Shown here piece after piece: positions 1-43,257 of a stretch of DNA of 43,257 bases. The stretch covers positions 1 through 43,257 of the forward strand of contig JAFGKV010000072.1 of the NCBI GenBank assembly GCA_016928395.1. The letters run 5' to 3'. Position 1 is the first letter of the stretch. Every line of letters begins with the position of its first letter. Position numbers and translations under genes: made by a program. Origin of the DNA: Candidatus Fermentibacterota bacterium (GTDB taxonomy: Bacteria > JAFGKV01). The notes beneath the pieces are model-generated. The model saw only the letters and a list, made by a program, of their open reading frames with translations, was not told where the DNA came from and ran no database searches.

Positions 1-307
1 CCTCGGCTTCCTTCAAGAACCTGCGCACCGAACTCACGGCTCCTTTGTCCGTAACCCGCTGACGCGCACTTCCACCATTACTCCTAATGGCTTCCTGCCA
101 TCGGAATCCCGGTACTCACGCACAGATTCCGTCGAGGCGCCGGCAAGAATGGCCTGCATTCCTTCGCCAGGGGCACCCTCATTGCACGCCTCCATTCCGG
201 CTCGAGCCGCTACTCGGGGTGGGCATAGAGGCTCCGATACGTGCTCACAGGCTATCATGACCGCCCATGCGTTCGCCACGATAGGGATAGAGCCACCCGG
301 CGGGAGT

Positions 308-1345
308 CTACCGAAGAACGACCAATGTCGTGGCCTGGCGCGTCGTGCGGACTGTCGATACCATCAGGTAGATGCCCGGGTCCACGCGGCTGCCATCCTT
401 GCCACGCAGATCCCAGACGACTTCGCCCAACGCAGGCAGCAACTCGTGTATTCTCCGGCCCGTGAGATCGTAGACATCCACCGAGGCTCCGTCGACATCA
501 CCTGCGATACCGGCGAGGCGCACCGTGTGCCGGCAGGGATTCGGTGATACGGTGATTCCCAGAGCGTTCGGCTTCCCGGCAGGCAGGGCGTCACCCGGCC
601 CAAACCTATTGACCAACTCCCTGACACGCGCGGCGCATGCGACGTTACCCGCCCGGTTCATGTGATTGTCGGGTTCCGAGATCTCATACTCCGCGCGGAG
701 GGTGTTCTCGTCTGCTTGCCCGGCCGGCCTGGCAGTAAGGGCGAAGGCATTGAATCCAATGACATTTCCCCCTGTCGCATAGGAGGTCAGCCCCGTGTCC
801 GTATCCTCGAGCCATGCACCCCAAGCTCTTCCGCGAGCGCGGACTGCTGGCGGTGGGCAATTCTCGCCCTCCCGGTGATGCGGCACCGACGAACAATAGA
901 CGAGCTTCTGCTCGGGGTGGCTGTTGAAGTAACCCACGATGTCAGCGATGGAATGATCCTTCCATCCCTGGAGCACGGCATCGCTGGTCAGGTATTCCGT
1001 GGGGTAGAAGCATGACTTGATGATGATGATGTCCGCCGCCTTCGCGTCATCTGGCAGGCGGGCACCGTCATTGATGAAGAGGGCGCACAATCCCAGCCAC
1101 TCAGGGTCCCACTCGCAGTAGGGCGCATTGTCATCATCGTGCCAGTTGTCAGTGACCGTATGGCCGTCGCTCACCAGATCGGCTCTGAGGTTCCCTCCGC
1201 CCCAGTCGGGATCCCACTCGTCGTAGTCACGCAGCCAATTGTCGCCGGTCGATTGGTGGATGAAGTGGACATGGGCCGCCTCAACGCTGAAGCCAAGGGC
1301 TGCCAGGGTCACAAAGGCGATCAGCGTGATTCTCGTCGTAGTCAT
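308..1345 (-). CDS. Secreted SGNH/GDSL-like protein with C-terminal FlgD-Ig/T9SS-type sorting domain
   Basis: Signal peptide MTTTRITLIAFVTLAALGFSVEA; motifs FIHQSTG, KSCFYP and DNH; C-terminal SPNP..VYDLTGRRI..WD..G..V.PGIY; GGAGG RBS upstream. Confidence 0.8.
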   Translation of the reverse strand: MTTTRITLIAFVTLAALGFSVEAAHVHFIHQSTGDNWLRDYDEWDPDWGGGNLRADLVSDGHTVTDNWHDDDNAPYCEWDPEWLGLCALFINDGARLPDDAKAADIIIIKSCFYPTEYLTSDAVLQGWKDHSIADIVGYFNSHPEQKLVYCSSVPHHREGENCPPPAVRARGRAWGAWLEDTDTGLTSYATGGNVIGFNAFALTARPAGQADENTLRAEYEISEPDNHMNRAGNVACAARVRELVNRFGPGDALPAGKPNALGITVSPNPCRHTVRLAGIAGDVDGASVDVYDLTGRRIHELLPALGEVVWDLRGKDGSRVDPGIYLMVSTVRTTRQATTLVVLR

Positions 1346-1400
1346 TGCGGGGACCTCCTTCTACGATTGGGTTTGTTGCGCACGGGTTCTTCTCCACGGC

Positions 1401-3536
1401 CTAGCGCATTCGAATCACACGGGTCGTCGCAGTCGCACCGTCGGCGGTCTGCAGGCGAAGCGCATACACGCCGGCCGGAACGGGGACACCCGTGGCATCA
1501 GTGCCGTTCCATGTCGCGACATGGGCGCCTGAGCTGACAACACTCTGCTCCACAACGCGCATCTTCTCTCCAGCCAACGTGTAGACTCCCACCTCAATCG
1601 CGGTTGCCCGTGGCACCGAGTAGTGAAGTAGAGTCGTAGAGACAAACGGATTCGGTATGGGACGAGATAGCGTCGGTACGGCCGGCACGCCGTCAGTGTG
1701 CTCACCTGTCGGCGTCGAGGTGCTCATCACGAGACGATTCCCCGCCTTGTTCACCGTGAAGCCCGTGACCGTCACGATCCCCGTATCACTGGGGGTCGTC
1801 TGCCCGCTCTGGATGATCTCGTTGCCAGGGAGCTGGAGGTTGCGCCAGTAGCACTGCGTGCCAGGCGGTGGCAGGAACTGTTGGACCCGTCGCGTCGTCA
1901 CATCAACGGTGGCGCGATCCGGCACGGTCTCGAGTCCCGGCAACCCGGGATCGTACACGCGGAGCGTAACCTCCCAGCGGTCCGGCGTGTCGACGACGTC
2001 GCCCGCGAAATCGTTCCAGGGGCACGACCACTCCAAGCCGAAGTTGTAGTAGGCGAGGCTGTCGGGTACGACCAGGTTGAGAGAGGAGTTGGAAAAGGCC
2101 GGGAAACTGCGGTCTTTGCGGAAGGAAAAGCTGCCAAAAGTGAAGTTGGGGGTATCGAGGAAGCCCCACCAGGTGTGGTCGATGGGGAGGGCGGCGCCGG
2201 CCCACCCGTGGGTCCGACCCTCCATGATGTTGCACCACGGTTCTCCCTGGGTTTCCCAGTTGATAACGTCGTCGAGCGTGCCGTGGTAGGTCACGATGTA
2301 GGCCATATCGTCCCGCCACCGGTCCACCATGTTACCCTTATGGTTCATCCACTCCCAGACATTGGTGCCGTCGTAGTGCGCCAGATGGGCGGCATAGGAT
2401 CCCTCGTTGACGATTGGGAGGGCGTAAAACGGGATCCCCCATTTGGGCGCCACATCCGGGAACCACAACGCGCTGGTTACGAAGTCTGTCATGGGTTCGC
2501 TGCAGTAGACCGCGGCGAACACATTGGGGTAGCGCATGCCCAAGGCCAAAGCCCCGCTGCCTCCCATGGAGTGACCATAGGCATAGATGCGGTTCTCGTC
2601 CACGTTGAAGCGCGGGTCACGCATCACGTCGGGGATCGCCCTGAGCAGGCGCTGTTCCGTGAAGTTGCTGATGTGTCCCGATTCGGGCTGCGAGGAGAGC
2701 TCTCCCCAGACGTATTGCGGCCAGTCATCGCCCCATGAGTGATCTTTGGCGTAGCCATAGTACCAGGACTGGTGGGGATCGTCGCCCCAGACTTGAATGG
2801 CGGGCCATTCGTAGCCAGTGCCATTCGCATGATCTGTGAACGCATCGACGTATCGCGTGCCGTAGCCTTCGATGTGGAGATAGAGCGGATAGGCTGTTCC
2901 GGAATCATACCCATCCGGCAGGCTGAGGAAGTAGTTGTAGGCATAGCCGTCCATGGTGGGGTTCCAGTTCCGGAAGTCCATGAACTGGGTGAATACCATG
3001 GCGCGGCCGTTCGTTGACTGCCACACCATGACGGGCAGGGGATCGGCGACAGACTCCTGAATGCCCGTGGTCAGAGAGTTCTGCCCCGGTGTAATGGTGG
3101 CATCCTCTGATCCCTGATCGACGCTGGTCACCGCATAGAACGCCGACCCGGCCTCACCCTGATGAACGGTGAACACGAACAGTCCCTGAGTGTTCTCCAG
3201 CTCCGGGCCCAGATCGGTGAGAATGAAATTCTGCTGCATCGGAGTGAGGCCGTAGTCGCTCATCCACCGTTCCGTCAGATACATCGCCGAGGAGTCAGGG
3301 ATCTGCGCCACCTGGGTGGCGGACGCGAGGTTGGACGAGGTGATGGGAGACGTATGCCGGTAGACCCGGTAGTATTCGTTCCCCGCGCCGGGAAGCTCCC
3401 GCCAGGTCAGGAATGTCTGGCCGGATCGATGGAACGCAACCAGCTCGGTGGGTGTCTGGGCTGCAGCCTGTTGCAGAAGGGCCAGCAGGCCAAGGGCAGC
3501 CAGCGAGTTCAGGGTGGTCTTTCTTGTGCGGGGCAT
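1401..3536 (-). CDS. Secreted alpha/beta hydrolase (esterase/peptidase-like) with C-terminal FlgD-Ig/T9SS-type domain
   Basis: Start moved to ATG 3536 (GGAGGT at 3541-3546; signal peptide MPRTRK...LLQQAAA); nucleophile elbow GHSMGG; HGTLD and DH motifs; CTD PNPF..VYTLAG..WNGTD..GVY. Confidence 0.85.
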   Translation of the reverse strand: MPRTRKTTLNSLAALGLLALLQQAAAQTPTELVAFHRSGQTFLTWRELPGAGNEYYRVYRHTSPITSSNLASATQVAQIPDSSAMYLTERWMSDYGLTPMQQNFILTDLGPELENTQGLFVFTVHQGEAGSAFYAVTSVDQGSEDATITPGQNSLTTGIQESVADPLPVMVWQSTNGRAMVFTQFMDFRNWNPTMDGYAYNYFLSLPDGYDSGTAYPLYLHIEGYGTRYVDAFTDHANGTGYEWPAIQVWGDDPHQSWYYGYAKDHSWGDDWPQYVWGELSSQPESGHISNFTEQRLLRAIPDVMRDPRFNVDENRIYAYGHSMGGSGALALGMRYPNVFAAVYCSEPMTDFVTSALWFPDVAPKWGIPFYALPIVNEGSYAAHLAHYDGTNVWEWMNHKGNMVDRWRDDMAYIVTYHGTLDDVINWETQGEPWCNIMEGRTHGWAGAALPIDHTWWGFLDTPNFTFGSFSFRKDRSFPAFSNSSLNLVVPDSLAYYNFGLEWSCPWNDFAGDVVDTPDRWEVTLRVYDPGLPGLETVPDRATVDVTTRRVQQFLPPPGTQCYWRNLQLPGNEIIQSGQTTPSDTGIVTVTGFTVNKAGNRLVMSTSTPTGEHTDGVPAVPTLSRPIPNPFVSTTLLHYSVPRATAIEVGVYTLAGEKMRVVEQSVVSSGAHVATWNGTDATGVPVPAGVYALRLQTADGATATTRVIRMR

Positions 3537-3568
3537 GGCAACCTCCATGTGTGTGGGACCGTCGCTCC

Positions 3569-5125
3569 TCAGGGAATGTTGCCGCCGAAATCGGTTTCGC
3601 CAACGATGTTGGATTCCGGGGAGACCTGACCGGCAGCGCCGGCGACGCCCCGGTAGTAGTAGTTGACGCTGGGATCTCCGATGCCGGTGCCGAACGTGTA
3701 CTGGGTGGCTGGCGCGAGAACCACCATCCAGGGAGTGGCGGCACCGGCGTGGAAATAGGGCACGGTGTTTCGGTGGAGATGGTAGGCGGTCGCGCCGGGA
3801 ATCGAATTCCACCAGAGGCGGGCGGACGAGGGGCTGAGCAGCTCTAGATGAAGTTCCATGGCCGGCAAGCCGGGCAGATCGTCCCACTCGTAGGCGTAGG
3901 CCGAGCCGGAGTACGTCCCGTTGGGATTGTCTTGCGGCGCTCCTGCAAGGATCCGCGTCGCGATGCTGACGGACATGCCGAAGCAATCCCCGGCAGCGCC
4001 GTCATTCGGTGTTCGTTTCGCGTGAGATGACCACGTCGAACCATCACGGGAGAAGGAGTAGATGGCTCCCGAGCCGTCACCATTGGCGTCTTCCCCGTGG
4101 GCACCAACGATGACGTGGGTTCCCAGCCCATCCATGCTGACTGACCAGCCGAACAGGTCCCATGCAGCGGCATCGGGGGCAGTGAGCTTCGCCTGCTGGC
4201 TCCAGCTCCCGGCGGAGTAGTAGTAGACAAACGCGGTGCCGGAACTGCCGCCGCCATCATCGTCACGGGGCGCACCGACGATGACGTGGGAACCGATGGC
4301 CGATACCGCCACCGCACGCCCGAACTCGTCGCTGGAGGTGCCATCAGAGGCCTGGAGCGCTCCCGATGGATTCCAGCTCGATCCGCTCAGCAAGAACACC
4401 CGGGCCGATCCCTGATCCTCATTGCTTCCGATGCGATCGCCGGGCGCTCCCACGATGGCCACGCTGCCCAACCCTGAGATGGCAACCGAATAGCCGAAGT
4501 GGTCGCCCTCGGCGGGGTAGGCATTGGAGAGCTCGGCTTCCTGGACCCAGGTGGTACCCGTGGTCCGTCGAAAGACGTAGGCCGACCCAGAATCCTCACC
4601 ATGCTCATCGTCATACGGCGCACCGATGAGCGCGTAGTCCACACCCGCGACAGACGAGATGGAGACCGAGGTGCCGAACTCGTCATACGCCTTCCAGGAA
4701 TCCGTGGGAATGAGCTTGGCCTGTTGACTCCAGGTGGTACCGCTCCGCTTGAATATGTACGCTGCTCCTGCTCCCGTCCCCGTGCTCCACTCCTGCGGCG
4801 CGCCGACAATAGCGTAGTCACCGCAGATGGCCACGGAATGGCCGAAAAGGACACCAGGCTCGCCATCGGAGGCGGTGAGTTTGGCCTGCTGAGTCCACGT
4901 GCCGCTGCCGCGGTAGTAGATGTAGGCCGAGCCCTGGTTGTTATTGCCGTTCACCTGATCTTGGGGCGCGCCGATGATGGCGTAGTCGCCGTTGGTCGCC
5001 ACTGACCAGCCGAACCGGTCATTCGCGGCGCCATCGCTGGGATCCAGCTTCTGCTCAACGGCGTGGGCCGCACCGACGAGGATCAGGGTGATGAGCACTG
5101 CGAGATACGAACGCGAGGCCTGCAT
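3569..5125 (-). CDS. Secreted FG-GAP repeat beta-propeller protein with C-terminal FN3-like domain
   Basis: Signal peptide; seven repeats of FG.SVA..G...IVGAP....GSAYVF....W.QQAKL; about 95-aa terminal domain ending SNIVGETDF. Confidence 0.9.
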   Translation of the reverse strand: MQASRSYLAVLITLILVGAAHAVEQKLDPSDGAANDRFGWSVATNGDYAIIGAPQDQVNGNNNQGSAYIYYRGSGTWTQQAKLTASDGEPGVLFGHSVAICGDYAIVGAPQEWSTGTGAGAAYIFKRSGTTWSQQAKLIPTDSWKAYDEFGTSVSISSVAGVDYALIGAPYDDEHGEDSGSAYVFRRTTGTTWVQEAELSNAYPAEGDHFGYSVAISGLGSVAIVGAPGDRIGSNEDQGSARVFLLSGSSWNPSGALQASDGTSSDEFGRAVAVSAIGSHVIVGAPRDDDGGGSSGTAFVYYYSAGSWSQQAKLTAPDAAAWDLFGWSVSMDGLGTHVIVGAHGEDANGDGSGAIYSFSRDGSTWSSHAKRTPNDGAAGDCFGMSVSIATRILAGAPQDNPNGTYSGSAYAYEWDDLPGLPAMELHLELLSPSSARLWWNSIPGATAYHLHRNTVPYFHAGAATPWMVVLAPATQYTFGTGIGDPSVNYYYRGVAGAAGQVSPESNIVGETDFGGNIP

Positions 5126-5242
5126 GGGTCTCCTCCGTGTGGATGGATGCGACGTGGCACATGAGCGCCATCACCAGGCCCCACGCGCAGCCCTCGAACA
5201 CAATCGGGTTTCGCTTGAACAGAGCGGGGGCCACTACACTAA

Positions 5243-5285
5243 AGAATATTCGCCCCGCTCAGATTTTTCTCAGATTCCGCGCAGA
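5243..5285 (-). promoter_or_regulatory. Direct-repeat operator/promoter copy 1 (TCTGAG-N5-TCTGAG-N9-TATTCT)
   Basis: On + strand: CTCAGA 5258-63, CTCAGA 5269-74, CGCAGA 5280-85 (11-bp period); -10-like TATTCT at 5243-48; upstream of the FG-GAP gene. Confidence 0.7.
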
Positions 5286-5547
5286 AATGGGCGGGAAGGG
5301 GGAGAGAGGGCCTCCCAAGAGACGATGGCTCGGGCGCGTCCCCAGCGGTCGACCCAGTGGAGGTAGCCGGCCTTGGTCTCACGGAGCAAGGTGCGCGATG
5401 ACAGCAGTGACTGGCCTTTCATATAGGGCATGTCATATGTTGGACTAGCCCTCTACGGACGCGCGCGTCTCGCGCGAGAGTGGCGATGTGGCGCGGCCCG
5501 TCGCGCGGGCGGAGAACGGGCTAACGCTCGGCTCTGGTCGCCCGCTC

Positions 5548-7200
5548 CTACTGCGACAGGATCAGCACGCTGGCGTCGGATGCGGAAGGCATGAGCCCCT
5601 GGGAGGATTCCAGGCTGCACAGATAGACTCCCGCTGAGACCGGGCATCCTTGCTCGTCTCTCCCGTCCCACACGGCCTCGTGCCGGCCACTGCTTTGAGG
5701 CAGCGGAAGGGCGCACAGCCTCCGGCCCCCCAGATCATAGATTCCTACCCGCGCATCCTCGTGTGCCGCAGGAAGCAAGCAGGAGATGGTGGTGGGGCCG
5801 CGGGATGGCACCGGATACGCACGCAGGTCCGGTGAGGCCTCCCCCAACTGGAAGTCCCGACAATCGAACTCCAGGGTCTGGAGGAGGATCATCCCGCCCT
5901 TGGCCTCAACGGTGACGGATCCGGAGACGGTCACGAAGGCCAGCGAGTCATTGAAGACGCCGTCTTCGCCGATGTCGATCTGAGGATCGTCGACCAGATC
6001 AGCCACGTCGATGGCGTGGTACTCGCAGTCCAAGGGCACAATGACGGGATTCCATGTCGGGTTCAACAGCACCCGGCCATTCTCGTACTGGCGCTCATAC
6101 ACGCCCAAAGACGGCACCCAGAGATCGTCGATGTCCAGCGGTATCCCGCTTTGGTAGGCGCCCAGCTCGACGGTGCACTCGGGAAAGAAGATGAGCCGCC
6201 CCCAGAAGCTCTCACCGAACACCAGGTTGTAGTAGGTTCGCTCGCCCTTGATCAGCAGATAGTTGGCCAGGCTGTACATCCGTTCGAGACCCGCCCATTC
6301 ATCCTCGACGATGGCCTGGCAGATCACGACCTTGTCCCGGCGCTCCAGGTCGAGCAGACGGTTCATCTGGAGCTTCCAGTCCTCGATGTCATAGAGATCC
6401 CACGGCCCGGGAGATCCGAACATCTCGACCATGACCCCGTCGACAAAGGCTCCGTAGTCGGTCGTGTCACGGGAGGTGATCCACGGCCCCACATTGGGCA
6501 CGTAGTAGAAATGCTCCGGCTGGTTGTGCAGGTGGGTCAAGGCGTGATTCCCGAAGACCTCCATGTGATGAATCCACACCACATCATCGGGCGGCAGCAA
6601 CCACGAGGGGGTGTAGTCCAGATTCCAGGGGAAGCAGTGCGAATCAGCGAACACACCGTCGCAGTTGGTGGAGCGAAGCTGATCAACCACGCTTGAGGCC
6701 CAGTACTCCTTCCATCCTGCGGTGGTGTTGCCGTTGGCCTCCCCCGAAATGTCCATCAGGTACCAGCCCCAGTCCTGCTGCATGATTCTTCCGCCGGGAT
6801 TGGGCGATGCGGCGTCGGTGATGAACCAGTCGGTATGCGGATCCACCACATCCCAATCATTGACCCAGTCATTGCCCACCAGGTACGCGGCCAGGTTTTC
6901 GTAGGTGCCGAAGGCCAGGCGGTAGTTGAGGACCATGAAGTCGTCGTTGTAGGCCCGGATCGCGTTGACCAGATCCAGGGGGATCTTCTGGCATCCGACG
7001 TAGTGGTTCGCCAGGAAGTCCCGCTGTTCCGCCGTCAGGCTATAGGGCGGCTGATCGTAGAAGATGTGGATGCCGTGGCGCGTATCGGGGAACTGCCGGG
7101 CTTGCCCATGGGCCGTCGCCCATGGGAACCCAATGAGTGTCATGAGCAGCAATGCTGAAAAGGCGCGGGAGCACGAGCGGAGGGTTGTTCGATTCTGCAT
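5548..7200 (-). CDS. Secreted putative glycoside hydrolase (GHL15-like TIM barrel) with FlgD-Ig/T9SS-type CTD
   Basis: Start moved to ATG 7200 just after the upstream stop; signal peptide; MDIS..WKEYW..CDGVFADS and DGVMVEMF motifs; CTD YPVP..IYDLGGR..WDGRD..SAGVY. Confidence 0.75.
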   Translation of the reverse strand: MQNRTTLRSCSRAFSALLLMTLIGFPWATAHGQARQFPDTRHGIHIFYDQPPYSLTAEQRDFLANHYVGCQKIPLDLVNAIRAYNDDFMVLNYRLAFGTYENLAAYLVGNDWVNDWDVVDPHTDWFITDAASPNPGGRIMQQDWGWYLMDISGEANGNTTAGWKEYWASSVVDQLRSTNCDGVFADSHCFPWNLDYTPSWLLPPDDVVWIHHMEVFGNHALTHLHNQPEHFYYVPNVGPWITSRDTTDYGAFVDGVMVEMFGSPGPWDLYDIEDWKLQMNRLLDLERRDKVVICQAIVEDEWAGLERMYSLANYLLIKGERTYYNLVFGESFWGRLIFFPECTVELGAYQSGIPLDIDDLWVPSLGVYERQYENGRVLLNPTWNPVIVPLDCEYHAIDVADLVDDPQIDIGEDGVFNDSLAFVTVSGSVTVEAKGGMILLQTLEFDCRDFQLGEASPDLRAYPVPSRGPTTISCLLPAAHEDARVGIYDLGGRRLCALPLPQSSGRHEAVWDGRDEQGCPVSAGVYLCSLESSQGLMPSASDASVLILSQ

Positions 7201-7211
7201 GGAAAGCCTCG

Positions 7212-9404
7212 CTATCGCACGATGATGAGTGTGCCGTCGGTCTCGGCGGTGCCGACCGCGACGCGGTAATGATACGCTCCCGGCGGCAGATGCCCGACGT
7301 TCCATCGCAGGGTGTGCTCGCCGGCACCGTGTGAGCCGCTATCGAATTGGTCCACCAGCCGTCCCGCCACGTCATACGCATGCAGTGTCACGAGTCCGGA
7401 CACGCCGAGAGTGAGCGATAGCTCGGCCCTTTGCGTCGCAGGATTGGGGCTGCAGTGCTTCACCATCAGGTGGCATGGTTTGGCATTGCCGGACTCATCG
7501 ACCACGGTCGCATCATACTCGTAGATGGAAAGCCCGCCTGAGCCGTCAGCCATGTAGAGCATCGAACCGTCAAGCGTTACCCGGTAGCCGAAATCGGTAC
7601 CGGAAGCCGATGAATCCAACCAGGGGTCGAGCGGGTCAGACACGTCGATGACGAGAGGCCCTCCACCTGAGCCGACGAACAGTCTATCACCCACCAAAGC
7701 TACTCCGTAGCATGCGGAGATGCCCTCCAAGGAAGCAACCTCCCATGGCCGCTCGGGATCCGACACGTCAATGACGCGGATACCATCCATCCAGTCGGCC
7801 ACGAACACGAGCCCTTCCGCAACCGCCACACCGAAGGCAATGCCGGGGGTGTCGGCAATGCCGACGCAGTCAGGCGATGCCGGATCACTGACATCCACCA
7901 CCATCAACCCCGCTTCCTGCGCTGCCAGATACGCGAAGTCGCCCCTGAGCGAGACGCCCCAGGCAGTGCCGTCGACTTCGCAGACACCCACTTGGGCCGG
8001 GGCGGAGGGATCCGAAACGTCGATGATGCGCAGGTCTCCGCTTCCACATGCCAGGAAGGCCATCTCGTCCCTCATTACGACCTGATAGCCTCCGCCGCCG
8101 GGAAGATCCAATTGAGACAGCACCCTGGGGAGGACAGGGTTGGAGACATCGATGATCACGAAGTCCAGGTTCTCATCAGCGACGTAGAGGAGATCACCCG
8201 CGGCGAACACATCGTAGGCCCGGCCTCCGGTCGACACCTTACTCACACGCTCGGGCGCCCAGGGATCGGTTCGATCGATGACCCACACACCGCCCGGCCC
8301 GTCAGCCACGTATGCGTAGTCCCCCTGCACCGCCACCCCGATCGCCGTGCCGCCGGTCTCATGTCGCCCGAGAATCGTGGGGCTCGCGGGTTCCGTGACG
8401 TCCACGATGAGCCCGCCACCCTCCTCGCAGGATACGAACAGGCGGCTGCCGTCCACCGTGAGATCGCAGGCGACTCCCTGAGTGGCGATAGAGCCCACCA
8501 GGATCGGAGCGGTCGGGTCTGAAACGTCGACGGTCGTGAGTCCGACCCATCCGTCCGCCACGAACGCGTGGTCTCCAACCACCACGACGTCGTTCGCCCA
8601 GCTCTGAGTGCCGATCGCGCCGATCTGCTGGGGATCCGAGGGATCGCTCGCATCGAAGACCAGGAGACCCCCGGTGCCATCCGCGACGTAGAGGATCGAA
8701 CCTTCGACGGTGACCCCGAGGGGATAGCCCCCCGTTTCGATCTCCCGCACGATCTGCGGCGCGCTCGGGTTGCTGATGTCGAGCACAATCAGCGAATTCT
8801 CGCCCGCCAGGAACAGGCAGTCGCCAAGCGCCGCCATGTCGTCGATGTGTCCCGGAGCGCTGCAGGAGCCTATGATCGCCGGGTTCACGGGATCCGTCAC
8901 ATCCAGGACGTAGAGCGACCATGATGAGCCGATGAACACGTGGTCGCCGCGCGTCAAGATGCTGAGTGCATAGGCCGCAGCGTCGATCTGGCTCACGACC
9001 ACCGGAGCCACGGGATTGCTCGCGTCAACAACCAAGAAGCCGCCCTCATAGGCGGCGAGAAACACATAACCGTCATGCTGATCGATGGCGTTGACCACCG
9101 AGGGAGTCAATACGCGGCCAAGAAGGGCCGGATTGGCACCATCAGACACGTCCACCGCGTCCAGATAACCACCGTTGCCAACGTAGGCGATGTCTCCCGC
9201 GGTGGACATCGCATAGCACGGCCCTTCGGCCCATCGGCCGGCGTACGTCAAGGCGCCTTGCGGGCTCATCGCTCCTTTGCCGATCTCTTGCGAGACACTT
9301 CGCGGTGGCGTCGAGAAGCCTCGACTTGTGTCGCCAGGCGGAGGATCCGCCAGAACGGCAGCTGAAGCTATCGCAAGACCCATGATTGTCGATACCACGC
9401 GCAT
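7212..9404 (-). CDS. Secreted LVIVD-repeat beta-propeller protein with T9SS-type CTD
   Basis: ATG 9404 with AAGGAG RBS; about 14 repeats of V.V.G.YAYVA....GL.V.DVSDP..P...G; CTD SPNP..YDVAGRLV..LPPGAY. Confidence 0.9.
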   Translation of the reverse strand: MRVVSTIMGLAIASAAVLADPPPGDTSRGFSTPPRSVSQEIGKGAMSPQGALTYAGRWAEGPCYAMSTAGDIAYVGNGGYLDAVDVSDGANPALLGRVLTPSVVNAIDQHDGYVFLAAYEGGFLVVDASNPVAPVVVSQIDAAAYALSILTRGDHVFIGSSWSLYVLDVTDPVNPAIIGSCSAPGHIDDMAALGDCLFLAGENSLIVLDISNPSAPQIVREIETGGYPLGVTVEGSILYVADGTGGLLVFDASDPSDPQQIGAIGTQSWANDVVVVGDHAFVADGWVGLTTVDVSDPTAPILVGSIATQGVACDLTVDGSRLFVSCEEGGGLIVDVTEPASPTILGRHETGGTAIGVAVQGDYAYVADGPGGVWVIDRTDPWAPERVSKVSTGGRAYDVFAAGDLLYVADENLDFVIIDVSNPVLPRVLSQLDLPGGGGYQVVMRDEMAFLACGSGDLRIIDVSDPSAPAQVGVCEVDGTAWGVSLRGDFAYLAAQEAGLMVVDVSDPASPDCVGIADTPGIAFGVAVAEGLVFVADWMDGIRVIDVSDPERPWEVASLEGISACYGVALVGDRLFVGSGGGPLVIDVSDPLDPWLDSSASGTDFGYRVTLDGSMLYMADGSGGLSIYEYDATVVDESGNAKPCHLMVKHCSPNPATQRAELSLTLGVSGLVTLHAYDVAGRLVDQFDSGSHGAGEHTLRWNVGHLPPGAYHYRVAVGTAETDGTLIIVR

Positions 9405-9466
9405 CGTTCGCTCCTTCCCGGTACGGTTTACGCATTCACGCCCGAACATTCAGGTGCATGCCCTCA

Positions 9467-9509
9467 AAGATACGTCGCTCGCTCAGATTTTTCTCAGACT
9501 CCGCTCAAC
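9467..9509 (-). promoter_or_regulatory. Direct-repeat operator/promoter copy 2 (TCTGAG-N5-TCTGAG-N9-TATCTT)
   Basis: CTCAGA 9482-87, CTCAGA 9493-98, CTCAAC 9504-09; -10-like TATCTT at 9467-72; upstream of the LVIVD gene. Confidence 0.7.
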
Positions 9510-9704
9510 GTGTTTGCGGAGTCATCCCATTGCGCCGGCATCTCCCGTGGAGCCACGGCCGACCCTCTGTCGTGCCTCAGGGCCTTCCGACCCTTCCTTC
9601 TGTCGAGAACGGCATGACCCCGGCGTCGTTGGACACCGGCCCCAGCGTGGAGCCATTGTCGCCTCGGACGCGGAAGAAGGCAACCCCACCCGGCCACGGG
9701 GGGA

Positions 9705-9786
9705 TGGACGACTGGATGAATGGATGGGTGGATGACTGGACTTACCCTCTCCCTCCATTCCACTATTCCAGTATTCCATCTTTCCA
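9705..9786. repeat. Inverted array of 8-bp TGGA-nnnn / nnnn-TCCA units
   Basis: TGGACGAC TGGATGAA TGGATGGG TGGATGAC TGGA, spacer, then TCCATTCC ACTATTCC AGTATTCC ATCTTTCC A. Confidence 0.7.
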
Positions 9787-9879
9787 GCTCTCGGCTCCGA
9801 TTGCGATACCGCCAGCTGCCTGAAGGCCGCCGACCTGCAGCCACAGCCGACAGCCCGGAGCGTTCCAGCCCTCCCCCAA

Positions 9880-9933
9880 ATCATGCATTCTCCCGTCAGA
9901 CTTTTCTTAGACCTCTCTCATAGTCTGCCAAGA
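9880..9933 (-). promoter_or_regulatory. Degenerate direct-repeat operator/promoter copy (TCTAAG-N5-TCTGAC-N9-CATGAT)
   Basis: GTCAGA 9895-9900, CTTAGA 9906-11, CTCATA 9917-22, CCAAGA 9928-33 at 11-bp period; same 9-bp spacing to a -10-like hexamer. Confidence 0.5.
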
Positions 9934-9969
9934 GGCACTATTCTCATGAGGCTCTTGCAGAACTCCTCC

Positions 9970-10051
9970 GGACGACGCGGAGGCCGTCCCTCCATCCTTG
10001 GCATGTGGGCTGTTTCGCCTGTCTTCTGGAGGGGCGGGCTTCGTCCCGACC
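9970..10051. repeat. Inverted pair of REP-like short palindromes (GGAG-headed)
   Basis: GGACGACGCGGAGGCCGTCCCTCCA (9970-9994) facing TGGAGGGGCGGGCTTCGTCCCGACC (10027-10051). Confidence 0.45.
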
Positions 10052-10144
10052 GCCCGCCACGCCCGCCAGCAGGGACACCTCGAACAGGCCTCGGAGGAAG
10101 GAGTCAACGCGCACGCGTGCAGACCCCACAGTGCTCGCCGCTGC

Positions 10145-10528
10145 TCATGACCAAGGGAGATCCTTCCGAAGTCGGAGTCTCCATGCGACCGGCGATGAGC
10201 CGGGGCGTCTCCTCAGCCTTCTTCTCAGCGATAGTGCCGCGAATACTGTCAGTATCACCGGGGTGAACACCACGCCCATCGCCGTGGACACGAACCGCCA
10301 CGTCACCTCACGTTCGGTGTCTCCGTGGATGCACCATGCTTCGAGCACCAGCTCTCCGGGCACCGGGGACGCATTGCGGAGTTCGAGATCAGCGCCCGAT
10401 GGGCAGATCACCGGTCCGAGCGCAGTCAACCACTGGGGCCGGAACATGGCCGTGAGACTGAACGCCACGGTCGAAACCACCAAAGCGGTCATTGCGGCGG
10501 CGAACAGGTCGCTCAGTGCGCGCAGCAT
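10145..10528 (-). CDS. Small hypothetical membrane protein (two TM helices around a Cys-containing loop)
   Basis: Hydrophobic segments FAAAMTALVVSTVAFSLTAMF and FVSTAMGVVFTPVILTVFAALSL followed by RRRLRRR; start uncertain (ORF open to 10642). Confidence 0.55.
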   Translation of the reverse strand: MLRALSDLFAAAMTALVVSTVAFSLTAMFRPQWLTALGPVICPSGADLELRNASPVPGELVLEAWCIHGDTEREVTWRFVSTAMGVVFTPVILTVFAALSLRRRLRRRPGSSPVAWRLRLRKDLPWS

Positions 10529-10844
10529 GTCAGTCCCTGGAAGTCGCGGTGCAGGACTCTGTCGTGGGATCAGCCGCTTCTCTTGTGTCGATCTGCGAAT
10601 CGACGAATCGCTCCCCACGGGCGTCTCATCCCATCTTGACATTCGTCATAGAGCAAAGGATGCCGCAGGTGTGCGATTGTCATTGCGAGTCCGGCCGAGG
10701 CCGAAGCAATCCCGGTCACAGGGGAGATCGCCGCGTCCCCAGGAATTCATGCCGCCAGCGTGACCGCGGTCGGCCGGCAGGGGTTCTCGCGAAGACCGGA
10801 GTGTCTGGCGCATGAGACACTTCACGTTTGCCGTCGATATCGTA

Positions 10845-12422
10845 TTAGTCATGGGCCACTCGGCCACGGTCGAGTCTTTCGTTCAGGGAGAACTCATGCT
10901 CACCCACGGTGTTCGATGACACTGATTCCTCCGCGCCGCTCCTGGCCCTGGCGCGGAAGAAGAACGAGATGGCAGGGTCGCCGATTCCATCTGAGAACTG
11001 CAGCGAGGTGTCAGGCGCGGCGACGGTCTGCCAGGGCACGCCCGCGATGTCGAACTGGGCACTGCCGGACCGGTAGAGGTCGTAGTGGGTTGCTCCGAGC
11101 ACCGCCGACCAGGAGAGCCGTGCCAGAGCCGGTGTCAGCAGCTCGATAGACAGCGTCATCGAGCTCAACGGTGAGTTGATCCGCCACGCATGGACGAGAC
11201 ACTGGTCACCGTCGGCCCGGTGCTCGAGTACATACAGGATGCCCCGCTGCCGGTCGAAGCATGCCGCCCCAACCAGCGAATACTTCTCCCGGTAGGGATC
11301 ACGCTCGGCATCGAACATCACGGCATCGATATCCAGTGAGTCGTACGGTTGCGGCGCCCAGGTCGGCTGTTCCCCCCGCGCCACAGCCCCCAACTCCTCA
11401 GGATCGAAGAGGAGGATCTGAGTTTTCACGCTGTCCGACCAGTAGCCTCGGCCATCATAGGGCCAGCGCGGCACCGGAGGATACGGGGGTTCATCAGGCC
11501 ACACGGTACCATCCAGAAACCCGTACCACCATGACCCCATACCCTTGGTCCCCACAAACGCGACCGCGGACTTCTCCCCCGCCGTGACCCATGCGCCCCC
11601 ACTCCACTCGTCATCGGGGTTGAAGGTGCGCATCTTCATGGAGTCATCCACTGCGATCTCCGGGATGCCCGGCTGCTGGATGCCGTAGAGCAACAGCGGG
11701 GTCACCTGCGTCAAGGTCGCCCCAGACGGAGGCGGATTCCCTTCGTTCCATGGGCCATAGGCAAACAGGGCGGGGCCAAGTCCCGACCAGAAGCCCTCCC
11801 GGAATCGGCCCGTGGCCAGGCGTTGCCCCGGCGTGTTCGCCGAGGCCCACTCTGCAGGTATGTCGAACAGGTAGTCAGCGGCGGCATAAGGGGTGTAGCC
11901 GTCAAGCCGCCACGGCCCCGCCGGCTGCGGGCTGGAAAGGTCGAGTTCGCTCCAGCCGTGGGTCGGCACGAACTCCTGGAAGTGTTGGCTCCAGCAGAAA
12001 TGCAGCTTGCCCGATGCCTGCGCTCCTTGGGCCGGTAGGTAAGCAAGCCCCGCCTGCGGGATTTCCAGGTATCCGAACATGCCGCCGGTGATGTCGGAGA
12101 ACGGCTGCAACGTCGTGGCGGCGTTCAAATCGTCCAGGTTCTTCAACGGAGATATCACCGGCACCGGGATGCTAATCTCGGAGACCAATTGGAGTTGGTT
12201 GTGGCCCAAGGCGAAGAGGGACCCGGGGAAGCCGTCGGCAGGGCCGTCCAGGTCGCCGCCGGGATAGTAGGTTGCGGCGAAGCCCGACCAGTTCCAACCA
12301 TAGTCGCCCTCATCGGGCAGGCGAAACGCACCCAGGTACTCGAAGTCTGACGGATGGAGAAGCTCTCCGGAGAGCGAACCGAAGGTGATCATGACCCAGA
12401 CAATTGCAGATAGCACTGGCAT
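10845..12422 (-). CDS. Secreted hypothetical protein (probable beta-propeller) with C-terminal FN3-like domain
   Basis: GGAGG RBS; signal peptide; EYLGAFRLP N-terminal motif; terminal domain ARLSWSAVLGATHYDLYRS...GIGDP..FFFRA...SNTVGEHEF. Confidence 0.85.
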   Translation of the reverse strand: MPVLSAIVWVMITFGSLSGELLHPSDFEYLGAFRLPDEGDYGWNWSGFAATYYPGGDLDGPADGFPGSLFALGHNQLQLVSEISIPVPVISPLKNLDDLNAATTLQPFSDITGGMFGYLEIPQAGLAYLPAQGAQASGKLHFCWSQHFQEFVPTHGWSELDLSSPQPAGPWRLDGYTPYAAADYLFDIPAEWASANTPGQRLATGRFREGFWSGLGPALFAYGPWNEGNPPPSGATLTQVTPLLLYGIQQPGIPEIAVDDSMKMRTFNPDDEWSGGAWVTAGEKSAVAFVGTKGMGSWWYGFLDGTVWPDEPPYPPVPRWPYDGRGYWSDSVKTQILLFDPEELGAVARGEQPTWAPQPYDSLDIDAVMFDAERDPYREKYSLVGAACFDRQRGILYVLEHRADGDQCLVHAWRINSPLSSMTLSIELLTPALARLSWSAVLGATHYDLYRSGSAQFDIAGVPWQTVAAPDTSLQFSDGIGDPAISFFFRARARSGAEESVSSNTVGEHEFSLNERLDRGRVAHD

Positions 12423-12649
12423 CAGGAAGCCTCCCAGGCTTTGTGGATTCGAGCATCCCCATAATTGGATGGGCCCTCAGTGCCGCACACGGCCGATTCC
12501 GGCCACGGAGTATCCCTAACCCCGATCACACCGCGACTGCAGTCGGTTGCCCGCGCACCGCTGGATGTTTGAGCTCCCCCGGATGGCGCAGCTCACGCCG
12601 CTCCAACAGCAGCGGCCTGTTCCCATGAGGGGCCTTGCTGATCCTCTGG

Positions 12650-12676
12650 CGGGGCGGGGACCGGGACCCCGCCCCG
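12650..12676 (-). terminator. GC-rich hairpin after the fibre/anchor operon
   Basis: CGGGGCGGGG-N7-CCCCGCCCCG, 10-bp perfect stem about 18 nt past the stop at 12694; no U tract, so it may be a REP instead. Confidence 0.45.
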
Positions 12677-12693
12677 TACGAGAACTCGGACTC

Positions 12694-13311
12694 CTACCGT
12701 TCGGCTCCGGACGACGCATCTGATTCACCTGCGCGTCCCATCAGCGGGATGTCGGCGCCGAAGTCGAATTCCCCGGCCGTGTTGGATGCCGGAGATGTCT
12801 GGGTCGCGTTCCGCGCTATGCCGCGGAAAAAGTAGTTGGTTGCCTCATTGCCGACACCGGCCGAGAAATCGTATTGGGTCGTTGGTACGGCAACCGTCTG
12901 CCATGGGACTCCCGACGGATTGAAGAATGCCCCGGTGCTCCTGTACAGATCGTAGAAGGTCGCACCCGTGACCGTGGCCCAAGAGAGACGCGCCGCGGTG
13001 GGGTTGAGCTGCACTATGTTCAGAACCATGGGCAGAAGGGCCCCTCCACCTCCGCTGGCGGCATGCCAGAACCCATGGTGAGTCTGGTAGGCGCCGCCTG
13101 CGGAGACGCCAACCGGCGAACTCTGCCCCGTAGTACCGGTGACGACGTACGCCCCTCCGGTCATGCGCGCACCGCCGCCGGCAATTACCGACGGCGACAC
13201 GACATACTGGGCCGCTGCCGGTGACGGGTACAACAGGAGTGTACCCGCGAAGAACACCGCCAGCAGCGCGAGCACTCCCGGGCCGGGTGTTCGCGCGCTC
13301 CTATCGCTCAT
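12694..13311 (-). CDS. Small secreted protein: Gly-rich GGG..GG.Y..TG..GQ..GG.Y...GFW module plus FN3-like C-terminal domain (putative fibre anchor)
   Basis: GGAGGTG RBS; start overlaps the upstream gene's end; signal peptide ending PAAA-Q; terminal domain ends SNTAGEFDFGADIP. Confidence 0.85.
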   Translation of the reverse strand: MSDRSARTPGPGVLALLAVFFAGTLLLYPSPAAAQYVVSPSVIAGGGARMTGGAYVVTGTTGQSSPVGVSAGGAYQTHHGFWHAASGGGGALLPMVLNIVQLNPTAARLSWATVTGATFYDLYRSTGAFFNPSGVPWQTVAVPTTQYDFSAGVGNEATNYFFRGIARNATQTSPASNTAGEFDFGADIPLMGRAGESDASSGAER

Positions 13312-15052
13312 CACTCACCTCCCGGGGATCACCGGCGAGACCTGGGCCCTGGCGATCCAGCGCCGTTTGCTTTGAAATGGCGTTGGGCTCGGCGGGTTCG
13401 TCCACGGCGAGTACCTTCGACGGGGTGAAGATGCGGTGATCTCTGCCTTCGGTCTCGGGGAAGCCATAGGCAACCGGGTAGAGCAGCTCGCCTCGGTCAC
13501 AGATGCTGCTCTCCGACCCCTTGGACTCTTCGACCGGGCGGGCGAGGGTTCGGATGACCGGATCATCCCGGTCTGCCATGGCCATCCACGCCACGATCCT
13601 GTCAGGATCGCCGTAGACGGTAAAGGCCGAGCCATCGGCGCGCCACCGGTACCCCGCGAGGAAAGGCATGCCCTCGGGCGTCAGATGCACCGATGCCTCG
13701 TCTTCCTTCGCCAAAGCCGTGAAGTACTCAGGCATCGTGACCACCGCTTCGCCATTGGAGCCGAGTTTCACCGTGCCCCTGTAGATGAGGAGATTCTCGG
13801 GCGATTCGACGAAGTTGTGCCGCAGGAGTTTGTTCTTTGGATCCAGCGGATGATCGATGAGGAACGAGCCGCTGCCCTTGCTGAGGGAGCCGGTGACATT
13901 GACATTGCCCGCGAACCAGCCAGCCCAGCCGGACGCGGACGACGAGGTCGCGCTGAGCCCATAGTTCGTGCCTGTGGCGGCGGTCGCTACGGCCCTGACG
14001 CCCACGGTCGCGCCTTGGCCTTCAACACCGGTGCCGCTGTTGGCATTGCTCTGGAAGTAGCCACCCGTCCCGAAGTTCGATGAAGCATTGCCCGCCAGGC
14101 CGTAGACGCCGACAGGCCGGGGATCGCCGGCGGATCCGGCATCGCCGTCGCTTCTGCCGTAAACCCCGTAGGTGCCCCCGTAGTTGTTGTTGTAGGACGA
14201 TCTTCCGTAGACGCCGATGGATCCGTCGTCGCTCGAATAGCTCCGGCCATACATGCCGAACGTGACGCCAGAGGTGGCGGTGGCGTATGCCCTGACGCCG
14301 GTTCCCGAGGTCGAGGCCGTCTCAAACTGGCCGCCATAGCAGGTCCCGGTGGTGGCGGCGGCGATCCCGTACACACCCCGTCCCGAGGGCGAATCGGTCT
14401 GGCCCATCACGCCGTTGCATGATCCCGTCGAAGCCACCGCCTGGCCCTTGACTCCTGAGCCATTGGGCGACCAGGAGAGGAAGAACCCGCCGTAGTTGTC
14501 GGTCCCCGTGGTGTGCAAGTTCCGGCCCAGCACCCCGGCCATGGTGCTGGAGGTTCCTGCCGCATCGAAGATGCCGCCGTAGACCCAGCCGGTGGTCCCC
14601 TGGTTTTGTGCCTTGATGGTCGCGCCGCCGTTGACGGCGCCGATTACCTCGGTGCCCGGCACTAGCCCGCTGGCCATGTAGGCGTAGCCGGTGGAAACGA
14701 GCCGCTGCCTGGGTGTCTGATCAGCACCGGCAAAGGTCACCAGAAGCCAGTAGTCGGCATCAAAGGCGAGGTTCAGAGCTGGCTGGGGGCTCTCGCCCAA
14801 GAGTACATTGAAGATGCCGCCCGAGAGGGCGATGGAGCGGGTGCCGCTGTCCCACAGGCTCGTACCGCCCGTAGCCACATTGTAGATGCGGAACCGCATG
14901 TTGTAGGTGTTGTCGGGAACGGGAGTTCCCGATGCATCGGTGACCTTGCCCTGATAGCTGATGAGAGTGGGGATCTCGGCGGACGCGGCGGTCGCCAGTA
15001 TCGCGAGACCAAGCGCAAGGAACACGCGCCATGAGGGAGTTCGGTGAATCAT
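13301..15052 (-). CDS. Secreted fibre-like protein A (ISYQG N-domain, GVYG glycine-rich repeats, C-terminal FLIDHPLDP domain)
   Basis: AAGGAG RBS; signal peptide; ISYQGKVTD..G.P...F.IY....GG..LW head; many G(V/G)YG repeats; GSLSKGSGSFLIDHPLDP..LRHNFVESPE tail-fibre/chaperone-like end. Confidence 0.85.
   Translation of the reverse strand: MIHRTPSWRVFLALGLAILATAASAEIPTLISYQGKVTDASGTPVPDNTYNMRFRIYNVATGGTSLWDSGTRSIALSGGIFNVLLGESPQPALNLAFDADYWLLVTFAGADQTPRQRLVSTGYAYMASGLVPGTEVIGAVNGGATIKAQNQGTTGWVYGGIFDAAGTSSTMAGVLGRNLHTTGTDNYGGFFLSWSPNGSGVKGQAVASTGSCNGVMGQTDSPSGRGVYGIAAATTGTCYGGQFETASTSGTGVRAYATATSGVTFGMYGRSYSSDDGSIGVYGRSSYNNNYGGTYGVYGRSDGDAGSAGDPRPVGVYGLAGNASSNFGTGGYFQSNANSGTGVEGQGATVGVRAVATAATGTNYGLSATSSSASGWAGWFAGNVNVTGSLSKGSGSFLIDHPLDPKNKLLRHNFVESPENLLIYRGTVKLGSNGEAVVTMPEYFTALAKEDEASVHLTPEGMPFLAGYRWRADGSAFTVYGDPDRIVAWMAMADRDDPVIRTLARPVEESKGSESSICDRGELLYPVAYGFPETEGRDHRIFTPSKVLAVDEPAEPNAISKQTALDRQGPGLAGDPREVSDER
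14645..14980. repeat. About 335-bp direct repeat, copy A (shared N-domain of the fibre genes)
   Basis: Aligns by eye without gaps to 15968-16303 (offset 1323 bp), roughly 90% identical, mostly third-position changes. Confidence 0.9.
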
Positions 15053-15205
15053 CGCAGACTCCTTTCTCCATGAGTTCGATGGTCATGTCTGGTTGGGGCA
15101 GTGCCCCATATTGCTCGTACCGTGGCGACTGCCGAGTGCGAGACTTCCTCGTCAGAGAACCTTCGGAAGCCGATCATCGGCGAATACGAAGGCACGGTTC
15201 GCATC

Positions 15206-16378
15206 TTAGTATCGCCATATGCGGACGCGGAACTTCTCGCCCGGATACATGTTGCTGCCTTTCTTCACCTGGAGCGTTGTCGAGGTCAGACTGTGCCAGA
15301 AGAAGCCCCAGCCGCTCACGTCGGCGCCCGCGAAACGGTTCGTCACGCCCAGCCCACTCACGTCGTGCTGGATATCGACCACGTAGTCAGTGATGTTGCC
15401 GCCAACACTGTGGGTGAGGGTCACATCGCCTCCGACCGTGCCGGCCTGCCACCCGCTGTCATAGGCCGGAGCGGGGAAGGATGACCCCGAGACAGTCAGG
15501 TTCCCGTCTATATTGACGTCGCCCATGAAGTAGCCGGCCCATCCGCCGGCAAGGTTCTCGGAGTAGATCCCACACCCCTGAGAGGAGTACGAGACGAAGG
15601 ATCCTCCGTAGTGCTCGCCCGAAGTGGCCGTCGATCTGCCGTAGACACCGGTATGGGGCGCTTCGCCGTGTACGCCGCGGCCCGAGTTTGACAGGCTGGC
15701 GAAGTAGCCGCCGTAGCACAGCCCCGTCGTCGCTTCGACAGCCCCATAGACGCCATACCCCTGGGGCGAATAGGAGATGAACGACCCTCCGTACAGGGCG
15801 CCCGTCGTGCCCGTGGCCTTGCCGTAGACCCCGGTGTGAGGCCCCTCGCCATAGACGCCCTTGCCGGAGGTCGACTGGCTCATGAAGTACCCGCCGAAGC
15901 GCGTCCCAGAGCCGGAGGTGTTTACGGCCTTGATGGCGCCTGAGATGGACGAAGCAACCGAGCCCACTACCTCGGTGCCCGGTACTAGCCCGCTGGCCAT
16001 ATAGGCGTAGCCAGTGGAAACGAGCCGCTGCCTGGGGGTCTGATCAGCGCCGGCGAAGGTCACCAGAAGCCAGTAATCGGCATCAAAGGCGAGATTCAGC
16101 GCCGGCTGGGGGCTCTCACCCAGGAGTACATTGAAGATGCCGCCCGAGACGGCGATGGAGCGGGTGCCGCTGTCCCACAGGCTCGTACCGCCCGTGGCCA
16201 CATTGTAGATGCGGAACTGCATGGTGTAGTTGTTGTCGGGAACGGGAGTTCCCGATGCGTCGGTGATGCGGCCCTGGTAGCTGATGACCTTGGGTATCTC
16301 GGCGCCAGCCACGGTCGCCATCATGATGCCCAGTGCCGCCAGAGCCGCGGAGAAGGGAAGTCTCAAGGTGCGATGCAT
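15206..16378 (-). CDS. Secreted fibre-like protein B (ISYQG N-domain, GVYG repeats, C-terminal PAYDSGW head domain)
   Basis: AGGAGG RBS; signal peptide; N-domain almost identical to protein A; 61-aa internal duplication; distinct C-terminus PAPAYDSGW...FRVRIWRY. Confidence 0.85.
   Translation of the reverse strand: MHRTLRLPFSAALAALGIMMATVAGAEIPKVISYQGRITDASGTPVPDNNYTMQFRIYNVATGGTSLWDSGTRSIAVSGGIFNVLLGESPQPALNLAFDADYWLLVTFAGADQTPRQRLVSTGYAYMASGLVPGTEVVGSVASSISGAIKAVNTSGSGTRFGGYFMSQSTSGKGVYGEGPHTGVYGKATGTTGALYGGSFISYSPQGYGVYGAVEATTGLCYGGYFASLSNSGRGVHGEAPHTGVYGRSTATSGEHYGGSFVSYSSQGCGIYSENLAGGWAGYFMGDVNIDGNLTVSGSSFPAPAYDSGWQAGTVGGDVTLTHSVGGNITDYVVDIQHDVSGLGVTNRFAGADVSGWGFFWHSLTSTTLQVKKGSNMYPGEKFRVRIWRY
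15968..16303. repeat. About 335-bp direct repeat, copy B
   Basis: Paralogous to 14645-14980. Confidence 0.9.
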
Positions 16379-16427
16379 GGGATTCCTCCTTCGGTGATGT
16401 GAATGGCTTCTCCCGTGTCACGCCCTA

Positions 16428-16466
16428 ATGATGCACATTCCACCTCAGAGTTTTCTCAGACTCCGA
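16428..16466 (-). promoter_or_regulatory. Direct-repeat operator/promoter copy 3 (TCTGAG-N5-TCTGAG-N10-CATCAT)
   Basis: CTCAGA 16444-49, GTTTT, CTCAGA 16455-60, followed by CTCCG as in copy 2; upstream of fibre gene B. Confidence 0.7.
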
Positions 16467-16735
16467 TTAAATCATTGCCGTACTTACCCCTGCACACGGG
16501 TCAGGAGGGTGCCACTGGATGCTCACGATACGACACAAAGGGAGCGACCGCTTCTCCGTGTGCGTGCGCGCACGCGAAGCACCCCATGCCAAAGATCATG
16601 CAGGAAGAGGACAGAAGGCGGCACGCTGTCAAGGCAGGACTTGGAGTGATTCACCCCGTCAAACGATCGGGCGATCCCCTGCGGTCCCGCACGCATTCCA
16701 GGGTCAGAATGGGCGCCGGGCGAGCAGAGTGGCTG

Positions 16736-18268
16736 CTAATGGGCCAGCGGGGCCACCCAGAACCACCTACCGGAGGACGATACCGAGGATGAGTGAGCGG
16801 TGACCCGGCAGAAGAAGCCATCGAGGAACTGCCTCGGAGGGACACACCAGGATTGAGTCGTGACAATGGGCAGCTCCGGGCTATGGCCCGGCCAAGGCGC
16901 CCGGGCACAGATGACTTCGTACCTGTCAACTTGGAGGGGGGTGCCCGCCACGCTTCTGCTCACGGGCGCCCAGGTGATCACCAGCCCGCTGTCAGAGCGC
17001 GTCACGCACAACTTTTCCACCGGCTGGGCGGTCACCAGGGCCTCATACCCCGCCCGGAGTCCCGCCAGCGCCTGGGCGGACAGCCGGGCCGAAACATCCG
17101 ATGGGTCGGGCACCGCGGCACCGCGGCGACTCCACGCAGCGTCGAGTTGATCGGCAACCGCGAACAGCGAGTCTTCCACGGCAAAGGTAATCGGCCACAG
17201 GCCCTGGCCGGTCTCCTCACGCAGCTTGTAGGAATCGAGGTAGTCATCGTAGGGGCAGTCAAACAGAAGGTCACGTATGAGGTTCGCCGCATCGCACAGG
17301 GGCGCAGACGGCGAGCCAGACAAAGCTCTGGGAGGTGGCCCTACGGGCCAGACGGGCACAGCCATTGTGGACGCCGGTTGGCCAAGCATGGCCCACAGCG
17401 TGGTCTGCCAGGGCTCATGGCATGGCTCGATGCCCCGGATCACTACGCCGGAAACCGTCCCCGCACGGCAGATGCTTAAGTAGGTCCAGATGTAGCCATA
17501 CGGCACATCTGGGTTCCACTGCCCGGGATAGGGAATCGGAATGGGCTGGCTGGCATCATCAGAGAAATCCCGAGCATGGTACCTGAGGAGCGAGCGGTAG
17601 TCTAGGCTGTCGCCCACGCAGAACTCCGAGATCAAAGCGACGGACCTAAGGTACCGCGCCATTCCGTTCGTACCCCCACCGGCCATGGAGAAGTTCGTGC
17701 GCACTATGAATCCGGCAGGATTCTGCAGCGGGTCATCGGCGTCATACTCCCAGTGGAGAGAATCCTCCACCTCGAACATGACGGCAGCGCCAGCGGCGTC
17801 AATGACCCCGTAGGAGGCGTGGACATCCCGCATGCCGGATGCGCTCGTGCTCTCAAGAAAAAGCGAGAAATCCTCGACGGTCGCGCAGCGCCCCAGGGCT
17901 TCGTGCATGAGGGAGCCGTTGGTGAGATCAGACCTGCCGGTCAGGTCTAGGGAGTTGGCGTTCACAATGGCAAATCCGGCTTCGTTGACACCCATCCAGG
18001 CTAATGTGTCGCCGGCGTTTGCCACGGCGATGAAGCGGTACCGATTCACGGGGTTGTCGTTCCAGACCACGTGATTATCAGGATAGGCGCCTTGGTCACG
18101 GACTTTCCACACCAGGGGCCGTCCATCCGAAGTCGCGCGGCCCGCGGCCACGCCGATCGTGCAGGCATGGCTTGGGCCGCAGGCCGCCGCAGCCAGGATC
18201 AGCACGCCGCATACCGAAACATCGAGCACGGCCCCAAAAACCCATTGGATCACGCGGCGGTTGCGCAT
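16736..18268 (-). CDS. Secreted Ntn-hydrolase (peptidase C45/acyltransferase-like) with C-terminal FN3-like domain
   Basis: ATG 18268 with AAGGGG RBS; signal peptide ending SHA then N-terminal nucleophile CTIG..GRATSDGRPLVWKVRD; WMGVNEAGFAIVN; RTNF motif. Confidence 0.85.
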   Translation of the reverse strand: MRNRRVIQWVFGAVLDVSVCGVLILAAAACGPSHACTIGVAAGRATSDGRPLVWKVRDQGAYPDNHVVWNDNPVNRYRFIAVANAGDTLAWMGVNEAGFAIVNANSLDLTGRSDLTNGSLMHEALGRCATVEDFSLFLESTSASGMRDVHASYGVIDAAGAAVMFEVEDSLHWEYDADDPLQNPAGFIVRTNFSMAGGGTNGMARYLRSVALISEFCVGDSLDYRSLLRYHARDFSDDASQPIPIPYPGQWNPDVPYGYIWTYLSICRAGTVSGVVIRGIEPCHEPWQTTLWAMLGQPASTMAVPVWPVGPPPRALSGSPSAPLCDAANLIRDLLFDCPYDDYLDSYKLREETGQGLWPITFAVEDSLFAVADQLDAAWSRRGAAVPDPSDVSARLSAQALAGLRAGYEALVTAQPVEKLCVTRSDSGLVITWAPVSRSVAGTPLQVDRYEVICARAPWPGHSPELPIVTTQSWCVPPRQFLDGFFCRVTAHSSSVSSSGRWFWVAPLAH

Positions 18269-18500
18269 GGCAATCCCCTTGTTCGCATCATGACGCTTCA
18301 CCATGGATGCAGGCAAGAAGCAGCTACCGTCCGCACGAACCTTCATGCCCTCCACGGGGAGCCCGCGCCCCGAAGCCCTGGAAGAAGCCGGCGTATCGCA
18401 AGGGTCCTCAGTGAGAGCCTGAGGTTCAGTCGATGCTCCGAGGGCGTTGGGTGCCATTGCCACAGGGTTCTTACTTCACGAGAGGTGGCCCGGTCACACG

Positions 18501-20369
18501 TCACCGAGCCATCCGCACTACCCGGAATCCCAAGGATGAGCTCCGCTGGTTGGGCGAAGCACTCAGGCGCGCGGCTGATCTGCAGAACGTGGCTTTCGTC
18601 TTCCAGCTCCCTCCTCGCTGGACCCGCATCACCCCCTGAGAGGGACCGGCAGGGTCTTGCCCGGCGCGTGTGGCATACGGGCCATACCAATCCCAGCACC
18701 ATTCCGCCACATTGCCCGCCATGTCGAACAGACCCCAGGTATTGGCGGAAGTCTGCGCCACGTCACGGCTACTGCTGCCCGCATTGTCAGAGTACCAGCA
18801 ATGGCTCCGATCGGGAAGAGCGTTCCCCCACGGGTACGCAGTGGCCGTTTTGGCCCGGCAGGCATACTCCCATTCAGCTTCCGTGGGCAGGCGGTAGCCA
18901 GGCGTAGCACGATCCCAGTACACCGCCCCCGATTCGACCGGAGGAATACCCTCGAAGACCTTGGTTAGGTGTTCATCGGCGTAGTAACAGGGCTTCAGCC
19001 CCTCCTGCTGGGAGCGGCGGTTGCAGTAGACGATCGTGTCGAACCAGGTCACCTGGTCAACCGGGCGCTGCGGATTACGGAACCGCGAGGGCGCTCTTCC
19101 CATCACAGTCTCCCACTGGGCAACGGTCACTTCTGTCGCCTGCATGAAGAGCGGCATCGTGAGCGTGACCTGGTGGGGCGTCTCTTCTCCGTCGCGCCCC
19201 AGTTCCCCGGGAGGGGATCCCATGGTGAAGGTTCCCGAAGGGATGGCGACGAACCCTTCCGGAGCTTCCGCGGGAATGAGAGTCGTTCCGTCATCGAAGA
19301 CGAACTCGATCTCCTGCTCAATCCATGCCGACTCCGAGCCTCCGTCATCCACAACCTGGGCGTAGATCCGCTGCCTGCCGTCGGCAACATCGAAGGAGAA
19401 GGCGCCGGTCGTCTGCTCAACGGCCTCCTTCGGATCCTTCACCGCACACCGGTACCGGGCTACTGCCCCGTCATCGGAGCCCTCCAGAACGACCGTGAGC
19501 TTTGTCCCGCGCACCTTCTGGCCGCTGGAGGGCGACACGATGCGCACGGAGGGAGGCTCGTCGATGACACGGAACTCCATCCTCTGGGGGGGCGAGTAGT
19601 TGCCGTCACAATCCTTGGCCTGCACCTGAAACACATGGCTTCCCGTGGGGATGTCACTGAACTCGACCTGACCGCGCTTCGTTTCCACGGGATCACCATC
19701 ATTCATCTGATAGCGATAGCCATCGATGCACCGTTCATCTTCCCCCAAAAAGCGGAAGGCTACGCGGGCGGCATCACGGCGATTCATCACGGCTTTGGGG
19801 GCCTCAAGGAGGCGGACCCGGGGCGGCTTTCCCGTGGAAGCGGGAACCGGCAGGGGCGCGATGTACGGCCGGTCAGGTTCGATAGGCGGCAGGGCCTGCC
19901 CCGCTTCATCCGGCGTGCAACCCAGCTCGTGGGCGACCTGGGGCATATCCTTGAACAGGTCCTTCAGCTTCTGGCCCATCCGATTCACGGAACACCGCAC
20001 ATGCGCGGTCTGGACATCCACCAGCTCAGCGGTCATGAAGTACTCGCCGTCAACCTTTGACAGTGAGCCCAGCACGATCCATCTGACATTGAGAATCTCG
20101 CCCATCTGGATGGCGCACTCGGTTTCCGTGCAGTCGATGAGCTGCACCTGCTGCTCTTTGAGGATGGCCTCCATGTTCTTGCGGTCGACTACCACGAAGT
20201 CCCGCTGGTTCACGAACTCACTGCGCAACCGGTCCGAGATGATGTCGGCCTCTTCCGGCTTCACCAGGTTCGCCTTGAAGTACAGCACGGCCAGGCGTCG
20301 CTCGAGATCGCCGGCCCGGGCAAAGCCCGCCATGAAGGTGATGCACCAAAGGGCGACTATTCCACGCAT
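18501..20369 (-). CDS. Periplasmic protein: CsgG/TolB-N-like domain + Ig-like domains + FGE-sulfatase (SUMF1-like) domain
   Basis: GAGGAG RBS (alternative ATG 20375); VVDRKNMEAILKEQ..CAIQMGEILNV motif; FTMGSP, YRLPTEAEWEYACRA, NTWGLFDMAGNVAEWCWDWY, RGGSW, GFRVVR. Confidence 0.9.
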   Translation of the reverse strand: MRGIVALWCITFMAGFARAGDLERRLAVLYFKANLVKPEEADIISDRLRSEFVNQRDFVVVDRKNMEAILKEQQVQLIDCTETECAIQMGEILNVRWIVLGSLSKVDGEYFMTAELVDVQTAHVRCSVNRMGQKLKDLFKDMPQVAHELGCTPDEAGQALPPIEPDRPYIAPLPVPASTGKPPRVRLLEAPKAVMNRRDAARVAFRFLGEDERCIDGYRYQMNDGDPVETKRGQVEFSDIPTGSHVFQVQAKDCDGNYSPPQRMEFRVIDEPPSVRIVSPSSGQKVRGTKLTVVLEGSDDGAVARYRCAVKDPKEAVEQTTGAFSFDVADGRQRIYAQVVDDGGSESAWIEQEIEFVFDDGTTLIPAEAPEGFVAIPSGTFTMGSPPGELGRDGEETPHQVTLTMPLFMQATEVTVAQWETVMGRAPSRFRNPQRPVDQVTWFDTIVYCNRRSQQEGLKPCYYADEHLTKVFEGIPPVESGAVYWDRATPGYRLPTEAEWEYACRAKTATAYPWGNALPDRSHCWYSDNAGSSSRDVAQTSANTWGLFDMAGNVAEWCWDWYGPYATRAGQDPAGPSQGVMRVQRGGSWKTKATFCRSAARLSASPNQRSSSLGFRVVRMAR

Positions 20370-20475
20370 GCGCATGTCTCCTCTTCCGCGTTTCTCGGGT
20401 CCAGGTATACGGCCACATCTGCGCACGGCCTGAGCCATCAGTGACCAGCCCTGAGGGAACGCGGATCTGTTTCCA

Positions 20476-22572
20476 TCACGGCCCCGGCGAGCTGTCCGTG
20501 AGATAGTCGCGCGGGGTGATCGCTCCGCTCTGAGAAAGATCGAACACGTACCACCACCTCCCCGTGCCCGACTGCGGCACGCTGAAGCTCGCCGTCACCT
20601 GGTTGCCCGAGTACACGATGACCCTCGCTTCTGAGGTCTTGATATCCGGCGTACCCGAGAAGTTGTACACACCATACCGGCAACCAGCGATGAGCTGATA
20701 GATGGTGATCGTCTCAGGACCTTCTCCGGATGTGTCGTCGACATCGAGTTGGACGAACGGCTCAGACGCTTGGCTGCCGCGCGAGGAGTAGTAGATGTGA
20801 TACTGGTCACCCACCCAGAGATGGCTATCGAGATCGTTGGGACTTGTACCCCACGTCAGCACGATGCGGTACTGACCCGCGGCCAGCTCCCGGCTCAATG
20901 AAAAGTTGGCCACCATAGGCTGCCCAGCCACGACGACGTCCCTACTCTCGGTGATATAGCCCGAACGTGTTGCCGTGAGCCTGTAGGTTCCGTCTGAAAG
21001 CGCGGGGAATTCATACCGCCCGTCAGCGCCGCTCGAGGTTGACCGGGTCACGGGACCGGTGAGATCAACTCGCGCGTCCGCCAAGGCGGACCCGGTTTGC
21101 GCATCGGTCACGGCTCCTGAGATGCCGACGGTCGCCACCACGGCGCGTACGACGACCGTTGGTTCGTCGGGATCATTGCTCAGGATGACAACGGTACCTG
21201 AGGAGACGGTGAGGTCGGCGCTGGTGTTGGCCGTGGCGGTCAGCTCCTGGGTCTCACCCGGCGCCAGGGCGAATGATGCGGGGCTCACTGACAGCCAGGG
21301 GAGATCGTCCGCCACGGTGTCGACTTGCAGGATAAGCGCGCCGGCGTTGCGCACCGTGATAGTCAGGGTGGTATTCTGGCCAGGCAGAAACGGAAAGGTA
21401 ATCTCCCGGGGAGAGACTTGGATGTCGGGCACGGCCGGCTCACCGAACCCGGGACGAACGGGCCGGAAGCCGCAGATGGATGCGGGCTGCACCGGCTCAA
21501 GTTGCGATCTCGCCGGAGAACGACAGGCGAAATCGGGGAAACTGTAAGCCCCTCCGCGTATCACACGGAAGGTGCCCGTCGAGGGGCCGCGGGGGCCTGC
21601 CGAGGGAGAAGCGGCATAGTAGTCGGGATCGAACCAGTCATTGCACCATTCGCTTACGTTGCCGTTCATGTCATGCAGGCCCCATGCGTTCGGCTGGCGG
21701 GTTCCGACGTCATGGGTCTGATTGCCCGAATTCCCCTCGAACCAGCAGTATCGGCCGTCTATGGCGTCGCCCCAACTGTACTCGGTGCTCGTTCCCGCCC
21801 GGCACGCATACTCCCACTCCGCCTCAGTGGGCAGCCGATACCCGGTCGCATCCCAGTTCATCCCCACGGTTTGGCGCTGGGCCGCGAGGTCTGCATCATC
21901 ATAGAAGGCATCATAGCCCTCGCGACGGCTCAGCGCATTACAGAATGCGGCCGCCTGGAACCAGTTCAGGCCTTCCACCGGCCTATTCGCCCCCTGGAAG
22001 ACCGCGGGATTATCCCCCATGACGGCGAGGTAGTACTGCTGACGCACTTCGAAGCGCGCGATGGAGAAGGGGCTCAGGGTTACCGGATGCACGGGCCGTT
22101 CGATGGATTCACCGACATTTGGAGAGCCCATGTTAAAGGCGCCGCCGGCCACGGCGACCATGTCCAGCATGGCACCCGCGCGGCTCATAGTCACCCTGGC
22201 GGTCTGGGTCGCCCCCAGAACCACAGTCACCGTCGTCTCCCCCCAACTCGAGAGCAGGCCACCTCGGAATGCTTCGACCCGAACCCTCAGTTGGCCGACC
22301 GGTACTTCCAGCTCCAACCTGCCTCGGGCGCCTCCCTCCAGGATTTCCATGGCGCGGCGGACGACGAGGTCTGGCCCTTGAAACACCATGACAAAGGCAC
22401 TGTCCACCAATGCCGGGCTTGCCATGCAATAGCCTGGCGCATCGGTCCATTCGAGCTGCAGTATGAGGCGGGCAATGCCCGGAGCGGCGGGATCGTGCTG
22501 GCTCGAGCAGCCCATGAGGCTCATGAGCAGGAGGACCGCACACCGGTTCATCCACAGCGTAGTGTGTGTCAC
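20476..22572 (-). CDS. Lipoprotein: FGE-sulfatase + Ig-like (ASH) + carboxypeptidase-regulatory-like + YfaP/DUF2135-like domains
   Basis: Lipobox LMG-C; RLPTEAEWEYACRAG; NAWGLHDMNGNVSEWC; SNDPDEP; ISGAVTDAQTG; LTWGTSPNDLDSHL..LDVDDTSGEGPETI; start uncertain (22551/22572/22590). Confidence 0.9.
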   Translation of the reverse strand: MTHTTLWMNRCAVLLLMSLMGCSSQHDPAAPGIARLILQLEWTDAPGYCMASPALVDSAFVMVFQGPDLVVRRAMEILEGGARGRLELEVPVGQLRVRVEAFRGGLLSSWGETTVTVVLGATQTARVTMSRAGAMLDMVAVAGGAFNMGSPNVGESIERPVHPVTLSPFSIARFEVRQQYYLAVMGDNPAVFQGANRPVEGLNWFQAAAFCNALSRREGYDAFYDDADLAAQRQTVGMNWDATGYRLPTEAEWEYACRAGTSTEYSWGDAIDGRYCWFEGNSGNQTHDVGTRQPNAWGLHDMNGNVSEWCNDWFDPDYYAASPSAGPRGPSTGTFRVIRGGAYSFPDFACRSPARSQLEPVQPASICGFRPVRPGFGEPAVPDIQVSPREITFPFLPGQNTTLTITVRNAGALILQVDTVADDLPWLSVSPASFALAPGETQELTATANTSADLTVSSGTVVILSNDPDEPTVVVRAVVATVGISGAVTDAQTGSALADARVDLTGPVTRSTSSGADGRYEFPALSDGTYRLTATRSGYITESRDVVVAGQPMVANFSLSRELAAGQYRIVLTWGTSPNDLDSHLWVGDQYHIYYSSRGSQASEPFVQLDVDDTSGEGPETITIYQLIAGCRYGVYNFSGTPDIKTSEARVIVYSGNQVTASFSVPQSGTGRWWYVFDLSQSGAITPRDYLTDSSPGP

Positions 22573-22583
22573 GACATGCCCCC

Positions 22584-23687
22584 CTACCACGCCCGCACCA
22601 GCGTCGAGCGAACCTCATAGCCGGTGAGGCTCGTGTCGCCGGTGCCGGTCCACGCTGAGCCGCCGAGAACTCCCGCGGAGAAGGCGAGGCTGGTCCCCCT
22701 GCCCAGCCTGATCTTTGGCCCGACGGATAGGCCGAACACGTGGCCGCCTCCAAACCCATATCCGTTGTCGCCCTTGAATCGAACAAACCCGGATGTCTCC
22801 GCCTTCAGCCACGGGGCCACGCTATGCCCGACGCGCACCCGAAGGGCACCCTCGGGGCCGAAGGAGTTTTCGTCTTCGGCCACCAGTTTGTCGCCGTCGC
22901 TCACCATGCCCCTGGCCCGGAGGCGTACCCAGACGCTCACCTCCACCGGGTCGAATGAGCCCGGATACAACGCCAGCACGGAACGGACGTCCGTACGAGG
23001 CCCCAAGGCGCGCACCTTCTCATCCTCCCAGAAGTCGCTGCCGTAGAGCACCACGGCCGCGTCGGCCTTGAGCAAGGCGGGCGTGGCCCCCACCGAAATG
23101 CGACGGTACAACGCTGCGGTAAGCACCAGTTCCTCACCGGGATTCAGCTCCTCCTCGGCGTCATCGTACGGCTGGAAGGGCGCCCGAACCGAATACCCCG
23201 CGCCAGCGGCCAGGGTTGTCCCTCCCCACTGCCGGGCCACGGCAACGCCCACTGTAGCGCAGAGCCCGTCAACGGGGCTGTCCATGGTGAAGCCCAATTC
23301 GTCGCTGGCCACCAACGCCGCGATGGGAAGCTCATCCTCCTTCAACCGGGTGCTGGCCGTCGGTACGCTGACCCCGCCGCGCACCAACAGGCGCTGATCC
23401 AGGGCATACCACGATGTCTTGACCACCACATTGCCCAGGGCAGACAAGTCTTCCTCTGCGACGTCAAGCGTCGATCGGCCCGGGTTGGCCCGCAAGCTTA
23501 GGCCGAATCGGTCTCCCAGCGGCAGGTCAAGCCGCAGCGGTGCGGCCGTTTGCGATATGTCCAGACTTGAAGCGTCGGAGGATTCCCAGTGTCGTAGCGC
23601 GAGACCGATCTCTAGCCGTCCCTGCCGCCGCGCCTCGGTACTGCCCGCGATTGCGACGATCAGCACGAGGATGAGTGATGCGCGCAT
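22584..23687 (-). CDS. Putative outer-membrane beta-barrel protein
   Basis: Signal peptide; alternating amphipathic beta-strands throughout; C-terminal aromatic beta-signal (YEVRSTLVRAW); GAGG RBS. Confidence 0.75.
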   Translation of the reverse strand: MRASLILVLIVAIAGSTEARRQGRLEIGLALRHWESSDASSLDISQTAAPLRLDLPLGDRFGLSLRANPGRSTLDVAEEDLSALGNVVVKTSWYALDQRLLVRGGVSVPTASTRLKEDELPIAALVASDELGFTMDSPVDGLCATVGVAVARQWGGTTLAAGAGYSVRAPFQPYDDAEEELNPGEELVLTAALYRRISVGATPALLKADAAVVLYGSDFWEDEKVRALGPRTDVRSVLALYPGSFDPVEVSVWVRLRARGMVSDGDKLVAEDENSFGPEGALRVRVGHSVAPWLKAETSGFVRFKGDNGYGFGGGHVFGLSVGPKIRLGRGTSLAFSAGVLGGSAWTGTGDTSLTGYEVRSTLVRAW

Positions 23688-23696
23688 GGGTTCCTC

Positions 23697-25169
23697 CTAG
23701 GGAAAATCGATGTCGATGACGATGGTTGGCGGCCCCGATGAGCCTCCCACCGATGGTTCCCGTGACCCTTCGCCGGGATCGATCGGGCCCGTAGCCACAT
23801 CGGCCAGATCCTCCAGCGCCTCGGAGGCCAGGTCTTCGGATGCCTCCGAGGCTCGGTCCTCCGGGGCTTCCCACACCTGGTCCTCCGGCGTTTCCGCGGC
23901 CGGATCCACCATCGCTTCTGAGGCCTCCTCTTCATCCCCGCTACCCGCAGCCTCCCCCTCAACCACACCTGGGCTTTCTCCTGCTCCCTCATCTGGCCCG
24001 AACTGCCACCCCAGGAAGTCACGCTCGAAGTGGTCCACGCCCTCGGCCACACGGTCAGTCTCAGCCAGTTGCTGAGCCTTGTCGGCAGCTTCCTTGAACC
24101 CCGGATCGGCCTTCGCCGCCGCTTGGTAGTGTGTGTGGGCTGCAGGCCAGTCGCCCACATCCTCCGCCCCCAGACCGCGACAGAACGACATGAAGGCCAG
24201 GAGACTTCGAGTCGGCATGCGCGCGATGTCTTCACGCTCGATCTCGGTGAGTTCGACGCCAAGACGGGAGATTGCCTCGAAGACGATGGTCTTCTCAAGG
24301 TCGAAGACCTGATCGAGCGTGCCCCCCGCCGGCCTCAGATTGTCGAGCCGGCCCTTGGCCACGTCGGCCAGGGCGGTTTCGATCTTTACTCCGGCAGCGT
24401 GGTCGCGGTAGATCCCGTTGAGCACGGTGCCCGCACCGGTGATTCTGCCCATGCGCAGAGCGAAGCGATCATCGACCACACCGCTGGCTCCAAGCCCGAT
24501 CTCCTCCATCAGCGCTGCGATGCGGGAGCGCTCCAGAACCTGCAGAGTCTTCACCTTGGAGAGATCAGTTATGATGAACTCGGCCAATCCCCGGCCCAGC
24601 ACCTTCAGTTCCGACGACACGCCTATGTAGCGCAGAGGGAACACCCCGACGGTCATCCGGTCTCCTGAGATGCCGCGGGACGACTCTTCTCTCACCAATT
24701 GCGCCATCTCGTCTTGAATCCGTTGTCGAAGAATGAGCTGGATACGCCCCCGGATCTTGCGCTGGGCCTGGCGCGAGGGAACGGCGGCATAGCTTTGATA
24801 CACCCGAACAGCTCCGTCGATGTCGCCTGACCGCTCCCGCATGAGGCCCCGGTAGAGCACCCCCTCGGCAGACCAGAACCCACGGCTCTGGGCGTGTGCC
24901 AGCCTCACCTCGGCCTCCCCGAACCGACCCGATCGATAGTAGGCCTGGCCCAGGAGATCCAGGGCTTCGCCGTTGCTCGGGTCTTCACGGGCCAGTTCTT
25001 CAAGCAGCAGTAGGGCCTCAGTGAGCCTGTTATCCCTGACCAATGACCTCGCCCGGCCGATGCCGCTGGAGGCACAGCCCAGCACCAAGGCGAGGACGGC
25101 CAAGGATGCAGGGGCCACCCGGCACAGCAGTGCCGCAGTGGGAAATCGTGAGGGCGGTGTCGGCTTCAT
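23697..25169 (-). CDS. TPR + CsgG/TolB-N-like lipoprotein with acidic C-terminal tail
   Basis: AGGAGG RBS; lipobox VLG-C; TPR helices; GLAEFIITDLSKV..LQVLERSRIAALMEEIGLGASGVVD...RMGRITGA; D/E-rich tail ending PPTIVIDIDFP. Confidence 0.85.
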   Translation of the reverse strand: MKPTPPSRFPTAALLCRVAPASLAVLALVLGCASSGIGRARSLVRDNRLTEALLLLEELAREDPSNGEALDLLGQAYYRSGRFGEAEVRLAHAQSRGFWSAEGVLYRGLMRERSGDIDGAVRVYQSYAAVPSRQAQRKIRGRIQLILRQRIQDEMAQLVREESSRGISGDRMTVGVFPLRYIGVSSELKVLGRGLAEFIITDLSKVKTLQVLERSRIAALMEEIGLGASGVVDDRFALRMGRITGAGTVLNGIYRDHAAGVKIETALADVAKGRLDNLRPAGGTLDQVFDLEKTIVFEAISRLGVELTEIEREDIARMPTRSLLAFMSFCRGLGAEDVGDWPAAHTHYQAAAKADPGFKEAADKAQQLAETDRVAEGVDHFERDFLGWQFGPDEGAGESPGVVEGEAAGSGDEEEASEAMVDPAAETPEDQVWEAPEDRASEASEDLASEALEDLADVATGPIDPGEGSREPSVGGSSGPPTIVIDIDFP

Positions 25170-25285
25170 GGCGCCTCCTGCCGTCGGTGAGCGATGCTCA
25201 GCGACCGGTCATGCAACCTGAGTACTCGGATTCACAAGCACGAGTACATGTTCTCCCATCGCCACGCCGCCCCTCGCCGTTTCTT

Positions 25286-27052
25286 CTAGTTCTCGATCCG
25301 TGCGCGAATCATCCCAAGGCTGCTTTCCTCAACGATCACCCTGAGGTTGCCAAACGACACCCGGTTTATGTCGCGGGCCAGCGCCGAAGGATGGCCCTCA
25401 AAGCTGATCTCGAATCGTGCAAGCTCCCGTTCACGGGATCGCTGGATAACATTCTGCACGCCGTCAACCTTATCGCGGAGCACGCGTTCGATGACTGCAA
25501 GATCGGCCTGGCTTCTGATCCCCCTAACTTCAAATCCCACGATCCGCCGGCCGTAGACCTCCTCGCGGGCCACACGGAGCAGCTCCCGAGCCAGGCTTGG
25601 CCCCGCCGAATCACACATCTTCTGAATGGCCACGAGTCCCGACTGGAGCGCCTGAAGGTCTGCGCCAACGCCCCGGCCTTGCACGGTGCCGACCACCTGT
25701 CCGTTGTCGGCGCGCACGATCTGGAAGCTCCCCTCAGCGGTGCTCGACCGCATCTTGTCGATCCCGTAGGAACCGATTGCGCCCCCTCCAGACAGGGCAA
25801 CTCTGCCCATCACTACCAGGTCTCCTCCCTGGGTCAGCGCATAGGTCGTGAGGACCTCGCGCGGCAGGTCCGCAGTCTCAGCCTGGAGGGTTCTCCGGTA
25901 CTGGGCGACGTCGATGACGCGAAATCCCGCCTCGACAAGCATGCCCTGGAGCCGCACTTCCGTGTAGGTCGGTTCCCGGCCCCCGCCCGGGACCCCATAC
26001 TCGGCCCCGCCGGCATCCTCCTCCACCGCGACCATGACCCGGGGATGGGCCCACGCCGGCTGCAGCACGCCCAACGCAATCAGGTCATCCTCCAGCACTC
26101 CCTGGGCCACCTGTGCGGTGATCTCAACAACCAGTACGCCCGAGGAGTCGCTCTCACTGCTCACCGCGAAATCGCGTACATAGGCCCGGGCACGCGTCAG
26201 CACGTCGGCCTGGATGGTGGCGCCGTAGAAGAAGAGGCTGTCCGGCCCCATCATCCGCTCCGCTGCACGGCAGACCGCATCTCGGAGGGCATCCGCGGTC
26301 GCCGTATCGCGAGCGGCGCCGATCCCGACGCTGGCGTCATGCCTGCCCTCTGCCCGCACCATCCGCACCCTCGTAGCGCTTCGCAGGCGGGACTGTGCGT
26401 GTTCATGGGCCGCAGCCGCAACGGCGAACCCTGGTGCTATGCTCACGGCTTCGGCGAACTCCCGCAGCGCCATCTCGATGTCACCGGCATCTTCCAGACG
26501 TACACCCATGCTGTAGTGTGCGAATGCAGCCTCGGAGATGCCACTGTCCCGCGGTGCCTGCAGCTTCTTACCCAGCCGATTGGCGAAGGTAGCGGCGAGC
26601 GTGCCGATGAGATCAAGGAATTTTCCCGTCGTGCCGCTGACCGACTCGGCCTTGATCAGCCGGGTGGTCTCCGTCTCGACCATGCGGACATCGATGCGCA
26701 CCTTCTTTCCCATCACCATGTAGTTCCCCAACAGAAGATATCGGGCGCCCACGATTCGGCCGATCCGCCCGGCGGTGCCGTCATCTACCACGCCGCTGGC
26801 CCCAAGCCCGATCTCCTGAACAACCTGTGCTATCCTGGATCGTTCGACGATCTCAAGGCCTTCGACCATAGAGAGCTGAGTGGTGAGAGCGGCTGAGAAG
26901 CCCTGGCTTAGTGGTTCATACGTGGCTCGGTCTGTCAAGCTGTTGTTGAGGAAATCTAGGACTGCCACCGTGGCAGGAGGTTCCGCTGCGGCTACTTGCA
27001 TCCAGCACGCGGAGAGAATGGCTGCAAGGCGAAGGGCACGCGGCGGGTGCAT
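25286..27052 (-). CDS. Periplasmic CsgG/TolB-N-like + TPR + FlgT-N/LPP20-like multidomain protein
   Basis: ATG 27052 with GGAGGTG RBS; TVAVLDFLNNS..LEIVERSRIAQVVQEIGLGASGVVD..RIGRIVGARYLLLG; ARDTATADALRDAV motif. Confidence 0.85.
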   Translation of the reverse strand: MHPPRALRLAAILSACWMQVAAAEPPATVAVLDFLNNSLTDRATYEPLSQGFSAALTTQLSMVEGLEIVERSRIAQVVQEIGLGASGVVDDGTAGRIGRIVGARYLLLGNYMVMGKKVRIDVRMVETETTRLIKAESVSGTTGKFLDLIGTLAATFANRLGKKLQAPRDSGISEAAFAHYSMGVRLEDAGDIEMALREFAEAVSIAPGFAVAAAAHEHAQSRLRSATRVRMVRAEGRHDASVGIGAARDTATADALRDAVCRAAERMMGPDSLFFYGATIQADVLTRARAYVRDFAVSSESDSSGVLVVEITAQVAQGVLEDDLIALGVLQPAWAHPRVMVAVEEDAGGAEYGVPGGGREPTYTEVRLQGMLVEAGFRVIDVAQYRRTLQAETADLPREVLTTYALTQGGDLVVMGRVALSGGGAIGSYGIDKMRSSTAEGSFQIVRADNGQVVGTVQGRGVGADLQALQSGLVAIQKMCDSAGPSLARELLRVAREEVYGRRIVGFEVRGIRSQADLAVIERVLRDKVDGVQNVIQRSRERELARFEISFEGHPSALARDINRVSFGNLRVIVEESSLGMIRARIEN

Positions 27053-27346
27053 GGGCACCTCCGATGCGAGGGGTAACACGTTCGCGCACACCTCGTGGCC
27101 CAGTATCCGCCCGGGCGGATACTGAAGGCTAACTGACTCTGCCGCATAGCTTTGCGACGCCACACCGATCCGTCAAGCGTCTTTGATTCCGGGGGCAACA
27201 TCGCAACCACGGAAAGCCGTGATTGCGCGGGCCCAGCAGGGGTCGCTATGTTGTACAGATAGTTCGGATCCCACTCATGCCTGTGTCTGCGCGAGTCCGA
27301 AGTCCGAACGCGACGCTGTGAATTGAACCAATAGGGAGGGTATGTC

Positions 27347-27622
27347 ATGCCGAAACTGTACCGAACCGATGTCGCCTCCGAGGCCGATCTCAAAGTGTAT
27401 GTTACGGACATTCGCTCGGATGCTGACCTCTCGATCTATGAGACCGGGAGCTCCTGGGACGCGACCGAAAGCGGGGTCTGGTACTATACGGATATCCGCT
27501 CCGACGCCGAGAAGATTGTGTTCTTCACGGACATTCGCTCGGACGCCGACCTCGTGATCTACAAGACCGACTCACAATGGGATGCGGGCTGGGTCAACAA
27601 GGACAAGGCTGGATTGCTGTAA
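27347..27622 (+). CDS. Small repeat protein, DUF6150-like
   Basis: GGGAGG RBS; repeats of (V/F)TDIRSDA(D/E)L.IY.T...WDA. Confidence 0.75.
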   Translation: MPKLYRTDVASEADLKVYVTDIRSDADLSIYETGSSWDATESGVWYYTDIRSDAEKIVFFTDIRSDADLVIYKTDSQWDAGWVNKDKAGLL

Positions 27623-27726
27623 CTGATGAATAGCCTTATCCGCCGCCCTGTGCCTGATCCGGCCGTGTCCGCGCGGATCAGGCACATCGTGGGGGCACTG
27701 GCCCCGATGCCCCGTGCGAGCCGCTC

Positions 27727-28647
27727 TTGATGAACGGGCTGCTTCGGTCAACCGGTTCGGATGGGGCGGTCGCAATCGGTTCCCTCGACCAGAGCAGGCT
27801 CCTGATCTCGCTCGTCACGGTGCTGCTGCTGTGGCTTCTGCGTTCTCTCATTCTCCGGGCAGTCCTTCGGCAAACCACCGAACCCAGGACACGCTATGCC
27901 TGGCAGAAGGTCTCAGGCTATGTCGCCGTTGCAGTCGGCTTGACCTTTCTCGCCTTGCTGTGGGTGGAGACATTCCGTTCGTTCGCCACCTTCGTGGGCA
28001 TTCTTGCCGCTGGTCTGGCGATTGCCCTCAGGGATCTCGTCGCCAACTTTGTCGGATGGCTGTTCATCATCTGGCGGCGTCCGTTCGGATTGGGGGATCG
28101 CATACAGATCGGCACGTTCCGCGGGGATGTCATCGATATCCGGCTGTTCCAGTTCACCATCCTGGAGATAGGCAACTGGGTCGAGGCAGATCAGAGCACT
28201 GGCCGGATAATCCATGTCCCCAACGGCATGATCATGAACGCCCCGCTGGCGAATTACAGCAAGGGGTTCAAGTACATCTGGAACGAATTGCCAGTTCTGG
28301 TCACCTTCGAGAGCAACTGGCAGGACGCCAAGAGGATCCTCCTACAGGTCGTCGAGGCCCACGCTGAACATCTCACCGAGGAGGCACGGCGCCAGGTGAT
28401 TGAGGCCAGCAGCCGTTTCATGATCTTTTACCCGAATCTTACCCCGATCGTGTACACATCGGTGAAGGACAGCGGCGTGCTCCTCACCATGCGCTACCTC
28501 TGCGATCCCAGACAACGCCGCAGCAGCGAACATGCGATCTGGGAGGATGTCCTTAAGGAGTTCGCGGGCAGGGGCGACATCGAGTTTGCCTATCCGACCT
28601 GGCGGGTCTTCGCCCCGGATCGCGAGGCGCCTCCTTCAAACCCCTGA
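27727..28647 (+). CDS. MscS-family mechanosensitive channel
   Basis: GLAIALRDLVANFVGWLFIIWRRPFGLGDRIQIG..GDVIDI..F; IIHVPNG; start uncertain. Confidence 0.9.
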   Translation: MMNGLLRSTGSDGAVAIGSLDQSRLLISLVTVLLLWLLRSLILRAVLRQTTEPRTRYAWQKVSGYVAVAVGLTFLALLWVETFRSFATFVGILAAGLAIALRDLVANFVGWLFIIWRRPFGLGDRIQIGTFRGDVIDIRLFQFTILEIGNWVEADQSTGRIIHVPNGMIMNAPLANYSKGFKYIWNELPVLVTFESNWQDAKRILLQVVEAHAEHLTEEARRQVIEASSRFMIFYPNLTPIVYTSVKDSGVLLTMRYLCDPRQRRSSEHAIWEDVLKEFAGRGDIEFAYPTWRVFAPDREAPPSNP

Positions 28648-28708
28648 CACGACGATACATAGAGACGTGGTGTGCCCGTGCCTCAGGCATCGGACCGAGT
28701 CTCGCCTG

Positions 28709-30610
28709 CTACTTCTGGAACATTCCCATGATGACGCGGCGGTATTTCTGCTGGATGACGTTTCGGCGTTTTTTAAGGGTATGGGTCAGTTCGTCGCCAA
28801 CCTTGAATTCCTCACATATCAACCGGAACTGCGAGATGCGCTCGAAGGTCTTGAACCCGTTGGCAGGTGAGATGAGATGCTTGACCTCATCCTGGAATAA
28901 CTCGATAACCTTGCGGTTGCCGATCATCTCATCCGGTGTCGTGGGGAAGCCCTTCTCTGGGGCGATCTTGGTCAGGGCATCGAAATCAGGCACCAAGATG
29001 GTCGCCAGGGCCCGCTGATCCTGCCCGACCACCACCGCTTGCGAGATGAACTGGCTTTCCTCCAGCTTGGCCTCAATGGGATAGGGCTCGACGTTTTCAC
29101 CACCCAGGAGCACGATGGTGTCTTTCGCCCTGCCCAGGAGCTGGATGTCGCCATGAACGGTCAGCCTCCCTATGTCGCCGGTGTTGAGCCACCCATCTTC
29201 GCTGAGCACTTCTGCGGTAGCCTCGGCGTTCTTGTGGTATCCCCGCATCACTTGGGGTCCTTTGACGAATACCAGGCCTTTGTGGCCTTGCAGCACCTGC
29301 TTGGACGGGTTCTCCAGGCTCCGGATCTCGACCTTGGTGAACGGTATGGGCGGGCCGACCGTTCGGAACATTGACTTGCGGGGGAGCCGCGCCGAGATCA
29401 CAGGTGACGTCTCGGTAAGACCATACCCCTCCACTATACGAAGCCCGACGGTATCAAAGAACTCATCAACATGCTGGGGCAAGGCGCCTCCGCCCGAGAT
29501 GGGGAGGATCATCCGGCCGCCCATTCTCCCACGAATTGTGGAGAAGACCTTGTGATTGGCGAAGCGGTAGAGGGGGGCCAGAGCGGTTACGACCAGCACA
29601 GCCTTGGCCAGGCGGAGGAACTGCGCCCAGGGTGGCAGCGGCGAGAATTGCGGGTCCCGACCCTCAATGACGCGCCATGACCGGCAGTACCACATGGAGA
29701 GCCGGAGCAGCGTGAAGAACAACCGTTGCTTGGACGCGGATTGCTGCCGCACATTGTTCAGGATCCCCTTGTACAGGCCTTCCCAGACGCGGGGCACGCT
29801 GGCAATGTAATGGGGCCGTAAGAGCTCAAAATCCCGCAGGAGGACCTGACGCAGTGGCTTGGAGTAGGCCAGGCTGACGCCGCTGGCCAGGATGATGTAC
29901 TCTACCGTGCGCTCGAACACATGCCAGGGAGGGAGGATGGAGAGGAAGATGTGCCCAGGCTTGATGCCGAAGTAGTCGGGCAAGACATCGACATTGTGCA
30001 TCACATTGGCATGGGTGAGCACCACGCCTTTGGGCACGCCGGTGGTGCCGGAGGTATAGATGATGGTTGCGACGTCGGCCGGTTTCACCTCGGCGGCGAA
30101 ATCCAGAAACTTTCGGGGGCTGATGGCCCGCTCTCTCCGACCGTTCTTCAACAGCACATCCAGTGGAATCGCATTCTCGGGGCCTCCGTGGTACTCCTCA
30201 TCCAGCACCACGATGGTCTTGAGATCCGGAAGCTCATCCCTGATCTTGAGCACCTTGGAGAGCACCGACGCATTTTCCACCACAACGACCTTGCACTCGG
30301 CGTGCTGGAGGATGTACGCCAGCTCCTGAACAGTGGTGTCGCTTCCTCGAGGCACGTCAGCGGCGCCGATGCCCAGGATCGCCAGATCTGTGAGAATCCA
30401 CTCGAGACGGTTGTCGCTGATGAGCCCGACATGATCGCCCGGCTGCACGCCGATGGACAGCAGACCGAACCCCAGGGCCTCGACATCCTCGCCGAACTGC
30501 CGGTACGTCAGGGAGGAGAATTCCTCCGCATCCTCCCGCACCATGAGAGCAGAGTATTTGGCGTGGGTTGTACAGGCGCCCAGGAACATTCCGATGATTG
30601 TACCTGCCAT
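28709..30610 (-). CDS. fadD: Long-chain fatty acid--CoA ligase (AMP-dependent synthetase)
   Basis: IIYTSGTTGVPKGV, EGYGLTETSP, WLNTGDIG, GRAKDTIVLLGGENVEP, ELTHTLKKRR. Confidence 0.92.
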   Translation of the reverse strand: MAGTIIGMFLGACTTHAKYSALMVREDAEEFSSLTYRQFGEDVEALGFGLLSIGVQPGDHVGLISDNRLEWILTDLAILGIGAADVPRGSDTTVQELAYILQHAECKVVVVENASVLSKVLKIRDELPDLKTIVVLDEEYHGGPENAIPLDVLLKNGRRERAISPRKFLDFAAEVKPADVATIIYTSGTTGVPKGVVLTHANVMHNVDVLPDYFGIKPGHIFLSILPPWHVFERTVEYIILASGVSLAYSKPLRQVLLRDFELLRPHYIASVPRVWEGLYKGILNNVRQQSASKQRLFFTLLRLSMWYCRSWRVIEGRDPQFSPLPPWAQFLRLAKAVLVVTALAPLYRFANHKVFSTIRGRMGGRMILPISGGGALPQHVDEFFDTVGLRIVEGYGLTETSPVISARLPRKSMFRTVGPPIPFTKVEIRSLENPSKQVLQGHKGLVFVKGPQVMRGYHKNAEATAEVLSEDGWLNTGDIGRLTVHGDIQLLGRAKDTIVLLGGENVEPYPIEAKLEESQFISQAVVVGQDQRALATILVPDFDALTKIAPEKGFPTTPDEMIGNRKVIELFQDEVKHLISPANGFKTFERISQFRLICEEFKVGDELTHTLKKRRNVIQQKYRRVIMGMFQK

Positions 30611-30798
30611 ATGCCCGTCACTTCAGGTTGTCTGCCACCCATCTCCATAATGTGCACCCCAGTGGTTGTGCGCAAGACCGCAATGGTGGACAGGACACAG
30701 GGAATGGCTCCGAGGGGTCAGAGTTTATTCGGGCCCCTGAGGGCGCACGCCGTCAGAGGCTTCGGGATTGAGAGCGTATGCGATGACGCTCTGCCGTC

Positions 30799-30824
30799 GT
30801 AGGGGCGACCGTCTCCCTTCGCCC
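30799..30824 (+). repeat. GTAG-type REP-like palindrome
   Basis: GTAG-GGGCGA-N10-TCGCCC in an intergenic region. Confidence 0.45.
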
Positions 30825-30954
30825 GCAAGGGGCTCGGGGACGCCATCGCTCTCGAAGACGATCATCCGCCTATTCGACCAGGAGACAGATTGCGATGGCG
30901 AGTGCCGTGGCATCGCAGTACTGCCAACGCTCACGCACGCCGGGCGTGGCATGG

Positions 30955-30992
30955 TGGATGACTGGAGGATTGGATGACTCGACCGATGGAGG
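30955..30992 (+). repeat. 8-bp TGGA-nnnn tandem array ending in the RBS of the SLT gene
   Basis: TGGATGAC TGGAGGAT TGGATGAC TCGACCGA TGGAGG; same unit as 9705-9740. Confidence 0.55.
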
Positions 30993-30996
30993 GGGT

Positions 30997-33141
30997 ATGA
31001 GAAGAATGAGATCGGGGGTTCAGGGGTTGATCCTGCTGATAGCCGCCGAGGGCCTCCTGGGGCATGCAGCCGCGGCTGCCCGTGATGAGGTCCGACGCTG
31101 GCTATGGCTCGGCGCGCGGCCGGATATCTTTCTGGCAGCATCTTCACTCTTGCCGACCCACGATGACAGCGTGCTTATGGTCTCGGTTCATCTTGCCACC
31201 GGAGACAGTGCCGCCGCCATGGGGTGGCTTCCCGCCCGCACCGACACCTCCCTGCCCGCGTGGGAGATTCTGGAAGCGCGGCGGCTTCTGCTGCTTCGTG
31301 CTGCGGGGGTTCAGGCCGGTGCCCAGCTCATGGCCCTGTGGCGACGGTTCCCCGCGACATCCGTCGGCCGCCAGTGCGCCTTGGCGGCTTTGGAGGATGC
31401 GCCCGGCCTTGAGGCGGTCGATGCCGTACGAGAGCAGACGGGTCGTTGGCCGGCGACCTACCGGGCCCGGGCCTGGCGTCTCATCGCTGCCGGCTATGAC
31501 GGGGCGGGTATGCAGGACTCGGCGGCAGCCGCCCTGTGGAGAGTGGTGGATACGGAGGCGGCTCCCCACGCAGGGGTCGCGGCGGAAGACCTGGCTAGAA
31601 GAATCGAAACCAGATCGCTGACGCCATCACGACGGTCGACTCTGGCCACTGCCCTTCTGTCTGGCGGAAAGCCCCAGGCGGCTCTGAGTGTCTTGCCGGC
31701 CTCTCCCGCCACCGATGCCGAGCATCTGCTCAAGGCGCGGTGTCTCCTGGCCGCGGGTCGCCGCAGCGAGGGGGTGGCCGTTTTGGGCCGGCTTTCTCGG
31801 CGCGGCACGCCCATTGCCGCCGATGCCTTGTGGTATCTGGCCACCCACCAGAAGCGGGTTGACGACGACAGCCTGGCCGCAACGACGTACTATACGCTGG
31901 TTCAGAGGTTTCCGAGCCACGCCCGGGCGCAGGCAGCGGCGTGGGAAGCCGCGTGGGCCTTCGAGCGCACGGGTCAGCTTGAGAAGGCGGGGTCAGTCTA
32001 CCGTGAGGGGATTAGGCGATGGCCGAGGGGGTTCAATGCCGACAATAGCCGGTTCCGCTGGGGTCTGGTAGCCTGGCGGTCGGGTGACGTTCGCGGTGCT
32101 CTGCAGCGTTGGACCACCACGTGGCCCTACCTCCGGGACGAGCGGGCCAAGGCGGCCGTCGCCTATTGGCGGGGAAAGGGTGATTTCGCACACGGGCGCC
32201 TCGATGAGGCGCGCCAGTGGTGGCGAGCCGCAGAAGAGGCGGGACCAGGCTCATTCTACGGGCTACGGGCTCAGCGTCGCCTCAGGGCCGGCGACATGCG
32301 AACCCGCGCTCCTCTGGTCTCGCCGCGACCTCCCAGGAATCTTGGCACATGGCTGCGCACCTGGACTGCCGACACACTGGCCGTTGCCTCGTCCGCGATG
32401 ATACGGGCGCGCACCCTCTACGCTGTCGGCTTTGCGCAGGACGCGGCAGAGGAGCTCTCCAAAGCCCTGGACGCGGCAGGGCGGTCGCCCGGCGCCATTG
32501 CTTCCGTGCTGGAACAGGCGAAGGACTGGGGGAGCCCCGCTATCGTAGCGGTTGCCGCGTCGCGCCTTGGCGAACGGTATCGATCGGCCACGGGCCAGGA
32601 TCCCCCGCGATGGATGGACCGGCTCTGCCTACCGGTGCCATTCCGCGAGACGCTGCTGCCCATCGCGAGAGAAAGCGCCCTAGATCCGTCTCTGGTCTCG
32701 GCGCTCATCCGCAAGGAGAGCTTCTATGACCGATCTGCGGTGTCCCGCGCCGGGGCGGTTGGCCTCATGCAGCTCATGCCTCGTACCGCTGAGGAAACGG
32801 CCCGGCTCGCGCCGGGGCTGGATCCCGAACGACGAACCGAGGTCGAGACTAATCTCAGGCTAGGATGCCTGCACCTGCGCTGGGTGCTGGACAGACACGA
32901 CGGCAACGTGGTTCATGCGCTGGGTGCCTACAATGCGGGGCCGGACCCCCTTCGCCGCTGGATGAGGGACCTTCCCTCCGGTGACGAAGAGCTTTGGGTG
33001 GAGTGCATCACCTACGGCGAGACCAGGTACTACATCAAGACCGTGCTCGCCTTCGCCTGGCGCTATCGCGAGACATGGCCCGAACTGAGGGGGAGTAATC
33101 CTTTCGAATCACTCCGTGTCAAAGAGCTGCACGGTTCCTGA
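30997..33141 (+). CDS. Soluble lytic transglycosylase (SLT domain) with TPR repeats
   Basis: GGAGG RBS before ATG 30997; TPR helices; catalytic IRKES, GLMQLMP, AYNAGP, ETRYYIK motifs. Confidence 0.92.
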   Translation: MRRMRSGVQGLILLIAAEGLLGHAAAAARDEVRRWLWLGARPDIFLAASSLLPTHDDSVLMVSVHLATGDSAAAMGWLPARTDTSLPAWEILEARRLLLLRAAGVQAGAQLMALWRRFPATSVGRQCALAALEDAPGLEAVDAVREQTGRWPATYRARAWRLIAAGYDGAGMQDSAAAALWRVVDTEAAPHAGVAAEDLARRIETRSLTPSRRSTLATALLSGGKPQAALSVLPASPATDAEHLLKARCLLAAGRRSEGVAVLGRLSRRGTPIAADALWYLATHQKRVDDDSLAATTYYTLVQRFPSHARAQAAAWEAAWAFERTGQLEKAGSVYREGIRRWPRGFNADNSRFRWGLVAWRSGDVRGALQRWTTTWPYLRDERAKAAVAYWRGKGDFAHGRLDEARQWWRAAEEAGPGSFYGLRAQRRLRAGDMRTRAPLVSPRPPRNLGTWLRTWTADTLAVASSAMIRARTLYAVGFAQDAAEELSKALDAAGRSPGAIASVLEQAKDWGSPAIVAVAASRLGERYRSATGQDPPRWMDRLCLPVPFRETLLPIARESALDPSLVSALIRKESFYDRSAVSRAGAVGLMQLMPRTAEETARLAPGLDPERRTEVETNLRLGCLHLRWVLDRHDGNVVHALGAYNAGPDPLRRWMRDLPSGDEELWVECITYGETRYYIKTVLAFAWRYRETWPELRGSNPFESLRVKELHGS

Positions 33142-33169
33142 TTGAACTAGCTCTACTCGGCACCCCAGC

Positions 33170-36100
33170 GTGAGGTTCCCCATGCGGCTGGTCATCGTTG
33201 CGCTTCTCGTGAGCGGCCCGCTTGCGGCATACGAGCTTCACCTGAACTGCGGAGGCCCCGGGTTCACTTCGCCGTCTGGGGTGCAGTTTTGCGCCGATGC
33301 AGACTACACGCCCGGCGGCGCCGGTTTCACGGGCGGGGAATGCCTGCCACCCGCGTGGGATCCCATCGGCGGCACGCCCATGCCGGAGCTGTACGCCACA
33401 GGCCGGACCGGCTTCGATGCCTTCCTCGCCGATGTGCCCAACGGCCTCTATGTCATGACCCTGCATCTGTGCGAACTGGAGAAGTTCGGCCCAGGGCTTC
33501 GCGTGATGGGTCTTGTGGCGGAAGAGTCGTTTCGTGATACCGTCGACGTGTTCGCCGCGGCGAACCATGCCTATGCCCTCAGACTTTGCGATACGGTGAC
33601 CGTGGCCGACGGGCAGCTTACCCTGCGTCTGGAAAGCCTCTACCGACCGAACATCCTTTCCGGCTTGGAACTGGTGTCGTGCAGCCCGGACACCAGTGCG
33701 CCTGCGATCCCCCAGGGGTTCCTCTCTCGCAGCAGCTACAGATCAGCCCTGCTCACGTGGGACCTGCCTCCCGAGGGCGACGCGGCGGGCATTCTGGTCT
33801 ATCGGCGGCATAGTGGCCAGGAGCAATGCATCACGGCGGCGCCTGTACCGGTTCCGTTACTGCTCGACCATGCCATGCCGGGTCCCGCGAGCTATGCTCT
33901 CTGTGCCGTGGATGTCTTCGGCAATGCAAGCTCTGCGACGGCATGGATGGATGCCCAGCCCATGCTTCCGGAAGACTCTCCACTTCCCGTGTTCGGGATT
34001 GAAGTGGATCCGGCAGATCTCGCCATTCTCCAAGACGATCCGTGGACCGACACCTATGTCCCGGCTTCGTTTGTAGCGGAGGGGGCCATCTATGATCCCG
34101 CGGGGCTCCGCTTCCGGGGCAATGTCGGGAGGCGGTTCACGAAGAAGTCATACAAGATCCGCCTGGAAGATGAGTTGTTCCAGGGTCGGGGAATCGTGAA
34201 TCTGAACGCCGATTACGCCGATTGGTCCCTGCTTCGCAGTGCATTGTCGTTTGACCTCTTTTGGCGCGTGGCCGTTCGGCCGCCAGAAGCACAGCATGTG
34301 CACCTCGAACTGAACGGCCGCTTCGCCGGGGTGTACCTTGACGTGGAACAGCCCGACGAGCGATTCCTCATCCGCACGGGGCGCGATTCCACCGCCAGTA
34401 TCTACAAGTGCAACGGCAACCTTGGCCTGCTGCCAACACTCGGGGACTATCAGCGCTGCTATGACAAGAAGACGAACACGGGCACGGGGCATGATGACCT
34501 GATCGCCTTCATTGAGGCGATCAACCTGAGCTCCACCCAGGCTCTGCCTCCACTGCTGCTGCGCGGCGTGGATGTAGCCAGTTATCTTCGGTACTATGCG
34601 GTGATCGTGGCAACGGCCAACAATGACTTCACGGAAAGAAACTACTACCTGGTCCACGACGGCTCGCGGGACCGCTGGGAGGTTATTCCCTGGGACCTGG
34701 ATCTGACCTTCGGCCTGGGGTTTCCCTTCGCCTTCGAGGAGATCTGCAACCCGCCCATCGATGTCGGCACCCTGGCCAGCCCCCAGTGCATCGGCGGTGC
34801 CAACATGCTGCTGGACCGGGTGCTGGCCGTGCCCGCCTTCAAGAGCTTCTACGCGCGGCAACTGGAGCACTTGCTTTCGACTGACTTCACTCCCTCCGCC
34901 ATGGCAGCCAGAATCGAGTCTATCCACGGTCTCGTCGCCCCGGATGCCATGCTCGATGTGCTGAAACTCGGCAGGGAGGACAGTACCCTTTTCACAGGGT
35001 CGAAAGAGGAGCTGGTAGACTTCGTGGCCATGCGCCATGGCTACCTTCTGGGAGAACTGGCGATCTTTGCCCCCCCGGAGACTCTCTATGTGTTCCTGAA
35101 CGAGGTCCAGAGTGACAATCACGCTACCGCGGCAGATGAGGCCGGCGAGTTCGACCCCTGGCTGGAGCTATGGAACATGAGCCCCGGCGCCGTGAGCCTG
35201 GCCGGATGGGAGCTTCGTGTGGACGACTCCCCATGGATTCTTCCCGACACTGCCGTCGGGCCGGGGGGCCACCTGATGGTGTGGTTGGACGGCGAGCCTT
35301 CCGAGGGAGCGCTCCATTGCCCGTGGCGGCTTCAGGCCTCCGGAGGCCACATCCGCCTGGCACGCCCGGGCGGTGGGGCTGTGGATACCGTCACCGTCGG
35401 GGGGGTCGGGCAGGACCTCTCGCTGTGCCGCACGCCCGATGGGGCTTCCGTCTGGCGGGTGGGTTCACCCACGCCCGGCAACGCCAACCCGCTGGTCACG
35501 GGCATGCCGCCTCTGGTGAGCGACCTCATTCATTCCCCGGAGGTTCCCCTCCCTAACGGCTCGGTGACCATCTCAGCCCGAGTCACCGATCCCGATGACG
35601 ACCTCGCCTCCGTGCAACTTCTCCTGGATCACGGCGCCGGATTCTATCCCTCACCCATGTACGATGACGGCGCCCATGGTGATGGAACCGCAGGCGACGG
35701 CATATTCGGTGCAATCATGGATGTGGTGGAGGAGGGACTTCTCGTACGCTATGTCGTTCGCGCCGAGGATAGTTCCGGAGCGGTCACTGTCTACCCGTCT
35801 TCCCAGGCTCCCGCCATGTTCGTAGTCGGATTCCCGGTGCCCGTGCTCCGACTGAACGAGTTCATGGCCAGCAATGCCGGCACCGTAGTCGATGACCGGG
35901 AAGAGTATGATGACTGGGTCGAGCTCCACGCCCCGGGTCCGGCCGGCATCGGGGACCTCGCCCTCTTCCTGACCGATGATTTGAGCAGGCCAGACAAGTG
36001 GCATCTCCCGCCTGAAACTGAGGTGGGACCCGGCGGATTCCTGCTCTTGTGGGCGGATGGTCAGCCCGAGCAAGGCCCCCTCCATATGCCGTTTCGGCTT

Positions 36101-36616
36101 GATGCCGCGGGTGAGGAGCTGGGGCTCTTCTTCGAGGCGCGGGGGATCTTCGTGCAGCTCGATGGCCTCACCTTTGGATCCCAGACGACCGATGTCTCCT
36201 TCGGCCGGTTTCCCGACGCCACCGGTCCGTGGGGCCAGACTGTGACCCCGACCCCGGGCGCTGCCAACGCACCCTTGGATGCTGGCCCACCGGGTGACAG
36301 CGTACTTCCGGTTAGCCTGTCCCTGGAGGCTGTGTGGCCCAATCCTGCACGGTCACTGCTGTCTCTTTGCGTCGGCGTGCCTCAGACGGGTCAGGTCTCG
36401 CTCCGTTTCTACGATCTTGCGGGCAGGGTAGTCTCCCGGCCATGGGACGGCGAGTTAGCCGCAGGCCGGCATACGCTGGTGGTTCCGGTGAACCTGCCGT
36501 CCGGGCTCTATGTGGCGGCGGTGCAGGGATCGGGAGGCCGTAGCTCGCGAAGGGTCGTCGTCGCCCCGGAGGCCGGGTTCCAACCTTTCGCGTCGTCTAA
36601 CCGTCTTACCCGGTGA
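33170..36616 (+). CDS. Secreted CotH-family kinase with malectin-like, FN3, lamin-tail and Ig-like domains and a T9SS-type CTD
   Basis: GTG start; LNCGGPGF malectin-like start; RFRGN..KKSYKI, NYYL, IPWDLDLTFG; two LNE...DW.EL..PTPG.AN lamin-tail domains; MYDDGAHGDGTAGDGIFG; WPNP..YDLAGR..SGLY. Confidence 0.9.
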   Translation: MRFPMRLVIVALLVSGPLAAYELHLNCGGPGFTSPSGVQFCADADYTPGGAGFTGGECLPPAWDPIGGTPMPELYATGRTGFDAFLADVPNGLYVMTLHLCELEKFGPGLRVMGLVAEESFRDTVDVFAAANHAYALRLCDTVTVADGQLTLRLESLYRPNILSGLELVSCSPDTSAPAIPQGFLSRSSYRSALLTWDLPPEGDAAGILVYRRHSGQEQCITAAPVPVPLLLDHAMPGPASYALCAVDVFGNASSATAWMDAQPMLPEDSPLPVFGIEVDPADLAILQDDPWTDTYVPASFVAEGAIYDPAGLRFRGNVGRRFTKKSYKIRLEDELFQGRGIVNLNADYADWSLLRSALSFDLFWRVAVRPPEAQHVHLELNGRFAGVYLDVEQPDERFLIRTGRDSTASIYKCNGNLGLLPTLGDYQRCYDKKTNTGTGHDDLIAFIEAINLSSTQALPPLLLRGVDVASYLRYYAVIVATANNDFTERNYYLVHDGSRDRWEVIPWDLDLTFGLGFPFAFEEICNPPIDVGTLASPQCIGGANMLLDRVLAVPAFKSFYARQLEHLLSTDFTPSAMAARIESIHGLVAPDAMLDVLKLGREDSTLFTGSKEELVDFVAMRHGYLLGELAIFAPPETLYVFLNEVQSDNHATAADEAGEFDPWLELWNMSPGAVSLAGWELRVDDSPWILPDTAVGPGGHLMVWLDGEPSEGALHCPWRLQASGGHIRLARPGGGAVDTVTVGGVGQDLSLCRTPDGASVWRVGSPTPGNANPLVTGMPPLVSDLIHSPEVPLPNGSVTISARVTDPDDDLASVQLLLDHGAGFYPSPMYDDGAHGDGTAGDGIFGAIMDVVEEGLLVRYVVRAEDSSGAVTVYPSSQAPAMFVVGFPVPVLRLNEFMASNAGTVVDDREEYDDWVELHAPGPAGIGDLALFLTDDLSRPDKWHLPPETEVGPGGFLLLWADGQPEQGPLHMPFRLDAAGEELGLFFEARGIFVQLDGLTFGSQTTDVSFGRFPDATGPWGQTVTPTPGAANAPLDAGPPGDSVLPVSLSLEAVWPNPARSLLSLCVGVPQTGQVSLRFYDLAGRVVSRPWDGELAAGRHTLVVPVNLPSGLYVAAVQGSGGRSSRRVVVAPEAGFQPFASSNRLTR
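36579..36606 (+). promoter_or_regulatory. ECF sigma-type promoter (CAAC-N17-CGTC)
   Basis: AAC at 36582-84, 17-nt spacer beginning CTTT, CGTCT at 36602-06; about 60 nt upstream of the anti-sigma start. Confidence 0.6.
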
Positions 36617-36664
36617 AGACCCTCGGGCACCCTCAGGGGCCCGAACTCACCGGAAGGACTGATC

Positions 36665-37300
36665 ATGCACGGCGATTGCGAACCCCTCAACCTGAACGAC
36701 TTCGTGGACGGCGCGCTGCCGCGCGAAAAGCGGCGGGAGATAGCGCGACATCTGCGGGTATGCGCCGAGTGCCGTGCTGAGGTGGGCTGGCTGAGATCCC
36801 TGCGCGCAGAGGTGCGGAGCATGCCAACGGCCCTGCCTCCCCGGCATGACCTCTGGCAGGGAATCCGAGCGCGCACTGCTGCAGCGCCACGGCGGCGGGC
36901 TGCGAGCATTCGTCTCGAGCGGCGGGTCATTCTCCACCCGGCGTGGGCATGGGCGTTCAGTGTCGGGGTCTGTGTGCTGTTCACCCTTATCGCCCCATGG
37001 AGCCAGGCCCCAATGATGGCATCCCGCCTCGTGGGCTGCGACGGCGGGAGCTTGGCCGGCTACGAGCCGGCGAGCGTCCTGGGCAACCGGCCTGCGGTTG
37101 AAGTCAAAGCGGTCATGTCCCGTCACATCGATATGGTGGACGACGCCATCGGCCAGCTCTTTGCCGCACTCCGGGAAGATCCGACGGATCTGAGACTCGT
37201 CCGCATGCTCCGCCAGGAGTTCCAACGCAAGGTCTCTCTCGTTCGAAACACGGCACGGCTCATGGATGAGATGGATGCCGCAGTACCCACCACCAGTTAG
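36665..37300 (+). CDS. Zinc-finger (zf-HC2/ZAS) membrane anti-sigma factor
   Basis: LNDFVDGAL..HLRVCAEC (HxxxCxxC); PPRHDLWQGI; one TM helix; helical C-terminal domain; AAGGA RBS. Confidence 0.85.
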   Translation: MHGDCEPLNLNDFVDGALPREKRREIARHLRVCAECRAEVGWLRSLRAEVRSMPTALPPRHDLWQGIRARTAAAPRRRAASIRLERRVILHPAWAWAFSVGVCVLFTLIAPWSQAPMMASRLVGCDGGSLAGYEPASVLGNRPAVEVKAVMSRHIDMVDDAIGQLFAALREDPTDLRLVRMLRQEFQRKVSLVRNTARLMDEMDAAVPTTS

Positions 37301-37310
37301 GAGGATTCCG

Positions 37311-38189
37311 ATGCACTTCAGAACCAGCCTCGCGGCCTTCGCCATTCTCGGCGTGTGGGGGTGCGCCGCTATGGCGGCTGACACGCCGGTCAACCTTAGC
37401 AAGCCAGCCTCACCAGACGGATCGGTGAAGATCGAGAATGTGGCGGGGTCCATCCGGGTTGTCGGGTGGGACATGAAGGAAATCAAGGTCACCGGCACGG
37501 CCGGCGAGGGAGTCGAGGCGGTCGACTTCACCGTCAGCGGCAGCCGGGCCACCATCGAGGTGAAGCTCAAGAAGGGCTTCAAGGGGAGCCGGGGCAAGGC
37601 CGATTTGGAGATCAGCATTCCCAAGGCCAGCGCGGTAGTGGTCGAGACCGTGAGCGCCGACATCGATGTGTCTGGGCTCGAGCGATCGGTGGATCTGGAG
37701 AGCGTTAGCGGGAGCGTCACCCTATCGGGGCGAGCTCGCGATGTGAAGGTCGAAACGGTGAGCGGCAATGTGACACTCAAGGGCGCCATCGAGAAGGTGA
37801 AGGCGGAATCGGTGAGCGGCACCCTGCGGCTGCAGGAGGTCGCGGGAGAGGTTGATGCCTCCACGGTGAGCGGCGCCATCGAGGTGTTGGGACGGGAGAT
37901 CACTGGCGCATCGTGCGAATCAGTATCGGGTTCGGTGGTGTTCGCCGGTCCGCTGACCCGCGGCAGCCGTTACTCCTTCGACTCTTTCAGCGGCAATGTC
38001 ACGCTCCGGCTCCCTGCAGACACCGATGCCGATGTGTCCATGTCGACGTTCAGCGGCAAGGCGGTAAACGAGATTCAGGGAACCAGAGTCTCCGGCAAGG
38101 ACGCCTCGTTCGTGCTGGGCGACGGCGGCGCCAAGGTGACCATCGACACCTTCAGCGGCAATGCCCTGATCGAGCCACTGACCCAGTAG
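37311..38189 (+). CDS. DUF4097 family beta-strand repeat (putative adhesin) protein
   Basis: AGGAGG RBS; signal peptide; VKIENVAGSIRVVGWD; repeated (E/S)(T/S)VSG.(V/I) units. Confidence 0.9.
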   Translation: MHFRTSLAAFAILGVWGCAAMAADTPVNLSKPASPDGSVKIENVAGSIRVVGWDMKEIKVTGTAGEGVEAVDFTVSGSRATIEVKLKKGFKGSRGKADLEISIPKASAVVVETVSADIDVSGLERSVDLESVSGSVTLSGRARDVKVETVSGNVTLKGAIEKVKAESVSGTLRLQEVAGEVDASTVSGAIEVLGREITGASCESVSGSVVFAGPLTRGSRYSFDSFSGNVTLRLPADTDADVSMSTFSGKAVNEIQGTRVSGKDASFVLGDGGAKVTIDTFSGNALIEPLTQ

Positions 38190-38202
38190 TCCTGTCGGCA
38201 CA

Positions 38203-38233
38203 GGAGGCTGGGAGCATTAGGCTCTCAGCCTCC
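38203..38233. terminator. Hairpin between convergent genes
   Basis: GGAGGCTGGGAGC-ATTAG-GCTCTCAGCCTCC, 13-bp stem with one G-U pair. Confidence 0.6.
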
Positions 38234-38244
38234 GACCTCTCTCG

Positions 38245-39975
38245 TCACCGGGCCGATCGGCCCGACGCCGATGGCGGGGTGCTCTTTCTCGACCTGTCTC
38301 CAGGGAAAGGCGGTAGCCTCCGTCGTCGGAGGCGGCCATCGATCATGCTGAGTCTATCGGCATGGGCGAAGGTATGCACTCCCACGATACGCGGATTCCA
38401 CCGGGGCTCGATCATGTCGACTTCCCGCTCCTCATACTCCTCTTCGTCTAACCTGACGATCTTGTTCATTCTGATGCCGTAGCCATAGCCCATGCTGCCG
38501 TCCTGGGAGGGGCGGTAGAGCTGGCCGTCGTACAGGAAGATCCTGCCTGCCGGCCGGGCTCTTCGCACGTCGGACACAATGGGATTTTGGGGATGCGGAG
38601 TCCACTCCTCGCTGAGCGGCGTGTCGGCGCTGAAGAGGAACAGCTCGTCTTCGATCGATGCTCCCCGGTTTTCTTTCATGTTCGCGAAAAGCCACCACCT
38701 GGCGCCGTGGTGCAGCAGCGTGGCATCCACCGCCTCCACTCCTGTCATGAGATTCGCGCAGAACTCCCACTCACGGGGAAACTGGACGCATCGGTATGCT
38801 TCGATGGTCCCGTTCTCCATGGATTCTGGAATCATGTAGTACTGTCCCCGCCACTCGAATACGAAGGGGTATGACAAGTGATACGGCCTCTCCAGAACCC
38901 GAACAGGATCTCCATATGCCCCATGTTCGTCCATCACCATGACTGAGACATGCCCCTTGCCGCGGCCGTAGAGGAACTCCTCGAAGAAGATGTAGTAGTT
39001 GCCATCTCTGTGAATGACGTGGGGGTCTGCCCAGAACCTGTCCCGCGGCGGGACTATGGGCCGGTACCGGCGAAACGACGTCGAGAGGTCGTCTCGAAGG
39101 TCGCACAGGAGAATCCACTGCTCATACGAGAGCCATTCCTTGAGCTTGGATCTCGCATACCCACACCAATGCCTCAGTAGGAGAGGGAGGAACTCGGCAT
39201 TGCTCGGCTGCACGTAGAGGGGATGAGAGTAGAAGGCCAGGCTCCGGTTCTCGGCCCTTACGCGTGCCCGAAAGCGTTCCGGTCCCCGGCGCAGCTCTTC
39301 CAGGAGCCTGGGCACAAGCGACAGCGACTTCCAGTAGTAGTTATTGCAGTTGCGGTTCACCGAGAGCTGATCCGTGGCCGAGTATGACCGGCATAGGACC
39401 ACGCCATTGTCCAAATCCGGCGTCAGTACTTGCACCACCGAGCCGGTGGTCGGATGGTGCTCCATGACTTCCCAGAACCCGGGCGGGGCACCCCGGTTGA
39501 TTCGATTGTCCCCATGATGGAAAGACCAGATACCGTGCTGTGCGCTCTGGAGGATTCTCCCCTTCAAGATCCTGAACCCGAAGCGGAGGAATACATCGAT
39601 GCCGTGAGGCTCGATCCGGGCGTTGTCCTCATCGGAGATGGTGTCGCAGAACCGTGTCTGCCGGGGAGTGACCGTCATTCGGGCAACCCCGGTCAGGAGG
39701 GGTTCGGCATCCATGGGTTCGAAGGCCTCGGGATTCTGCCGGAACAGGCGCCGATCAAGACGTTCATAGGCCATGTAGAGCAGGAAGCGCCGGTTGCGCC
39801 AGAATTTGGCCAGAATGCTTTGCCTGGGTTTCTCGGCCCCGTTGAGCACGATGAGGCTCACGGCAGCATAGTCTGAGTTCACTATCCTCTTGAGCATCTC
39901 GAATGCCCAGGCAGGCAGCTCGGTGGAGTCCATCAGGAGCCCGACTTTCAGGGGCTTGTTGTGCTCGTTGTCCAC
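38245..39975 (-). CDS. Formyltransferase-like N-domain fused to a five-bladed beta-propeller (GH43/GINT1-N-like)
   Basis: GTG 39975 with AGGAGG RBS; FGFRILKGRIL..WSFHHGD..RGAPPGFWEV..LDNG; FWADPHV, HLSYPFVF, YMIPES, ARPAG, RPSQD. Confidence 0.85.
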   Translation of the reverse strand: MDNEHNKPLKVGLLMDSTELPAWAFEMLKRIVNSDYAAVSLIVLNGAEKPRQSILAKFWRNRRFLLYMAYERLDRRLFRQNPEAFEPMDAEPLLTGVARMTVTPRQTRFCDTISDEDNARIEPHGIDVFLRFGFRILKGRILQSAQHGIWSFHHGDNRINRGAPPGFWEVMEHHPTTGSVVQVLTPDLDNGVVLCRSYSATDQLSVNRNCNNYYWKSLSLVPRLLEELRRGPERFRARVRAENRSLAFYSHPLYVQPSNAEFLPLLLRHWCGYARSKLKEWLSYEQWILLCDLRDDLSTSFRRYRPIVPPRDRFWADPHVIHRDGNYYIFFEEFLYGRGKGHVSVMVMDEHGAYGDPVRVLERPYHLSYPFVFEWRGQYYMIPESMENGTIEAYRCVQFPREWEFCANLMTGVEAVDATLLHHGARWWLFANMKENRGASIEDELFLFSADTPLSEEWTPHPQNPIVSDVRRARPAGRIFLYDGQLYRPSQDGSMGYGYGIRMNKIVRLDEEEYEEREVDMIEPRWNPRIVGVHTFAHADRLSMIDGRLRRRRLPPFPGDRSRKSTPPSASGRSAR

Positions 39976-40061
39976 TGATGGGCCTCCTGGGCGGTTCACA
40001 AACGGCGAATCCCGTTCTGGGTCGGCGGGTTGCCGCGTCCGGTCACGGGACGCGGGCGTCA

Positions 40062-40090
40062 AGTATAGGCATTGGTATGGCCTCAATCAA
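40062..40090 (-). promoter_or_regulatory. Sigma70-type promoter TTGATT-N17-TATACT
   Basis: Near-consensus -35/-10 with 17-bp spacer, about 85 nt upstream of GTG 39975. Confidence 0.6.
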
Positions 40091-40231
40091 CCGCCGGGAC
40101 TCAACCCGTCCCACGCAGCGCCGCCGCATCGATTGTACCGCGTAGGTCTCATAGGTCCCATGCGACGTATGCAGGCTACATCCCCCTCTTCTGCCTCTAC
40201 CTCGGCGCGGCCCCACTGAAGCCTCCGCTCC

Positions 40232-40993
40232 TCATACCTCGGCAGCCCTGCTGCTGCCGCCCCTGGCCAAGACCGCGCACAGGCTAAGGGTGCCTTCCCT
40301 TCCGCCGGCCCTGGTGGCGAACGCGACCTTCAGCGCGGCGCCTCCGGCAAGATCCGCCAGTTCGGTCGTGTCGATCCAGTGACAGTAGCGGTATGCGCCG
40401 CTTCCTCGCCAACCCAAAAGCGCATCGTTGGGATCCACGTCGCCTTCGTCGATCCCGGCGACGCTCCACGAAACGAGCTTCCTCCGCATCCGCTCGTTGT
40501 CCAGGAATTGCCATGTAGACACCAGGATCCTGCCCGCCGGCGCCATCAACCCTTCCGCGCGCCCAAGCATGGCCTGACGAGCCTGGGCCGTGGGTATATG
40601 ATGAAGGAGGGCCAGAAGCAGTACCGTGTCGAAGAGGGGGGCGATGCCTGCCTGTCGCAGCACGGCTGATGGGTCGGCATTCACCACATCGCACTGCAAG
40701 AACGAGACGGATCCCGCCCCGGGCGTGGTCATGCCTTCCCGCGCCTCATCGAGAAGTGTTGCTGATGCATCTACTCCCACATAGCTGCCGCCCCACCCCC
40801 GTGCCGCGAGCAGCCGTGCCACCCTTCCGTTCCCACACCCAAGATCCAGCACCCTTGCGCGGGCCGGGACCCACGGTATAATCCACTCAAGCTCAGAGCC
40901 TGAGGGCGAACGGGTGTCGCTGAACTCCCGGGCGTGATCTTCATAGAAAGCCCTGTTGATCTCCAGGAGACGCCGAGCCGTATCGGGGCTCAT
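40232..40993 (-). CDS. Class I SAM methyltransferase, Trm9/ALKBH8-like (putative tRNA cm5U34 methyltransferase)
   Basis: FY...AREFSDTR; VLDLGCGNGR; FD...LALLHHIPT..AR..ML..L.PAGRILVSTW; D.LLGW...YRYCH....EL; alternative start GTG 41023. Confidence 0.85.
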   Translation of the reverse strand: MSPDTARRLLEINRAFYEDHAREFSDTRSPSGSELEWIIPWVPARARVLDLGCGNGRVARLLAARGWGGSYVGVDASATLLDEAREGMTTPGAGSVSFLQCDVVNADPSAVLRQAGIAPLFDTVLLLALLHHIPTAQARQAMLGRAEGLMAPAGRILVSTWQFLDNERMRRKLVSWSVAGIDEGDVDPNDALLGWRGSGAYRYCHWIDTTELADLAGGAALKVAFATRAGGREGTLSLCAVLARGGSSRAAEV

Positions 40994-41079
40994 CGCCGAG
41001 CCCCTGGTCGGGCGCAAAGCCACGATTCTGCGGGCGTCGATGGCGCCAGGAACCCCGCGCCGATGGGAACGAGGACACG

Positions 41080-42756
41080 ATGACTCACCATGAGAACCTC
41101 CGGGAACGGTGGGCAGAGTGGACAGCCCGGCATGAAGATGGGGGCAGTGCCCTCTCCGACGCCACTCTTGTCACGCTCATGGACCGGTTGACGGCCGTGG
41201 ACACGCCGACGCACCAGAAGGTTAGAACCCTGATCCACCGGATCGCGGGGCCGACCGTGTCAAAGGTCGATGTGTTGCGGGCATACCGGGCCCTGGTGGC
41301 GCGGGGGCTGGCCGAGGAACGCCCCGAGCTCCTCTCCGCGCTTTGCCTGAAGCCGACTCGTACCATCTCAGGCGTGACCCCGGTGGCGGTCATGACCGAG
41401 CCGCACCCATGCCCTGGGTCGTGCATCTTCTGTCCTGATTTCGACGATATGCCAAAGTCCTACATCACGGATGAGCCTGGCGCCCTTCGGGGCCTTCAGC
41501 TTGATTTCGATCCGTATCGCCAGACCAGACATCGAATCCAGGCCCTGACCACCATCGGCCACGCGACTGACAAGATCGAACTCATCGTCTTGGGGGGCAC
41601 GTGGTCAGCGTACCCCCGGGAGTATCAGGAGCGGTTCATTCGGCGCTGCTTCGACGGGATGAATGAGTCTGATTCTACGACACTGGGAGACGCCCAGCAG
41701 CGAAATGAACGCGCGCAACACCGCAATGTGGGCCTCGCGGTTGAGACCCGGCCGGATCTGGTGACGCTTGACGAGGCGGCGTGGTTGCGCAGGCTCGGCG
41801 TCACCAAGGTGCAGGTGGGCGTGCAGAGCCTCGATGACCGGATTCTGTCGCTGAACCGTCGCGGGCACACGGCTGATGACACCCGCCGGGCCTTCGCTGT
41901 TCTGCGGGCTGCCGGATTCAAGATTCACGCCCACTGGATGCCCAACCTCTTGGGTGCGACGCCTGAGTCTGACCTTGTGGATTTCGCCCGGCTCTGGGAC
42001 GATCCGGCCATCCGGCCCGACGAGCTGAAGATCTACCCGTGTTCCCTCATCGCGGGCACGGAGCTGTACCGGCTCTGGGAAGGGGGAGAGTATGTACCCT
42101 ATTCGGATGACGAGCTGATCGAACTCCTGGCCCGATGCAAGGCGATAATCCCGCCGTACTGCCGGGTGACGCGCCTCATGCGGGATATCCCGGTGCATCA
42201 TATCGAAGCAGGATGCCGGATTCCCAATCTCCGGCAGACCGTGCGTCGTAACATGGGGGAGCGCGGGCTTCGCTGCCGATGCATCCGCTGCCGCGAAGTG
42301 CGCGTGAGTGATGTTGATCCACAATCGATAGTTCTCGACGACACGATCTATGAGACACCGACCAGCACCGAGCATTTTCTCTCGTTCGTCGCTGCCTCGA
42401 CATCTGCTGAGCCGTCGCGGCTTGCAGGCTTTCTCCGGCTTTCACTGCCCACACAGGCTGCCGACGTGCGCGGGATCGTCCTGCCGGAGCTCAGGGGTGC
42501 GGCGCTCATCCGTGAAGTCCACGTCTATGGCCCCTCGCTGCCCCTGGGAACCCGTGCGCCCCATGCCCAGCATCGCGGCCTCGGGACAAGGCTCCTTGAG
42601 GAGGCCGCGCATATCGCCCGCAACGCCGGTTTCCGCCGCCTCTCAGTCATCTCGGCCATCGGCACGCGTGCCTATTATCGAGCCCGGGGCTTCAGGCTGG
42701 GCGAGCTGTACGTGCATCAGGACCTCGACTCACGGCGGTGTGAGCCCAGCCATTGA
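41080..42756 (+). CDS. elp3: Elp3 tRNA U34 carboxymethyltransferase (radical SAM + GNAT)
   Basis: KPTRTISGVTPVAVMT; CPGSCIFCP; PKSY..EPG; KIELIVLGGTW; ETRPD; PDELKIYP; CRCIRCREV; IREVHVYG..QHRGLG..L; VISAIGTRAYY. Confidence 0.95.
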   Translation: MTHHENLRERWAEWTARHEDGGSALSDATLVTLMDRLTAVDTPTHQKVRTLIHRIAGPTVSKVDVLRAYRALVARGLAEERPELLSALCLKPTRTISGVTPVAVMTEPHPCPGSCIFCPDFDDMPKSYITDEPGALRGLQLDFDPYRQTRHRIQALTTIGHATDKIELIVLGGTWSAYPREYQERFIRRCFDGMNESDSTTLGDAQQRNERAQHRNVGLAVETRPDLVTLDEAAWLRRLGVTKVQVGVQSLDDRILSLNRRGHTADDTRRAFAVLRAAGFKIHAHWMPNLLGATPESDLVDFARLWDDPAIRPDELKIYPCSLIAGTELYRLWEGGEYVPYSDDELIELLARCKAIIPPYCRVTRLMRDIPVHHIEAGCRIPNLRQTVRRNMGERGLRCRCIRCREVRVSDVDPQSIVLDDTIYETPTSTEHFLSFVAASTSAEPSRLAGFLRLSLPTQAADVRGIVLPELRGAALIREVHVYGPSLPLGTRAPHAQHRGLGTRLLEEAAHIARNAGFRRLSVISAIGTRAYYRARGFRLGELYVHQDLDSRRCEPSH

Positions 42757-42781
42757 CGAAGGGCACGGCCCGCGATATCCT
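42753..42781 (+). promoter_or_regulatory. Sigma70-type promoter TTGACG-N17-TATCCT
   Basis: Near-consensus hexamers with 17-bp spacer, overlapping the elp3 stop codon. Confidence 0.6.
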
Positions 42782-42973
42782 CAGTGCATTCAGTGACACG
42801 ACGGGCCATGCGCCCGCGGGACGGTCAACCCCAAAGGGAGTAGTTCCATGGGGCCATCCTCACCAGACCTCCGTGCCCTGCCTTCTCTTAGGCCTTATTC
42901 GTTCTTCCGTGGCTCACCCACTGCCCGTGTCGTAACTGTCCCCTCCTTCTTACCCCGTCCCAAGGAGCCTGTC

Positions 42974-43257
42974 ATGCGCCGCACAAGCTTTGGCCGTTCT
43001 GTGGTCGCCGCCCTCATCACCCTCTTCGCCTCAGTCGCCTTCTGCGAAGATCACAGCGGCACCATCGGCACCGAGACGTGGACCCTGGCCAATAGCCCCC
43101 ACCACATCACCGGGAATGTGACGGTCGGCAATGGCGCCACACTGACAATTGAGCCGGGTTGTGATGTTCGGTTCAACGGCAACTACAAGCTCAGGGTAGA
43201 CGGAGTGCTCATTGCCGATGGCGATCCCGCGAACCACATCACCTTCACGTCGAATCA
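42974..43257 (+). CDS. Secreted parallel beta-helix repeat protein (5' part, runs off the window)
   Basis: AAGGAG RBS; MRRTSFGRSVVAALITLFASVAFC signal peptide; TWTLANSPHHITGNVTVGNGATLTIEPG..F...L.VDG.L.A.G.....ITFTS. Confidence 0.85.
   Translation, partial: MRRTSFGRSVVAALITLFASVAFCEDHSGTIGTETWTLANSPHHITGNVTVGNGATLTIEPGCDVRFNGNYKLRVDGVLIADGDPANHITFTSN

Follow-up and report, generated by a model that had tools for sequence, protein, structure and literature searches.

A locus encoding two putative surface fibres and a small partner protein raises the question of how fibres without a sorting signal of their own might be brought to the cell surface and held there. The locus lies on a contig of Candidatus Fermentibacterota bacterium (assembly GCA_016928395.1, contig JAFGKV010000072.1), all 43,257 nucleotides of which were analysed and are referred to here as the window. 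We consider it probable that the locus encodes two trimeric fibres that belong to the superfamily of mosaic adhesive trimers (MAT), together with a plug-in adaptor, which caps the fibre base and lends the fibres the export or anchoring route of its lineage.

The three ORFs (fibre B, fibre A and the partner, referred to as the adaptor; Table 1) share one orientation on the minus strand, and the start of the adaptor gene overlaps the stop of fibre A; coordinates, strand and overlap confirm the operon proposed in a preliminary description of this DNA. A regulated promoter of its own had also been proposed for the operon. A scan of the coding strand for sigma-70 promoters found none, and what stands of this proposal is a direct repeat upstream of the operon. 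With at most one mismatch this repeat occurs four times in the window (0.2 expected) and in exact form six times in the genome (0.32 expected); five of the six exact copies precede fibre genes or genes of tagged secreted proteins. A copy is also located ahead of a fibre operon in a related genus, and none was found in a genome of the same genus (82% complete). The repeat is probably an activator or sigma-factor box of the operon. The hairpin described downstream is real, though it lacks a U tract, and a terminator scan of the coding strand was negative.

Table 1. Features of the fibre and adaptor locus (positions in the window)
Feature	Positions	Strand	Remarks
Fibre B	15206-16378	-	390 aa; signal peptide, MAT-N-like base, glycine-rich shaft, rare DSGW..RIW tip
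Fibre B base domain	15986-16300	-	residues 27-131
Fibre B tip	15209-15523	-	only 6 homologues found
Fibre A	13301-15052	-	583 aa; signal peptide, base, glycine-rich shaft, conserved C-terminal domain
Fibre A base domain	14663-14977	-	residues 26-130; 7-strand beta-sandwich plus helix
Fibre A C-terminal domain	13418-13921	-	residues 378-545
Adaptor gene	12694-13314	-	206 aa from GTG; likelier 205 aa from ATG 13311
Fibre-base-binding module (predicted)	13057-13209	-	adaptor residues 36-86
FN3-fold C-terminal tag	12751-13038	-	adaptor residues 93-188
Direct repeat TCTGAG-N5-TCTGAG	16444-16460	-	upstream of operon
GC-rich hairpin	12650-12676	-	past adaptor stop; no U tract; single copy in genome

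The features attributed previously to the fibres were largely recovered. Both open with a hydrophobic signal peptide ending in A-x-A, as judged by eye and as expected for Sec export, and signal peptides are present on every fibre paralogue inspected. The common ISYQG base is 92% identical between fibres A and B over 105 aa, and the glycine-rich repeat shafts (21-24% Gly) contain 4-5 G-[VILA]-[YFWHR]-G units. Neither fibre carries a terminal tag of the T9SS or FN3-like type, a lack of sorting CTDs that extends to all ORFs with a base domain in the genome (0 of 34 tagged); the CTD models TIGR04183/PF18962 and TIGR04131 match none of the three window proteins. The tips, which had been described as different and variable, do differ between A and B, but the tip of A is the C-terminal domain of 25 of the 28 complete fibres of the genome, which fall into four tip classes. 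Among the 119 homologues listed, this domain shows 60-79% identity on otherwise unrelated shafts, and it is a candidate folding chaperone rather than an adhesive tip. The tip of fibre B would likely bind a ligand; some of its homologues occur in tandem on tagged proteins that are not fibres.

Pfam models match neither the fibres nor the partner, and no C-terminal S74 peptidase/chaperone domain with SDxxxK is present. The C-terminal region of fibre A shows weak PHROG matches, and the shafts of relatives are phage-like, both of which would fit tail-fibre genes left over from a phage, tailocin or eCIS and accompanied by an adaptor of the baseplate. However, in agreement with the preliminary description, no phage structural genes were detected among the 24 larger ORFs of the window, nor was a tail sheath found in the genome (94% complete), and only nine partial loci, all with signal peptide, were found on viral contigs, compared to more than 524 confirmed matches in genomes. 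Given the lack of linked tail or baseplate genes and the signal peptides on the fibres, we have rejected a phage origin, which is extremely improbable.

The adaptor consists of a Gly/aromatic module of about 50 residues and a C-terminal tag which folds as FN3 in the predicted structure. This is the architecture originally described, including a terminal domain common to other secreted proteins; in the window the FN3-like domain is also C-terminal on the proteins at 10845-12422 and 3569-5125. Of its 69 matches in the genome, 65 lie no more than 30 aa from the C terminus, and none coincides with the 132 CTD-A ORFs; likewise, the tag of the window adaptor matches no T9SS CTD model. Judged by its position, the FN3-fold tag is probably a lineage-specific sorting or anchoring domain. 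A three-fold repeat within the module was not significant in a profile test (permutation 0.39).

The complex of three bases and one module was modelled with ipSAE values of 0.92, 0.93 and 0.92, compared to 0.00 for the best of three controls. Of the solved pairs 116 of 157 attain this mark, of the mismatched pairs 2 of 215; for the present job these counts are only rough. The model ran on alignments made for this analysis, and the job is unlike the calibration set of the tool. The runs agree on at least 96% of contacts. One module contacts all three base protomers and is fully buried in the interface (about 280 contacts), and the ISYQGKVT strand of fibre A pairs with the adaptor. The pLDDT of the module is at least 91 in the complex but stays below 50 when it is modelled by itself and is 28 when it is paired with an unrelated chain, as for a module that would be unfolded alone and ordered when bound; the three surrounding bases reach 88-89, the score covering the partner only and the bases being modelled without shaft. 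According to the model, the binding portion would be the 50-residue module alone, one per trimer. The interface of base trimer and anchor is thus predicted with high confidence, and the earlier proposal that the fibres are tethered or exported by docking of their base is supported, with the binding modelled and the export conjectural. Neither sequence nor fold searches of the PDB found a comparable complex, and PDB sequence searches with fibres, base and module found nothing, the matches of the module profile being EF-hands derived from tags of the module.

Predictors can dock glycine-rich strands onto exposed sheets, and the upstream repeat is common to unrelated secreted-protein genes, so that the interface might be an artefact and the neighbours merely co-regulated secreted proteins. 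This is very improbable in view of the three controls and of the adjacency of both genes, which holds in distant bacterial phyla and an archaeon despite differing tags. In two relatives, fibre and partner are linked at 11 of 14 loci. Outside this family, a survey starting from the fibres detected the module nearby at 28 of 70 genome loci (21 within 250 bp) and 24 of 78 metagenome loci; the other 42 and 54 loci, respectively, have no module nearby, and two of five fibre-bearing genomes show no module match. Starting from the partner, a fibre gene was found at 17 of 24 loci, and at 16 of 27 loci in Chloroflexota. Reversed-ORF controls gave no matches. Among the genomes sampled, the module is present in 8 of 81 of the phylum Bacteroidota, where the common form of Bacteroidia may have diverged too far to be picked up by the search profile, and in 6 of 41 of the phylum Chloroflexota. 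The two gene types co-occur across many phyla.

The genome itself encodes 34 base-domain fibre genes and 11 small partners, nine of which adjoin a fibre gene while two stand alone; no partner lies within 2.5 kb of 26 of the 34 fibre genes, and 14 of these 26 are located near a contig end. Probably, the 11 adaptors serve other fibre paralogues in trans as well. The 3:1 excess of fibre genes could also mean that binding of the module to the base is only transient, the module serving as chaperone of trimerisation or as secretion escort, and that something else then holds the fibre. As a rule, T9SS CTDs are cleaved off following export, and Bdellovibrio has MAT fibres with no partner reported, both of which would agree with transient binding. 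Yet the modelled interface buries the entire module, and fusions to membrane-anchored tags (IPTL-CTERM, TM-ended) and pilin domains suit permanent mounting, so that we regard this alternative as unlikely.

The range of tags is wide: fusion partners of the module elsewhere are CTDs of T9SS type A or B, IPTL-CTERM, dockerin-like tails, LPLV-type tails of Chloroflexota, PamT-like pilins, Rhs proteins and an archaeal protein (tags were assigned to taxa through named loci only), and the module also occurs on TM-ended proteins. In two adaptors of the same genome a T9SS type A-like CTD replaces FN3, and downstream of a module protein with type B CTD a PorP-like ORF was recognised by eye. The genome encodes SprA (over cut-off) and seven PorV-like matches; matches to PorU were below cut-off only. 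The FN3-like domain thus appears to be one among many interchangeable tags, and from this interchange we infer that the adaptor tag routes or holds the complex. At Omnitrophota-type loci the module heads an Rhs/YD-repeat protein beside a fibre gene, and MAT proteins were detected in vesicles, as mentioned in PMC10769870. These observations would fit a complex which, once formed, is not tethered to the cell but set free, be it in soluble form, within vesicles or as the targeting arm of some larger secreted protein. This is quite improbable, because the window adaptor contains a tag only and no cargo domain, and because anchor-type tags end many adaptors.

If the locus encodes tethered fibres with a plug-in adaptor, as we favour, all three proteins, given their signal peptides, would cross the inner membrane by Sec. 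The fibres would trimerise, as their homology to MAT suggests, possibly aided by the C-terminal domain of fibre A, and one module would fold onto three bases, its beta-strands pairing with the ISYQGKVT strands. The tag would bring the complex to the surface and/or retain it there, and shaft and tip would, following the MAT precedent, mediate adhesion to cells or particles. Since the module is predicted to cap the trimer and is fused to varied tags, it is a candidate surface anchor of the fibre family. Moreover, with odds slightly better than even, MAT-type fibre trimers in bacteria and some archaea have a universal socket in this one module of 50 residues, which acts through the tag or carrier of each lineage (T9SS CTD, exosortase tag, Chloroflexota or dockerin-like tails, FN3-fold domain, Pam pilus tip, Rhs). 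Interchangeable fibres would then be mounted on the envelope, pilus tips or secreted giants; the missing MAT anchor would be supplied, the tail-fibre gene beside CPR pam operons explained, and several unnamed C-terminal tags flagged as sorting signals. Untagged trimeric proteins could use T9SS or other routes via an adaptor, and the module, used as a probe, could reveal candidates for sorting tags across uncultured phyla; one such candidate is the FN3-fold tail that about 65 proteins of this genome carry. The 3:1 interface of base and adaptor, with named contact residues, is testable using small recombinant pieces. Literature searches found no published description of the partner module; what is added here is its route-independent spread and the 3:1 model.

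Phage tail fibres are trimeric and of modular build, and base, shaft and tip of the window fibres with their adaptor resemble tail fibres on a baseplate adaptor. In contrast to these, the window fibres are Sec-exported and chromosomal, tail genes are absent, and the base fold has no clear match in the PDB (Foldseek gave none at E<=0.001, and the best VIA match, with Z 7.0, is not distinctive). Similarity to T9SS (type A CTD/PorV, type B CTD/PorP) is seen in the SprA and PorV-like genes and in type A or B CTDs on some adaptors, whereas the fibres lack a CTD and the module occurs with non-T9SS tags too. For the tip pilin PamT of the Pam pilus of CPR bacteria (NF058579; Troman et al. 2026, preprint, PMC13278184), the likeness resides in the module, whose matches to the PamT model fall in its N-terminal third (positions 21-78); 89 of 150 module proteins match this model at E<=0.01. 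At four metagenome loci the gene of a module-headed PamT-like protein precedes a base-domain fibre gene by 1.5-2.2 kb, and this protein has its C domain in common with the operon's pilin (29-50% identity). The NCBIfam Pam models match no non-PamT genes of the Pam-like operons, and NCBIfam gave no match on the window partner, the best PamT match in its genome reaching 19 bits (cut-off 240). The window partner is no PamT, a pilin with truncated Ig pilin domain that belongs to a pam operon. The preprint mentions a co-localised tail-fibre-like gene and leaves open host recognition by the pilus, a question that the adaptor interface makes testable.

The closest known relatives are the MAT fibres of Bdellovibrio bacteriovorus, of which 21 paralogues are described (Caulton et al. 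2024, PMC10769870), and on sequence grounds the window fibres appear to belong to this superfamily. The corresponding model NF053851 matches them with 24.4 and 31.4 bits (E 2e-5 and 1.5e-7), over the first half of the model only and below its cut-off of 60 bits, which is the threshold of the Bdellovibrio subfamily; homology is nevertheless clear, if partial. Of 122 base domains, 120 match the model, the best with E 2e-17. None of 32 matches in the genome exceeds the cut-off. Common to both are the conserved, beta-rich N domain that comes directly after the signal peptide and the large paralogue families (34 here); in addition, relatives of the window fibres have S74-type ends (TM 0.82 cluster) and Bd2133-like shafts. 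The window fibres themselves differ by the lack of S74 and by their GVYG-type shaft, and most paralogues in their genome have one common C-terminal domain. According to the Discussion of the MAT paper (PMC10769870), the N domain is expected to bind a surface element yet to be identified, and the holder of the conserved fibre base is left open there. While no dedicated adaptor gene is described for Bdellovibrio, one is present here, and this adaptor makes the question testable.

The genome to which the window belongs (as contig C102) comprises 4.79 Mb and is 94% complete, and the closest named records are labelled Ca. Fermentibacteria and Ca. Eisenbacteria at NCBI. The genes for fibre B, fibre A and the small partner protein appear to form an operon, and a Pfam search gave no match for any of the three products. 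This operon was read in the sequence, as were the Sec signal peptides, which had been claimed for both fibres and are recognizable by eye, the untagged state of the fibres, and the linkage and the exchange of tags on partners described below. The downstream hairpin noted in the preliminary description is present but lacks a U tract. Ahead of the operon lies a TCTGAG-N5-TCTGAG repeat whose 11-bp period and position resemble those of response-regulator boxes. Exact copies occur three times in the window and six times in the genome (0.32 expected), five of the six ahead of fibre or tagged secreted-protein genes; one copy precedes a fibre operon in a related genus, and none was found in the same-genus genome. 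The three window copies might mark a small candidate regulon of secreted proteins.

Positions and strands of features in the window
Feature	Position	Strand	Remark
Fibre B	15206-16378	minus	co-oriented with fibre A and partner
Fibre A	13301-15052	minus	co-oriented with fibre B and partner
Partner	12694-13314	minus	likely start ATG 13311; co-oriented with both fibres
TCTGAG-N5-TCTGAG	16444-16460	minus	ahead of fibre operon
TCTGAG-N5-TCTGAG	5258-5274	minus	ahead of FG-GAP protein gene
TCTGAG-N5-TCTGAG	9482-9498	minus	ahead of LVIVD protein gene
FN3-like tail carrier	3569-5125		
FN3-like tail carrier	10845-12422		
Secreted C45-family autoproteolytic acyltransferase-like protein	16736-18463	minus	ends in more distant FN3-like tail
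Series of genes with CsgG-like, TPR and FGE-sulfatase domains	18501-27163	minus	possibly an outer-membrane module unrelated to the fibres

The Gly/aromatic module at the N-terminal side of the partner is repeatedly linked to genes encoding the ISYQG base domain of the fibres. In the own genome, a base gene lies within 250 bp of 7 of 11 partners, two further partners come after fibre ORFs truncated at contig ends, and two stand alone; in relatives, linkage was found at 11 of 14 loci. Starting from fibres, the module was present in 31 of 76 genome loci, in 28 of 70 outside the own family (21 of these same-strand and no more than 250 bp away) and in 24 of 78 metagenome loci (no more than 250 bp away in 15). 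Starting from partners, inspection by eye revealed an adjacent base gene in 17 of 24 loci, a fibre-like ORF in three more and nothing in four, and a base gene in 16 of 27 loci in Chloroflexota. These counts are tallies rather than tests, because loci from kin are not independent. On the negative side, a partner lies within 2.5 kb of only 8 of the 34 own fibres (of the remaining 26, 14 sit close to a contig end), and sampling detected the module in only 8 of 81 Bacteroidota-phylum and 6 of 41 Chloroflexota-phylum genomes, and in three of five fibre-bearing genomes. Reversed-ORF controls gave zero matches. With 11 modules spread over 4.8 Mb, about 3% of 12-kb loci would contain one by chance. 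We consider mere coincidence very improbable.

Structure prediction supports binding of the module to a trimer of bases. With three copies of fibre A residues 26-150 and one module (residues 36-90; custom alignments of 122 and 127 rows), an interface was predicted with ipSAE values of 0.92, 0.93 and 0.92, versus 0.00 for the best of three controls; among solved pairs 116 of 157 attain the ipSAE mark, and among mismatched pairs 2 of 215, figures that are only a rough guide for this base-module job. At least 96% of contacts agreed between runs, and the pLDDT of the module was at least 91 in the complex versus below 50 alone. In the model, the same surface of each protomer is used, with the ISYQGKVTDA strand at its centre; V57-T61 of the module touches one base copy, Y76-H79 another, and W83 packs on Q34, G35 and G80. 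The contact residues rank among the best conserved in both families. Recall by the predictor is unlikely, since no similar solved complex was found. The 3:1 ratio was preset because the module looked repetitive to the eye (Y37, Y56, Y76), an impression that a profile test did not bear out, and it was the sole stoichiometry modelled. In this model, one module caps three fibre bases. Alternatively, the module might act only as a transient chaperone or escort, which we regard as unlikely.

The C-terminal part of the partner is predicted to adopt an FN3 fold. As described previously, this domain is common to other secreted proteins (two in the window and about 65 ORFs genome-wide): 65 of 69 matches in the genome lie no more than 30 residues from a C terminus, and none falls on the 132 ORFs ending in a T9SS type A-like C-terminal domain (CTD). 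By a crude hydrophobicity test, signal-like N termini are found in 33 of 58 FN3-tailed ORFs, 69 of 104 ORFs with type A-like CTD and 594 of 1671 background ORFs. The genome encodes SprA and PorV (seven PorV-like matches), and all PorU matches are below cut-off. The FN3-like tail probably acts as a sorting tag, because a type A-like CTD stands in its place on 2 of 11 partners; this exchange is the most direct sign of such a role, and the tail is a candidate for an unrecognised sorting signal mutually exclusive with T9SS type A CTDs. The absence of a sorting CTD from the fibres extends to all 34 base-domain ORFs, which carry neither type of tail. The tag of the partner would then export and anchor the fibre complex, and the fibres may act in adhesion. 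Release of the complex is a less probable outcome than a transient escort. On balance, we consider it likely that the partner is an adaptor that caps the fibre bases as modelled and that would export and anchor adhesive fibres through its tag.

The module (partner residues 36-86) matches 851 clusters at 50% identity. Among the best 150, the module begins no more than 75 residues from the N terminus in 143, and the tails that come after it are short and varied: dockerin-like (23), LPLV-type (18), T9SS type A CTD (13), PWLxLLL-type (12), IFxxGFE-type (7) and, read by eye, FN3-like (7); none of the 150 is fused to a base domain. Single ends among these 150, judged by eye, we take to be PEP-CTERM-, MYXO-CTERM- and IPTL-like. 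Partners adjacent to fibres include carriers of type A, type B and IPTL-CTERM tags confirmed with NCBIfam. At Omnitrophota-type loci, large proteins encoded next to a fibre gene begin with the module, and two of them match Rhs core and YD-repeat models; module-headed Rhs/YD-repeat genes directly follow a short fibre gene at L060:6774-12323, L069:7289-12292, L070, L076 and L088, where the fibre may serve as a targeting arm. A Ca. Iainarchaeum genome (L128, L117) encodes a module-headed protein two genes downstream of a giant 2100-aa base-domain fibre.

The fibre base itself is predicted to be a seven-strand sandwich plus helix (pLDDT 86), with no clear PDB counterpart in fold or sequence searches. 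Both window fibres match NF053851, the NCBIfam model of the N domain of Bdellovibrio mosaic adhesive trimer (MAT) fibres, below cut-off. This model is matched at E<=0.01 by 120 of 122 base domains gathered across many phyla, and the family can therefore be placed in a broadly defined MAT superfamily. Its occurrence is cellular: genome contigs (labelled Omnitrophota, Planctomycetia, Armatimonadota, Ignavibacteria, Zixibacteria, Chloroflexota, WOR-3, Nitrospirota and archaea) contain more than 524 confirmed matches, versus nine partial, signal-peptide-bearing loci in viral contigs. In the latter (L190-L198), the base domains are split by a long insertion and are probably host-derived. A phage remnant is the least credible explanation of the fibres: in agreement with the preliminary description, no structural phage genes were detected among the 24 larger ORFs of the window, and no tail sheath gene was found in the 94% complete genome.

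The tips proved less uniformly variable than had been proposed. That of fibre B is rare (six homologues) and also occurs in tandem on tagged non-fibre proteins, as expected of a free ligand-binding domain, but that of fibre A belongs to a common C-terminal family, which ends 25 of 28 complete paralogues in the genome. The fibre A version of this domain has 493 homologues; among the matches listed, 119 others show 60-79% identity, and 98 of these also bear the base, on unrelated shafts, some of which match Bd2133. A folding chaperone analogous to S74 would fit better than a receptor-binding tip, because the domain is conserved regardless of the shaft. Over about 280 bp, the two window base domains are 92-98% identical in DNA sequence. 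Many of the fibre genes sit at the ends of short contigs (C1, C46, C83, C92, C96, C119 and C332 of the own genome, G000), which suggests assembly broken by repeats or recombination among paralogues.

The module also resembles part of PamT, the Pam pilus tip pilin of CPR bacteria (PMC13278184): NF058579 is matched in its N-terminal part by 89 of the best 150 module proteins. Four metagenome loci (L218, L253, L262, L267) encode a module-headed PamT-like protein that shares its C domain with the pilin of the operon (29-50% identity), 1.5-2.2 kb ahead of a base-domain fibre gene; all four are far below the PamT cut-off and CPR-like by gene content alone. Their order is pilin, TM-ended chaperone-like gene, PamT-like gene, TM-ended gene and giant fibre; L253 has two PamT-like genes, and its fibre gene (7863-10781) contains an intein C-terminal/Hint-like segment near residues 644-762. 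Upstream of giant fibre genes in CPR-like loci (L200, L204, L213, L239, L267), excisionase-like HTH proteins with a probable membrane segment were seen by eye.

No description of the module or cassette was found in the accessible literature; subscription papers were thinly covered, and Supplementary Tables 3-4 of PMC10769870 (other strains) may list relatives. Passages of a 2026 review (PMC13689555) mention no anchor, and a term search of PMC12618676 gave no match. The cassette is real and more general than a first reading of one sequence could reveal: its fibres are a variant of known MAT-type fibres, and its adaptor is undescribed in the searchable literature. According to PMC10769870, the MAT N domain is presumed to attach to an element of the surface that awaits identification, and the adaptor would answer, in testable form, the question raised there of what holds this domain.
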